A stretch of 64,000 bases of DNA from Octopus vulgaris (taxonomy: Eukaryota). The translations under genes were made by a program, and so were the position numbers. The stretch lies in contig OX597814.1 in assembly GCA_951406725.2 (NCBI GenBank), positions 62,310,001 through 62,374,000 of the forward strand. Direction: 5' to 3'. Positions 1 through 64,000 of the stretch are shown here, one piece after another (positions within the stretch are counted from its first letter, which is position 1; the number at the start of each line of letters is the position of its first letter). Below the pieces are notes generated by a model, which saw only the letters and a list, made by a program, of their open reading frames with translations, was not told the DNA's origin and did not search any database.

Positions 1-312
1 CTCAGAAGAGCCAGCTCACTCTACCATCTTTAAGAAATTAACATATTGTATAATGCAGTCTCTGATATACAGAAAGTGTGGAGTGGTAATAGCTTGACCA
101 CCACTTGATCGTAGGTTATCTACACAATCAGTGCTAACCTGGGACTAATCAACAATTATTTGCTAACACTCAATAGGTTGTCTACATAGTATTCTTGTTT
201 TGTCCATCAGAATTACTTTATTTATTCAAACTGATTTAAAAATTGCTGACAAAGAAGAACAAAAAAAAAAAAGCATTTATTAGGGTTAACTATTTTCTAT
301 TTTGCTCTTTAG

Positions 313-380
313 ATGCTGCTGGACGACCTGATCATTGGAAGCCTGGGAAAAAGAAAGATTTTTCCTGTTCTGATCGATTG
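313..380 (+). CDS. PNKP: PNKP exon, 68 nt (phosphatase, DAAGRPDHWKPGKKKDFSCSDRL)
   Basis: ctctttag acceptor, gtgagt donor; matches the PNKP GDAAGR...KKDFS..DR motif. Confidence 0.95.
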
Positions 381-777
381 GTGAGTTATAGTTAATTATT
401 TTATTCCTACAACCTAGCATACATTATCTTTTCTGAGTGCTTTATGGCAGGGTTGAACACAGAACCACATGATTAAAAATGAACTTTTTGATCAAACAGC
501 TATGTCTGCACCTATTCATCTACTGGATTAAGTCTGGAACCATGCGGTTGTAAACATGGTTATTCGTGAATCTGTGTGTGTGTAGTATAAAAGTACATCC
601 AGCTGTCACTTGCAAGCAGATAGGGCTTGGTAGCATGTACCATGCATATTTTTCTGTTGAACTGCTATTGGTAATGAAATTTTTGCAATAGGAATGAATA
701 TTACCAAAATTATTTTTCCAGTTTTCTGTTTGATATATGTGTATCTGTGTGTGTATGTGTGAACATGATGATATATA

Positions 778-808
<31 letters not shown>

Positions 809-810
<2 letters not shown>

Positions 811-1130
811 CATCATCATCATTTAACATCCACCTCCCATGCTGGCATGGGTTGGATAGTTTGACACAAGCTGGCCAGGAAGAAGACTACATCAGGTTAC
901 TGTGTCTGTTTTGGCATGGTTTTTATGACTGGATGCCCTTCCTAACACCAACCACCTCGCAGAGTGGACTGATTGCTTTTTACGTGGCACCAGCACATGC
1001 GAGGTCAGTTTTGGCATGGTATTTATAGCTAGACGCCTATCAAATGCCAACCGCTTCACAATTTGGACTGGATGTCTTTTATGTGGCACCAGCACTGGCA
1101 GGGTCACCAAGTAACTTGCAAGACAAGAAA
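809..1130 (-). mobile_element. Diverged RTE LINE 3' tail fragment
   Basis: (CAT)n tail next to (TA)n, catgctggcatgggttgga and ggatgcccttcctaac motifs shared with the full-length RTE 3' UTR. Confidence 0.75.
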
Positions 1131-1609
1131 TATTGAGAGAGGAAGGAGCATTAGAGGAGGTGATCTTGTGTCAGATGATGAAAGGTTAGAGTGTGTCAGA
1201 AACAGAAACAGGTGTTTTGCTACAGAGGAGGTACATGGTTACCTAACCAGAGAGAGAGAGAGAGAGAGACCTAATTAGAAAGAGGATAGAAACAGGTGTG
1301 CTGATGTAAAGGAGATACTTGGTTACCTAGCCATAGAGAAGAGCAACAGAGGGAAAGAGAAAGTGATTAAGAATGAGGAGGCCTGACTCATCGTTATTGG
1401 TTTGCAGCTTCAGTTCCCGGACTGGGCAGCACATTGTGTTCTTTGAACAAACCACTCCACACAGCTGTAAATGAGTGCCAGCCACTGCTTGTGCAACTGT
1501 CACATTCTGGATACTTCAGTGGGTCAAATGTGAGAAAGACCAAGAAAGTGTCTACATCAACCTGCAACTACATAAACACTTAAAACAATTACATAACACA
1601 ATTACACTT

Positions 1610-1820
1610 ATTTCTTTATTGCCCACAAGGGGCTAAACATAGAGGGGACAAACAAGGACAGACAAAAGGATTAAGTCGATTACATTGACCCCAGTGCATA
1701 ACTGGTTCTTAATTTATCAACCCCGAAAGGATGAAAGGCAAAGTTGACCTTGGTGGAATTTGAACTCAAAACATAATGGCAGACGAAATACCGCTAGGCA
1801 TTTTGCCCAGCGTGCTAACA
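1610..1820 (-). mobile_element. tRNA-like SINE, family B
   Basis: Reverse complement carries gagttcaaattcc (B-box-like) and gcctttcatcctttcgggg core; related copies near 2800-2965(-), 33940-34140(+), 43535-43680(+), 59308-59482(+). Confidence 0.8.
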
Positions 1821-2450
1821 CTTAAAGCCACTTCATGGTTTCGTTTAATGGTAATGTTTTCTAGTGTTTAGAGTTAATGTTATGCCAAGATAATTTGCTA
1901 TGGTTAAGTTCATATATATGGATATGGATGATTTTAGGTCAGACTCTTTGAAAGTATTTATTAGGTTTTTTCTAAATTTATCTTATTTATCTTCATCTGT
2001 AATTTGGGAGATGTTTAGTCTGTTGTCCCTGTATAGACACAAATGGATTTCTTGGATATTTTACTTATTTCTCCAAGGATATATTGAAGAGGCTATCATT
2101 TTCTGTGTGTTTATTTTTATTTTATTTTATACCCAGGATAAGTTTTCTGGAATGGGAGGGACATTCTTGCATGCATAATTATGTTCATTTTTTTTGTTTG
2201 TTTACTGATGGAAATGAATCTTTTAGCAAAATCTAGAGTTAGATTTTTTTTAAAGAATAATGTCTTTGACAATTGCTAATTAATAGGTAACTCAACATAA
2301 ATACCTGCATTTAGAATATTAAGAATGACTTTGAAATAATCTCTTATATCAACATCTATATAGATTCATATCTGTTTTGTGCTATGGTATTGTTGTATCA
2401 TTAACATATTGTATATCAAGTACTGACATTTTTCATTTGATCTTTATCAG

Positions 2451-2543
2451 TTTGCCATTAATATCAATGTAAAGTTTTATACACCAGAAGAATATTTTTT
2501 ATCAGCAGAAGTTGCACCTTTCAATATGCCTGATTTTGACCCA
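2451..2543 (+). CDS. PNKP: PNKP exon, 93 nt (FAININVKFYTPEEYFLSAEVAPFNMPDFDP)
   Basis: tttatcag acceptor, gtaagt donor; conserved FA.N....F.TPEE.FL motif; phase 0-0. Confidence 0.95.
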
Positions 2544-3364
2544 GTAAGTACTTTTTCCTAAACCATTTCTTTTTTCTTTGTTTATTTTTCTTATTCTTTA
2601 AAACAAAAATATTCTTCCCTAAATCTATGGTTTCTTTTATTATTAACTAAAATGAAAAATAAATGTATTGTTAAGAATTTCAATTAGCAGCTATATGGGT
2701 TTTGTGTTCAGTCCTGCTCCATAGCACTTTGGGCAAGTGTCCTCTACAAGAACAATAGGTTGGCCAATGCTTTGGGAGTGGATTTGGTAGACAGAAACTA
2801 TGGTTTGGCACAAGGCTAGCAATTTCAGAGGAGGGTGTAAGTCAAGTACATCAACCCCAGTACTCATCTGGTACTTATTTTATTGACCCCCGAAAGGATA
2901 AAAGGCAAAATCAACCTTGGTAGAATTTGAACTCAGAATGTAAAAATGGATGAAATGCTGCCAAGTATTCTTTTCCATGCTTGTATAAACTAGTCAGACT
3001 CTTTGAGGTAGATATTCTATGGCTAGATATCCTTCCTGCTGTTTAACCTCACTTGTTTCCAAGAATGTTTTCACTGAAGATTGGAAATGAATAACTTGGT
3101 TGATGAATTATTGCTTAATGTCAAGACATGAATGCACACACATGCACAAACTCACACACATGCATACACATGCACAAACTCACACACATGCATACACACA
3201 CCACTCTCACCCACCCACAGTTTCAGTTTCTGTTTACCAACTCTATTTTCTCAAGGCACAACACAGTAGGACTGTATCTGAAACCATGTTCTTAAGAAGT
3301 GAACTTCTTAACCATATAGCCATGCTTGTGCTCATACACACACACACTCACACACACACATATT

Positions 3365-4611
3365 TTGGGTTGTCCAGAAAGTTCGTGCTGATTTATAGTA
3401 GCTTACCTTTCGACTTATTTTAGAACATGGTTGAGTCCATGAAATAGGATTTGACTACATCTCCATTTAGAGCACAGTTTAAGCTATCTTTTCGTGGAAG
3501 AAGGTTTATGTTCCTATAACCTGTGTTAATTCTGTAACCTTTTAAAATGGAAGATAAGAAAGATCATTTTCGGCACTTGATGCTTTTCTTTTTCCGTAAA
3601 GGGAAAAATACCTCACATGCAACCAAAGAAATATGCTCAGTTTATAGTGATGTTTCTTTATCCGAAAGAACTGTACGGGAATGGTTCGCAAGGTTCCGAG
3701 CTAGAGATTGTAGCCTTATTGATAAAGAACGATCAGGCAGACCATCCACTTATGAAGTCATTAATTAAGAATTACCCACATTGCATAACCCGAGAATTGG
3801 CAGAAAGCCTCAACCTATCAAAATCCGTCTTTCATGAGCCCCTTTTAAGGCTTGGGTACATAAATCGCTACGATGTATGGGTACCATATGAGTTGAGTGA
3901 GAAGAACTTTTTGGATTTCCATCTGTGATTCACTTTATAAATGGAATGAAAACATGCCTTTTTTTAAAGCAAATTGTGACAGGTGATGAGAAATGGATTA
4001 TCTACCGAAATGTTCAGAGAAAGCGATCCTGGAGTAAGCGACATGAGCCACCTTTAGCCACCCCAAAAGTGGGTCTTTACCCTAAAAAAGTCTTGCTTTA
4101 TGTCTGGTGGGATTGGAAAGAAATTCTGTACTATGAGCTTCTCCCAAGTAACCAGACAATTAATTCTGAGAAATACTGCACACAACTGGGCGAGTTAAAA
4201 GCAGCAATTCAAGAGAAATGTCCAGAATTGGCCAACAGGGTGTTGTTTTCCAACATGATAATGCGAGACTGCACGTTTCTTTGGGAACCAGACAAAAATT
4301 ACTGTAGCTTGGCTGGGATGTGTTACCCCACTCTCCATATTCACCAGATATTGCTCCTTCGGATTTCCACTTATTCAGGTTTCTGCAGAATAGTCTTAAT
4401 GGTAAAAATTTCAATTCCTTGGATGACGTAAAAAGATACCTTTGCCATGAAACCACCTCAAGTCTTGGAAGAGGGTATTTTCAAGTTAAAGGAAAGATGG
4501 AGACGCCTTGTGCAACAAAATGGTTCATATTTGATTGCTTAAAAATGTAATAGCAAGTATTTATTGACTTTTTTCTTTCCTTTAAAAATCAGCACGAACT
4601 TTCTGGACAAC

Positions 4612-4615
<4 letters not shown>
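3365..4615 (+). mobile_element. Full-length decayed mariner transposon (DD34D type)
   Basis: 30-bp TIRs ttgggttgtccagaaagttcgtgctgattt at both ends, TA on the right; about 1.25 kb. Confidence 0.95.
3547..4550 (+). pseudogene. Frameshifted mariner transposase
   Basis: HTH with RSGRP, WVPYEL, IVTGDEKW, QHDNAR and YSPDIAPSDFHLF motifs split over four ORFs. Confidence 0.93.
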
Positions 4616-4661
<46 letters not shown>

Positions 4662-4664
<3 letters not shown>

Positions 4665-4894
4665 GGTTAGCCAAAAGTCATCTGACAGTAAATCAAAATT
4701 CCATGAATACTTAATATTCAGTTTTATTTATTCATTTGGAAAAATGGTGTTGCTCAAGAAGGACTTCAGTTTGAACAATTTTCATGATGTTTCGTATTTA
4801 GATACTTTTATGAAATTCATTCAATTGTTAAACATAAATAAATCTTGGAATTAAATGGTTTTGATTTACTATCAGGTGACTTTTGGCCAACCTG
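4662..4894. mobile_element. Tc1/mariner-type MITE, 233 bp
   Basis: Imperfect TIRs of about 37 bp (cagggttagccaaaagtcatctgacagtaaatcaaaa), TA on both sides. Confidence 0.85.
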
Positions 4895-6020
4895 TATATA
4901 TGTATATGATAGGCACAAGCATTGCTGTGTGGTAAGAGGTTTGCTTCCCAGCCATATGGCTCTGGGCTCTATCGTATCCAAAATGGAGATGAACACCATT
5001 CCTCCATATGATTGGCTTGAAAAATTAAGACATTAAGATATATTCTTAACATGAAACCAATAGAAACCTTAATACACAAATAAAGAAATTTTACCCCCAA
5101 TGTGGTGTTGAGCACTCATTCTCATTGTTTGACAAACATTATCAATGTCATATACTTAATGTTCGTGCATTGCTAATTGCCTTTATGCTGTAGTATTTTG
5201 TCTAGTGAAAGTCCTTTTAAAGATGCTCACTTCTGAAGTAATTTGTTTTGTTTAGCTTTGAAGTATACTGTGTTTTTTGATACTCTGTTTCTTTAAAGGT
5301 AACTTCTTGGAAGGAAATACTACAACCTAAAAGTGTTTAATAACACACATACATTAAGTATGTGAAGCTGATAATTATCGAGCTGCTTTTAACAAAAAAA
5401 TTTGAATATACACAGACAGACACACACACACACACACACACACACATGCATGCACACACACACACGCATGCACACTCACACACAATTATATATAATTTTG
5501 AATATGTATATAATCTTGTACATATACATGTATATATATTTATGTTATATACTCACACGTGCTTATATATATGCATATATGTATACATGTATACACACAC
5601 ACAAACACATGTATATATAATCATCATTTAATGTCTATTTTTCATGGTGGCATGGAAAGGATTGTGTGACAGGATCAAGTGAGCATTAGCATAGTTTCTG
5701 TGGATGGATACCCTTCATAATGTCAACCTCCATGCTACTGGCACAAATGAGGTCACTAAATAACTGGTGTACACACACATGTATATACATATATGCATAA
5801 TGCTCAGAGTTAAATTCTGATTTGAGACAAAACTACATGTTGACGAGATAAAATATTAAGTAACATCAATCAAACCTTGTTAGTTTTACCATAAGTAAAG
5901 GTATTTCTAAAGAAAGAGCAGACAACTAAAATTCACCATATCTTACATGGAAACAATTATACATTTGAAAGAAGTTCATTTAACCGGATAATAATTTGTT
6001 ACTTTTTATAAATTTTTCAG

Positions 6021-6086
6021 CGGAGAATTTTGGCATCCACGCCACTTACAAATCCACCTAAATCTTTAACAACCAAAAAGCAAGAG
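6021..6086 (+). CDS. PNKP: PNKP exon, 66 nt (linker RRILASTPLTNPPKSLTTKKQE)
   Basis: tttttcag acceptor, gtaaat donor; phase 0-0; fits the phosphatase-kinase linker. Confidence 0.8.
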
Positions 6087-6374
6087 GTAAATTGTTATGG
6101 CATTTATTTTACTTTACATCCTTCTGGTGTCAAAATATATTTAATACTTTGTCAAACAATTGCTAATATCTGTAGACATAACTAGATATTAAGAAATTAT
6201 AATGGTCTTTTTTTGTACAAGAAAGATATTTTATAGAAGAAAGTATAATATTCATTGCTTGCATGGTTCTAAAAAGAATTAGTGATGTAAAAATTATGTA
6301 GCAACACCATATGGTGGAGCCATGGCAAAGCCACAATTTGGGAGCTGAAACTAGTGAAGAAAAAAATATATGTG

Positions 6375-6414
<40 letters not shown>

Positions 6415-6424
6415 TGTGTGTGTA

Positions 6425-7234
6425 TTGCGCTGGTATGGTCATGTGGCGAGAATGGATGAGAGTAGCTGTGTGAAAAAGTGACACACCCTAGCGGTTGAGG
6501 GAACCTGTGGAAGAGGTTGACCCAGGAAGACCAGGGATGAGGTGGTAAAGCATGACCTTTGAACATTAGGCCTCACCGAGGCAATGACTAGTGACTGAGA
6601 CCTTCGGAAATATGCAGTGCATGAGAAGACCCGGCAAGCCAAGTGAGACCATAACCTGGGGTCTATGCCAGGGGTGTAACCAGCCCACTTATGCGTACTT
6701 TTCCTTCATTGGACACTAAACTCTGATTGTGAAGACCTGTTGAGGCAAGTGAAATTGAAATCAAAACAAATTTGAAAATTCGATGACTGGCACCCATACC
6801 AGTAGAGCACTAAGAGCACCATCCAACTGTGATTGCTGCCAGAGCAGCTGACTGGCTTCTGTGCCGGTGGCATGTAAAAAGCACCATTCAAACGTGATCG
6901 TTACCAGCGTTGCTTTACTGGCAGTTGTGCGATTGGCACGTGAAAAACATTTGAGTGAGGTTGTTTCCAGTGCCGCTGGACTGGCTCCTGTGCAGTGGCA
7001 CGTAAAAAACACCACTTGAGTGTGGCTGTTGCCAGTACTGCCTGACTGGCCCTTGTGCCAGTGGCATGTAAAAGCACACACTACACTCTTGGAATGGTTG
7101 GCGTTAGGAAGGACATCCAGCTGTAGAAACCGCCAGATCAAATTGGAGCCTGGTGCAGCCATCTGGTTCGCCAGTTCTCAGTCAAATCGTCCAATCCATG
7201 CTCGCATGGAAAGCGGATGTTAAACAACAATGAT
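6425..7234 (+). mobile_element. 5'-truncated RTE LINE (ORF C-terminus plus 3' UTR)
   Basis: LRWYGHVARMDE remnant, approx. 58-bp 3' UTR repeats, gttaggaaggacatccagc motif, GAT-type tail. Confidence 0.88.
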
Positions 7235-7246
7235 ATGTGTATGTAT

Positions 7247-7957
<711 letters not shown>

Positions 7958-8965
7958 ATCATCATCATCATCATCATCATTTAACGTCCGCTTTCCATGC
8001 TAGCATGGGTTGGACGGTTCAACTGGGGTCTGGGGAGCCCGAAGGCTGCACCAGGCCAGTCAGATCTGGCAGTGTTTCTACAGCTGGATGCCCTTCCTAA
8101 CGCCAACCACTCCGAGAGTGTAGTGGGTGATTTTATGTGCCACCGACACAGGTGCCAGACGAGGCTGGCGAACGGCCACGCTCGGATGGTGTTTTTATGT
8201 GCCACCGACACAGGTGCCAGACGAGGCTGGCGAACGGCCACGCTCGGATGGTGTTTCTTACGTGCCCACAGCACGGAGGCCAGTCGATGCGGTACTGGCT
8301 ACGGCCACGTTCGGATGGTTTTCTTGTGTGCCACCGGCACTGGTACCACAAAGATACAAATTCCATTGATGTTCATCTATTTTGATTTGATTTGATTTGA
8401 TTTTCACTTGCCTCAACAGGTCTTCACAAGTGTCACAAGAAGGAAGGAAGGTATGCACAGGTGAACTGACAACGTCCCAGGTAGGGGCCACGGGTTATGG
8501 CCTGACTAGTCTTGCCGGGTCTTCGGATGATGTTTTTATGTGCCTCCGACACAGGTGCCAGATGGATGGTGTTTGTTACGTGCCCACAGCACGGAGGCCA
8601 GTCGATGCGGTACTGGCTACGGCCACGTTCGGATGGTTTTCTTGTGTGCCACCGGCACTGGTACCACAAAGATACAAATTCCATTGATGTTCATCTATTT
8701 TGATTTGATTTGATTTGATTTGATTTGATCACTTGTCTCAACAGGACTTCACAAGTGTCACAAGAAGGAAGGTATGCACAGGTGGACTGACTACGTCCCA
8801 GGTAGAGGCCACGGGTTATGGCCTGACTAGTCTTGCCGGGTCTTCGGATGGTGTTTTTATGTGCCACCGACACAGGTGCCAGATGAGGCTGGCGAACGGC
8901 CACGATCGGATGGTGTTTGTTATGAGCCCACAGCACAGAGGCCAGTCGATGCGGTACTGGCTACG

Positions 8966-8968
<3 letters not shown>
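7958..8968 (-). mobile_element. RTE 3' UTR-only copy with internal tandem duplication (about 310 bp)
   Basis: (CAT)n tail, conserved 3' motif, 59-bp repeats; the block around 8245-8560 recurs around 8565-8880. Confidence 0.88.
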
Positions 8969-9012
<44 letters not shown>

Positions 9013-9121
9013 GTATATGTATGTATGTATGTATATGTATGTATATGTATGTATGTATATGTATGTGTATATGTATGTATATATATGTATGTATATGTAT
9101 GTATATGTATGTATATATATG

Positions 9122-9180
<59 letters not shown>

Positions 9181-9229
9181 ATGTATGTATGTATATATAT
9201 ATGTCTATCTATCTATCTATATATATGTA

Positions 9230-10410
9230 CTAGCTGGTGTACCCGGTAATTCCTGGGGGTAAAGATTTTTTATTAAAACGCCTTGTTACTCTGATATAAG
9301 AAAGCAATTTTGTTATAATTGCCACAAAAGGTGTATTTTCCATTCACGGGAAAGTACAAAAAACAGTCAGCTGGATGAGGGAGAGATTGTTGGAGGTTGG
9401 CCAAAGAGGTTTTTGGAGGTTGGTAAGAAAGATTGTTGGAGGTTGGTGACAAAGTTTGTCGGAGGTTGGAGAGTGGCAAAGACTTTATTCTGCTTAGCGA
9501 AGGCATCTGGGAAATGTATAACTGCTGTCATTCACAGAAAGACTATTGTTATACCATGAGAAAAAGAACTGTTGAAGTGTTAAGTGAAATTTGGCAATCA
9601 AGGATCGAATTCACGCTATGCTTGCATGAAGCCACCACAAATATGTTGTGGAATAAAAAATTTATCTACTGTCATGGAAAATGTGTAACTGTAAAAATGC
9701 AGAATTATTGGCGTAATGGGTATTCAAAAACGTATGTACGTATATAAATGTATGAATGAAGTCTTTAATGTTTTAGATTCAAATTAAGGAAGTGCAATGG
9801 TGTTTAGCAATTCAAGATTGTGAGTAGTGAAATGCAGAATTAGGTTGGCTGATGGTGAGAATCATATATTGATCGCTTCACTGAAATCTGTAGGTGGTAT
9901 GGGTTATTTCCCTTGGGTTGTTTAAATAAAATATTAGTAATATGTATTAGATAGAAGGATCCATCGGAAGGGCCCTATTATCGAGTTTTTTGAACAGTCA
10001 AAGTATATCACAAGGTTTTCAGACATGAGTTCTATTGACATGTCAAATAAAGTATAAAAGTGATATTGTCTGCAAAAATTAGAAATAGGACACATAAAAA
10101 AATCAATATTCGAAGTAATCAAACATAAACAATGAAATGGGTTATTTCTTTTGAGTGTTTTGATAAAAATATTGTACAACTGCTATGGGTTATTTCCTTG
10201 GGTCTTTAAAAAAAATAGTTATATGAGGTAGATATAAAGGTCCCTTCTAGGGGCTGTATTCTCGAGTTTTTCAACAATCTAAGTATGTCATGAGGTTTCC
10301 AGACACGAGTTCTACTCACGTGTCAAGATTCATCAAAATCAATAAAACGATGTTGGAGGAGTTTGCTAACAACGCCAGAAACACATACCACATATGTAGT
10401 ATATATATGT
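9230..10410 (-). mobile_element. Non-autonomous Helitron-like element
   Basis: Minus strand ends with a GC hairpin (cccaggaattaccggg) then CTAG-T; the other end has a ttcatcaaaatc motif followed by a TA microsatellite; internal sub-repeats. Confidence 0.6.
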
Positions 10411-10479
10411 GTGTGTGTCATCGTGTATATATGTGTATGTATATATATATGTATATACATACATATATATACTTGCATA

Positions 10480-13151
10480 CATCATCATCATCATCGTTTA
10501 ACGTCCGTTCTCCATGCTAGCATGGGTTGGACGGTTCGACCGGGGTTCTGGGGAGCCAGAAGGCTGCACCAGGCTCCAGTCTAATCTGGCAATGTTTCTA
10601 CAGCTGGATGCCCTTCCTAACGCCAACCACTCCGTGAGTGTAGTGGGTGCTTTTTACGTGCCACCTGCACAGGTACCAGGCGAGGCTGGCAACGGCCACG
10701 GTCAGATTGGTGTATTTTATGTGCCACCGGCACGGAAGCCAGTCGAGGCGGTGCTGGCATCGGCCACGAGTCGGATAGTGCTTTTTACGTACCACCAGAC
10801 CAGGGATCCTGGCTGGTTCAATTCGATTTCGATTTCGCTTGCCCTAACATGTCTTCACATGCAAAGGGGGTTGGCATGGGTGCCTGTCGTACGGTCGCAT
10901 TGGAGTATTTTACGTGCCACGGCCACGAGTCGGATAGTGCTTTTACGTACCACCAGACCAGGGATCCTGGCTGGTTCAATTCGATTTCGATTTCGCTTGC
11001 CCCAACATGTCTTCACAAGCAAAGGGGGTTGGCATGGGTGCCTGTCGTACGGTCGCATTGGAGCATTTTACGTGCCACGGCCACGAGTCGGATAGTGCTT
11101 TTTACGTACCACCAGGCCAGGGATCCTGGCTGGTTCAATTCGGTTTCGATTTCGATTTCGCTTGCCCCAACATGTCTTCGCAAGCATGGGGGGTTGGCAT
11201 GGGTGTCTGTCGTCGGATGAGGTTCTATATCGACTTCGCTTGCCTCAACAGGTCTTTGTGTCCAAGGGAGGAAAGGCATTCATAAGTGGGCTGGGCACAC
11301 TTGTCCTGCCTGGTCTTCTCACGTACAGAATATTTCCAAAGGTCTCGGTCGCTGGTCATTTCCTCAGTGAGGCCTAAAGTTCGAAGGTCGTGCTTCACCA
11401 CCTCGTCCCAGGTTTTCCTGGGTCTACCTCTTCCACGGGTTCCGTCAACTGCTAGGGATTGGCACTTTCTCACACACCTATCTTCATCCATTCTCGCCAC
11501 ATGACCATACCAGCGCAATCGTCTCTCTTGCACACCACAACTGATGCTTCTTAGGTACAACATTTCTCTCAAGGTGCTAACGCTCTGTCGAGTATGTACA
11601 CTGACATTACACATCCAACGGAGCATACTGGCTTCATTCCTCACGAGCTTACGCATGTCCTCAGCAGTCACGGCCCATGTTTCGCTGCCATGTAGCATGG
11701 CTGTTCGTACACACGCATCATACAGTCTGCCTTTTACTCTGAGCAAGAGGCCTTTAGTCACCAGCAGAGGTAAGAGCTCCCTAAACTTTGCCCAGGCTAT
11801 TCTTATTCTAGCAGTTACACTTTCAGCGCACCCACCCCCACTACTGACTTGGTCACCTAGATAACGGAAGCTATCAACTACTTCTAGTTTTTCCCCCTGG
11901 AAAGTGACGGAAGTTGTTTTCTGCAGATTTTCGGAGGTTAATGCTCCCGAGCATCTGCCACATACAAAAACTATCTTCCCAGTTAGCCTACCTTTGACAT
12001 TGCTGCACCTCTTATGTGTCCATAGCTTACACTGGGTACATCTTATAGAGTTTCTACCTACACCTTTTCTACAGATTGAGCAGGGCCATCTTCCTGAAGA
12101 CATTTGTGGATTGTCTACCTTCCTATTTATTAGTACTTTGGTTTTAGCTAGGTTGACTCTAAGGCCCCTTGATTCTAAACCCTCCTTCCACACCTGGAAC
12201 TTCTCCTCCAGTTCTGATAGTGACTCAGCAATAAGAGCAAGGTCGTCAGTGTAGAGGAGCTCCCAGGGACAGCCTGTCTTGAATTCCTCCGTAATTGCCT
12301 GGAGTACTATGATAAATAGGAGGGGGCTGAGTACTGAACCCTGGTGGACCACAACCTCTACTTTGAATTCTTCTGTGTAACATGTTGCCAACCCTAACCT
12401 TACTTACGGCATCTCTGTACATGGCTTGCACAGTCCTCACCAGCCATTCATCTATCCCTAGTTTCCTCATTGACCACCAGATAAGGGATCGGGGGACCCT
12501 ATCAAAAGCTTTCTCCATGTCAACGAAAGCCAGGTACAGGGGCTTATCTTTGGCTAGGTATTTCTCCTGCAGCTGCCTTACCAGGAATATAGCATCAGTG
12601 GTACTTTTCCCTGGCACGAACCCAAACTGCATCTCATCTAAACTAACTCTCTCTCTAATTAGTTGGGCTATGACCCTCTCCGTAACCTTCATTACTTGAT
12701 CCAACAGCTTGATACCTCTGTAATTATTTGTATCTAGGGCATCACCTTTACCTTTGTAGCAGTTGACTAGTATGCTGCTGCACCAGTCATTGGGTATGAC
12801 TCCTTCGTGTATCACCTGGTTGACTATACGGGTGACTAGGTTATAGCCGACACTGCCAGATATTTTGAGCATCTCTGCAGTAATTCCTGATGGGCCTGGG
12901 GCTTTCCCTGTCTTCATTCTTCTAATTGCCTTAGCTACCACGGAACTATCAACTCGGATAGCTGGTCCCTCTGTAGGGTCAACATTCGGCAGACTCTCTT
13001 TATCCCATTCATTTTCCTCATTCAGCAACCTTTCATAGTGGCGTCTCCAAGCTTCTCTCTTTGCATCCTCATTTAGCGCAAGTGAACCATCCTCCATGCG
13101 AACACATTTCTCTCCTACCACATCACGATTCTCTCTCACACACTGTCTTGC

Positions 13152-13153
<2 letters not shown>
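10480..13153 (-). mobile_element. 5'-truncated RTE LINE with frameshifted RT
   Basis: Two ORFs ([19 protein letters not shown] and [15 protein letters not shown]-like finger..RLRWYGHV) joined by a 1-nt frameshift near 12380; (CAT)n tail. Confidence 0.95.
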
Positions 13154-13198
<45 letters not shown>

Positions 13199-13258
13199 AT
13201 ATATAAACATATATATATATACATATATATATATATACACATATACACACATATATAC

Positions 13259-13291
<33 letters not shown>

Positions 13292-13434
13292 CATGCATAC
13301 ATATATATACACACACATATATATATACATACATATATATATATTTATATATATATATATATTTATACATGCATACATATATATACACACATATATACAT
13401 ATATATATGCACATATATACACACATATACATAT

Positions 13435-13853
13435 ATCATCATCATCATCGTTTAATGTCCGCTTTCTATGCTAGCATGGGTTGGACGGTTCAACTGGGGT
13501 CTGGGAAGCCCGAAGGCTGCACCAGGCCAGTCAGATCTGGCAGTGTTTCTACAGCTGGATGCCCTTCCTAACGCCAACCACTCCATGGGTGTAGTGGGTG
13601 CTTTTTATGTGCCACTGACACAGGTATCAGACGAGGCTGGCGAACAGCTATGCTCGGATGGTGTTTTTTTTGTGCTACCGACACAGGTGCCAGACGAGGC
13701 TGGCGAACGGCCACGCTCGGATGGTGTTTTTTACATGCCACCGGCATGGAGGCCAGGCGAGGCTGGCACGGCCACGATCGGATGGTGTTTGTTACGTGCC
13801 CACAGCACGGAGGCCAGTCGATGCGGTACTGGCTATGGCCACGTTTGGATGAT
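13435..13853 (-). mobile_element. RTE 3' UTR-only copy
   Basis: Near-identical to 7958-8320; flanked by microsatellite. Confidence 0.88.
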
Positions 13854-13888
13854 ACATACAAATATATATATATATATATACATACATG

Positions 13889-13919
<31 letters not shown>

Positions 13920-14044
13920 GTATATATATGTGTATATATATATATGTGTGTATATATATATGTGTGTATATATATATGTGTGTATATATATATGTGTGTA
14001 TATATATATATATATGTGTATATATATATGTGTATGTATATATA

Positions 14045-14089
<45 letters not shown>

Positions 14090-14330
14090 ATGTATATGTA
14101 TGTATATGTATGTATGTATATATATGTATCTATATGTATGTATATATATGTATGTATATGTATATATATATATGTATATATATGTGTATATATATGTATA
14201 TATATATATATACATGTATATATATGTGTATATATATGTATATATATATATATATACATGTATGCATATGTGTGTATATATATGTATATATATATATATA
14301 CATGTATGTATATGTGTGTGTATATATATG

Positions 14331-14361
<31 letters not shown>

Positions 14362-14546
14362 ATATGTGTGTGTATATATATATATATATATATGTATGTA
14401 TATGTGTGTGTATATATATGTATATATATATATATACATGTATGTATATGTGTGTATATATATGTATATATATATATATACATGTATGTATATGTGTGTA
14501 TATATATGTATATATATATATATATATACATGTATGTATATGTGTG

Positions 14547-14579
<33 letters not shown>

Positions 14580-14600
14580 GTGTGTGTGTATGTATATGTG

Positions 14601-14639
<39 letters not shown>

Positions 14640-14715
14640 GTGTGTGTATGTATATATATGTATGTATATATATATATGTATGTATATATATTATGCATAT
14701 ATGTATATATATATA

Positions 14716-14865
14716 TCACATCACATGACTGCTGGTCTCAATGTGCTTCGCATTGTTTTAGCCTTCAAATGATGCCACCATGCAGAAGAAAGATTGAGAG
14801 AAAGTATGGTGAAAGAGTAGAGCAAGGATTGCCACCATCCCCTGCTGAAGTCTCGTGGAACTTTA
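14716..14865 (-). mobile_element. Partial SINE, family C
   Basis: Reverse complement of the 3' part of 23802-24105 (cttcgcattgttttagccttcaaatga). Confidence 0.7.
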
Positions 14866-15105
14866 TATGTGTGTGTGTATATATATATTTATATACAAAA
14901 TAAGAAATGGAGGAATACACACACACTGACTATTGCAATGCAATTACTTTAGTCCCAACATGTATGATCCCCAATCGTAATTGCCAAAAAGTACAATTCA
15001 GGTGAAGCATAGTCGTTATATTTAAATAATTGTTTGTGGTTGTAGAAGAAATGTATTGTTTGTAACAATTTTGTGAAATAGTTTGTTTTTATCTTCTCTT
15101 TCTAG

Positions 15106-15133
15106 CTTATTATAATGGTGGGATATCCTGCAG
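15106..15133 (+). CDS. PNKP: PNKP 28-nt micro-exon (LIIMVGYPA, first half of Walker A)
   Basis: Polypyrimidine tract with tctag acceptor, gtatgt donor; phase 0-1; joins the next exon to give GYPAAGKST. Confidence 0.9.
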
Positions 15134-16452
15134 GTATGTACTCTTTCTCAAGTGGATTACTTTGTTCATGTTTTACCTTTGTCCCTAATTTATTTTTTTA
15201 TATGATAGTGTGGCAACACAAATTGATCAATTAAACAAGGTAATGAAATACTGCTGTTTTTTGCAACCTTTTACTGTTAAGGGATTTTTTAGCTAGCTGT
15301 GACATTTTATGATGTAATGAATACAATTTCCTCTGAGAAAAGAAACACCTCTCTCTTTCTCTCTCCCCCTCTCATCATTACCATGGCCTGCACTTCGATA
15401 AATAAAAAATAATTCCAGTCATGTCTAACCATATGTAGACAGGTCAGGAATGTTATATTTATCATTTTTATTCTTTTTTATTGTACTCATTGTAGAAAAG
15501 GCAACAAGAAAGCAAGATATTGTATTAAGAGCTCAACTCATTTGAATTGAATTTATTTACATAAAGTTTATCTAATAATTAGGTTATAAAAGCAAGATAC
15601 ATTATTCCACAAAGTGGGAATAATTCTCTATTTGCTTGTTCTCAGATCATATAACAAGTTAGTATGTGTTCAGGAGCTAAAAGCATTTTGAGCCCTAATT
15701 ATGAAGCTAAGTCTTAATTGCTGCCATATTGCATAATGTAACGAATAATTTCTCTGATGCTGTTTTTTTTTTTTAGCAGATGAACTGGTATGTGTCTCAG
15801 AACTGGTTTTAGATAACTCTCTCTCTTTTAATGTTACCAGTTTATTAATTAGCAGTTAATTAATAATGTTTTTTAATTGTTACAAGTTAATAGATGTATT
15901 GGAATACATCAATGGCATTTAATGAAAAATCTTGAAAGGCCCTAAAATTTTGAGAGATATGCTGGTTATGAATTTTGATGCACCAAACAGAAGGCAACAC
16001 AGTTTATTGTGCATTAGCAATACTCTCTGACCATTGTGTATATACACATTCAAGAACATTACAATAACACCTTCCAGAATATAGTTGTTGCAGTTATTAG
16101 GAGTATACAATGGGAGAATCAAAAATGTATATATTAACCTTTAAAATCACAAATTAACACCTATGAAGTCTTGTCGAAAGTTCAACTGATTTAAATATCT
16201 CATTTAACCCTTCTTGTTATGCAAATTGTAGCAGGTTTTTTTAAATTTATTCTTTCTTTCAATAAAATTTTTTTCATTGTTAAGGTTATGTAATTATAGT
16301 GTAAATTCATTTTTCTTTGTGTTCAGCGTTTTAATGGCTTTCATCACCCTTTTCATTTAATTTACAAAGAGCTTGTTAATTTGAAGCTATGATTTTAAAA
16401 ATATTTTTTATGTATTTTGTTTGTTTTTACATTTTTCAAATTTCAATTCCAG

Positions 16453-16514
16453 CTGGAAAAAGTACCCTTGTAAAAGCTTATCTTGAGCCTGCTAACTATG
16501 TTCAAATTAATCGT
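16453..16514 (+). CDS. PNKP: PNKP exon, 62 nt (AGKSTLVKAYLEPANYVQINR)
   Basis: ttccag acceptor, gtaagt donor; GKST of the P-loop. Confidence 0.93.
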
Positions 16515-16679
16515 GTAAGTATGTATTTTTTCCCTTAAATTTTCTTTGCAGGCAACAGTTTGACACAATGGTAAATTGTTGGTAAACCAAATCTAATAGT
16601 TGGTTTTAATCTCCATTTGAAATCACTTCAGTTAAGTAACTAATGGAAAAAAAAAGAAGCAAAAACAACAAAAAGGTGC

Positions 16680-17040
16680 AGATGTGGCTGCGTGGTAAAA
16701 AGCTTATTTCCCAACCACATGATTCCAGGTCCACTCCACCTCATGAGACCTTGGGCAAGTTTTTCTACTATAGCCTCAAGCCGACCAAAGCTTTGTGAGT
16801 GGATCTGATAGCCAGAAGCTGAAAACAAGCCCATTTTATTAATATATATTTATATATGAATACATGTGTGTCTGTATTTGTCCTCCACTGCCACTTGACA
16901 ACTGGTGTTGGTGTGTTTATGTCACCGTAACTTAGCAGTTCTGCAAAAGAGACCAATAGAATAAGTACCAGACTTAAAAAAAAAAAAGTACCAGGGTTGA
17001 TTCCTTCAACTAAAAATTCTGCAAGTCAGTGCTTCAGCTA
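16680..17040 (+). mobile_element. tRNA-like SINE, family A
   Basis: gtggctgcgtggtaa head and ttgtgagtggat core; reverse complement of the 58250-58634 family. Confidence 0.75.
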
Positions 17041-17289
17041 AAGATAAAAGATAAATGCTTTACCTTTTCATGTACCTCATCTTCCCTGTAAATTGGAAGA
17101 CTCTATATCAAAATTTTTTTTAATGTGTAGAGTCAACACAAATTAAATTGTTGAATTTTATCATTATAGGTTTATTGCTACAAGATTTTGTGTTCAAAGT
17201 TTGCCATGTTCAGATTTATTTTTCCTCATAGTTAACTAGCAGAGATACCCAGCATTGCTCAGGATTAAAATGGCATAGTTTTTTATTGT

Positions 17290-17652
17290 TTTACTTGTTT
17301 CAGTCATGTGATTTTGGCCGTGCTGGAGCACTGCCTTCAGTCGAGCAAATCAACCCCAAGATTTATTCTTTGTAAGCCTAGTATGTATTCTATCGGTGTC
17401 TTTTGCTGAAGCTGTAAGTTATGGGGATGTAAACACAGTAACATCGGTTGTTAAGCGATGGTGGGGGTAGAAACACAAACACGCACATACATGCACACAC
17501 ACACATGCACGCGCACACACATGCATACACACGCACACACACACACACACGCACACAAACAAATATACACACATATATATATATATATGACAGTCTTTCA
17601 GTTTCCGTGTATGAAATCCACTAACAGGACAATGGTCGGCCTGAGGCTATAG
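17290..17652 (-). mobile_element. SINE family A, head missing
   Basis: tacttgtttcagtcat...tcgagcaaatcaacccc...gaggctatag, cut by a (TA)n tract. Confidence 0.8.
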
Positions 17653-17654
17653 TG

Positions 17655-17698
<44 letters not shown>

Positions 17699-17721
17699 TG
17701 CACACATGTATATATATGTAT

Positions 17722-18106
17722 ATCAGTGCTGGTGGCACATAAGAGAACCATCCGAACGTGGCCGTTGCCAGTGCCGCCCTGACTGGCTTACGTGCCAGTG
17801 GCACGTAAAAAGCACCATCCGATCGTGGCTGTTTGCCAGCCTCGCCTGACCTCTGTGCCGGTGGCACGTAAAAAGCACCATCCGACCGTGGCCGTTTGCC
17901 AGACTTGTCTGGCACCTGTGCAGGTGGCACGTAAAAAGCACCCACTACACTCATGGAGTGGTTGGCGTTAGGAAGGGCATCCAGCCGTAGAAACATTGCC
18001 AGATCAGACTGGGCCTGGTGCAGCCTTCTGGCTTCCCAGACCCCAGTTGCACCGTCCAACCCATGCCAGCTTGGAAAGCGGACGCTAAACGATGATGATG
18101 GTGATG
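17722..18106 (+). mobile_element. RTE 3' UTR-only copy with four 58-59 bp repeat units
   Basis: gtggcacgtaaaaagcacc repeats, conserved terminal motif, (GAT)n tail. Confidence 0.88.
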
Positions 18107-18736
18107 TGTATATATATATATAATTAAAACAGTAAATAATAAATATATATATGGGTATGTATATACCAATAACTATATGCAAACAGCATGAAATGCATAA
18201 ACAACGAGAGAGAAAAAATGGTAAAGAGGACATGTAAACACAGAAATGACCCTTCATCAGTTGTTAGCTCTCTATCTACCCCTCATTTCGAGCATTCAAT
18301 GACAATACGAGCCTTTAAAGACAGTTGCTCCTATATATTCTAAAATAAAATTTAGGATGTATGGGGGGTCAAAGTTGGGAACAAAAACAGGACAGTAGAG
18401 ATATGCAAAGAAACCGAACAAAAACAAATATGGAGGGTCGTCAGACCAGAACAAGAGGAGAATAGTGAACTCTGGGAGAAATACATATATCATCATCATC
18501 ATCATCATCATCGTTTAACGTCCGCTTTCCGCGCTAGCACGGGTTGGACGGTTCGACCGGGTCTGGGAAGCCAGGGGCTGCTCCAGGCTCCAGTCTGAAT
18601 CTGGCAGAGTTTCTACGGCTGGATGCCCTTCCTAACGCCAACCACTCCGTGAGTGGATTGGGTGCTTTTTACGTGCCACCTGCACAGGGGCCGGAGGGTC
18701 CGGCATTGTCACGATCGGTTCGAGCATTTTAACGTG

Positions 18737-21700
18737 TCAGCGGCACGGGGGCAACGAGGTCCGGGGTACTTTGGGGATCGGGGTACTTTGGGGATCCAGG
18801 GTACTTTGGGGATCCGGGGTACTTAGAATGGGTAGGGGGTATGTGGAATTGCTGCAGAAAGCAGCCCGGGTCTTTGTAGTCACAGCATATCTCCAGAGAT
18901 CTCGGTCCTTCGCCATTGCCTCAGTGAGGCCCAATGCTCTGAGGTCATGCTTGACCACCTCATCCCATGTCTTCCTGGGTCTACCTCTCCCCCTGATACC
19001 TTCAACTGTTTGGGAGTGGCACTTCTTCACACATCTCTCTTCATCCATCCGCAGCACATGACCATACCATCGCAAGCGTCGCTCTTGCACACCACATCTG
19101 ATGCTTCTTATATCCAGCATTTCTCTCAGGATACTTACACTCTGTTTTGCGTGCACACTGACACTACACATCCAGCGGATCATGCTAGCTTCATTTCTTT
19201 CAAGTCTACGCATGTCTTCTGCAGTCACAGCCCATGTTTCATTACCGTGAAGCATGGCAGTTCGCACACATGCATCATACAATCTACCTTTTGCTCTGAG
19301 GGAGAGACCTTTTGTTGCCAGTAGGGGTAGGAGCTTTCTGAACTTTGCCCAGGCTATTCGTATTCTAGTGGTGATACTCTCTGTGCATCCACCTCCGCTA
19401 CTAACTTGGTCACCCAGGTAGCGGAAACTATCAACTACTTCTAGTTTCTCTCCCTGGAGTGTGATGGAATCTGTTTTCTGAGTGTCTGTTGTGTCTATTG
19501 TCCCTGTGCATCTGCCGCACATGAAAGCTATCTTATCTGTTAATTTCCCTTTAATGTTGCTGCACCTCTTATGTGTCCATAACTTACATTGGGTGCATCT
19601 TATGGAGTTTCTACCTGTACCTTTCCTACAGGTTGAGCAGGGCCACCTACCCGAGGGGATGTGTGCTGAGTACCTCTTGCTGCTTACTAATACTTTGGTC
19701 TTTGCTACATTTATTCTAAGGCCCTTTGATTCCAACCCTTGCTTCCACACCCGAAATTTCTCTTCTAGTTCCGGTAGTGATTCTGCTATGAGAGCTAGGT
19801 CATCGGCATAGAGGAGCTCCCAGGGGCATCCCGTTTTGAATTCCTCTGTTATTGCCTGAAGGACTATGATGAATAAAAGGGGACTGAGGGCTGAGTCCTG
19901 GTGCACACCTACTTCTACCCGGAATTCTTCACTATATTCGTTGCCAATCCTAACCTTGCTGACAGCCTCTCTGTATAGAGCCTGTACAGCCCTTATTAGC
20001 CATTCTTCAATCTCCAGTTTCCGCATCGACCACCAGATAAGGGAACGGGGAACCCTGTCAAAGGCTTTCTCCAAGTCTACAAAAGCTATGTAGAGGGGTT
20101 TATCTTTAGCTAGGTACTTCTCCTGCAGTTGTCGGACCAGGAATATAGCATCAGTGGTGCTTCTACCTGGTACAAAACCGAACTGCATTTCATCTAAACA
20201 AATTCTCTCCCTAATGAGATTGGTTATGACCTTCTCTGAGACCTTCATCACCTGGTCCAACAGTTTGATACCTCTGTAGTTATTTCTATCTAGAGCATCA
20301 CCCTTACCCTTGTAGCAGTTGACTATGGTGCTGCTGCACCAGTCATTGGGTATGACTCCATTGTGAACTACCTGGTTTACAATGCGGGTGACTATGGCAT
20401 AGCCCACATAGCCAGCTGTTTTAAGCATCTCAGCAGTGATTCCTGATAGGCCAGGGGCTTTGCCTGGTTTCATATCCTTAATTGCCTTATCTACAAGGGA
20501 GCTGTCTATTCGGATAGCTGGTCCCTCTACTGGGTCAACATTTGGCAGGCTCTCCTCCTCCCATTCATTCTCCTCATTCAGCAGTCTTTCATAATGGCTT
20601 CTCCAAGCCTCTTTCTTTTCACTAGTAGTAAAAGCAAGTGCCCCATCATCCATGCGGACACATTTCTCTCCTATAACATCGCTATTTTCTCTGACACACT
20701 GTCTGGCAATCCGAAATACTTCAGCTCTTTGATCCTCGCGACGCTGGACATTGGCAAACTTCTTCTTTTCTGCTACATCTTTGGCAATGTATACCTGCCG
20801 CCCAGCCTCCCTTTTGGCTATCTGGTACAGTTCCCTGCTGCCCCCATCCTTCCAGGCTTTCCAGGCCCGTCTCTTTTCACAGATGGCTTTATCTACTGCA
20901 CTATTCCACCACCACGTAATTCTAGGTCTGGAAGGGACTTTGCACCATCCACAGACTTGGTCTGTGACACTCAACAAGCTGTCCCGTAGGAATTCCCAGC
21001 TACCTTCTATGTCTGACGTCTGAAGCTCCTCCTCCCTCTCATCAAATTTCTTGATGAGTATGTCCCTAAATTTCTGACCATGCGAAGGGTTCTTTAGCCT
21101 CCAAATCCTTCTTTTCTGGATTGGTTTGTTTCTTGGAGTCCTTCTGGCCTCAAGCTTAAAGTCACTGATGATTAGTCTATGCTGAGGGATACATTCTTCA
21201 CCCGGAAGGGTCTTTGTATTCAAGAGCAACCCTGCATCCCGTTGTCTGGTGAGGATGAAGTCTATTTGGCTAGCGGAGTCTCCTGACTGATATGTTATAA
21301 GGTGGCAGACTGGCTTCTTGAAGTTAGTGTTGCAGATTGAAAGGTTACATGCATCACAGAATTCCAGCAGTCTAGTTCCCTCATCATTTCTGGTGCCAAT
21401 ACCATAGCCACCATGTACCCCAGTGAAGATACCCGATTCCCGCCCAACATGCCCATTAAAATCTCCACCTACAAAGATGAGGTCCTTGTTACTAGTCTTT
21501 GAAGTAGCCTGCAGAAGGGTATCATAAAAGTTGTCCTTCTGATCATTTGGTAGTCCCGCTTGTGGGGCATAGGCTGAGATAATCATAGCTGTGCCACTCT
21601 GTAGGACCAACCTGAGCTTAAGCACTCTATCACAAACCCTGACAACCTCTATGACCTTATCCACCCATTCCTCCGCAAGGAGAATGCCTACACCCCCTAC

Positions 21701-21856
21701 ACCTTCCGCGTTACCTTGCCAGTAGAGTTTGTATCTAAGTGCCTTGCCCGTGAGGACCCTAGCCGAAGCATCTCTCCATCTTACCTCTTGTATGCAGCAT
21801 ACATCAACCTGTCTTCTCTCTAGCATCTCTACAATCTCACTAGACTTGCCTGTCAA
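18737..21856 (-). CDS. RTE ORF: APE endonuclease + reverse transcriptase + C4HC3 finger
   Basis: CIQEVRW, SAYAP, GDFNGHVG, QIDFIL (APE); DLEKAFD, HQDSALSP, LLYADD (RT); no internal stop over 1039 codons. The true start is probably upstream (see findings); QG-to-QD in RT motif B may impair activity. Confidence 0.95.
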   Translation of the reverse strand: MTGKSSEIVEMLERRQVDVCCIQEVRWRDASARVLTGKALRYKLYWQGNAEGVGGVGILLAEEWVDKVIEVVRVCDRVLKLRLVLQSGTAMIISAYAPQAGLPNDQKDNFYDTLLQATSKTSNKDLIFVGGDFNGHVGRESGIFTGVHGGYGIGTRNDEGTRLLEFCDACNLSICNTNFKKPVCHLITYQSGDSASQIDFILTRQRDAGLLLNTKTLPGEECIPQHRLIISDFKLEARRTPRNKPIQKRRIWRLKNPSHGQKFRDILIKKFDEREEELQTSDIEGSWEFLRDSLLSVTDQVCGWCKVPSRPRITWWWNSAVDKAICEKRRAWKAWKDGGSRELYQIAKREAGRQVYIAKDVAEKKKFANVQRREDQRAEVFRIARQCVRENSDVIGEKCVRMDDGALAFTTSEKKEAWRSHYERLLNEENEWEEESLPNVDPVEGPAIRIDSSLVDKAIKDMKPGKAPGLSGITAEMLKTAGYVGYAIVTRIVNQVVHNGVIPNDWCSSTIVNCYKGKGDALDRNNYRGIKLLDQVMKVSEKVITNLIRERICLDEMQFGFVPGRSTTDAIFLVRQLQEKYLAKDKPLYIAFVDLEKAFDRVPRSLIWWSMRKLEIEEWLIRAVQALYREAVSKVRIGNEYSEEFRVEVGVHQDSALSPLLFIIVLQAITEEFKTGCPWELLYADDLALIAESLPELEEKFRVWKQGLESKGLRINVAKTKVLVSSKRYSAHIPSGRWPCSTCRKGTGRNSIRCTQCKLWTHKRCSNIKGKLTDKIAFMCGRCTGTIDTTDTQKTDSITLQGEKLEVVDSFRYLGDQVSSGGGCTESITTRIRIAWAKFRKLLPLLATKGLSLRAKGRLYDACVRTAMLHGNETWAVTAEDMRRLERNEASMIRWMCSVSVHAKQSVSILREMLDIRSIRCGVQERRLRWYGHVLRMDEERCVKKCHSQTVEGIRGRGRPRKTWDEVVKHDLRALGLTEAMAKDRDLWRYAVTTKTRAAFCSNSTYPLPILSTPDPQSTLDPQSTPIPKVPRTSLPPCR

Positions 21857-22383
21857 TGTACCAACATTGATAGTGCCAACTCTGAAAACTGGGAAGGAGA
21901 TGTGGGGGGGACGGGGGGATTCGGCGCCTGAGAAGAGGAGGGTTGTTGTGGTGGTGATAGTTTTCGTGGTATTTTTCTTTTGATCTCTCTTCCAACCTGA
22001 CCACGCCGTGGGCAGGAGCTGGTGTTAGCAGTGGACATTCGTTATCGTCACTGAGTAACGTAATTAGGTAGAGGAAAGAAATACAGATATTCTAGAGTTG
22101 AGTTGGGGAGGGGGGTCCAGTTGAGGCGGGTAATATAGGGGAGCAACCAGTGGGGAAGGTTGGGGTAAGGAGGAACGATGGCAGGAAGGGTTGGTGTAGG
22201 TTCGTAAGAAATAAAAACGTAGGATATTACGAGGCGGGAGGGTACTAAAAGGGGATGGTCAGATTGAGGCAGTGTCAGGAGGAAGCGTAAGATCGGTGGG
22301 CAGTTGATGAGCTATGGCGCTAGCAGCTTGTCTTTTCACAGTGAAAGCATATGAGGAGAAGGGGTAGTGGGGCGAGGAGGAGG

Positions 22384-22603
22384 GAGTAGGGCGTATCCGG
22401 TGTAGATGAGTAGGGCGTATCCGGTGTAGATGGTGAGAACAGGGTATACTGGTATTGGTGGTGGGGGTGAGAACAGTGTTCACTGGTATTGGTGGTGGCG
22501 GTGAGAACAGTGTTCACCGGTATTGGTGGTGGGGGTGAGAACAGTGTTCACCGGTATTGGTGGTGGGGGTGAGAACAGTGTTCATCGGTATTGGTGGTGG
22601 GGG
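22384..22603. repeat. RTE 5' UTR minisatellites: 24 bp x2 and 34 bp x5
   Basis: gagtagggcgtatccggtgtagat x2; ggtgagaacagtgttcaccggtattggtggtggg x5. Confidence 0.92.
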
Positions 22604-22617
22604 TGGGGGGCGGGCGC

Positions 22618-23230
22618 ACCGCCGATGGCGGAAAGATGGGAAAAGATGGGATTACGGCTTGAGGTAGCCTAAGGTTAAATTTCGTAGAGAGAGAGATAGG
22701 AAAGATAAATCAAGTTATGGCGAAGGCTTGAAAGTAGCCTAAAAGGTTAAATTTTCGTAGTGAGTGAGATGGGTAAGACGAATCAAGTTATCAATGTATG
22801 AATAAACGTAGTAACAACGAATAAAAATAGTAAGATAAATTTTTAAGAACTTGCTGCGGGCATCGACCGGGAGTTGAAATTGAAGAAGAAAGTAAGTTGA
22901 ATTGGGAATTTAAATTGCAGAATCGTAATGGTAATGGCGATTTTCAAGTTTTAGCATAAGAAGAAGAAGAGGAGGAAAGACCGCCGATGGCGGAAAGATG
23001 GGAAAAGATGGGATTACGGCTTGAGGTAGCCTAAGGTTAAATTTCGTAGAGAGAGAGATAGGAAAGATAAATCAAGTTATGGCGAAGGCTTGAAAGTAGC
23101 CTAAAAGGTTAAATTTTCGTAGTGAGTGAGATGGGTAAGACGAATCAAGTTATCAATGTATGAATAAACGTAGTAACAACGAATAAAAATAGTAAGATAA
23201 ATTTTTAAGAACTTGCTGCGGGCATCGACC
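22618..23230. repeat. 251-bp direct repeat, period 362 bp, at the RTE 5' end
   Basis: 22618-22868 and 22980-23230 look identical by eye. Confidence 0.93.
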
Positions 23231-23265
23231 ATATATATATATATATATACACATAAACAATTGCA

Positions 23266-23490
23266 GTGTGGAAGGTGTTTATAAGCCATTTAAAAAAACA
23301 CAGAAACTGTTAGATTCACTTCAACATTTAAATTTAATTTGCCAAAATATTTTCATATTTTTGAGACCACGACCTGATTACTGACTTGTCTCAAAGCAAC
23401 AAAAATATTTTGGCAAATTAAATTCAAATGATGAAGTGAATCTAACAGTTTTTTGTGTGTTTTTAAATGGCTTATAAACACTTTCCACGC
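23266..23490. repeat. Imperfect inverted repeat, arms about 100 bp
   Basis: 23266-23367 is the approximate reverse complement of 23388-23490; the unit is flanked by (TA)n. Confidence 0.88.
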
Positions 23491-23547
23491 TTTTCGTTTC
23501 AGTACATGCTCTCAGATCAGGTCACTTGCTATGTAAGTACATCTCCG

Positions 23548-23586
<39 letters not shown>

Positions 23587-23629
23587 CATATATATATATA
23601 CATATATATGTACATATATATCTATATAA

Positions 23630-23673
<44 letters not shown>

Positions 23674-23801
23674 CTGATTTCACTGCAGAGGGAACTTTTG
23701 AACACACTGTATATACATATATACACACACACATATATACATATACATACTATATGCACACACATATATACATACTATATGCACACATATATATATGTGG
23801 A

Positions 23802-24100
23802 GGCGCACTGGCCCAGTGGTTAGGGCAGCGGATTCACGGTCGTAGGATTGCGGTTTTGATTCCCAGACCGGGCATTGTGAGTGTTTATTGAGTGAAAACA
23901 TCGAAAGCACCACGAGGCTCCGGCAGGGGCTGGTGGCGATCCCTGCTGTACTCTTTCGCCACAACTTTCTCTTACTCTTCTGTTGACCTGCTCGCTTAGC
24001 CAGCGGGGTGGTGTCATTTGAAGGCTAAAACAATGCGAAGCGCATTGTGACCAGCAATGTGTAGCAACATCTGATAGCCTGGTCGGTCACGGTGATCACG

Positions 24101-24105
<5 letters not shown>
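23802..24105 (+). mobile_element. tRNA-derived SINE, family C
   Basis: A box tggcccagtgg, B-box-like ggttttgattcc, short repeated tail, embedded in TA repeats. Confidence 0.85.
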
Positions 24106-24154
<49 letters not shown>

Positions 24155-24235
24155 TGCATGCATATAAACAGTGATGACGATGATGATACACATACAAAGA
24201 TATACGTATACACACATGCTCACATATATATATAT

Positions 24236-27200
24236 ATAGTTAATCCAAACAAGAAAACACAAAAAGACAAAAAAACACAACAACGCGAGGACGTGGAACA
24301 AATAAAGTATTATTGGACGCTCAGGAAAGAAGGGAAGAAGGAGGGTTTAATGTTTTGAGTGGAGCTCTTCGTCGGAAACATAAGAGAAGGAAGGGTTCCG
24401 AGAAGGGAAGACAGAGGAAAAAAAATCGCCAGCGGTACTCACGAGGTCACATATTGGAAGACCGGAAGTAGAAAGGTGGAAGAATAATGTTTTTTAAAGA
24501 CAGGAGAGTTTTCAAAGACAGTAGGTAGTATGTCAAAGACAAGGAAAGTGAGAGGGGGAATGTGTGTGGATGTGTGCGTGTGCGGAGGTCTGCGTGTGTG
24601 TGTATGTGTGCAATGATGACACGTGTGTGTGTGTGTATGTGTGTAGGGCGAACAACTGGCTAGTAGCTGGCCAGTGTAAGAATGAGTGGTGTTTTTTGTG
24701 TCCAGCCACAGGTCAAAACAAAGAGGTATGTGTGTGTGCGTGTATGTATATGTATCGTGTGTGTTTTGTTTGTAGTGTGTGTGTGTGTGTGTATGTGTGT
24801 GTTTGTGTGTGTATGCGTAGAGTTTGGGTGTGTGGCGAGTAACTGTGCTTAACTTAGTGTATGTGTGCGTGTGTGCTTGTACGTGCATGTGTGTATATAT
24901 ATGTATAATTGTGTGCCGTGTGTATGGGATGTATGTGTGGGTTCATTTGTGTGTGTGTGTGTGTGTATGTATGTGTGTGTGTGTAAGCGTATATGGATGT
25001 ATATGCGTGTATCCGTGGGGTTGTGAGTTTTGGGTGTGTGCATTGGTGTGCATGCGTATGTGCGCATGTTTTTGTGTGCGTATGTGTGTGTGTGTCTGGT
25101 TATATGTGTGTATGTATGTATGTGCGCGTGTAGGTATATATTGTGTGTATGTATATGTGTCGGTGTGTATGTGAATTTGTGTGTTTGTATGTGTGTGTGT
25201 GCACGTGTATTGTATATATATGTAAATGTGTGTGCGTGTGTGTGTACATGCGTGCGAGTGAATGTATGTATATATGTGCGTGTGTGTACAAATGTAGAGG
25301 TTTATATGTGTGTTTATATGTGTGTATATATATGTATGCAAGCTCACACTTTATAATTGAAAGATTGATGGAAAAAAAAATTGGTGTGGGTGTATGTGAA
25401 TCCACAGGCACACACACACACACACTGACGTACGCCTGCAATACAGCCAACCCCATATGCATGTATGTGTGTGTGTGTGTATGTATGTATGTGTGTATGT
25501 ATGTCTGTATGTGTGTGTGTGTGTATGTATGTATGTGTGTGTACGTATGTATGTGTGTGTGTGTGAATGTATACGTGTGGGAGTTTTTCTGGAGTTGTGT
25601 GAGCATAATGTACATGCGTGTGCATGCGTGCGGTTACGTGCGTGTATGTGTGTGTGTGTCTCTGCTAGGTGTTTGTAAGAGTGCGTATCTGTATGAGTAT
25701 TGTTTGTTGGTGTGTGTGCACGGGCATGTGTGTGGGGGTGTGTGGGGGTGTATAGGTGTGGAAGTATGTGTGCGTACATGTGCATTTTGGATGTATGTGT
25801 GTGGTGTGTTGGAAGTAGGTGTGTTCGTGGATGCGTGAGTATGTGTGTGTGTGTGTTTCTGTATAAGGACAAAATATAAAAAAAAAGGTTGCTAGTGGGG
25901 AGAGGTGGAGTGCAGTCACTAAGAGGAGGAGGCTGTGTTGAGTCCGTGTGGGGTATTGGTCTGTAGAGGGAAAATGAATCGTTGCTCCAAGTGGAGCCTG
26001 GATTGTGGAGGACCGTTGTGTGGGGTGAGACCAAGCAGTGATGTCATCAGGGGAATGGCTGGCCGAGCGGAAGTGACGTGCGACAGGAGAATTGGACCGT
26101 AGACGAACATCCCTTAGATGTTCGGCGAATTGGTCTGACAACCGGCGTCCCATCTGTCCTATATACAGCATTCCGCAGAGGTTGCATTTAATGCAGTATA
26201 TGAGACCAGACGAAGTGCACGTAAAAGAATGTCTGATACATACAGTTCGCTGGTTGGAACCGGTGACAGCAGTGGTGTTGGTGATGAAGGGGCAGGTGTT
26301 GCAGCGGGATCTGGAGCAAGGGAAGGATCCCTGTGGGGCTGAGGGGGAAGAAGAGAGAGTGCTATGGACCAGGAGGTCGCGTAGATTCTAGGCTCATTTG
26401 AAGGAGGACAGGGGTGGGTTGGGGAAAATGGGATTGAGCTGGAGACGGCGGTAGGCATGTAGTATCTTCTGACGAAGGGGTAGAGTAGAGGGGTGGAAAA
26501 GGAGGGGAAAGAGGGTTGGGGTGGGTGGGTGAGAAGAAGGAGAAAGGGCGGTGGTGCGGTCGATGCGGCGGGTGAGGGCGTTCAAGACCAGGGTAGGTGG
26601 GTATCCTTGATGCCTGAACAGGCGGGCCAGGTATTGAGACTGGGTCTCGAAATCCTGGTCGCGGCTGCACAAGCGTCGGAGGTGGAGGAACTGGGAGTAG
26701 GCGATGGTCCGTTTGGTGTGGAAGGGATGGGAGGAGGAGAAGTTGAGATAGAGGTGGGAATCCGTGGGTTTGAAGAAGGCGGAGGTGGTGAGAGAGTGGG
26801 AGGGGTGGTCAATGTTGAGAGAGATATCAAGGAAGTTAACAGAGGTATTGGAGATTGGTGGAAGTGAATTGTAGAGAGGGGTGGAAGTTAGAGAGGAAAG
26901 AGATGAAGTGGCAGAGTTGTTCGCGGGAAAGGGAGGTGGCGCCTATGCAGTCATCTATGTAGTGGCCGTATAGTTCCGGGGTCGGCCTGGAGAATTGGGA
27001 GAATTCTTGGGCCTCAATGTAGCCAACAAAGAGATTGGCGAAATTGGGGCCCATTCTCGTTCCCATCGTGACCCCAGACAACTATTGGTACGTTTCCCCG
27101 GCGAACGTGAAACAGTTGAGGGTGAGGACGAGCTCTGCCAGGTGGAGAAGGGTGGGGGTGCTGGGGGTGGGGTCGGGACGACGGTCGAGGAAGTGTTGGA

Positions 27201-27515
27201 GGGCTATGAGACCGTCGTTGTGGGGAATTACCGTATACAGGGATTTTATGTCTAAGGTGAAGAGGAGGTGTGAGGGGCTGGAAGGGAAGGAAAAGGAATT
27301 GAAGAGACGGAGGGCGTGTTTGGTGTCATGTATGTGGGATGGGAGGGCTGCGACTAAGGGGGACAGGATGCGGTCGAGGTATAAGGAAAGGCGTTCAGTG
27401 GGGCAATTACAGGCGGTAACAATGGGGCGGCCAGGGTTATTGGGTTTATGAATTTTGGGAAGGAAATAGATGGTGGAGGTGCGGGGTGTGCGGACGATGA
27501 GGTTGGTGGCGGTGG
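24236..27515 (-). mobile_element. 5'-truncated Penelope-like element 1 (Neptune-like by resemblance), decayed RT + GIY-YIG
   Basis: PKIHKPNNPGRPIV, DIKSLYT, GVTMGTRMGPNFANLFVG, YIDD; CTSSGLIYCIKC..C..LYIGQMGRRL...FAEH; stops and frameshifts; probable pLTR at 24236-24560. Confidence 0.9.
24560..25860. repeat. Degenerate TG-rich low-complexity block
   Basis: Directly visible, between the PLE-1 ORF end and its probable pLTR. Confidence 0.92.
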
Positions 27516-28302
27516 GGGGTTTCTACAATTACATTTCTCTCCGGGGCCTTTCCTAGTTTTATTTCTATTGTTACCTTTACTTTTTGTGTCTCCAGTTCTA
27601 GACAAGTTTCCCTCTTTCATTCCATCAAATCTTCCCTTATTACATGGGTTCGATAGACCCGGTAAAGGCAGACTGTTTGTACCATTGGCATTAGGTGTTA
27701 CAAAATTATTATACGCAGTTCCTTGGTCATCCTCAAAAGAACTTTTCCAGCTAATTCGCCCCAGCAAGCTTGCTTCTATTGATTGATGCAATAATCGAAG
27801 CAAAGTTAGGCATTACAGAGTAAGAGAACTTGATCGTTGACTTGTTGCAAATGCTATAGTATTTATGATTCTTTGGGAAGTTCTCCTTCAGAATTCTAAA
27901 AAACATTTTTGGTAAGTTCCTTACTCTAAGGGAGAAAGGGGAAGCGAACCAAACAACTTCCCTTATTCTAGACCGTGAACCTCCGTTTTGTTTAACTCCT
28001 TGTCAAAATTATTAATTTTCTTATACCTGTACCTATTGCGAGTATCCCTAAACACATTACTACTCAAAGGCTTTCTATTATTGCAGTTGGGGGGGGGGTT
28101 CCCTGCATTAGTATTTGTGACGTGCTTAAATGGCAAACCAGCCATTTTGTTTTTGAGTCTAGTATTAAGGATATAAAGTATTTTAGATTTGAAACCACTT
28201 AATCTTAGGGCATTATTATACACCGGTGCATGCTGTTCAAAAATCTTTTCATTCGCAGGTAAATTAGATATTCTAGTTGAAATTGCAGTAACGATGCTGT
28301 CT
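27516..28302 (-). mobile_element. Inverted upstream segment of Penelope-like element 2
   Basis: Minus strand reads ISTRISNL..YNNALRLSGF, VVWFASPFS..FPKNHKY..TIKFSYSVMPNF, then CNCRNP (PLE thumb/linker, frameshifted). Confidence 0.85.
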
Positions 28303-29762
28303 ATTATTGCATCAATCAATAGAAGCAAGCTTGCTGGGGCGAATTAGCTGGAAAAGTTCTTTTGAGGATGACCAAGGAACTGCGTATAATAATTTTGTAA
28401 CACCTAATGCCAATGGTACAAACAGTCTGCCTTTACCGGGTCTATCGAACCCATGTAATAAGGGAAGATTTGATGGAATGAAAGAGGGAAACTTGTCTAG
28501 AACTGGAGACACAAAAAGTAAAGGTAACAATAGAAATAAAACTAGGAAAGGCCCTGGAAAGAAATGTAATTGTAGAAACCCCGAATTATGTCCTTTAGAT
28601 GGTTCCTGTCTAGTTACTAACGTTGTATATAAATGTGTAGTCAAGGACGAGGATAAGTTAAATAAATTTTATATAGGTAGCATGGTAGATTTTAAGGCTA
28701 GATATAGATCACATATGAGCTCATTTTCTAACGATAAATACTGTAATTCAGCAACACTTGCATCCCATATACACAATTTGAAGAAAAATAATAAGAATTA
28801 TTATCTAGAATGGTCCATTATCTCTAAAACCCCAAATTTCAAGGGAATATTAACAAGTGTAAGCTGTGCATAAGGGAATCCCTTACCATCCTTAGGTGTT
28901 ATGGACCGCACACTCTGAATAAATTTACTAACGTGATTCCTTTTTGCATCCATAAATTTTCTTCTACATTCTTAAAAGTGTATAAGAATAAAATAAGTTG
29001 TAGAAAATAAATAATTTAGTTCTTACAGGGTTTGAAACCACGGAGGTTCAATTTAATTTAATTTAATTTAACTTAATTTAATTTAATACACCCTATTAAA
29101 AGAATTTTTTTTTACTGATTTATTTTTCTACTGCTTTAAAAAAATTTTTTTACTGCTTTAATTCTTTCTTTTGGGCTCGTCTGAGCATGACTTCTTCAAT
29201 AAGAAAGCACACAATATTGTGTTAAGCCTGGTACGCGATGATGTCTGTCTCTCTATTTTTTTCCCCTGACGAAGGAGTTATTATTGTGATGCACCCTAGT
29301 GCTTTAAACACAATAATATACCCCTGAAATGGCCATAGGGAATGTAAATATGGCTTCCTCTTATTTGAAAAGTAAATTTATAAGATTTTCTAAACGATGA
29401 ACTTTTATTTTATTTTACATTATATATTATATATTTTTTATATGCTTCCTATATATATATATATATATTTTTATATACCTATATATTTATATATTACTTT
29501 ATACTATATTTTCACGTATTTACTTTCTAGGTGTTGTAATGGTTTTTTAAAAAAATATATTTTTCTTGATTGCTAAAGTATTAGCTTTTAACCGTGATGA
29601 ACTGTATTCACACATTTTTTCTCGCACTTTCTTATATGCTTGTACAGATGAGTTACATTCCATCTTCCGTGATGTTTAAATGTATATTCTATGATTAAAT
29701 GTTTGAGTTATGAAATGTTATGTGGATGACCTTGCATTTGTTTGTTCTATAACCTTAGTTTG
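28303..29762 (+). mobile_element. 3' segment of Penelope-like element 2 (GIY-YIG + pLTR; Nematis-like by resemblance)
   Basis: CNCR....CPLDGSCL..NVVYKC..FYIGS...FKARYRSH, then a hammerhead-bearing UTR ending at (TA)n; 28303-28582 is the inverted copy of 27516-27795. Confidence 0.88.
29261..29342 (+). ncRNA. Type I hammerhead ribozyme in the PLE-2 pLTR
   Basis: Stem I ttccc/gggaa, core CTGACGA, long stem II, GAAA, palindromic stem III ATGGCCAT, AUA cleavage triplet. Confidence 0.8.
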
Positions 29763-30017
29763 ATATATATATATATATATATGAAACTATTAAAAGTGAA
29801 ACAATATAAATGTGAAACTATTAAAAGTGAAACAATATAAAAGTGAAACTATAACTGTTACTCCATTGAAGGTTTCACTTTTATTCTTGCATTGTTTTAA
29901 TCCAAACTAATTACATGTTGATACTCCTGGGGTCTCGTAGTATTACCATATAAAATTTAATTTAATTTGGTTGTGCTGTTTGAGAATGCATTGGGAACAG
30001 ACAGAGATACAAAGGAT

Positions 30018-30059
<42 letters not shown>

Positions 30060-30128
30060 GGAGTAAACACATAAATGTGAAACAAGGTGGAAAAAAGAGT
30101 ACTCAAATACCAGTGGTAGAGTAATATG

Positions 30129-30293
30129 CTTTATTTAAAGCAGCAGAAAATTCAACAAAATCTGTTACTCTGAGTTTCTCGTTGCCGTTCATCAGACAGT
30201 TTTTGCTAGAATCTAGCAAAAACTGTCTGATGAACGGCAACGAGAAACTCAGAGTAACAGATTTTGTTGAATTTTCTGCTGCTTTAAATAAAG
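30129..30293. repeat. Perfect hairpin, 82-bp arms with a 1-nt loop
   Basis: 30129-30210 is the exact reverse complement of 30212-30293 by eye. Confidence 0.95.
30223..30260 (+). ncRNA. Minimal hammerhead motif (mirror copy at 30162-30199 on the minus strand)
   Basis: ctgt-CTGATGA-a cg gcaa cg a-GAAA-ctc a gag-TA-acag; stem II closed by an A-A mismatch. Confidence 0.7.
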
Positions 30294-30339
30294 TATATAT
30301 ATATATATATATATAGATAGATATAGATAGATAGAGAGA

Positions 30340-30620
30340 TGAAAGAGTACTAGTAGTTTTACTAGGTTTAGTTTAATTCATTGTGATTCTGTTCCCTTTT
30401 CAAAAAGAGCCTTCGGTATATGTGAAGATACTCAATTTTTATTGTTATATAGATTTATTGCTACAAGATTGTGTGGTCAAAGTTTGCCATGTTCAGATTC
30501 AGATTACTTTTCATCCATCTATAGTTAATGAAAGAGTACCAGTAATTTTACTGGGTTTAATATAATTCAGTGTGATTCTGTTCCCTTTTGAAGAAGGGCC
30601 TTCTGTATTTGTAAGAAAAT
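30340..30620. repeat. Old tandem duplication, unit about 190 bp; the first half of copy 1 lies at 17150-17235
   Basis: tttattgctacaagatt..aagtttgccatgttcagatt at both 17172 and 30454; tgaaagagtac..gtgattctgttccctttt at both 30340 and 30529. Confidence 0.85.
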
Positions 30621-32116
30621 TGTCATTACTTTACTATTTCTAATTTATTGTTGTTAAAAGTATTTGACCTTGATATTAATTTTCTTTTGTTTTTTTTTTT
30701 GTCTTTACTGTTCTAAATTTTGCATTCTGGGTTAAGAAAGTTTACTTTGTGTATAGTCTATCACTTATGTTTTTGAATTTTACGGCTTAGTCATTTTTAT
30801 GAAGTGCTTCTGATACTGGTGGGAGAAGAGGAAACTCTCAAATTCAATGTACTAAACCTTATTGCAAAAAAATTAATTCTTTATTTGTGGTTCCCATGCT
30901 TGGTAACTCCTCCCCCCACACATACACACACATATATTTTGTTACCTGTTATGTCACTAACTTGCAGTTTTTCAAACTATACCGACTAGGTTTTTTGGGA
31001 CAGTGATGAATTTGTTGTCTCTAGGGAGACAACAATATTAATAACACATGCACTGATTCAATTCCACTCCTCCATTATTAGTTAATTGGTTAAATACCTA
31101 TCCCCCTAATTAATTGATCATTTGTTTAACTTGTTAGTTAAACAGTCAATCGTTTGTTTTGTTTTGTTTTTATTTTGTTTGTCAGACTTATTTTGTTGCC
31201 ATTCACAACTTTTTCAGTGATTCCCATTTCATTATAGGGGCTGTGTTTGCCTGAGTCCTCGTTGCTTGTATGTGTGTAGAATATGGTAGGGGTATATGAA
31301 TATGGTGTGTGTCTGTGTGTGAGATTATATGTGTGCATATATGTATGTCTGTGTCTGTATCCCTGTATCTGTGTGCGTGCATGAGTGTGTACATATATGC
31401 TTGTGTGTGGTGTGTGTGTGTGTGTGCACGTATGTGTACTTCTGCATCTATGTGCATGTTTGTATGTGCATGTGTGTGTGTGTGCCTGTGTATGTCTGTG
31501 TGCTCATGTGTATGTATGTGTGTCTGTACATGTGTGTGTTTATGTGCAAATACATGATGTGTATGTTGGTTTGTGTATGGTTGTGTGTTCCTCTGTCCTT
31601 GTATGTATGTGTTTATGTGTGAATGCTTGTGTGAGTGTCTGCATGTGCATGTGCCTGTGCCTATTTACGTGTGTGTATGTGTGCCCCTTTCGTATGCATG
31701 GTACATGTATGCCTGTGCATGTGTGTGGGGGCTGTGTGTGGATGTATGTGCATATCTATCTGTACTACTTATTTATCTACTTACCTATTTATCTACCTGC
31801 CTGTCTCCCTATATACTTACCTCCCTACTTGGTTAACTAACTAGCATTCTACATAACTAACCTTACCACCTAAATACAATCCTACTTATTTACCTACATG
31901 ACTGCCTGCCTACCTATCTACTTATCCAGCCACCCATCTACCTACCTACCTACTTTATGATTCTACCTATGTACCTACCTGTCTATTCAAATATACCTGT
32001 GTATTTACTCTGCACAGGTGGTATCTATGGTATTGAAGTATCTCTACCTCCTACATGTATTTTCTATTCAGTATGAGTAATGTTTCATTTATAAGGACAC
32101 ATTCTTATAGTTATGT

Positions 32117-32463
32117 CAAAGGTTCTCAACCATTTTTTATCCATGGACCCCTTTGATAACTATTTTATCCTGGTGGATCCTCATAGCTATTCAATGTTTA
32201 AAAACTAGTTTTATAGAAACTTCTTTCAAAATTCCTATTTTGTTTTTCACACATTCACTTGTGTAGGTTGAACTATGTAAAATGCTAGAGAAAGAAATGT
32301 AACTGTTTCTTGCAGTACATACCAATACATACATCGAAAGCAAAATTTTTTAGGGTCTCTTAAAGAACTTTTGTGGATCCCCAGCTTACTATTTAGTTGT
32401 GTGGACCCCCAAAAAATTATATGGATTCTTAGGGGCCATATGGATCCTAGTTGAGAAACATTG
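32117..32463. mobile_element. hAT-like MITE
   Basis: Termini caaaggttctcaac / gttgagaaacattg and repeated tggaccc(c) subterminal motifs; TSD not recognisable. Confidence 0.5.
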
Positions 32464-32469
32464 GTCTTA

Positions 32470-33085
32470 ATAACGAGTCCCTTGGGTGTTTGGACAACAT
32501 GCAGATGTTAGTTTCCCATCATTATACTCTCTCTAATGTTCATTCAGCCTTTCTGCTAAACTCGTATAGGTCTCTCCAATGTATGCTATGCTCCTGTCCT
32601 TACAAACTCCTTTCATGCATCTTATGCTGTAGACTACATTCCTAGTCTTACACTTAATACTGGGATTAAAGGTACATACCACACAGTTCTTACCAGTGTA
32701 TGTGGTATTGTCAAAGGGGTATGTCCTACATAATTGGGATCTGATGGACCTCCCTGGTTTCTGAATCTTAATGTTGAGTTTGATGTCCTTCAAAGCCTTC
32801 TTAAACCTACGTGCTAATTCCCCATGCAGTGTGGCCTCTACAGACATCAGTCCTTGATATTTATCAGCCTTATATTTATCAGCTTTGTTACAAACCCTCT
32901 GTATACTGTTCCAGTGTTTACTTTGGTATCTAGGATGGGTACCACTGACATTATTACAGATTATGTTATCTAATTTCTTTCTGGCACCCCTGTATACTTG
33001 AACCCTATCTTTCTGGTTGTATCCAGAGAACTGCATGCTGTGCATGAAGTTCTGTGCATGTCTCCATGTTTCATAGGGTTCACAC
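32470..33085 (-). mobile_element. Decayed Penelope-like element 3 fragment (thumb + GIY-YIG)
   Basis: MQFSGY....R, CKTRNVVYSIRC...AYIGET..SLAERLNEH. Confidence 0.75.
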
Positions 33086-35349
33086 AGACAGGCATGAGTG
33101 CACATACATGCAAATACCCACATACACACACAGGCATATGTGCACACACATACATACACTCATTCAAGCACTCACATAGACACACACACACCCAAATGGA
33201 CACAGAAATACACAATCATACACAAACCTACACCATGTATATGCATGTGCACTCATATACAGACATAAGCACACACTGACATACATAAGGCATACACATA
33301 CTATGCATACACATGCACAAATACACACACACACACACACAAGCATACATGCATAAACACCCCCCCTCACATGCACAGGTGCATACATGTATGGATGCAG
33401 AGTATACACACACACAGACACATCCATGCACATGACACAAGCATGCACACATGGATGCAAAAATACAGACATGTACAAAAGCATACACATACATACACTC
33501 TCACACATGCAAACACAGGTATATACACATTCACACAGTAACACATACACATACATACACATGCAGATAATCACACACACACACATTCAAGCAACAGGAT
33601 CTTAGACAGGCAAATACAGCCCCTATAACAAAATGGGAGAGAAGTCACTGAAAAGGTTGTGAATGGCAATGAAAGAACTGACCCCCCCCCCCCCTAAAAC
33701 CCTCCCCCCTCCAAACAATTGACTGTTTAATCAACAAGTTAAACAAACTATCAACTAGTTTGATAGATATTTAACCTGTTGCCTAATAATAAAGGTGTGG
33801 AATTGAGCCAGTGTGTGTGTTGGTGTGATGACTCCCTAGAGACAACAAAATTTGTTTCAACACATAAATTCACATAAAGAATCCTGAAAACCAAATACAA
33901 AAATTAAATAGTTCTTACTTTAATTATTCTGTTGCTTAAGGTGGGAAACTGACAGGATTGTTAGCACACTGGGCAAAATACTTAACGGCATTTCGTTTAT
34001 ATTCACATCCTGAGTTCCAATGCTGCCTGGGTCAACTTTGGCTTTTATATTTTTGGGGTCGATAAAAAGAGCACTGGAGTTGGTGTAATTTACTTACCCA
34101 CTCCTTTGAAATTGCTGGCCTTGTGCCAAAATTGGAAACAAGTTATTCTGTTATTTACTCTGGCTACCTCAGTTACTTTATCCCATACTCTGCCTATTCT
34201 AACAACTCCAGCATTGATACCCATTCAGAAGAACTTTTAATTGAGTTCCTTACTGTAAGAATTCTGGCTGAAGCTTTTCTCTGTCTTACCGTTTGTACAA
34301 TAAGCATTGTACACATCTATTCACTTCTAATCTTTACAATCTCTCCAGGTCTACCTTTCACTGTGTTAACTCAGAGTAAAAAGTTTCTGGTGGTTTTGGG
34401 GTTGTTTGTGTCTATTTTCTGCATCTAAAAAGAAGTGAGTTGGTGCAATCATTTGATGACACTCACACATAGCCAGATTTTCCCAAATGGTCACTTCCAC
34501 TACCATGTAAGGCCCTGTATATTCAATTACGATATTTTTGCTGATTTCACTGTCATCTTTTTCTTGTGCTTTTTGTACTCTTTCTATCAGAAACCATTTT
34601 ACAGCATAGACTGAGAACTATTGTTCCACCTGCTCTAGAAAAACTGCCTGGCAGGACTGGTGTGTACCTTCTACACTCTATCAAGGTTTTTCCAGAATTG
34701 CTTCTCTCCAGCAAGAGTTGATTTCACTGCAGCTTGTATGTCTCTGCTATTCAGATTTTTATTCAAGGGTGACATATCTAGGAGATATGTTACCTTCTCT
34801 GTTGAGTCATTGTCTCTTCTGAGCAGGAAAAAAAGTAATGTAAATAATAATTATATGCATAGTTTAAACTAAGAACACTTGCTTGCTATGTCTTTACTTG
34901 AGAAATTGGGAATAATATATGACATACATAAGTTGCTCTTTTACATGTGTAAATGAACTTTTAGGCAAAGCTGCCAAAAGGTGGTGCGAGAAGAGGAGAG
35001 AGAAAGAGATTATTTATATGATTAGTTATGTTTGCATAATGCTGAATAAAGAGATGTCATATATATAATTTATAACAGTTTAAGGAGATCATTAATATTA
35101 ATACAAGTTATGGTAATGATAATTACTTGCATAGCTTAAACTTAGCATTCTCGTTGCAGCTTTCTTCAGAGTTTGGCTATAATATGTCACATTCACTCTG
35201 TCTCTCTCAATGTCACTTGAGAAATGGCATTGCATTAGATCTGTCTGTATTCAATCCCACTCTATCATTCTTTATTGCTAACCATCTTTCTCTCTGCCTC
35301 TCCCATTACTCTTTCTTTTATCAATCATTACGGATACCTTTATTTTTTA

Positions 35350-35728
35350 TCTGTTACAGTCATTAGACTGCGGTCATGCTGGGGCACTTCCTTGAAGAAC
35401 TTTTAGTGGAATGAATTGATTCCAGAACTTATTTTTTTATAAAGTCTGGTACTTATTCTGTTAGCCTCTTTTTGCTGAACTGCAATGTTACGGGGATGTA
35501 AACCAACCTACACCAGTTGTCAAGTAGTGGTAGGAGCACAAAGACACACACACACACAAACAAACAAACATAAGACAGGCTTCTTTCAGTTTCCATGTAG
35601 CAAATCCACTCGCAAGGCTTTGGTCAACTTGAGGCAATAGAAGACACTTGCCCAAGGTGCCATGCAGTGGGACTGAATCCAAAACCATGTGATTGGGAAG
35701 CAAGCTTCTTAACACACAGCTATGCCTG
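35350..35728 (-). mobile_element. SINE family A
   Basis: Same consensus as 58250-58634; other copies near 42975-43530(-), 44935-45180(-), 46610-46970(-), 53505-53800(+). Confidence 0.8.
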
Positions 35729-36369
35729 CATCTATGTATTACTCCTTTTCCTTCACTGTCTTCCTCTGCACTCCCTTTCTCACATCACTCTTTCCCTTCC
35801 AGTACTCTCTCTTCTACCATCTGACCCCCCTCTTATTTCCCTTTTCCCCCATCATATCAGTTATGCTGTTTTTATTGAACCTTCATATCAACAACCAGCA
35901 AGGCACTATCTGTTACCCTCTTACTTCCTTTAATCCTACATATTAACCTTTTCTTTCTATCTCTCTGGTCCTCTTTCATTACTCTCCCTATTAACACTTT
36001 CTTACTCTTGACTTCTTTCATTATACTTTCTTCTAGCTACTGGGGATAGGACAACCTTTTGGTAGTGGTGGGCAAATGAAGAGAGACAATGTAGGATAGT
36101 AAGGATTATTTAGTCTTGCCATTCTTTCTATTACTGAAGTCATGATAAAGTGCAGCTGGTACAAGTGGTTGGCAAGAGGAAATGTATCCAGCCATGGAAA
36201 ACATGTTGGTAATGAATGTGGAAACCATCCTATTCATTTCTGCATTGAAAAGTGGATGTAAAACTGATGATGTTGATAATAATGATAACAATAATGTGAT
36301 GATGAGCATGCACGCATGCATGCGCACACACATACACACACACACACGTGTGTATGTCAACAAATGAGA

Positions 36370-36990
36370 ACAAAAACAAATTAAAACGACGTACTCACAG
36401 AAAAACAGTTCATACATTCAACTAGATATGTCACAGTAACAGGTCTTTCAATGAAACCATCCTCAGCCCACTGTAGCCCCAGAAACAACTGCACACCAGG
36501 ATCAAGTGTCCCATGCCCACAATGTCAGTCTTGCCAAGGAATCTTTGGCATGTGGGATTGGTGGCCCATATTTTTCACCCCAACAATGCCACAGATGCAG
36601 CAATCCAAGGTATTCAAATCAAGAAAGCTAGAAGAGCACATGGTGTTAGGTGTCACATGATCATGTGATCAGGTTTTTCTTGGGTCTTTCCAGGTACAGA
36701 CTGCATTCTCCTTGTCACATAGGACTTGTATCCGATGTCATCATGCACCACGCCTCTGATTGTGGATCTTGCCACCTTGAACTGCTTGGTGAGGACTCTC
36801 ATGAAGCTGTTCGGGTTGTCATTGATAATGTCCTAAAATCTGATGGATAGACTTGGATGTCATGATAATGTCCTGTTGAAAATGTTTCTCTTGACCATAG
36901 ATAACATGTTCCTGTCAGAGGTCTCCATGTCTCAGAAACTGGCACCTTCAGAGTCACAGTAGCTGACAGCTAGAGCCATGAACATGGTGT
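36370..36990 (-). mobile_element. Tc1/mariner-superfamily transposase remnant
   Basis: Minus strand DIINDNPNSFMRVLTKQFKVARSTIRGVVHDDIGYKSY (HTH) plus LNTLD and EDGFIE C-terminal remnants. Confidence 0.55.
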
Positions 36991-38380
36991 ACATTTACAT
37001 TTTCTCTGTGAGATTGACATCCTCTACATTAATGCTGTTTATGTTTGATAAAAAATAAAGTGAAGAATTAAAATTCTTGTAACTTTATCTGTGATTATTC
37101 AAGGATATCATTGTTGACAAGAAAATCAAATCAGTGGAGCAGACTCTATATTGTTAGTTGATTTACTAGAAATAGTAAAATCACCCTCAAATCACCCACT
37201 TCTGTATTAGAAGGGGTCAAGTTGAATATGTTCCTGGGTTCTCTGCACATAGGAAAAATACTGAAAGGTTAAGATTGGTATGTTTTTAAACCTAGTCATA
37301 AACTGTGTAAAGCTTTAGTCTATTTATAGTAGAGGGTCAGATAAGGTAAACCAGAAGAGATCAGATAGCAACCATCTGTATATTGGAAGGCTTTACTGTG
37401 TCAATAGGAGTATTGAGGTCAAACTAAGTTGAGAGGGGAACTAGCTGCTGTTTATAATTATAATTATGTAGGTAAGTTCTAGATGTGTATTTTCAGTATG
37501 TTATTATGTCTAGGCTCTTGTGACTATTACAAAATTCATAAAATGCACTTTACAAAAATGAGAAGAATGGAAAAGTATACTACTTTCTATGAAAGTATTG
37601 TGACCTCTTGTTTCTTGAATCTTGAATTTCTGTAAAACTGTTTTTAATGTCACTAGTCTGGTGCAAGTGTTTAAAATAGCCTAACAGAGTTACATGATGC
37701 TAAAGGTTTCTTTTGATCCTTGTTTGTGTAATTCTATAGTTATTCAGGAATGATTTTGAAGAATTATGAAAGCTTTGTTGGCATGGAAAAAGTACAAAAG
37801 AATTTAATACGGGTAGTGGTGATTGGTGGATGTAGCTTGAAGTAGCTCATGGGGAACAAAATGGAGTGCAACATTAATGCTGATCTTCATTTTACCTTCA
37901 AGAGTTGACTGAAGTATGTTTACACCTGTTAATGATAATGGTGGTAGTTATGATGATGCTTGCTGCTGCTTAGTTGTCTCTAGCTTGTCATGCCTATTAT
38001 TTTCATTTATTTCTTTTTTGTTTAGGTTGTGCATTCTACTTTAGCCCTGGGCCTACCGAAGCTTTCTGAGTGGGTTTGGTAGATGGAAACTGAAAGAACT
38101 CTGTTGTATATACATGTGTGTGTGTATGTGTTTGAACCCTTGCCAAGACATCACATGATGGTTGTAAATCATTATCATCTTCATCACACAACGAGGTTTT
38201 TCTTTTCCTGTTTTCAATGAAAAACATGTATAGCTGTTGGGAAAATAATACTTTGCCTGGAGGTGAGGGTTATCAACCAAAAAGGGCATCTGGCTGTAGA
38301 AAATCTGCCTCAAGTTCTGTCTAACCCATGCAAACATAGAAAAATGGACGTTAAATGATAATGATGAACTTCTTTTTTAA

Positions 38381-38728
38381 CCCTTTTGTTACTTTATTTC
38401 TGTTGATATATAATGCTCTTGTTTCAGTTAATTTAGTACAATAAATTCCTCCTTATTAAACTGGCATCTGGAAAATATTAACATAAAATTTTAATGGAAG
38501 ATTTTAATTTAGATCATTTTAATCCTTTAGCATTCAAATTATTGTCAAAGGTAATGCTTATTCAGTTACTCTGTTTTAAATTAATCGTGCATTATCTTGT
38601 AGCTTCAAGATTTCGATTGTGTGGTTGCATAACAAGTAAAATATTTAGGTTTAAATGCTGAAGGGTTAAAACAGTAAGTTTGTGTCATAGAACCAGGGGT
38701 GGTCTCAGGTGGGTTGGAATCGAAAGGG
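38381..38728. mobile_element. piggyBac-type MITE containing a second piggyBac-type MITE (38523-38665)
   Basis: ttaa-cccttt ... aaaggg-ttta outer ends; inner ttaa-tcctttagcatt ... aatgctgaaggg-ttaa. Confidence 0.65.
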
Positions 38729-39077
38729 TTTAGTAGATTGTCTTCAGAAATTGCAGAAGCTACATCTCTCAAAAATAGAATATTATGAACTGGTTAGGAG
38801 ACTAAGTATGTAGTTTCTACATTTGCTCAAGGTAAGAACAAAATATAGCACTTTTAACATGTAGGCCACACTTCAGATAGCATACCTACACTATTTAGAT
38901 GATTGGTCAACTAGAATTTTCATCAGATGCAGGTTTAAAGCCCTAACTAATGTGCTGGAACTGATTTTTATGGGGTGCTGGACCCTCTAGATTGTTTGTT
39001 GGACTTTTACCTTTGTATGATAAATTGGTTGAAACACAACTGCTCAGTGAAACTATTCCAACAACAAAATCAATGGG

Positions 39078-39138
<61 letters not shown>

Positions 39139-40039
39139 CAATAATGGGCTGCAAGGTTAGAATTTATGATAAATGTTCATGTTTGTTTGACTATAGAGGG
39201 CAGCAATCCTTTCAAGGCCAATTCCACATTTAAAAAAAAAATCATTGTCCTCTTTTCCAGAAGGTGCAATTTGCAATCGATGTAGGAAGAATTTATTTAT
39301 TTTGCTAATGAGACTGTCACATTAAAACAATGAGTTGAGATTGTTTGGCCTATCAAACTGTCTTGCTATTCATTTGTCTATGTTGCTCTTTAGTTTGAAC
39401 AGTATTTATCTATGTGATGGTGTGGGTAGTGATGGGGGTCCTGGTTGTGTGTGTGTGTGTGTGTGTACAGAGGTGTATGCTTGTTAGAGCTGCTTGTGTT
39501 TGTGTTCATGTATTTTACAACTACTATAGACATCCAGGATAACTTTTGTTGTGTATGTCTTGCAGTCATTACATTATGTGTATGTGTGTATACTTGTATA
39601 TGTGTTGCTGTTTCTCTGTGCTTGTGTATATCGACCATATTGCTGTGTGTGATATGTTATATGTTAAGCTGCTGTTCTTTCAGTAATGTTGTTGCTCATT
39701 CATTTTCAGCGAGCATTTGTCTGAGCATGCTGTTATTTCATGTTCAGTCTTCAAATAGTATGGTGGAGACTAGTTTCAGTGATGATTCTTGAAGTGTTTT
39801 CTCTGTCAGTTTGTATCTGTCTCTTTCCACACTCATCACAAATGCAACATGAGTCTAACACATACATACACATCCATCTGCCTATCTATCTCATTCTCTC
39901 ATATACACACATGCATATACGCACATGTGTGTGTATGTGTGATATGTGTGCAAATAATCCAGTTATATATATATTTTTATATATATATATATACATATTC
40001 TTGCAGATATACACTCAAATCTGTAATATATGTATGCAT

Positions 40040-40085
<46 letters not shown>

Positions 40086-43000
40086 CCATTCTCCTTTGCC
40101 CAGCTTTTTACAATTAGATACACAGACATCCTAATTACAAATATCCCACAACTTATACACACATACTCCATGCAGCCATAACACCAATAATATAGTCACT
40201 CACTCTCTCTTTTTCACCCAGAATGCATGTACATAATCTCGTCTTATAGGCCATTTTAGATGCTAACACATACATGCACTAATTGCAAACACATGTGCAT
40301 ACATAAGGCCTTATGCATTTTCATTAGCCACACATATATTCAGCTGCTTATGCATACACAAATAGAAAAGCATATCACATATACCATACAACCTACTCCA
40401 CTTGCACACTTGCATATCTGTTCTGCAGTATATACACCCTGTACATACATATATGCACAAGAAAATATACATTACACACTCCTTGCTTGAACATTCCATC
40501 ATGCAATTCATTACTCTATCTTCCTATCACCCTTATATTTCTCTCTATATCTCTCTACCTTCTCACTTCCTTTATTGCTTTCTCTTCCTCTTATATCTCT
40601 CACCCCATTTCTGATTCCCCTAACTCAATCCTTTCCTCCTCCTTCTTTATATTCCTATCTTTCTCTTGCCCTCTTTCTATCTCTCTGTCCCCACTTCTTT
40701 TTATAATAGGTCAGTTTTCCCCACTTCTTTGGCAGTGCAATGAAGTTATCCAAATTTAGATTTCCTGTTTGTCTTCTGTCATTTATGCCACTCTATTCTT
40801 CATTGATCTTAAATCCAAACAAACATTTTTTTCCCTTTCTTCAGCCATTTCAAACAAGAAATACTTGTTAAAAATAAAATAAAAATTAAAGAAAAAATAT
40901 AGGCAAATAAATTACTACATTCGTTAGATTTTTATTTAACATGCATATTTTTTAGTGAACACCAAAGAAGTGAACTAGAAAATGCATTGTAAACTTCATC
41001 TTATATAATCATCAAGAGAATGGGGCTAGGAGAGATATATCATTGAAGCAGCTAAATGTTCTCCATCTTTCATATAAGAAGTTGTAGGAAATAAAGTAAC
41101 AATTAAAACAAAAATCTGAAAGGAAGGGATAGTAAATAAATTTCTATTTTTATTGCATTTTAAAACTCAATTCTTTTTAGACAGTCAAACTTATTTACCT
41201 CCTAGCCCTCGAGGAAGAGTGTTAAAAATGGAATTCAAAAGTAGGTTGAATTGTGTGTTGTTGGAATCGTTTCAGGTGCTGTCAGAGAAATGTGATATAA
41301 GAAATTGTATAAATGACAAATGTTTTGTTAAATTTCAGCAATTAGATCAAATTCTTCTTTGGGTTATTCCTATAGTAGACTAGACTAGTGCCCTACTTTC
41401 ATGAAGTATCTCTCTCAGTCATTCAAATTTTTGAAATCTGAGAGAAGTTTCAACATTATCTCTCAGAAATAGAAGTTGGTTATAAGTGGGAAGGAATAAG
41501 GAATGGGTGGAGCAGAATATAAAAATAATGATAGTGACAAGCTGGTGTTGGTGGTAGCAGTAGTAGTAGCAATGGTAGTGGTGGACTGGGTGATTATCAG
41601 TGAGCACTTGGTCAATGATGGCTGAACTTCTCAATAACTAGATGGGGAATAATGCAAGCCTGTTCTTCTGAACATGCAACATAAATCTGAAAGATTGAAC
41701 ATTATAGAAGATCTATGACAGAATAGTTATCAGAAATATCATGTAATGTATGAGAGAATGGGAAAGGGATGATGGCTTGGACAAGTGATGAAAGTGCTTG
41801 GTCATATATTATGGTGAAAGCTAATTGTTGATGGTAGCTAAGATAGGATTTGGTTCAAATGATAAAACAAGAGGGAAGGGTTAGGTAAGGTATGGAAGAA
41901 GACATCCACTGAATAATTAACTAAAAGAATGATGCAGTATTATAGACCAGTTAAATACATTATAAAAACTGGTTATGTTAATGATAATGCTGTCATATCC
42001 ATTGCAAAATCAATAAAGAGGTAGCAAACTCAGAAATAGATCGAAGCAATGAAAATTGTTATGTTTTTGAGGAACCTCATCTTAATTGGATAATAACTTA
42101 AAAACTAATTCTTTTACCCTCTACCCTGGTTATGTTTCTCTCCCCACCCAAAACTTGATATAAAAGTTTAAAAGAATGTATTGTAATGATAGATTGGAAT
42201 GTTCTGTGATGTTTGAAATGCCTTGCAGACAAAACATTTGAATAGTAGACTCGACAAACAGGTCTCTTTTTACAGACACACGTGCACACACATGCACGTA
42301 CACGCATACGCACACTCAAAATTCCACCCTGTTAGTTGAATATCACCAATGTTGTTGACATTCAGAACAATGAATACTAATTTTTGCAATGCCATTGGCT
42401 CTTCTTTTCCTTGTTTTGTGTGTAGTATTTTGTGTCTTGCCGGTGTTATCAACCTGAGTTATTTATTATTTTTTTCAGAAGTTTTTGTTGGTTTTTCTAT
42501 CTTGTCTGTCTTGTTAAATACTTGGTGTTTTTGTCTGTGAATAATTCTGTGCTGATATATTAATAAAGGTCAGTATGGAAACTTTCAGCTATCATTATCA
42601 TCACCACCACCACCACTATCATCATCATTATCACCACTATCATCATTGACACGATGGTCATCGTCATTACCACTACCACTGTTGTCCTCCTCGTTTTTGT
42701 GACAAATAAATGATCATTATTTTTAGAATAATGGTGTGGTAGGAAGGTAGGAATAGTAAAGTCTCAAACTAGATGCCTGCCTTTCAGATTTAGTTTCATC
42801 TATTCAAAATAGGTAAAGCACTTACCAGTAATACCAGTATATCGAGTGGTTCAACCAAATTTTCTATACATTATACATTTATGGCCTTCTGCTAATATAT
42901 GAGGATTCATTTGAAGAATTGGTAGACGAAATGTGTTGTACAAAGTGCCTTGCAGTTGTTTTTTTTATCTTCTACTTGTTTCAGTCATTAGACTGTGGCC

Positions 43001-43145
43001 ATGATAGGGTGGTGCTTTGAAGAAATTTTAGTTGAATGAATCGACCTCAGCACTTTTTTTTTTCTTTTGTTAAGCCTGGTACTTATTCTATCAGCCTCTT
43101 TTGCTGAACTGCTAAATTACAGAGAGCTAAACACATATATCTATA

Positions 43146-43188
<43 letters not shown>

Positions 43189-43682
43189 CAATAAGAAAAT
43201 GGAGGGGATCAATAGGTGGTTCATCTACTTTTAGACATTATATTATGTCAACTTATTTATTTACTAAAATGACAATTACAAGAATATACATACATGTATA
43301 ACATTATGCTTTACATATAAAAATATATTATTATATAAAAATACCATATATATATATATATATATATATACGATGAGCTTCTTTGGTTTCTGTCACGCAA
43401 ATCCACTCACAAGGCTTTAGTTGACCCAACAAGACTATAGTAGAAGATATTTACCTAAGGTGCCACACAGTGGAACTGAAATCAGAATCATGTGGTTGAG
43501 AAGCAAACTTCTTATCACACAGCCATGCTCATTACATTCTGAGTTCAAATTCTGCCAGGGTCAACTTTACCTTTCATCTTTTCAAGGTCGATAAAATAAG
43601 TATCAGTTGAGCACCAGAGTCGATGCAATCAACTATCCCTCATCTCCTAAAATTTCAAGTTGTGTGCGTATAGTAGGAAGGA

Positions 43683-44395
43683 TTCATGCAGAGTGATGAA
43701 ACCGTACTGCATACCCTCGTTCAGTGGCCAGGCATTGCTGACTTATGGGGTTATGTTGAACAGCTGCTGTTATGTGGGACAGAGCTGTTTGTCGGCTGAG
43801 TCTGTAGTGATGATAACACAACTATTCTCCTTCAATCAGGCAGGCAAGGCAGTTTTTCTTTGCCTGGTGGTTGTGGTGAAAGGTTGTTTTTGGACAAAGC
43901 TGAAAGGTATGAGGATGATACATTCCTTTTTGGTAGAGTCCTCATTGACTTCTTCCAGTTTCACTTGAATAGGAAATTGTGAGTGGAGAGGAAAGTGCTG
44001 TTCACGAGTGGGTTTATTGAAAGGTGGGTGAAAGTTGCAAAAATGGCAAGAGTAGATGGTACCTCTCTAAGTGTAGACCTGTGAGTTGGAGAGAAGGAAT
44101 TGGAGAGGACAGTTGCTCCTAGAGTTTCAAGGAAATCTCAGACAGTGGGGTTCCTTGATTAACCCTAGAGGCCTTCCTGTATCAGGAGGGCCACATCTCT
44201 ATCATTCTCCCCACCATTTTTTAATTTTTTATTTTTATCTTTCTATGCTATGCATATGCCTTTTCTTTTTCAGTGTATACCATGTATGCTGTTTTTTTTA
44301 TCATTTCATCATTATATGTAAACCCCCACACTTTATGTCTGTCTCTATATTGTCCCCCTCATCCTTCGCCCTTGTGGCAAATAAATTAAATCATC
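43683..44395 (+). mobile_element. 3' end of a decayed L1/Tx1-like LINE
   Basis: DETVLHTLVQWPGIADLW resembles the ET..H....CP....W C-terminal zinc-knuckle region; ORF end then 3' UTR ending in aataaa. Confidence 0.6.
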
Positions 44396-46395
44396 ATCAC
44401 CACCATCATCATTATCTTTATCTTTTACTGGTACCAGTCATTGGACTATGGCCATGTATGTCAGTTTCTCCTCTACCAAATCCACTCACAAGGTTTTGAT
44501 CAGCCCAGGTATGGTAGAAGACACTTGTTTAAGGTGGCATGCAGTGGAACTGAACCCAGAAACTATATGGTTGGGAAGCAAGCTTCTTAATCACACATAC
44601 ATGACTCTCTCTTTCTCTCTATATATATTTATCTATTTGTGTGTGTATGTGTGTACATTGATATTGCTGGAGCTGTGGTAACATTGTCTCCTATAGACAA
44701 AAGTGCAGCTATGCTTCTGTATGTAATGATGTGGAATAAAGTACTTTAGTTGAAAAACGAATAAGGTTTGGTATGAAGAAGGGCATCCAGCTGCAGAATA
44801 CTACCTCAAAATGTTTCTAACTCATGCTGACATTAAAAAAAAGCAGATGTAGAAACATTGCTGCTTGTGTTCCAATAGGTAGATAAATTAGTATTACTGT
44901 TTCCTTTCCACATGTGATTATATTCTTTTATTCTACACGTTTCAGTCATTTGACTGTGACCATGCTGGAGCACCACCTTAAAGGGTTGTAGTCAAAGAAA
45001 TCGACAAACACACACGCACACACATGACAGGCTTCTTTCAGTTTTTGTCTACCAAATCCACTCACATGGCTTTGGCCAGCCTGAGGCTATTGTAGAAGAC
45101 ACTTGCCCAAGGTGCCACGCAGTGGGACTGAACCCAGAACCATGAAGTTGGGAAGCAAGCTTCATACAACACAGTCATGCCTACACCTATATTAGCTCTT
45201 CCTGAGAAACTCTTCTGCCCTTGGGAAGGTTTTATTTTTAATCCTTCTGGGTATTGTTCTCATTCAATAAATTTATTGAAATGGTGCTGGTGGTTTCTAG
45301 TGATCAATCACCTAACCATGTGGCAGGTAGTACTAGGTTACATGACACCAACAGTTATTTGACTTTATCTCACTAGCAATATGTTGAAAATAATTTCTCC
45401 ACCCCTCCCCTTCTGTCACATTCATTTTTCTCTCTCTCTCTCTCTTTCTATCCCTCTCCCTTCTCTCACTTCAGGTTCTTTTTTCTACAGGTCTAGTACA
45501 ATGGCTGGATTGCTCTTTAATCTTGTTTTGGATCATTTTGCATCTGCTTTTGGCAATTGTTCTTTAGCTCTTATCAAGTAGACCACCCTTGATCAATCAA
45601 CTCTCTCATCAGAGGTGTTGCACTTGTGATGGCATCCTTTGTTCTTATTTTCAGACATAATGTACCTAGGAGTACATTATCCAATTGATCTTTTTTAAGA
45701 CAGTAGGGCTTGATTTAAGTGATATTTGGCCACTATTTCTAGCAGGTTAGATGGCTTTATTGAGGCTCCCTTGGTGGTGATGGTGTGTAGGCATTTGTTA
45801 TTACTTAACTTCAGTTGGCACTGCTTGAACAAACCTATAGAATGAAATGAGTTCCCTAAATGTGGTCTATCCCAATTTTATTGTGGTTGGGGTATTGCTA
45901 TAACTCTAGGATCTTAAAATTTGCACTGGTTCCCTTTTCCAAGAGAGTAGTGAGTTTGTTGTGTGGGAGACGTAGGTTGGCTACATTCAGTAGGTTAAGT
46001 AATTAAGTTTTATTGTTGTTTCATAAAGCCAGCAGCTGGTGAAAGTAGTAGTTTTTGATGGTGGAGATGATGATGATGGTGTTTGTGTTGCTATTGGTAA
46101 TATTGAGTTGTCCCAAATCAACTTTGCTGAAGCATTCCAATGACATATTTGCTGACCAAATATTCTAGAGCTGGGGACAACTTGAGCAAATCTCTGACAT
46201 CTAAAATATAATCTTTACAACTGCCTTTTGACCGTTACAGGACCCATTTCTCCTCATCTCCCCTATCTCCTTTCAGCATCGTTTGTATTTTAGGGGACTT
46301 AAAAAACATTTCATTACCAGACATGATTTGTACAGGTCTGTTTTTATTTGCTTACTTATTAATGTTGTTTTATTGTTTTGTGTTTATTTAACCAG

Positions 46396-46505
46396 GACAT
46401 ACTTGGAAATTGGAAAAAATGTGTTGCTTTGTGTCGGCAGAATTTAGAAAATGGGAAGAGTGTTGTGATAGACAACACAAATCCTGATAGGGAGTCACGT
46501 AAACG
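46396..46505 (+). CDS. PNKP: PNKP exon, 110 nt (DILGNWKKCVALCRQNLENGKSVVIDNTNPDRESRKR)
   Basis: aaccag acceptor, gtcagt donor; kinase VIDNTN motif. Confidence 0.95.
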
Positions 46506-46809
46506 GTCAGTTGAATTTTTATATATATGTTTGCCTGTGTATATGTATGTTGCATATACATGTATGCCATATGCATGCTCTCTCTCTCTCTCTCTTTCAC
46601 TATATTCTGTTATTTGTTTCAGTCATTAGACTGCAGCCATGCTGGAGCACCGCCTTGAAATGTTTTGGTTGAACAGTCAACCCCTGGATTTATTCTTTCA
46701 TAAGCCTAGTACTTATTCCATTGGTTTCTTTTGCCAAACTGTCAATTTATGGTGACGTAAACACACCAACATTGGTTGTCAAGCAATGGTAGAGGGACAA
46801 ACACAGACA

Positions 46810-46849
<40 letters not shown>

Positions 46850-47884
46850 TATATATATATATATGTATCTTCGACAGACTTCTTTCAGTTTCTGTCTACC
46901 AAATCTACTCATAAGGCTTTGGTTGGCCCAATGTTATAGTAGAAGACACTTGTCCAATGTGCCACACACCAATTAATTAAAGTTAATGCATTAATTGTAG
47001 TTGTAATATTGTTATACAACCAATAAATTTTAGTGAATCTTCATCTCTTTCAAACAGTTTAAGTGTTTCTGAATACTATATTCTGAACCTAAAATTGTTT
47101 TGCTCTCCACACAGTTGACCAGTATTGTGGCACAACATGTAGATAGGATAATACAGCTGTTGTTGGACATTATAAACATATTTTCAATAGCTTTCAAATA
47201 CTTAAGAATGATATTATCATTTAGAATCGTTAATTGCTTGTTATCTAACATTCTGGAATGGCCTTCACATTCTTTCAGTTCTTTAATATCATTTTGTCTC
47301 AAGTGTTTCGAAAGAAATGGGATAGAGAAATATGTTTCTTGCTTTCCATTTACCTCACATGAAAGTAGAACCAAATAGCTATCAGCTAATGTATTAAAAA
47401 CCTTTTTCCTCATTTTTATATTGTAAACTTTATTTTATTATGAAAGTGGTGAAATGGATGTGTGGATAAGATATTAGACAACTGATTCATATCTGCTGTT
47501 TGTGTAATATGTAATCCATGGGGTCTCAAAGCCATCCCACTCTCAGATATAATCCCACTCAGTTGAGCGTTCTTTCTGCTTTTCTTTCTTGCAAGTTACT
47601 TAGCAACCTCACTAGTGCAAATGTCATGAAAAAAAAAGCACCCAGCACACACTTAAGTGTGTGGTTAGTGTTAGGAAGGGAATCCAGCTATAGAAACCAT
47701 GTCAAAGTTGATATTGGGGCCTGACATAGTCCTGCTGCTTGTCAGATCCTGTCAATCCAACTCATGCCAACATGGAAAACATGCTAAATGATGATGATGA
47801 TGATGCAGAAGGTACCAGATCTGAGGACAAACTATAATAGACTGGTGTTCCATCAAGAGAATGGTTTGTCTCTTGTATGCTTAA

Positions 47885-49804
47885 CCCTTTAGCATTTAAA
47901 CCAGCCATATCTGCTCAAAATATTCTATCTGTTTTCTATTCCCACCAGCCATATCTGACCTCTCATGCCTACCTTACATTGTGATTTTAAAAATAAATAA
48001 TCACATAGCATGGAGAGAGCCTTTGACAGGGTCCCCTGATTCCTTATCTGGTGGTTAATGTAGAAACTAGGGATAGATAAGTGGTTGGTGAGAGCTGTAC
48101 AAGCCATGTACAGGGATGCTATCAGTTAGGTGAGGGCTGACAAGTACAGTGAAGAATTCTGGGTAGGAGTAGGGGTTCACCAAGGATCAGTCCACAGCCC
48201 CTCTTATTCAGCACAGTCCTCCAGGCAATAACAGAGGAATTCAAGACAGGCTACCCCTGGGAGCTCTTCTGTGCTAATGACCTTGCTCTAATAGCTGAGT
48301 CACTACCAGAACTAGAGGAGAAATTTCAGGTGTGGAAGCAAGGTCTAGAAATTGAAGGGCCTTAGAGTTAATTTAATAATAAGTAGGAAGGCAGACAAAG
48401 ATAAGTAGGAAGGCAAACTAATCACAAATCCCTTCAAGTAGATGGTCCTGCTCGATCTGTAGAAAAGGTATAGGTAGAAACTGCATAAGATGCACCCAGT
48501 GTAAGCTATGGACACAAGAGGTGCAGCTATATCTAAGGAAGTTTAACAAGGAAGATAGTTTTTGTGTGTGGCAGATGCACAGGGGCAATAAACATTGAAG
48601 ATGTACAGAAAACAGATTCCATCATATGCCAGGGGAAAAAACTAGTAGTTGATAGCTTCCATTACCTAGGTGACCAAGTCAGTAGCAGGGGAGGATGCTC
48701 TGGGAGCATAGCTGTTAGAATAAGAATAGCCTGGGCAAAGTTCAGAGAGCTCTTACTTCTGCTGGTAACAAAGAGCCTCTTGCTCAGAGTGAAAGGTAGA
48801 CTATATGATACCTGTGTGTGAACAGCCATGCTACACAGCAGTGGCAAATGGGCTGTGACTGCTAAGGACATGCATAGGCTTGCAAGAAATGAAGCTGGTA
48901 TGCTCTGCTGGATGTGCAATGTCAGTGTGCATACACTACATAAGAAGCATCAGATGTTATGTACAAGTGAGATGACTGCACTGGTATGATCATGTGTTGC
49001 ATATGGATGAGGACAGCTGTGTGAAGAAGTGTCACATCCTAACAGTGGAGGGAACCTGTGGAAGAGGTAGACCCAGGAAGATCTGGGATAAGGTGGTGAA
49101 GCATGACCTTTGAATGTTGGGTCTCATGGAGGCAATGACAAACAGCTAAAACATTTGGAGATATGCTGTGCTTGAGAAGACCTGGCAAGCCAAAAGAGAT
49201 TGTAGCTGTGGCCGATGCCAGTGTTACATAAATGGCCCATTTAAAAGTACCCTTCAATTGTTGAGCAAATATGCTGTGCTTGAGAAAACCTGTCGAGTCA
49301 AGTGAAATTGATACCAGTGCTACCTGACTGGCACTCTTGCTGGTGGCACGTAAAAGGCACCATTCGAGCGTAGCTGATGCTAGTGTCGGTGACACATAAA
49401 AGCATCATTTGAACATGGTTGATGGCAGTGCCGCCTGACTGACACCTGTGCTGGTGGCACATAAAAAGCATCATTTGAGCATGGTCGATGCCAGTGGTGC
49501 CTGACTGCCCCCCCCCCCCGCACCAGTGGCATGTAAAAACGCCCACTACACTCTCGGAGTGGTTGGTGTTAGGAAGTGCATCCAGCTGTAGAAACTTTGG
49601 CGGAACAGATTGGAGCCTGGTGCAACCTCCTGGCTTGTCAGTCCTCAGTAAAACAGTCCAACTCATGCCAGCATGGAAAGCAGATGCTAAACGATGATGA
49701 TGATGATATCAAAATCTCAAAGCTATGAAATTATTAATGATTAATTCAAACCTTTGTGAATAAATAAGCATGATATTTGACAGAATAATCTGAATGCTAA
49801 AGGG
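47885..49804. mobile_element. piggyBac-type MITE split by an RTE insertion
   Basis: TTAA on both sides, TIR ccctttagcatt; the uninterrupted junction sequence is seen in the related copy near 56820-56968. Confidence 0.75.
48008..49707 (+). mobile_element. Decayed 5'-truncated RTE LINE
   Basis: RT remnants (AFDRVP, HQGS, YLGDQVSS, RIRIAWAKFREL) with many stops; 3' UTR repeats; (GAT)n tail. Confidence 0.92.
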
Positions 49805-50358
49805 TTAAGACTGTTACAGGTTCTAGAATTAAACTCCATTGTTATGAACCTTTGTAGCAAATGTTGACATCACCTCTATATTATAGTAACTGATGTTGTT
49901 AAATGTTCAATTATTTCTGACTTTCCATTATTTTTTAATTTGCAATTCAGAGTTCCTGTGAAAAGTAAAAATTAAGAAAACCACTTTGATTTATTTTACA
50001 GCATTATGAGAAGCCTTGTTGATTGTAAATCCTACTAAATCCTCTGTAATCTCATCTTGCATTTAATTAATTCTCTATTCTAATTCAAGTTCCTCTTAAC
50101 AAGAGTTAGTATTTTTCAGCTAGTCCTATCAAGCTTGTCAAGATTTCTTAATCAAATGTTGTTGTTATTAATTGTTGTATAGTTTTCATCATCTGTGCTT
50201 TTATGGTTGACGAGTGTAGTTGGTTAAACGAAACATTTGATTAAAATTTCTTGTGGCTCGGTGGGTTAGTGGCCTCAATTTAGTGATTTGCAGTGTCAGT
50301 TAGAAACAACTCATGACAATGAATAAATACTTTGTATTATCAATTGGAATATTTGGCT

Positions 50359-50402
<44 letters not shown>

Positions 50403-51036
50403 AAAGTGCTTGCAGTTTAATATCTTACGTAACGACTTTCTACAATCTACAATCATGATATTTTGATCTGTAAAAGATTAAGACAGAATTATTAATGTTA
50501 ACAAGCAGCTGGGTCCTTTGATTTTACAAACATTGGTTACAATTTCAAAATTTGTTTGTTGTTGTAGAGATAGCCATGCATTTGTGATGAATTGTTAAAC
50601 TGGTTATAATGCTCTAATGATGTAAATATATGTAAGAGTGTGAATGATAAAGTAGCAGATAAACAGCTGAGACATATCTTGGGGTATATTTGTGTTCAAG
50701 ATTGTTAATTCTCAACAGCTGAGCCCATCTAAATCTTAGTTGATTGTTGTTATTTAGCCCCAGGTTAAACTTGATTGCGTAGATATATAATCAAAAGCTA
50801 AAACCAGTCTGTCTGTATGAGGTCATGTAAAACTATATTTCCTAATGTATCCTTTTGTTATTTAAGATGTTAGGGTGTGATTTGAGGGGGATTGGTGGAC
50901 TATTTCTAGCAGTTGAATGATATTGAGGCTCTTTTATTGGCTTGATCTTTTATCATTCTGTCAAAATACAATGTCTTTGTTTCAACAAATTTTGAAAATA
51001 ATGTAGTAGTAAAATGACTCATTATTAAGATATCTT

Positions 51037-51250
51037 TAAGGCAGTGAGCTGGCAGAATTGTTGGCATGCCAGGTGAAATACTTAGCAGTATTTCCTTTGT
51101 CTTTATGTTCTAAGTTCAAATATCGATGGGGTTGACCTTTCCTTTCATCTTTTCGGGGTCAACAAAATAAGTACCAGTTGAGTACTGGGGTTGATGTAAT
51201 CAACTATTTCCCTCATCGAAATTTCGGGCCTTGTGTGTATAGTAGAAAGG
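51037..51250 (+). mobile_element. SINE family B with 16-bp TSD
   Basis: attattaagatatctt at 51021-51036 and 51251-51266. Confidence 0.88.
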
Positions 51251-51442
51251 ATTATTAAGATATCTTGAACATAAAAGAGCATGACATTTTGGTGGAAGGT
51301 TGTACTTTAGGTCATTTGAAAATAAAAAATTTGTGTTATAGATCCAGAGGTGGTGTTGGGTGGCTTGGTATGAAAAGAGTCAAGTAGGTGGTGAAGTATA
51401 CAACTGCTTGTGACAGCATACTTCACTGCTACGAATATTTAT

Positions 51443-51653
51443 TGGCTTCAAATTTTGGCACAAGGGCAGCAACTTATGGGGTGGGAGAAAGTTAATTACA
51501 TCAATCCCAGTGTTCAATAGGTACTTATTTTATTGACCCAGAAAGATGAAAGGCAAAGTTGACCTTGGTGGAATGTGAACTCAGAACATAATGGCAGATA
51601 AAATGCCGCTAACCATTTTGCCCGGAGTGCTAACAATTCTGTCTCTCGCCACC
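51443..51653 (-). mobile_element. SINE family B
   Basis: Reverse complement of the family B head and core. Confidence 0.82.
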
Positions 51654-51877
51654 AAAATAGTAGATATATTAGTTGACTGGTGAATTCAATTAATCCTACT
51701 GGTTGAATATACATCTTGTAGAGCTTCCACTGACTGAGTTGATAAGATATAACTTTAATATTATGGGGTTAGCATTTATGCATTGAGTTATTGAAGATGA
51801 ATGAATTTATGCATTGAGTTAGTGAAGATGAATGAATAAATGCTTGAATGAACTTAATATTAATTGTTTCTTTATAG

Positions 51878-51965
51878 GTACATAGATATTGCAAAGCAAT
51901 TGTGCATTCCATGTCGCTGTTTTCATTTCGATGTGTCTCTTAACCATGCCCGACACAATGAAAAG
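51878..51965 (+). CDS. PNKP: PNKP exon, 88 nt (YIDIAKQLCIPCRCFHFDVSLNHARHNEK)
   Basis: tttatag acceptor, gtaagg donor; PCRCF and ARHN motifs. Confidence 0.95.
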
Positions 51966-53453
51966 GTAAGGAGAATATTTAATGAAAAATTTCATGGATG
52001 AATAAGGTTACTGCTATAATTCAAATTTTCACTTATGTCATAAAAGCTAGGAAGATGAATGAAAGATAGTAGCATCATGGAAACTTACTGTGCTATGCAT
52101 TATTAGCTGAAGTGGAGACTTTTATAGCAAGTGTGTGTATAATTAGTATGCATGTATTTCATTGTTGTTTATATGTTCATTTTCCATGCTGATATGGGTT
52201 GGATGAGGCTTTTTCTTAAGGCAGTTTTTTGTGGTTGGATGTCCTTCCTCCTGCCACCTCATTTATTGTCTCTTATAACACATAGAGATATAGCATCCCT
52301 ATTCTAAAAACTAGGGCAGATATGGAAATCTATATTTTTTCAGTGATTTTTCTCACTGAATTGTGGCCATGCTGGGGCATTAACCTTATGAGTATTTTGA
52401 TCCTATTGATCCTATTTTTTATTTAATCAAAATCCTAAATTGTTTTTTGACACTTCATCCGTTTTACACCAGTAAACATAAACATAGACATATATACCCA
52501 CTCTCACACACACACACACACACACACACATGTGAATATGTATGAGATGGGTTTTTGCACAGTTCCTGTGTATCCACTCAGAAGGTAGTGGTCATTGATA
52601 GACCTCAGCTGGCGCTAGAAAACTCTTGTCTAAGATACAGTAGGATCTATCCAGGAACTTTGTAGTTATGATGCAAATTTTATAACCGCATAGTTTTCTT
52701 TACACCTCAGGCATGACTTGTATGATCGAAAAGTCAGCTTCCCAACCACATGATTTCAGGTTCAGCCCTACTGTGTGAGCCAACCAAATCTTTGTGAGTG
52801 GATTTGGTTGGTGAAGACTGAAAGAAGCCTGTGAAGTCATCTTTCCCTTGTCTTTACATTTGTTTATTGGTTGTAGACACTTACTTCATTGATGGTGTCA
52901 GACCTCATCATTTGCTTGCAATTCTTCATGGAAACATGTTCAGGCTTCTTGTCATGTCTTCTTGACATGCACAGTCTTTGTAAACAAAAGGCTCATTCAT
53001 ATGGTGTGATTTGTTCCCAGCTCTATATAAACATGTCTGGGCTGTTTGTTGTTTGACAGACTAAGAAATTATTATGTTGCTTGGAAACAGATGGGTTTGG
53101 TACAACAAAGGGCATCTGGCTTTAGGAAATCTTTGCTCTATTGTACTTATGTCTGGCCCTTGCAAGCATGGAAAAGTAGATGTTAAATACAATAACGATG
53201 TTATGTGTGTGTGTTTACATCTGTAGTCTATGAAAGTCACTAAGAGGAGTAGTATTGTCACTTCTGTCAACAAATTGTCTATATATTTTGCACTTTTGAA
53301 AATGAGTGAAATAAGAGATCCCTAATTTGAAAAACAGGTAAAGGTTAATGATAGGAATGACATCCAACTGTAAAACAATGCTTCATAATGTATTCCTCTA
53401 ACTCATAATTGCATGGAAAAATGAAAAATGGACATAAAATGAAAGAACAAATG

Positions 53454-53505
<52 letters not shown>

Positions 53506-53685
53506 AGAGTGGCTGTTTATTAGGAAGTTTGCTTCCCAACTACATGGTTCTGGGTTCAGTCCCACTGCATGTCACACTGGGTAAGCGTCTTCTATAGCCT
53601 CAGGCCAGCCAAAGTCTTGTGAGTGGATTTGGTAGATGTAAACTGAAAAGAAGCCCATTGTATACATACATACATACATACATAC

Positions 53686-53731
<46 letters not shown>

Positions 53732-53994
53732 TTGTTTGTGTTGTCTCCCCCCAATCACCACTTGACAACCAGTGTTAGTGTGTTTACATCCCCTTAACTT
53801 ATCATATTCCATATATTTTGCATCAGACCGTGACCTAGTTTTGGCCCACTTCTTTGTTATTCAGTTTTTCAGACTGAAAAATTTGTTAACACTAAATTAG
53901 CTTTGGTGGGATTTGAACTCAGAGCAAGCTGTTCAGTGATACAGTCTATCAAGATATCAACAAATAAAACATTTCTCTTAACAATTTATAGAAA

Positions 53995-54320
53995 GATCCC
54001 CTTTGGTCATCAATGACCATGGGATTGCACCTAGAAAATTACCCTCTGAGGCACAAGTCTGGGCAAGGTTGTTTATGGAAGACCAACAGTCGCCCATGCA
54101 TACTAGTCTCTCCTCTCCATGACACTGATGTTATCCAAGGGAAAGGCAAAGGCTGATCCAGCTTGGCACCAGTGATATCGCAACTCATTTCTAAAACTGA
54201 ATGAACTGGAGCAACATGAAATAAAGTATCTTGCTCAAGAACACAAAACACAGTCTAGTCTAGGAATTGAACACACTACCTCATGGATGTGAGCTCAACA
54301 CTCTAACCACTGGCCCATGC
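53995..54320 (-). mobile_element. tRNA-derived SINE, family D
   Basis: Reverse complement of 61869-62205. Confidence 0.82.
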
Positions 54321-55759
54321 AGAAATATATTAAAATTTAAACAAAAGAGCAAAATTATTCAATCAATGTTAGAATTAGAATTAAAATATTTGCTGTAGGA
54401 TTATTACAAAAAATAAAGTAAATAAAAATAAAAATATATTTAATTATGGAATCATGGAATTATCTCACCTGTAAAGATGATTTTTGCTTTGCTTATGGTT
54501 TGAGACAAAATCAGATATCAGAAGTAAAAATTGAAGAGTAAGACCTTAGATAGAAAATGATAAATGTATTTTTTTCATGTCACATTTTCTGTAGGCAAAA
54601 ATTGTCTTAAGGTTTTCTGTAAATAAAACGACAGTTTTGATTAATAGAAACAGATCAAAATCAATACCTTGCATTTCAAATGAGGCTGGGTGTACAGGAG
54701 TAGAGTGTAGACTAAAGAAGATCTACACCATATGCTCGTTAATTACTTCAAAGAAATTGCCATGCATTTGTGTTATGAGTTCAGCTTTATATTTTATAAC
54801 CAGAGTTGTGTATATTATGTATGATTGAGATGAGTGGAGACTAACATCGAGTACAGGGGCATTAAGTAGAAATATTAGTTTTTATTTTTTCTTATGGCAT
54901 AGCAACATTCAATCTCAACTGTTTATTTCACCAGCCTGATCTTTACTGATCCTAGCCATCTCTATTTCAACTCTAGTGGCCATTTTGTTCTTCTCACCCA
55001 CCCATCTCCATGTATCAATCTATGCCTCACCCAATCTGTACCTGTTACACCTCAACCACTCCTCCCTCACCTCTGACTACAGTACTACTGCTCAGCTGCT
55101 GTAATTATATGAGAGTGACTGCTCATATTCCTTCCCCTTTTTTTGTGCTACCAGTAATCCCATTGCCTGGAACTACTCTCCTTGTCAGCCATCCCACACT
55201 CCCAATGTCATCCCTTACCACTATGTGTCCACCGAATACGCATTTCACCTGAACACTCTTGTCATTTATCTGATCCTCACTACTGCTAATGAGACTAAGA
55301 TGTTTACTAGCAATGAAATCATGAGATATATATATATATATATATATATGTTGGAGCTGGAAATGGTCCTTTGGCTCATCACCAGAGTGGAAGGCAGACA
55401 GTAAATGATGCTGATGCAGTTTCGTATAAGTTCATTTGATATTGAATATCAGCTAAATTGATGGTTGTTGTCATGTTGTATTGTACAGATCAAAAGGTTG
55501 CACTGCTGTCCTTTAATAGCTTTGAACAGCTTGTGTGCAATGCTACCATAATTAGCATAACAATGACATCACTGTTGTATCATTCTTTTTAAAGTGGAAT
55601 CTGTTGCTATTCCTTGACATAAGCAACCCTCACTAGTTGTTATTGGTCAATGTTATCAGCAATCTAAGTAGCTCTTTCATTTATCAATGATACTACAGTT
55701 ATCATCCGAAAGAATAACAAGATCTTGAGATGTTGTATATAGTAATAACTACAGCAGCA

Positions 55760-55971
55760 AAGGCGACGAGCTGGCAGAATCGTTAGCATATTGGGCAAAA
55801 TGCTTAGTGGCATTTCATCTGTCTTTATGTTTCTTGAGTTCAAATTCTGCTGAGATTGCTTTGCCTTTCATTCTTTTGGGGGTCGATAAAATAAGTACCA
55901 GCTGAGTATTGGGGCCAGTGTAATTGACCCTCACCCTCGAAATTGCTGGCTTTGTGCCAAAATTTGAAGCC
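55760..55971 (+). mobile_element. SINE family B with 16-bp TSD (1 mismatch)
   Basis: aataactaca(g/a)cagca on both sides. Confidence 0.88.
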
Positions 55972-57352
55972 AATAACTACAACAGCAGCTGGTTGTATGT
56001 CCTTACCAGAGTATAACAAGAATGAAATGTTCTTCTCTTATCTATTATAATTTACTTATTGTTAAGGTTTGTAAGAAGTGTTAGGTGTCTCTTTATAGTT
56101 TAACAATAAAAAATCCTGTAATGTTTCAGTCTTGGCAATATTTACTTCAAAATGTTTTTCAGTGTCTCTGACAAACTTCACTTTAACAATAACATTAACA
56201 ACAACAAGCAAATGCAGTGCTAGGCAGCAATTGTCCATAACATGGATGTCATCCTAACCCAACAAAATATTAACGATATCAAAATATCCACCTTCTAGTG
56301 GAATTCCTCTATCTATAAGTTCAGTTCAGTAACCACTGTCACTAAAAGTTACTGGAAATATGAGATTTACCATCTTTTAGGTGTGACAGTTTCATTAAAC
56401 AAATAATGAATACCTGTGGATTTTCCACAGGTGACACAATCATTCTTTCTTTATTATTATTTGTGGTACACTGTATTGATAGGTGTTAATTGAATAAAAT
56501 ATGTTTCTCTTTGTTATTTAATAATTAGGAAAAATTGTTGGTACAGGCCATTTTGTAATTCACTGTACCCACCTCTGTATATGCCTGACCTCTGTAATTG
56601 TGCATCTTCTGTCTCTCCTACACTTCACCTCATCCCCACTACCTACCCATCTAGCCACTCCTGATTCTCTGTTCCCTACTCATATTCTCTCTCTACACTT
56701 TGAGGGGATGCCCTGACATCTCATCTTTACCATTTTTTCTCCCATCTTTGCTGGGGTACCCATGTATCTCCTCTATAGCAACACAGCTGTTCCTGTACCC
56801 CTACTTTAGCTTCCCACACCTGCCCTACAATTTCATTCTAAAATAAACAATCACATCATCAAAGTCTCGAAGTTGTAAGATAATGCATGATTAATTCAAA
56901 ACAATGTAAATAAATAAATAAATGAATAAATATTACATTTGACAGAGTAATCTGAATACTAAAAGGTTGATCAACAGTACTACCATACTCACTGAATTAT
57001 GGTGTAAGGGGTTGGGTATTCAACAGACACACATCTTCTTAAGATAAGAAGAAAAAGGATAAAGATCCTTCCCAAGTCATATAGACTCATAAGGCCAGTT
57101 TCCCAGTCTCTGCAGTGTATATATTCCCCACTGGATGGGATGCCAATCCATCACAGGATTACTCATTTTAGTCAGCTGTGTGAACTGGAGCAACTGGAAA
57201 TGAAGTGTTTTGCTCAAGAACACAACATATTGCATGATCCAGGAATTGAAACCACAATCTTACAATCATGAGTCAAACATCTCTAACCAATAAGCAATGC
57301 ATTGCCACATTCTTATGATAGACCCCAGGCAGAATCAGCATGATACTACATG

Positions 57353-57793
57353 CAGGGTGGTCCTGAAATAACTGAACCCTAATTATTGTTAAAAGTTACA
57401 AATAAATGAAACAGAAATTTTTATTTCAGCGGTGGTGCCCCAGCATGGCCGTGGCCTTCGGGCCAAAACATTTTTAAGGATTTAAGGTTACAGCATATGT
57501 TCAAAATGTAAACCATTATTTGCAATACAGTTATGGCATTGTTCAATGGTTGAATCAGTTACTCTGGCGTAATATCTTGGCGTGCATTTAAGAAGTTTTG
57601 TTTCAGATCATTGACAGTTTTTGGTTTAGCATTGAACACCTGATTTTTGAATACTCTCCAGAGAAAGAAGTCCAGAGGACTGAGGTTTGGACTTTGCAGG
57701 CCATTTCACAGGTCCGTGGGTGAACAATTAACAATTAGCAATTAGCAATATTCAGTAAATTCAGTAGGGTTCGGTTACTTCTGGGCCACCCTG
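57353..57793 (-). mobile_element. Internally deleted Tc1/mariner-superfamily element
   Basis: Imperfect 29-bp TIRs starting cagggtgg; minus-strand remnant LSPLDFFLWRVFKNQVFNAKPKTVNDLK and CIANNGLHFEH. Confidence 0.8.
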
Positions 57794-58021
57794 TATGTCA
57801 AGGATGGCTCTTTTAATTACTGACACAGTCTATGTAGTGGTTTTCCGTCAACCCATTTTCCACTTGAGGTTTGTATTGATCCAAGGTGCCTTGCAATGAA
57901 ATCAAAGCTCGGATCACCTGACTGTAAAAGCAAACTTCATAAACCTTTTAGCCATGCAAATGCACATACATCCGTACGGATAATATATTTTTTAACATAT
58001 TTATATTTTTAATACTTTCAG

Positions 58022-58080
58022 TATCGTGTGATGATTTCTAAAAGCAAACCAATTCCTGATATGGTAATGCATTCATATAG
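58022..58080 (+). CDS. PNKP: PNKP exon, 59 nt (YRVMISKSKPIPDMVMHSYR)
   Basis: ctttcag acceptor, gtaagt donor; DMVM..YR motif; phase 0-2. Confidence 0.9.
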
Positions 58081-58249
58081 GTAAGTTATATTTTCAAGAT
58101 TATCAGATCATCATGGTTTGGCCATCACCATCGCTTGCCATGAACACTACCACCATCACTGTCACCACCACTACCACTGTCACTGCTGCTGCCGCCACCA
58201 CCACCATCTTTTTTCTTGTTTATTTGTTCTCTTTCTCTCTCTTTTATGC

Positions 58250-58634
58250 TTTTACTTGTTTCAGTCATTTGACTGCGGCCATGCTGGAGCACTGCCTTTA
58301 GTCGAGCAAATCGACCCCGGGACTTATTCTTTGTAAGCCCAGTACTTATTTTATCGGTCTCTTTTGCCGAACCGCTAAGTGACGGGGACGTAAACACACC
58401 AGCATCGGTTGTCAAGCAATGCTAGGGGGACAAACACAGACATACAAACACACACACATATATATATACATATATACGACAGGCTTCTTTCAGTTTCCGG
58501 CTACCAAATCCACTCACAAGGCATTGGTCGGCCTGGGGCTATAGCAGAAGACATTTGCCCAAGATGCCACGCAGTGGGACTGAACCCAGAACCATGTGGT
58601 TGGTTAGCAAGCTACTTACCACACAGCCACTCCT
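58250..58634 (-). mobile_element. tRNA-like SINE, family A (well preserved)
   Basis: Minus-strand head gtggctgtgtggtaag...gggttcagtccc (A/B-box-like), internal CA/TA repeat; many copies in the window. Confidence 0.85.
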
Positions 58635-58937
58635 CTTTTTCTTCATTAATTCTTTTCATTCCTCTTGCTCTTTTATTTTCCTTGTTCTCTTTTTTTCTGC
58701 TTTCTTTTCCATCTCTCGTCTCATCAGCTTCCCTTCCTATCTTCTTCCACTCCTCTTCTCCATCATCCATTTTTCTGTCTCTTCTTCCTTTCTTGCCATC
58801 TCTTGTCTTTCTTTTTTTTCTTCATCTGTCTCCCCCTTTTTTTTTTCATCTTTCATGTGTTCCTTTCTTTGTTTCGTTTTTCCTTCCTTGTTCCTTATTT
58901 CTTTCTTTTGAACTTTTTTCTTTTATATTTCTTTTAG

Positions 58938-59079
58938 GAAACATTTAGAAGTGCCTACAATCAGTGAAGGTTTTGCTGAAATATTGAGCATCAACTTTGT
59001 GCCCAAATTCAGCTCACCAATGCATGAGAAACTTTACAATTCATTTCTCCTTGACCGATATTTTGAAGAGAAGAACTAA
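58938..59079 (+). CDS. PNKP: PNKP last coding exon (KHLEVPTISEGFAEILSINFVPKF...EKN*)
   Basis: Long pyrimidine tract, cttttag acceptor; E.PT..EGF..I motif; TAA at 59077-59079. Confidence 0.93.
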
Positions 59080-59097
59080 GAAATTTTAAGACATACA

Positions 59098-59143
<46 letters not shown>

Positions 59144-59266
59144 AGAAAGTGAGCGAGCGGTCATGAATGTCTGCCAATCTCTTGTGAATAATCATTATAA
59201 TTTTCCATTTCAGTAGTTTATCATCATTACCACATTTTCATCATCATCATCATTATAATAATAATA

Positions 59267-59309
<43 letters not shown>

Positions 59310-59627
59310 CAGTGAGCTGGCAGAATCATTAACATGCTGTCTTTATGTTTTGTGTTCAGATTCCAATGAGGTTGCCTTTGACTTTCATCCTTTTCAGGGT
59401 TGATAAAATAAGTACCAGCTGAGTACTGGGGACCAATGTAATCAACTTATCCCCTCCCCTGAAATTACTGGCTTTGAAGCCATTATTTATGTGCATCACA
59501 ATTTTTTCTTTTTTTATCATCCAGTGAAGATAATTCATAGATACATCTCTCTTCAGTAAATCTAAAACTGACTTATTTTGTTCTTTTTTCTTCTCTTTGT
59601 TTTTATTACAATGTTGATTTAAATAAC

Positions 59628-59633
59628 AATAAA
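59628..59633 (+). promoter_or_regulatory. Candidate PNKP polyadenylation signal AATAAA
   Basis: AATAAA about 550 nt after the stop, followed by T/GT-rich sequence; no transcript evidence. Confidence 0.3.
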
Positions 59634-59900
59634 ACTACTGTACTTTTAAGAATAATTGTACATTTTGATCAATATCATGTGGTGGAGTTTGGTAGGGAAG
59701 GGTGGAAATTGTGTGACAGCCCTGCCCTGTTCACACTGGTGCCACATTAAAAGCACCCAAGACACTGTAAAGTGGTTGGTATCAGGAAAGGCATCCAGCA
59801 GTAGATACCAAGACAGATCAGACTGAAATTTGGTGCAGCTCTACAGCTTGCCAGCCCTGGTCAAACCATCCAACCCATGGAGAATAGATGTTAAAGGATG

Positions 59901-59942
<42 letters not shown>

Positions 59943-60038
59943 TATAAATAAGGATAAGATAGTTAATTTAAAATAAAATAACGATTTTATCAAGTGGCCA
60001 GCATGGAAAAAATAACCTTCAAAGGTAATAATTATTAA

Positions 60039-60148
60039 AATTATAAATTAGGGTATCTACGAGATACCACCATGCTGAAAATAGCAGCCATGATCATGGC
60101 TGCTATTTTCAGTATGGTGGTATTTCGTAGAAACCCTAATTTATAATT
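60039..60148. repeat. Loopless palindrome, 55-bp arms, 3 mismatches
   Basis: Centre tga|tca at 60093/60094; the unit 59945-60148 lies between (TA)n tracts. Confidence 0.92.
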
Positions 60149-60277
60149 ATATATATATATATATATAATGTTTGTTTGTTTTCATGGCAATTTGTACATG
60201 ATACCATAGGTTGGATAAATGTTATTAAGACAATTGTTTTGCAGCTGGATGGTCTTTCCTGAAGCTAGCCTCATGTA

Positions 60278-60293
60278 TTTATATATAAAACTG

Positions 60294-60337
<44 letters not shown>

Positions 60338-61015
60338 CCTTATGCATTCGAAAACTAAGCTGCTGATTTTGATGTATGAGGTACCAAAATTCTGTAGTCT
60401 TTCAGCTACCAAATGAAGTATGTTATTTGCACAACTCTTTTTTACTACAAGAATAATCCCGAAAATGAGGTCGGGTCGAATACTTGAGAGGTCATTTTCG
60501 AGCAATATTTGGATTTGCTTCTAACCTATGTTGTCAATTTTAATGTTTTTGGTGTCAAAATAACAAGGAGTGTTATGAGTGCATTTGTGATGCACAGAAT
60601 CCTATTTGTCAATGGAAAGTGACCAAAAGACATGCTTCTTTGAAACAATTATTGGTACATTTTCTGTCAATAATGGCCTTTTATGCCAAAACTAAACTGC
60701 CAGTGTGAATGTCTTCAGGATTTCATGATTAAACAATGTCTTTGAAGTATTATGATACCATTTCTTTGCACAAAGCCATATTTTTCAACAGAAAATTGAC
60801 TAATGAACTGTGTTTTTGGCATAATTGTAACTGCTTCTGGCATTACTACTGAAAACAATTTGCCCATGTAGATTTTCTTGGTAATAAATGACTCAGGAAT
60901 ACCAAAAGAGCGTTCTCAGATGCAAATTCAGTAAAATTTACCTAAGGATTAAGCACAGTAAGAGCCTATTTTCATTGAAGTGTGGTAAAGACATGAAGCA
61001 ATGACTAAAACCTTT
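60278..61015 (+). mobile_element. Probable 5' part of a Helitron-like non-autonomous element
   Basis: tatatataaaactgag-(TG)n-ttccttatgcattc start mirrors the 29950-30030 terminus; 3' end not located. Confidence 0.4.
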
Positions 61016-61019
61016 CGAG

Positions 61020-61832
61020 CCTTTCATGATGAACAATTCCCTTGTAGTCGAAGAAAACGGTCAACAGTGTCTTCACAGTGCTTCGAATCATCCGTGCTTT
61101 CTTCGGGCTCGGAGAGGCTGAGGTCTTCCACTGTGAAGACTAAGCATTTGTTTCGTTTATAGCCATTAGACCCAGTATTCATCACCCGTTATGACCATTT
61201 TCAAAGAGGTTTTCATCGTTCACGACACAATCAAAATCTTGTGCAACTGAAACCCCGAGTGTCTTTTTGGTCAGCTGAAAGCAGTTTTGGTATAAATTTG
61301 GCAGACACGCGTCATGTACCCAAATCTTCAATGATAATGAACTGAACAATAACATCCTCTGATAACTCACGGATGGTGATTCGACGATTTCCCCTCACAG
61401 CTGCATGCACATCTGCAATGTTTTTCTCAATTCTGCTGCTTGCGGGTCTCCCAGAACGTTCGTCAATATCGACATTTTTTCAGCCATCTTGGAAATGTCT
61501 GAACCACTCTTACACTTATATGAGGCTCATACACTCCTCTCCATACACTTTCTGCAACTTTGCGTAGGCCTCTGAGGAAGTATTGCCAAGCTTTTGGCAA
61601 AATTTGAAGCAGATTCTCTGCTCAGCTTTCTCTGTCATGGTCAATGCGACGATCACATGCTACACATGTTCCTTCCTAGCACTGCTGTAAATAGCGGAAG
61701 TGAACTAGAACGTTAACACTTAGTGTGTATGCACAGCAGAGTTCAAGGTCAATCTCTGCCTAGCGGCTTTACTCTGCGTACTTTAGCTTCGTTACTATGG
61801 AAACAGTTCGGATACTTATTGACCATACCAAG
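61020..61832 (-). mobile_element. Decayed mariner, 5' half
   Basis: ATG at 61638: MTEKAEQRICFKFC..ERSGRP..AKFIPKLL..ITGDEYW..KTLLTVFFDYKGIVHHE with stops; TIR-like end near 61803-61832. Confidence 0.88.
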
Positions 61833-61868
61833 TATGTATGTGTTTATGGTTACACTGGTAAAAAAAGA

Positions 61869-62205
61869 GGCGCATGGCTCAGTGGTTAGACCGTCGAACT
61901 TACGATCGTGAGTTGTGAGCTCGAATCCCGGACCAGGCTGCATGTTGTGTTCTTGAGCAAAACACTTTATTTCACGTTGCTCCAGTTTACACAGCTGTAG
62001 AAATGAGTTGCGACGTCACAGGTGCCAAGCTGTATCGGCCCCTTTGCCTTTCCCTTGGATAACACTGGTGACGTGAAGAGAGAAGGCCGGTATGCATGGG
62101 CGATTGCTGGTCTTCCATAAACAACGTTGCCCGGACTTGTGCCTGAGAGGGTAACTTTCTAGGTGCAATCCCATGATCTGTGTCGTGACCGAAGGGGGTC
62201 TCAGG
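61869..62205 (+). mobile_element. tRNA-derived SINE, family D
   Basis: A box tggctcagtgg, B-box-like gctcgaatccc, core tgtgttcttgagcaaaacactt. Confidence 0.85.
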
Positions 62206-62428
62206 GTAAAAAAAAAATCCACAAAAAAAACTGGCGTTTTTATGTTGTCTCCCATAACACTGGTGATTCGACAAATAGAGATCAATAAGTATTAGACTGA
62301 AATAAGTACTGGAGTTGACATGAATGACTAAAGTCTTGAAGACAATACCCCAGCATGGTTGGAGTTCATTGAGTGAAACCAATAAAAGAACAATCCCCAT
62401 TTTGTAAAAACTTATTACACACACACAC

Positions 62429-62481
<53 letters not shown>

Positions 62482-64000
62482 CTCTCTCTCTCTCTCTCCC
62501 ATCTCTCCCATCTCTCTCTGACAAACTTTGAGGTGCCCCCTGCTTGGATACAAACCCAAAGGACTCAAATCAGGAAAATACTCTTACTCTATGTTACACA
62601 ATTGTAAATTATCTTGGTGATAATTATATTGATTTCTTTCTATACCTCAGCTCAGCATTTTCTGTATGTATATATATATATATAAACTAGCTTGGATGGT
62701 TTTTAAGCTAGCTTCTGTGGAGGGCACTTCATTGTGCCTTGAGCCCAATAATTACACTTCATGCATTGAGTACATATTAACCTTTTATTAAACTTGAACA
62801 ATATTTTTAAAGCAATGAACAACTTTCGTCAAAACAATGATATAATATGTTGACTTGGAACTTATTGCAAAGGTTCATGATAAACAACACTTTTTGTCTT
62901 CCCATTCGGGGGTCAGTACAATTTTTCTGTTTAACCTCTTTCTTTCTGTTGATTATTTCTAACCATCAGTACCACCACCATTGCCACCATAACTGCCATA
63001 CACACACCATTCAGACTTTTGTCGCCACCACAATCAACACCTTTGACTTCACCACCATCACCACTGTCTTTCACATCCCTTACTATCACCGTCATGCTTT
63101 ACCGCCTCAGCTGCCACCACCACATTCCTCACCCCATAGCCTATATACTACCTCAACTGCTCTCTGAATTCCTCCAAATGCCAACAGTTCTTTATCTCTC
63201 CTGCATCAAGAACATTTATTTCACATCAATTCCTTTCTCTGACACTGATAGTACTAGTCACCATTATCGTCCTTCAACATGCTTAAACAGCCAATCCCAA
63301 CTAGTGGGCTTCACAGTACAGGTTGTATTATTCATCCTTTTGATTGCTAAATACAAAACGTGGCTCATGAGACATCCGTTTAGGTGATTTTCTTGAGTCA
63401 CCATCTCACCCTTGTACGCTGATCTGTCACAAGATTACCCATTTACAGCTGAGTGGACTGTGGTAATGTAAAGTGTTTTACTCAAGAACACATAGTCAAT
63501 GTGGGAATCGAAACCACGATCTCGCAATTGTGAGTGTAACTCCTTAACCAGTGGGCCACGTACCTTCACATAGTACTAGTGCGCCCAACACACAAGGACT
63601 ACAACCTTTGACTTCTTACTGTCAAACTTAGTGTTTGTCAAAGTGTTGTTTCATTACCAACTGGATAACCAAACCACAGCTTTATCAATGTTACTTTTCA
63701 TATAATCACACATTACACAATATTGCTAGTCTGTACTTCAAATCAGCTGATTGATTGGAGTTTCACAGGTTCTTGACAGGACATCTGCTTCAGGACATCT
63801 ACTTCACTTTTGACATATTAGCGACCACTAAATTAGTGGAACCATTCTCTTAGGCATGTCTCTCCACATTCCTTACCACCAAAACATATAACCCCAAATG
63901 CCATAAGCGATTCACACTAGTACAAACGAAAATATGACCTCAAACAACTGAATAAATCATGAACCTCCACAAACTGGACAACTTTTACCATCACGGAAAC

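What the first reader, a model, noticed from the sequence alone, without database searches (positions are those of the whole stretch)
17236..30339. 13.1-kb block is one Helitron acting as a retroelement landing pad; empty site preserved next door
Seen: joining the flanks (atagttaa at 17228-17235 + tgaaagagtac from 30340) recreates exactly atagttaatgaaagagtac at 30521-30539, the intact second copy of an old tandem duplication. The insert starts TC and ends hairpin+CTAG on the minus strand, between A and T, with no TSD. Known: these are canonical Helitron hallmarks. Nested inside are two SINEs, an RTE tail, a full RTE, two PLEs and two fold-back units. Inference: a roughly 0.4-kb microsatellite-bearing Helitron seeded a pile-up that makes up about 44% of this intron; with both termini intact the cargo could in principle be moved as a unit.
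Basis: partly seen in the sequence, partly recalled or inferred. Interest (0 to 1): 0.8.

Follow-up and report, generated by a model that had tools for sequence, protein, structure and literature searches.

The report
Old Helitron stuffed with nested retroelements
In an intron of an octopus DNA-repair gene, a 13-kb block with Helitron transposon ends sits beside a duplicate of its own empty insertion site, and it is likely a short, old transposon whose AT-repeat tracts were later filled one by one by other mobile elements, which is an ordinary kind of nesting.

Summary
The boundaries are real. Rejoined flanks align to a neighbouring ~190-bp tandem copy (143 of 159 letters). The 13,104-bp insert reads A|TC...CTAG|T on the minus strand, has no target-site duplication, and fills 43.9% of a PNKP intron. 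The 5' segment (29782-30010) is a multi-copy repeat in all three organisms laid as contigs. Nested inside are two SINE-like copies, LINE pieces with one intact 1,095-aa ORF, Penelope-like pieces and two fold-backs, from ~17% diverged to ~1%. That spread points to stepwise insertion in place. The 3' hairpin is decayed (180 of 200 shuffles fold as well), so the termini are not both intact, and nothing shows the block moved. The likely landing pad is the (TA)n tract, not the Helitron: 6 of 7 LINE tails outside the block also abut microsatellites, and an upstream intron holds an 8.5-kb pile-up without Helitron ends. That both termini belong to one family could not be tested. Helitrons inflated by nested elements are already described. 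Verdict: a clean but ordinary nested insertion.

The parts
16454..16514 (+). PNKP exon upstream of the host intron
   Evidence: tblastn with the O. bimaculoides homologue P0001; donor GT at 16515
17120..17235 (.). left half of the interrupted copy of the ~190-bp tandem duplication (A)
   Evidence: alignment to 30419-30528
17236..17280 (-). Helitron 3' end: CTAG at 17239-17236, decayed palindrome at 17263-17248
17281..17653 (-). SINE-like copy 1, truncated at 17653; possible 5-bp duplication/microhomology at 17275-17279 and 17649-17653
   Evidence: 81% to the window copy at 58242-58461, p-distance 0.168; the missing part was not found elsewhere in the block; SINE label and strand recalled
17654..17720 (.). 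(TA)n/(CA)n tract, likely the left remnant of the internal seed microsatellite
17721..18105 (-). LINE (RTE-type) 3' tail
   Evidence: many window copies at 70-86%; 3' end mapped
   Evidence: only a 26-bp match elsewhere in the window
18481..23230 (-). full-length LINE (RTE-type) with open 1,095-aa ORF (18737-22024) and a 251-bp identical duplication at its 5' end
   Evidence: RVT_1 5.9e-27, Exo_endo_phos, PHD-like; duplication 251 of 251; RTE clade label recalled
23259..23545 (.). fold-back unit 1, older (arms differ at 12 of 105)
23797..24103 (+). SINE-like copy 2 with tRNA-like head (read by eye)
   Evidence: 74% to 14730-14870; no Rfam tRNA match
24238..27515 (-). Penelope-like element 1, 5'-truncated, with stops and a frameshift, RT and GIY-YIG-like motifs, long TG-rich tail
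   Evidence: translation; one weak protein relative E 2.5e-4; no Pfam hit
27516..29760 (+). Penelope-like element 2 with inverted 5' arm; young
   Evidence: arms differ at 5 of 293; GIY-YIG clusters at 0.93-0.94; tail depth 4,650-34,094 in organisms A and B against 0-36 in C
29762..30057 (-). Helitron 5' body between two (TA)n tracts; multi-copy family; this copy lacks ~33-40 letters near 29884-29888 that other copies hold
   Evidence: 24-71 contigs per listed place in each of three organisms; 11-21 other letters per 100-124 aligned
30058..30293 (.). fold-back unit 2, young (arms differ at 1 of 82), very high-copy, hammerhead-like core motif in each arm, inserted in the 5' (TA)n tract
   Evidence: no Rfam family at gathering score; motif recalled
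30294..30339 (-). Helitron 5' terminus: TC followed by (TC/TA)n
30340..30447 (.). right half of the interrupted tandem copy (B)
30419..30640 (.). intact second copy of the tandem duplication; empty A|T site at 30528/30529
46396..46505 (+). PNKP exon downstream of the host intron

Best explanation
The block is bounded by Helitron ends at an A|T site in one copy of an old ~190-bp tandem duplication, and it likely began as a ~0.4-kb non-autonomous Helitron that grew to 13.1 kb in place as SINE-like, LINE and Penelope-like copies inserted one after another into its (TA)n tracts. Shown: the empty site, the termini, the multi-copy 5' body, the nested inventory, the spread of ages, the decayed palindrome. 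Inferred: a RepHel transposase supplied in trans inserted the short element. Its internal and 5' (TA)n tracts then served as targets for retroelement endonucleases, each insertion splitting the tract and leaving new TA edges for the next. The 3' palindrome decayed, probably by CpG deamination. The composite is most likely a fixed, immobile relic with no function of its own.
For: Empty site and A|TC...CTAG|T with no TSD; chance about 5e-4. The 5' body is multi-copy in organisms A, B and C. 13 of 16 nested-element boundaries lie within 45 nt of a (TA)5+ tract, against 5.4% of 3,000 background positions (I drew several boundaries at tract edges, so this is partly circular). LINE 3' ends defined independently by their tail abut microsatellites in 7 of 9 cases, against 11-16% background. 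Ages differ: SINE 1 p-distance 0.168 to another copy, fold-back 1 arms 0.114, PLE 2 arms 0.017, fold-back 2 arms 0.012, LINE ORF open. The PLE 2 tail family is nearly absent from organism C while the Helitron family is abundant there. Undoing TpG by one rule at all 98 CTAGT sites moves this site from rank 57 to rank 4 (-0.8 to -4.4 kcal/mol). Published: huge non-autonomous Helitrons are mainly inflated by nested TEs (PMC12001565, passages); Penelope-like elements show microsatellite insertion bias and inverted 5' copies (PMC8557442, passages).
Against: No second copy carrying both ends was seen (none among 24 loci from collection scans), so the one-element model for the two ends is inferred. 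No ortholog in an empty or partly filled state was seen: B looks filled at the 5' end and C is unresolved. The internal tract could have come with SINE 1 or expanded after the insertions. The full LINE's 3' end does not abut a microsatellite. The PLE 1/PLE 2 junction has no TA tract. Rank 4 of 98 after TpG reversal is suggestive only.
Confidence: 0.72

Rival explanations
1. The Helitron is a passive container. The seed microsatellite arrived with SINE 1 or grew at its truncated end, so the pile-up would have formed with or without the Helitron.
For: An upstream intron holds an ~8.5-kb pile-up (6366-14890) that starts and ends in (TA)n with no Helitron ends outermost. 6 of 7 LINE tails outside the block abut microsatellites. 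The SINE family carries its own (CA)n/(TA)n tract.
Against: The 5' (TA)n tract directly follows the terminal TC and took fold-back 2. The possible 5-bp duplication around SINE 1 would place a TA tract in the target before SINE 1 came (weak).
Confidence: 0.12
2. The two ends come from two different Helitron copies or families inserted head to tail at the same site, with the middle later deleted.
For: Linkage of the two ends in one family was not seen. This copy has at least one internal deletion relative to its relatives.
Against: None of the 25 best-folding of 98 CTAGT sites marks an internal Helitron end in the block outside LINE or PLE sequence (the other 73 were not printed). One short element is simpler.
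Confidence: 0.1
3. The 13.1-kb composite was assembled elsewhere or has been copied as a unit by a Helitron transposase, carrying a full LINE as cargo.
For: The terminal TC and CTAG remain. In the bat Helraiser system, loss of the hairpin lowered transposition to 8.8% but did not abolish it (PMC4778049, passages). A 1,006-bp Hel-2 with a putative nested transposon moved into a baculovirus (PMC4344730, passages).
Against: The palindrome is decayed. The host copy differs from its relatives at about 11-18% of letters while some cargo is ~1% diverged, and the interrupted tandem copy differs from its twin by 10%. Cargo younger than the probable insertion date must have arrived in place. No RepHel ORF is in the block.
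Confidence: 0.04
4. The block is partly an assembly artefact, with repeats joined across microsatellites.
For: Every internal join is low-complexity. A 251-bp stretch is duplicated with 100% identity. No listed contig spans even the 1.6-kb stretch laid.
Against: Matching Helitron ends at a base-exact empty site would not arise from random joins. The right flank is reproduced without substitutions in runs of organisms A and B, by contigs that start just inside the 5' tract.
Confidence: 0.02

Closest known systems
Non-autonomous Helitron1 elements (Helraiser/Helibat paradigm, PMC4778049; insect Hel-2, PMC4344730)
   Same: 5'-TC, 3'-CTAG, insertion between A and T, no TSD, palindrome about 12 nt from the 3' end, no coding capacity, internal microsatellite
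   Different: The palindrome no longer folds; the tracts are (TA)n rather than Hel-2's (CTGT)n; the family could not be named because no repeat library was available
Helitrons inflated by nested TEs (Heli1Xen1 family survey, PMC12001565)
   Same: A short non-autonomous Helitron made very large by later nested insertions
   Different: Here the empty site survives in an adjacent tandem duplicate, and about 97% of the block is cargo
Microsatellite-targeting retroelements and nested-insertion hotspots (PLEs, PMC8557442; human nested TEs, PMC2836564)
   Same: Insertions cluster in (TA)n tracts and inside older TEs; inverted 5' PLE arms
   Different: Several unrelated classes share one tract; two searches of the paper library listed no title on such nests in octopus
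AcNPV Hel-2 with nested TE-LNCR (PMC4344730)
   Same: Helitron termini around a nested foreign TE
   Different: That 1-kb unit was seen to move; no movement is shown here and the block is 13 times larger

Membership tests
Non-autonomous Helitron1 | 5'-TC terminus | tested here: met
   minus strand starts TC at 30339, position fixed by the empty site
Non-autonomous Helitron1 | 3'-CTRR terminus | tested here: met
   CTAG at 17239-17236
Non-autonomous Helitron1 | insertion between A and T without TSD | tested here: met
   joined flanks match the tandem twin across the junction; one-base register ambiguity
Non-autonomous Helitron1 | GC-rich hairpin about 11-12 nt from the 3' end | tested here: inconclusive
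   does not fold as it stands (z +1.13; rank 57 of 98); rank 4 of 98 after TpG reversal; fits a decayed hairpin at the right distance
Non-autonomous Helitron1 | dispersed multi-copy family | tested here: met
Non-autonomous Helitron1 | both termini shared by other family copies | not testable with these tools
   no genome held; no copy in the window; collection scans gave only motif-length matches
Autonomous Helitron | RepHel ORF | tested here: not met
   six ORFs of the block scanned against Pfam gave no Rep or helicase domain; the other listed ORFs are microsatellite frames or alternative frames of the LINE and PLEs
Mobilised composite Helitron (cargo capture) | same cargo junctions at two or more loci | not testable with these tools
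   junctions lie in repeats that the read tool skips; no genome held
RTE-clade LINE (18481-23230) | single ORF with AP endonuclease and RT, short tandem-repeat tail | tested here: met
   (CAT)n tail; clade assignment by tree not done
Penelope-like elements (24238-29760) | RT plus C-terminal GIY-YIG, inverted 5' arm | tested here: inconclusive
   GIY-YIG clusters at 0.93-0.94 and a 293-bp inverted arm for PLE 2; motifs by eye and one weak relative for PLE 1; no Pfam hit

The most novel reading that the evidence does not exclude
A Helitron transposase still recognises these ends and has copied the whole 13.1-kb composite, an open-frame LINE and Penelope-like elements included, to other loci, so that rolling-circle transposition spreads intact retrotransposons and builds giant octopus introns in single steps.
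Probability: 0.04. Interest if true: 0.6.

Novelty: new member of a known kind. Interest (0 to 1): 0.27.

Why it matters
As it stands, this is a well-preserved record of how an octopus intron grew: one short DNA transposon insertion with a built-in pre-insertion control, then about 12.7 kb of nested copies of different ages. It suggests a testable idea, that Helitron-borne (TA)n tracts seed a large share of retroelement pile-ups in octopus introns. One locus cannot show that, and the upstream intron shows pile-ups without Helitron bounds. If the composite had moved as a unit it would be a striking case of rolling-circle transport of retrotransposons.

Tried and rejected
No genome of the window's organism is held, so the family search could not be run. 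Sensitive BLAST of both terminal segments within the window found no second copy. Motif scans: metagenome 0 and then 11 loci, viral 0, prokaryote genomes 13; all 24 loci matched only over 20-34 letters around the motif and were rejected as chance. Raw reads of run X22 (about 3 in 100 of the run read, 8 reads laid) said nothing about the junction. An empty allele in organism B was considered and judged unlikely: its contig starts 37 letters left of 30348, as expected if it ends in the 5' tract, but those letters were not shown. Organism C has no depth at 30325-30489 and its flank contig leaves the reference at 30533; the state there is unresolved and a hole proves nothing. Rfam gave 76 matches at E up to 5, none at gathering score, mostly microsatellite or palindrome noise; no tRNA or hammerhead family. 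Pfam found nothing in five PLE frames. Earlier scan notes: none. A long-TSD reading of the duplication was rejected: the order A-insert-B-A'-B' is not a TSD. Precise excision from the second copy was judged less parsimonious. A literature search for a TC(TA)n Helitron start gave six papers, seen only as listings, none evidently relevant. Supplements of the papers were not read; that of PMC13282606 might name the family.
Full report
Setting. A window frame at 46393-46527 finds the Octopus bimaculoides PNKP-like protein as best of 7 hits among 9 candidates (85% identity). tblastn with it places plus-strand exons near 312, 2451, 6021, 15106, 16454, 46396, 51876, 58019 and 58930. The host intron is 16515-46395, 29,881 bp, and the block is 13,104 bp, or 43.9%. 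The organism is an octopus; run labels are coded and no genome is held.

The empty site. Joining 17100-17235 to 30340-30450 gives a sequence that aligns across the junction to the copy at about 30419-30640. The core has 143 matches, 16 mismatches and 11 gap columns. The order A-insert-B-A'-B' is an insertion into the first copy of an old tandem duplication, not a target-site duplication. On the minus strand the insert reads A|TC...CTAG|T. With the junction fixed independently, the chance of these ends is about 5e-4, or 2.7e-3 for any CTRR. These are the termini and target described for Helitrons (PMC4778049 and PMC4344730, passages).

The hairpin. A palindrome-like stretch lies at 17263-17248, 12 nt from the 3' end, where Helraiser has its hairpin at 11 nt. 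It does not fold: -1.4 kcal/mol, z +1.13, and 180 of 200 shuffles do as well. Among 98 CTAGT sites in the window it ranks 57th. If TpG is reverted by the same rule at every site it ranks 4th (-4.4 kcal/mol). The 45-bp end has no CpG left. I read this as a real hairpin decayed by CpG deamination; that step is inference. The termini are therefore not both intact.

The 5' body is a repeat family. I laid 4 of the 24 listed runs on 29500-31130. Places 29922-29977 are covered by 24-71 contigs each in organisms A, B and C. Listed pieces differ from this copy at 11-21 letters per 100-124. Several carry 33-40 extra letters near 29884-29888, so this copy has a small deletion. Removing the cargo leaves about 0.4 kb: 17236-17280, 29762-30057 and 30294-30339.

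The cargo. From left to right: a truncated SINE-like copy (17281-17653), a LINE tail (17721-18105), an unassigned segment (18127-18480), a full LINE with an open 1,095-aa endonuclease-RT frame, fold-back 1, a second SINE-like copy, a broken Penelope-like copy (stops and a frameshift), a second one with an inverted arm and a GIY-YIG-like domain, and fold-back 2 inside the 5' tract. The labels SINE and RTE are recalled. The Penelope label rests on motifs, Atlas clusters at 0.93-0.94 and one weak relative; Pfam gave nothing for 5 of 5 PLE frames. No RepHel domain was found in the six block ORFs scanned.

Ages differ. SINE 1 is 0.168 from another window copy; fold-back 1 arms differ by 0.114, PLE 2 arms by 0.017 and fold-back 2 arms by 0.012. 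The PLE 2 tail (bins 29555-29774) has summed depth 4,650-34,094 in A and B and 0-36 in C, while the Helitron body is at least as deep in C as in A (depth is not copy number, but near absence is informative). The tandem copies differ by 10%. Organism C differs from the window in the flank at 19 letters over about 385 and 13 over 166. So the duplication and the Helitron family are old and part of the cargo is recent, which fits growth in place. In O. vulgaris a Helitron expansion is dated to Jukes-Cantor distance 0.09 and repeats make up 66% of the assembly (PMC13282606, passages).

What is the landing pad? 13 of 16 cargo boundaries lie within 45 nt of a (TA)5+ tract, against 5.4% of 3,000 background positions. 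I drew several boundaries at tract edges, so this is partly circular. An independent test uses LINE 3' ends defined by their tails: 7 of 9 abut a microsatellite, against 808 of 5,000 random places (540 of 5,000 outside the two pile-ups), and 6 of the 7 outside the block do so. The full LINE inside the block is one of the two exceptions. The ~9.0-kb intron upstream of the 15106 exon holds a pile-up from 6366 to about 14890 that begins and ends in (TA)n; 84% of that intron is self-repeat or microsatellite. So the effect follows the microsatellite, and a 44% share of an intron is not unusual in this gene. Tracts can also lengthen after insertion, so cause and effect are not separated here. Microsatellite bias and inverted 5' arms are described for Penelope-like elements (PMC8557442, passages), and preferential nesting for human TEs (PMC2836564, abstract).

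Other haplotypes. Contigs from A (X1, possibly the source of the window) and B (X3) match the right flank from 30348 with no substitutions and start 32 and 37 letters further left. That is what a contig ending in the 5' tract would show, so B is probably filled at this end; the letters were not printed. C has no depth at 30325-30489 and its contig leaves the reference at 30533; unresolved. The raw-read run gave 8 reads and no junction. No empty or partly filled ortholog was seen, and long-read support was not tested.

Mobility. Helraiser without its hairpin keeps 8.8% efficiency and reads through more often. A 1-kb Hel-2 with a putative nested transposon entered a baculovirus genome. Movement is thus not impossible. 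But nothing here shows it, the ends are old and decayed, and the young cargo likely postdates the insertion. I put it at 0.04.

Comparison and verdict. It works like, and by the termini and target tests is, a non-autonomous Helitron1 relic; the hairpin test is inconclusive and the one-family test could not be run. Very large non-autonomous Helitrons caused by nested TEs are already reported (PMC12001565, passages). Two library searches listed no title on such nests in octopus; I saw listings only for most hits, read PMC12988792 by term search with no relevant passage, and read no supplements. The adjacent empty site makes this an unusually clear example of a known process. Interest 0.27.

Noticed in passing
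window 6366-14890: A second pile-up of about 8.5 kb (LINE tails, a LINE fragment, a SINE-like piece, long TA/TG tracts) fills nearly all of the ~9.0-kb upstream intron, with no Helitron ends outermost.
   Followed up: partly
window 9230-10400: A second Helitron-like 3' end (minus-strand CTAG before T at 9230, weak palindrome, -2.8 kcal/mol) inside that pile-up, followed by ~1.2 kb with an internal 150-bp repeat; unrelated in sequence to the main element.
   Followed up: partly
window 22618-22868 and 22980-23230: A 251-bp stretch at the LINE 5' end is duplicated with 100% identity: very recent or an assembly artefact.
   Followed up: no
window 27515/27516: Two different Penelope-like families join directly with no TA tract and with neither missing part found nearby: a deletion or a template switch.
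   Followed up: no
window 30175-30195 and 30227-30247: Each arm of fold-back 2 holds a hammerhead-like core motif (motif recalled); no Rfam hammerhead match.
   Followed up: partly
window 30325-30625, run X9 (organism C): No depth over B and A'; the flank contig leaves the reference at 30533 with about 27 unaligned letters and is about 26 letters shorter over 30533-30625. C may have lost one tandem copy or carry a repeat directly at this site.
   Followed up: no
window 15106-15133: A 28-bp PNKP micro-exon encodes the start of the kinase P-loop, which continues in the exon at 16454.
   Followed up: no
window 3581-4431: Mariner-type transposase remnant (Transposase_1, E 2.8e-24) in an upstream intron.
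   Followed up: no
window 31011-33849 and 60036-60151: A further inverted-repeat element with a GIY-YIG-like frame (32533-33159, by eye) and another short fold-back lie outside the block.
   Followed up: no

What the first reader, a model, noticed from the sequence alone, without database searches (positions are those of the whole stretch)
24236..29762. Chimera of two different Penelope-like families with both 3' ends facing outward
Seen: on the minus strand PLE-2 (28302 to 27516) runs straight into the RT of unrelated PLE-1 at a shared C-run, with no spacer or TSD. PLE-2 then restarts on the + strand at 28303, duplicating 280 bp as an inverted repeat (2 mismatches seen). Only the outer ends touch (TA)n. 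Known: PLEs make inverted, truncated insertions. Inference: one event with both target ends primed and a template switch between RNAs of two PLE clades, implying cross-family RT use.
Basis: partly seen in the sequence, partly recalled or inferred. Interest (0 to 1): 0.7.

Follow-up and report, generated by a model that had tools for sequence, protein, structure and literature searches.

The report
Two Penelope retrotransposons fused after insertion
Two unrelated Penelope-type jumping genes are joined end to end here, but the left one carries several times more decay, so they likely landed separately in the same TA repeat and were fused later by a small deletion rather than being copied together in one event.

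Summary
The anatomy is real. A 5'-truncated Neptune-type element (minus strand, 27519 to about 24238) is joined through 4 shared G to an inverted piece of a Hydra-type element (28302 to 27516). The Hydra element restarts on the plus strand at 28303, duplicating 280 bp with 2 mismatches.

The one-event reading is not favoured. Against family contigs from two public runs, 36 of the 40 listed differences fall in the Neptune part (1616 bp) and 4 in the Hydra arm (787 bp). About 13 would be expected at equal age after CpG correction (P about 0.004). The Neptune changes look neutral. Caveats: 120 rows were hidden, indels do not show the gap, and no orthologous allele or bridging read was found.

Most likely a normal two-armed Hydra insertion landed in the TA tract beside an older Neptune copy, and a microhomology deletion fused them (0.45). 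Twin-priming-like insertion at the older copy is 0.27. A cross-clade template switch from a decayed Neptune RNA remains possible (0.17). The scan noted two-armed Penelope insertions elsewhere in this genome; none of the notes shown described a Neptune-Hydra junction.

The parts
24224..24237 (.). (TA)n tract at the 3' end of PLE-1
   Evidence: sequence
24238..27519 (-). PLE-1: 5'-truncated Neptune-type Penelope-like element (RT from about residue 352, thumb, CX4CxxC linker, GIY-YIG with CxxC, long (CA)-rich 3' UTR). Decayed: 3 stops and 2 frameshifts
   Evidence: tblastn 65-67% identity over the RT block to P0001/P0005/P0012; stops at 27084, 26396, 26390; indels at 26855 and 26035; resembles Neptune1_Ap rows in PMC8557442 supplement, compared by eye
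24345..24380 (-). degenerate hammerhead-like motif near the PLE-1 3' end (core letters altered)
   Evidence: read by eye; fold not better than shuffles, z -0.68; no Rfam hammerhead match
27516..27519 (.). 4-nt microhomology (GGGG on the top strand) shared by PLE-1 and PLE-2; junction 1
   Evidence: junction contexts; PLE-1 continuation from loose ends
27516..27795 (-). PLE-2 left arm, duplicated part (thumb end to start of the CxCX5C linker)
27796..28302 (-). PLE-2 left arm, unique 507-bp part (RT thumb region); the natural upstream continuation of the right arm and the unpaired spacer of the inverted repeat
   Evidence: tblastn to P0125 residues 441-614; a multi-copy contig in run X3 runs from 28593 through 28337 on into 27763 (tables 5 and 8)
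28302..28303 (.). inversion junction (junction 2); a short microhomology is possible but not shown
   Evidence: protein similarity to P0125 extends to 28310
28303..29762 (+). PLE-2 right arm: Hydra-type element from thumb end through CxCX5C linker, GIY-YIG without CCHH cysteines, 3' UTR, to its 3' end
   Evidence: family depth falls after 29764
29263..29340 (+). predicted hammerhead ribozyme with a long stem II and short palindromic stem III
   Evidence: core motifs read by eye; long hairpin in the fold, z -1.94, 7 of 200 shuffles as good; no Rfam match
29763..29782 (.). (TA)n tract at the 3' end of PLE-2

Best explanation
A Neptune-type copy and a Hydra-type copy are fused at a 4-nt microhomology, likely because the Hydra element inserted later into the TA tract beside the older Neptune copy and a deletion then joined them. 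Shown: the parts, the junctions, and more decay in the Neptune part. Inferred step 1: an old Neptune copy sat in a TA tract with its 5' side to the right. [quoted passage not shown] The right arm is 1.46 kb; the left arm would have been about 1.97 kb, its extra 507 bp forming the unpaired spacer. Inferred step 3: this long inverted repeat was resolved, during integration or later, by a microhomology-mediated deletion at GGGG. It would have removed the outer 1.18 kb of the left arm, the TA tract and the 5' part of the Neptune copy. No cross-family reverse transcription is needed.
For: Age: 36 of 40 listed differences lie in PLE-1 (1616 bp) and 4 in the PLE-2 arm (787 bp) (Fisher P=0.001; CpG- and base-adjusted expectation 13.0, P=0.004). 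Of 33 PLE-1 changes in the ORF, 22 are non-synonymous or stops, spread 12/8/13 over codon positions, and 15 are CpG decay, as expected after insertion. Arms differ at 2 of 280 against about 9 expected (P=0.005). All-row bounds: PLE-1 at least 5.4-6.5%, PLE-2 at most 4.0-4.1%. The inner junction (left arm longer, unpaired spacer) has the same shape as the two-armed stub at 30058-30298 in this window. Purified anole Poseidon cuts and extends both strands and starts at fixed sites that are not homologous to the target (PMC11167929, parts 1-2 read). [quoted passage not shown] Ten TA runs lie in 23500-30400, and several separate distinct repeats, so side-by-side insertion is the local habit.
Against: No intermediate allele or orthologous locus was seen. 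120 of 160 difference rows were hidden and the ranking rule is not stated; all shown rows have at least 93.7% share in one run. With 7 PLE-2 rows instead of 4, P rises to 0.054. Non-CpG changes alone give Fisher P=0.08. Indels do not show the age gap: 2 frameshifts in about 1.5 kb of PLE-1 ORF and 3 in about 1.2 kb of PLE-2 ORF. The nearest multi-copy PLE-2 contigs differ by 14 of 732 letters (1.9%), close to the PLE-1 lower bound of 2.2%. The arm clock may be reset by conversion. The anatomy alone cannot separate this route from internal priming at the same 4 G.
Confidence: 0.45

Rival explanations
1. Twin-priming-like later insertion. PLE-2 primed normally at the right TA tract. The left DNA end, trimmed or broken inside the older PLE-1 and ending in GGGG, annealed to CCCC inside PLE-2 RNA and primed the inverted arm directly (or a fold-back cDNA was joined there by microhomology). 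The PLE-1 5' part was lost as a target-site deletion.
For: The geometry equals the L1 class of 5' inversion with internal duplication (17% of 1703 inverted somatic L1; 10.1101/2024.08.27.596794, passages). About 70% of 5'-inverted L1 have 2-5 bp microhomology (PMC2912911, passages). Both arms share one extra base against family contigs, as expected from one RNA source. The age evidence fits equally. An Adineta Pen2 insertion has no TSD and a microhomology junction.
Against: A 280-bp duplication is far above the L1 median of 22 bp. The one PLE studied in vitro starts at fixed, non-homologous sites. Homology-primed internal starts were not seen for PLEs in the papers read.
Confidence: 0.27
2. 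One event. The left TA end was primed on a Neptune RNA. After 3.3 kb the cDNA end (GGGG) moved to Hydra RNA at CCCC and went on for 787 nt, and it met a second cDNA primed on Hydra RNA from the right TA end. To fit the decay, the Neptune RNA would have come from an old, already damaged copy.
For: Both 3' ends face outward on TA; PLE-2 arm and PLE-1 are co-oriented and joined by microhomology without spacer. L1 makes two-RNA insertions by template switch or end joining (nine cases, PMC11702581, passages). Both PLE-2 arms share a frameshift before the endonuclease, so the PLE-2 RNA may itself have been defective and copied in trans. Indel counts do not separate the ages.
Against: PLE-1 carries about three times the near-private substitutions expected at equal age, with a neutral pattern. 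No cross-mobilisation between PLE types was found in Adineta (PMC3846280; this concerned EN+ and EN- types). A 4-nt match is cheap: 32 GGGG in the PLE-1 top strand and 12 CCCC in the PLE-2 sense strand. No second Neptune-Hydra junction was found in the joints shown or in the scan notes shown.
Confidence: 0.17
3. Assembly or sequencing artefact joining two loci at 27516, or a fold-back read artefact.
For: No contig or read shown bridged the junction. The best run held only 0.48 of the sampled words. Several indels lie in homopolymers.
Against: Only 4 nt overlap, too little for an overlap join (inference). A fold-back could not supply the unique 507-bp natural upstream part. The arms differ at 2 sites, one a CpG-type change. 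Tables were cut, and the runs are probably other individuals or species.
Confidence: 0.05

Closest known systems
Hydra clade PLEs (Craig et al. 2021, PMC8557442; e.g. Hydra-1_Obim)
   Same: PLE-2 has the CxCX5C linker, no CCHH cysteines, CxxC and CxH around the conserved E and N, a hammerhead-like motif and a TA target. Its closest full-length relative (P0125) has DKT and RWR.
   Different: Apparently not Hydra-1_Obim itself (a linker peptide and an 18-nt motif were absent from the supplement). Stem II of the hammerhead is long. The left arm starts internally, against another PLE.
Neptune clade PLEs (Neptune1_Ap-like)
   Same: PLE-1 has the CX4CxxC linker and CxxC in the GIY-YIG core; its RT and its relatives closely resemble the Neptune1_Ap rows (by eye).
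   Different: 5'-truncated and decayed, with about 1.3 kb of (CA)-rich 3' UTR; no inverted pLTR left at its 5' side.
Nested and microhomology-joined Penelope copies of Adineta vaga (PMC3846280)
   Same: One Penelope family inserted in another; insertion without TSD joined by microhomology; microhomology-mediated deletions.
   Different: There the secondary Pen2a insertion has a 9-bp TSD within Pen3; here the 5' part of the older element is missing and the two belong to different clades.
L1 twin priming with internal duplication, and two-RNA L1 insertions (PMC2912911; 10.1101/2024.08.27.596794; PMC11702581)
   Same: Inverted 5' segment, overlap at the inversion, short microhomology at the outer junction; chimeras of two RNAs exist.
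   Different: No poly(A) and no detectable TSD; a much longer duplication; a different class of RT, whose known initiation does not use target homology.

Membership tests
Neptune clade (PLE-1) | CX2-5CxxC linker before a C-terminal GIY-YIG | tested here: met
   CSRSRCNTC in the translation; CX4CxxC in 22 of 26 relatives of at least 600 aa
Neptune clade (PLE-1) | [quoted passage not shown] | tested here: met
   IYCIKCNLCGMLYIG with later histidines
Neptune clade (PLE-1) | RT groups with Neptune, not Nematis, in a tree | not tested
   No tree built; by-eye match to Neptune1_Ap rows and poor match to Nematis rows
Neptune clade (PLE-1) | hammerhead in the pLTR | tested here: inconclusive
   degenerate motif; z -0.68; no Rfam hammerhead
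Hydra clade (PLE-2) | CxCX5C linker | tested here: met
   CNCRNPELC; motif in 125 of 150 best relatives; definition from PMC8557442 section 11
Hydra clade (PLE-2) | CCHH absent; CxxC and CxH flank the conserved E and N | tested here: met
   no CxxC in the GIY-YIG core; CKLC and CIH in the next frame
Hydra clade (PLE-2) | RWK and DKT motifs in the N-terminal RT | not testable with these tools
   That part is absent from the window; the closest full-length relative P0125 shows RWR and SDKT
Hydra clade (PLE-2) | hammerhead near the 3' end and (TA)n target | tested here: met
   core motifs and long stem at 29263-29340 (prediction only, no Rfam match); TA at 29763
Twin-primed insertion (L1 definition) | inverted 5' segment with deletion or duplication at the inversion and microhomology at the outer junction | tested here: met
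   280-bp duplication, 4-nt microhomology
Twin-primed insertion (L1 definition) | target-site duplication around the insert | tested here: not met
   left flank of PLE-2 is PLE-1 RT, right flank is TA; no PLE-1 remainder in the window
Two-RNA chimeric insertion (template switch) | co-oriented segments joined by microhomology without spacer | tested here: met
Two-RNA chimeric insertion (template switch) | both segments of equal age | tested here: not met
   36 of 1616 against 4 of 787, expected 13; partial data; indels do not show the gap
Two-RNA chimeric insertion (template switch) | empty allele lacking both parts, or an identifiable donor for each RNA | not testable with these tools
   no whole genome held; right flank is itself a repeat

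The most novel reading that the evidence does not exclude
A Penelope-like RT primed on TA with RNA from a decayed Neptune copy and jumped at 4 nt of homology onto RNA of a Hydra-clade element (RTs about 22% identical), while the other target end was primed on the same defective Hydra RNA. This would be a cross-clade template switch and a route for RT/endonuclease exchange between PLE clades.
Probability: 0.17. Interest if true: 0.6.

Novelty: new member of a known kind. Interest (0 to 1): 0.27.

Why it matters
On the favoured reading it is an ordinary pile-up of TA-targeting retroelements with one fusion. It is a useful example that two-armed Penelope insertions can erode neighbouring DNA, and that '3' ends outward on TA' does not prove one event. 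If the cross-clade switch were true, it would show that PLE RTs accept RNA of distant clades. That would give a mechanism for the endonuclease exchanges between clades that Craig et al. 2021 propose (PMC8557442, passages). The frameshift shared by both arms is a small hint that defective Hydra RNAs are copied in trans.

Tried and rejected
Whole genome: none held, so no donor search, no junction survey and no proper subfamily consensus.

Pfam: none of the 8 fragments from the two elements matched; of 10 proteins scanned only the nearby LINE ORF did. Rfam gave no hammerhead in 20000-36000. ARAGORN found nothing in 23500-30600.

Protein searches: a PLE-2 search among longer proteins found nothing among 231 candidates. 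PLE-1 searches found relatives of at most 72% and 66% identity, so no same-family copy or donor.

Reads: raw-read runs X15 and X16 laid only 3 and 4 reads and were useless. No listed contig bridged 27516 or reached an orthologous flank; tables were cut, so this is no evidence of absence. The right flank is a repeat, so the empty-site test failed.

Pattern scans: the junction in metagenome contigs gave 0; the PLE-1 3' end gave 0 in metagenome and viral contigs.

Scan notes: by sequence, near, and by words gave nothing.

Rejected: simple nested insertion with TSD (no PLE-1 remainder to the right); the joint 27763-28337 in run X3 as a second chimera (it is the natural PLE-2 sequence seen through the duplication); low-depth difference rows in the duplicated part (inflated because contigs split between the two arms; not counted).

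Literature: six searches showed no paper reporting a junction between two PLE clades made in one event. Most subscription papers are not in the library, and bioRxiv supplements were not seen.
Full report
Setting. No whole genome was held. The DNA is microsatellite-rich animal sequence. Earlier scan notes on this genome call it octopus (not checked by me). Evidence comes from the window, protein relatives, coded public runs and papers.

The 280-bp inverted duplication (28303-28582 against 27795-27516) has 2 mismatches. At 27516-27519 four G are shared: PLE-2 naturally has 4 at this point, and PLE-1 family contigs run on with G-rich PLE-1 sequence past 27519. There is no spacer. TA runs flank the outer ends, and none lies at the two inner junctions. 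tblastn with three PLE-1 relatives finds no other PLE-1 piece in the window.

What the parts are. PLE-1 aligns at 65-67% over its RT block to 705-904-aa proteins, from residue 352 of 889 onward. It has a CX4CxxC linker and CxxC in the GIY-YIG core, and resembles the Neptune1_Ap rows of the Craig et al. alignment (by eye). PLE-2 aligns to residues 441-800 of an 806-aa protein with DKT and RWR motifs. It has the CxCX5C linker and lacks the CCHH cysteines, which define the Hydra clade (PMC8557442 section 11). Full-length relatives of the two are 22% identical. The 507 bp between the arms are the natural upstream continuation of the right arm. So the PLE-2 part is two head-to-head arms with an unpaired spacer, the left arm cut short at an internal point.

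Age test. I laid 25900-28302 on Logan contigs of runs X1 and X2 (raw runs X15 and X16 gave 3 and 4 reads and no information). Of 160 difference rows, 40 were shown, all with at least 93.7% share in one run. 36 fall in PLE-1 (1616 bp, 2.2%) and 4 in PLE-2 (787 bp, 0.5%); Fisher P=0.001. PLE-1 is richer in CpG, so I applied class-specific rates: 13.0 rows are expected in PLE-2 at equal age, P=0.004. Of the 33 PLE-1 rows classed in the ORF (3 rows beside a frameshift left out), 11 are synonymous, 20 non-synonymous and 2 stops, at codon positions 12/8/13, and 15 are CpG decay. This is the pattern of neutral decay. The arms differ at 2 of 280 sites against 9.2 expected at the PLE-1 rate, P=0.005. 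Totals bound PLE-1 at 5.4-6.5% or more and PLE-2 at 4.0-4.1% or less. At 0.0036 substitutions per site per million years (PMC13282606, passages; assumes octopus), that is roughly 6 million years or more for PLE-1 and 1-5 for PLE-2.

Limits of the age test. The ranking rule is not stated and 120 rows were hidden. With 7 PLE-2 rows, P is 0.054. Non-CpG changes alone give P=0.08. The nearest multi-copy PLE-2 contigs differ by 14 of 732 letters, 1.9%, near the PLE-1 lower bound, although that is not like for like. Frameshifts do not show the gap: 2 in PLE-1, 3 in PLE-2. The runs are probably other individuals or species (best share of words 0.48). Both arms share an extra base against family contigs. 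So either the PLE-2 RNA was already defective or the arms were homogenised; the first keeps trans-copying in play and the second weakens the arm clock.

Mechanism. Three routes give the same final sequence. (C) A standard two-armed Hydra insertion in the TA beside an older Neptune copy, then a microhomology deletion of the outer 1.18 kb of the left arm, the TA and the Neptune 5' part. (B) Twin-priming-like insertion, the left end priming inside PLE-2 RNA at 4 nt of homology. (A) One event with a switch between the two RNAs. I favour C (0.45). The one purified PLE extends both strands from fixed, non-homologous start sites (PMC11167929). A two-armed stub lies at 30058-30298. An earlier, unchecked note reports fixed arm ends in 73 of 82 two-armed copies of another family. 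Nested Penelopes and microhomology deletions are described in Adineta (PMC3846280). B (0.27) fits the L1 class of inversion with internal duplication, but 280 bp is far above the L1 median of 22 bp. A (0.17) needs an old, damaged Neptune RNA as template; L1 does make two-RNA insertions (PMC11702581). Two separate insertions (B plus C) total about 0.72. An artefact is unlikely (0.05), but no bridging read was seen. Shown: parts, junctions, decay counts. Inferred: order of events, the lost sequence, all priming steps.

Papers, as seen. PMC8557442: passages, section 11 and supplement searches. PMC11167929: parts 1-2 of 4. PMC3846280: passages and Discussion. PMC2912911, PMC11702581, PMC13282606, 10.1101/2024.08.27.596794 and 10.64898/2026.07.22.740005: passages only. 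bioRxiv supplements were not seen. Six searches showed no report of a one-event junction between two PLE clades; the library lacks most subscription papers.

Verdict. A real Neptune-Hydra fusion built from known element types and most likely by known processes: a new member of a known kind, interest 0.27. The cross-clade switch stays open at 0.17 and can be settled by a donor search and a junction survey in the whole genome.

Noticed in passing
window 27759 and 28344 (same site in both arms): Both PLE-2 arms carry one extra base against family contigs, which shifts the frame before the endonuclease. The source RNA was likely defective and copied in trans, or the arms were homogenised.
   Followed up: partly
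window 30058-30298: Short two-armed stub between TA runs: a 175-bp stretch that is 98% self-complementary plus a one-sided extension, with a hammerhead-like motif resembling the Hydra-2_Amil end shown.
   Followed up: partly
window 29263-29340: Predicted hammerhead with a very long stem II and palindromic stem III, missed by Rfam; this part and the last 170 bp have about ten times the family depth of the ORF, suggesting many solo 3' ends.
   Followed up: partly
window 29785-30017: Another repeat between TA runs; it lacks about 36 bp at 29888 against its family and has a 31-bp tandem duplication at its left end.
   Followed up: no
window 18737-22024 (-): Stop-free frame of 1095 aa with APE endonuclease, RT and an internal PHD finger; looks like a young RTE-type LINE (label recalled).
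   Followed up: no
window 32533-33159 (-): 208-aa frame that by eye resembles the thumb, Cys linker and GIY-YIG start of a third Penelope-like family; no Pfam hit.
   Followed up: no
window 24560-25860: About 1.3 kb of degenerate (TG)n-like sequence inside the PLE-1 3' UTR; not checked whether it is part of the family or grew in place.
   Followed up: no
window 23797-24103: SINE-like element (label by eye; ARAGORN found no tRNA) ending in a 48-nt TA run just left of the finding.
   Followed up: no
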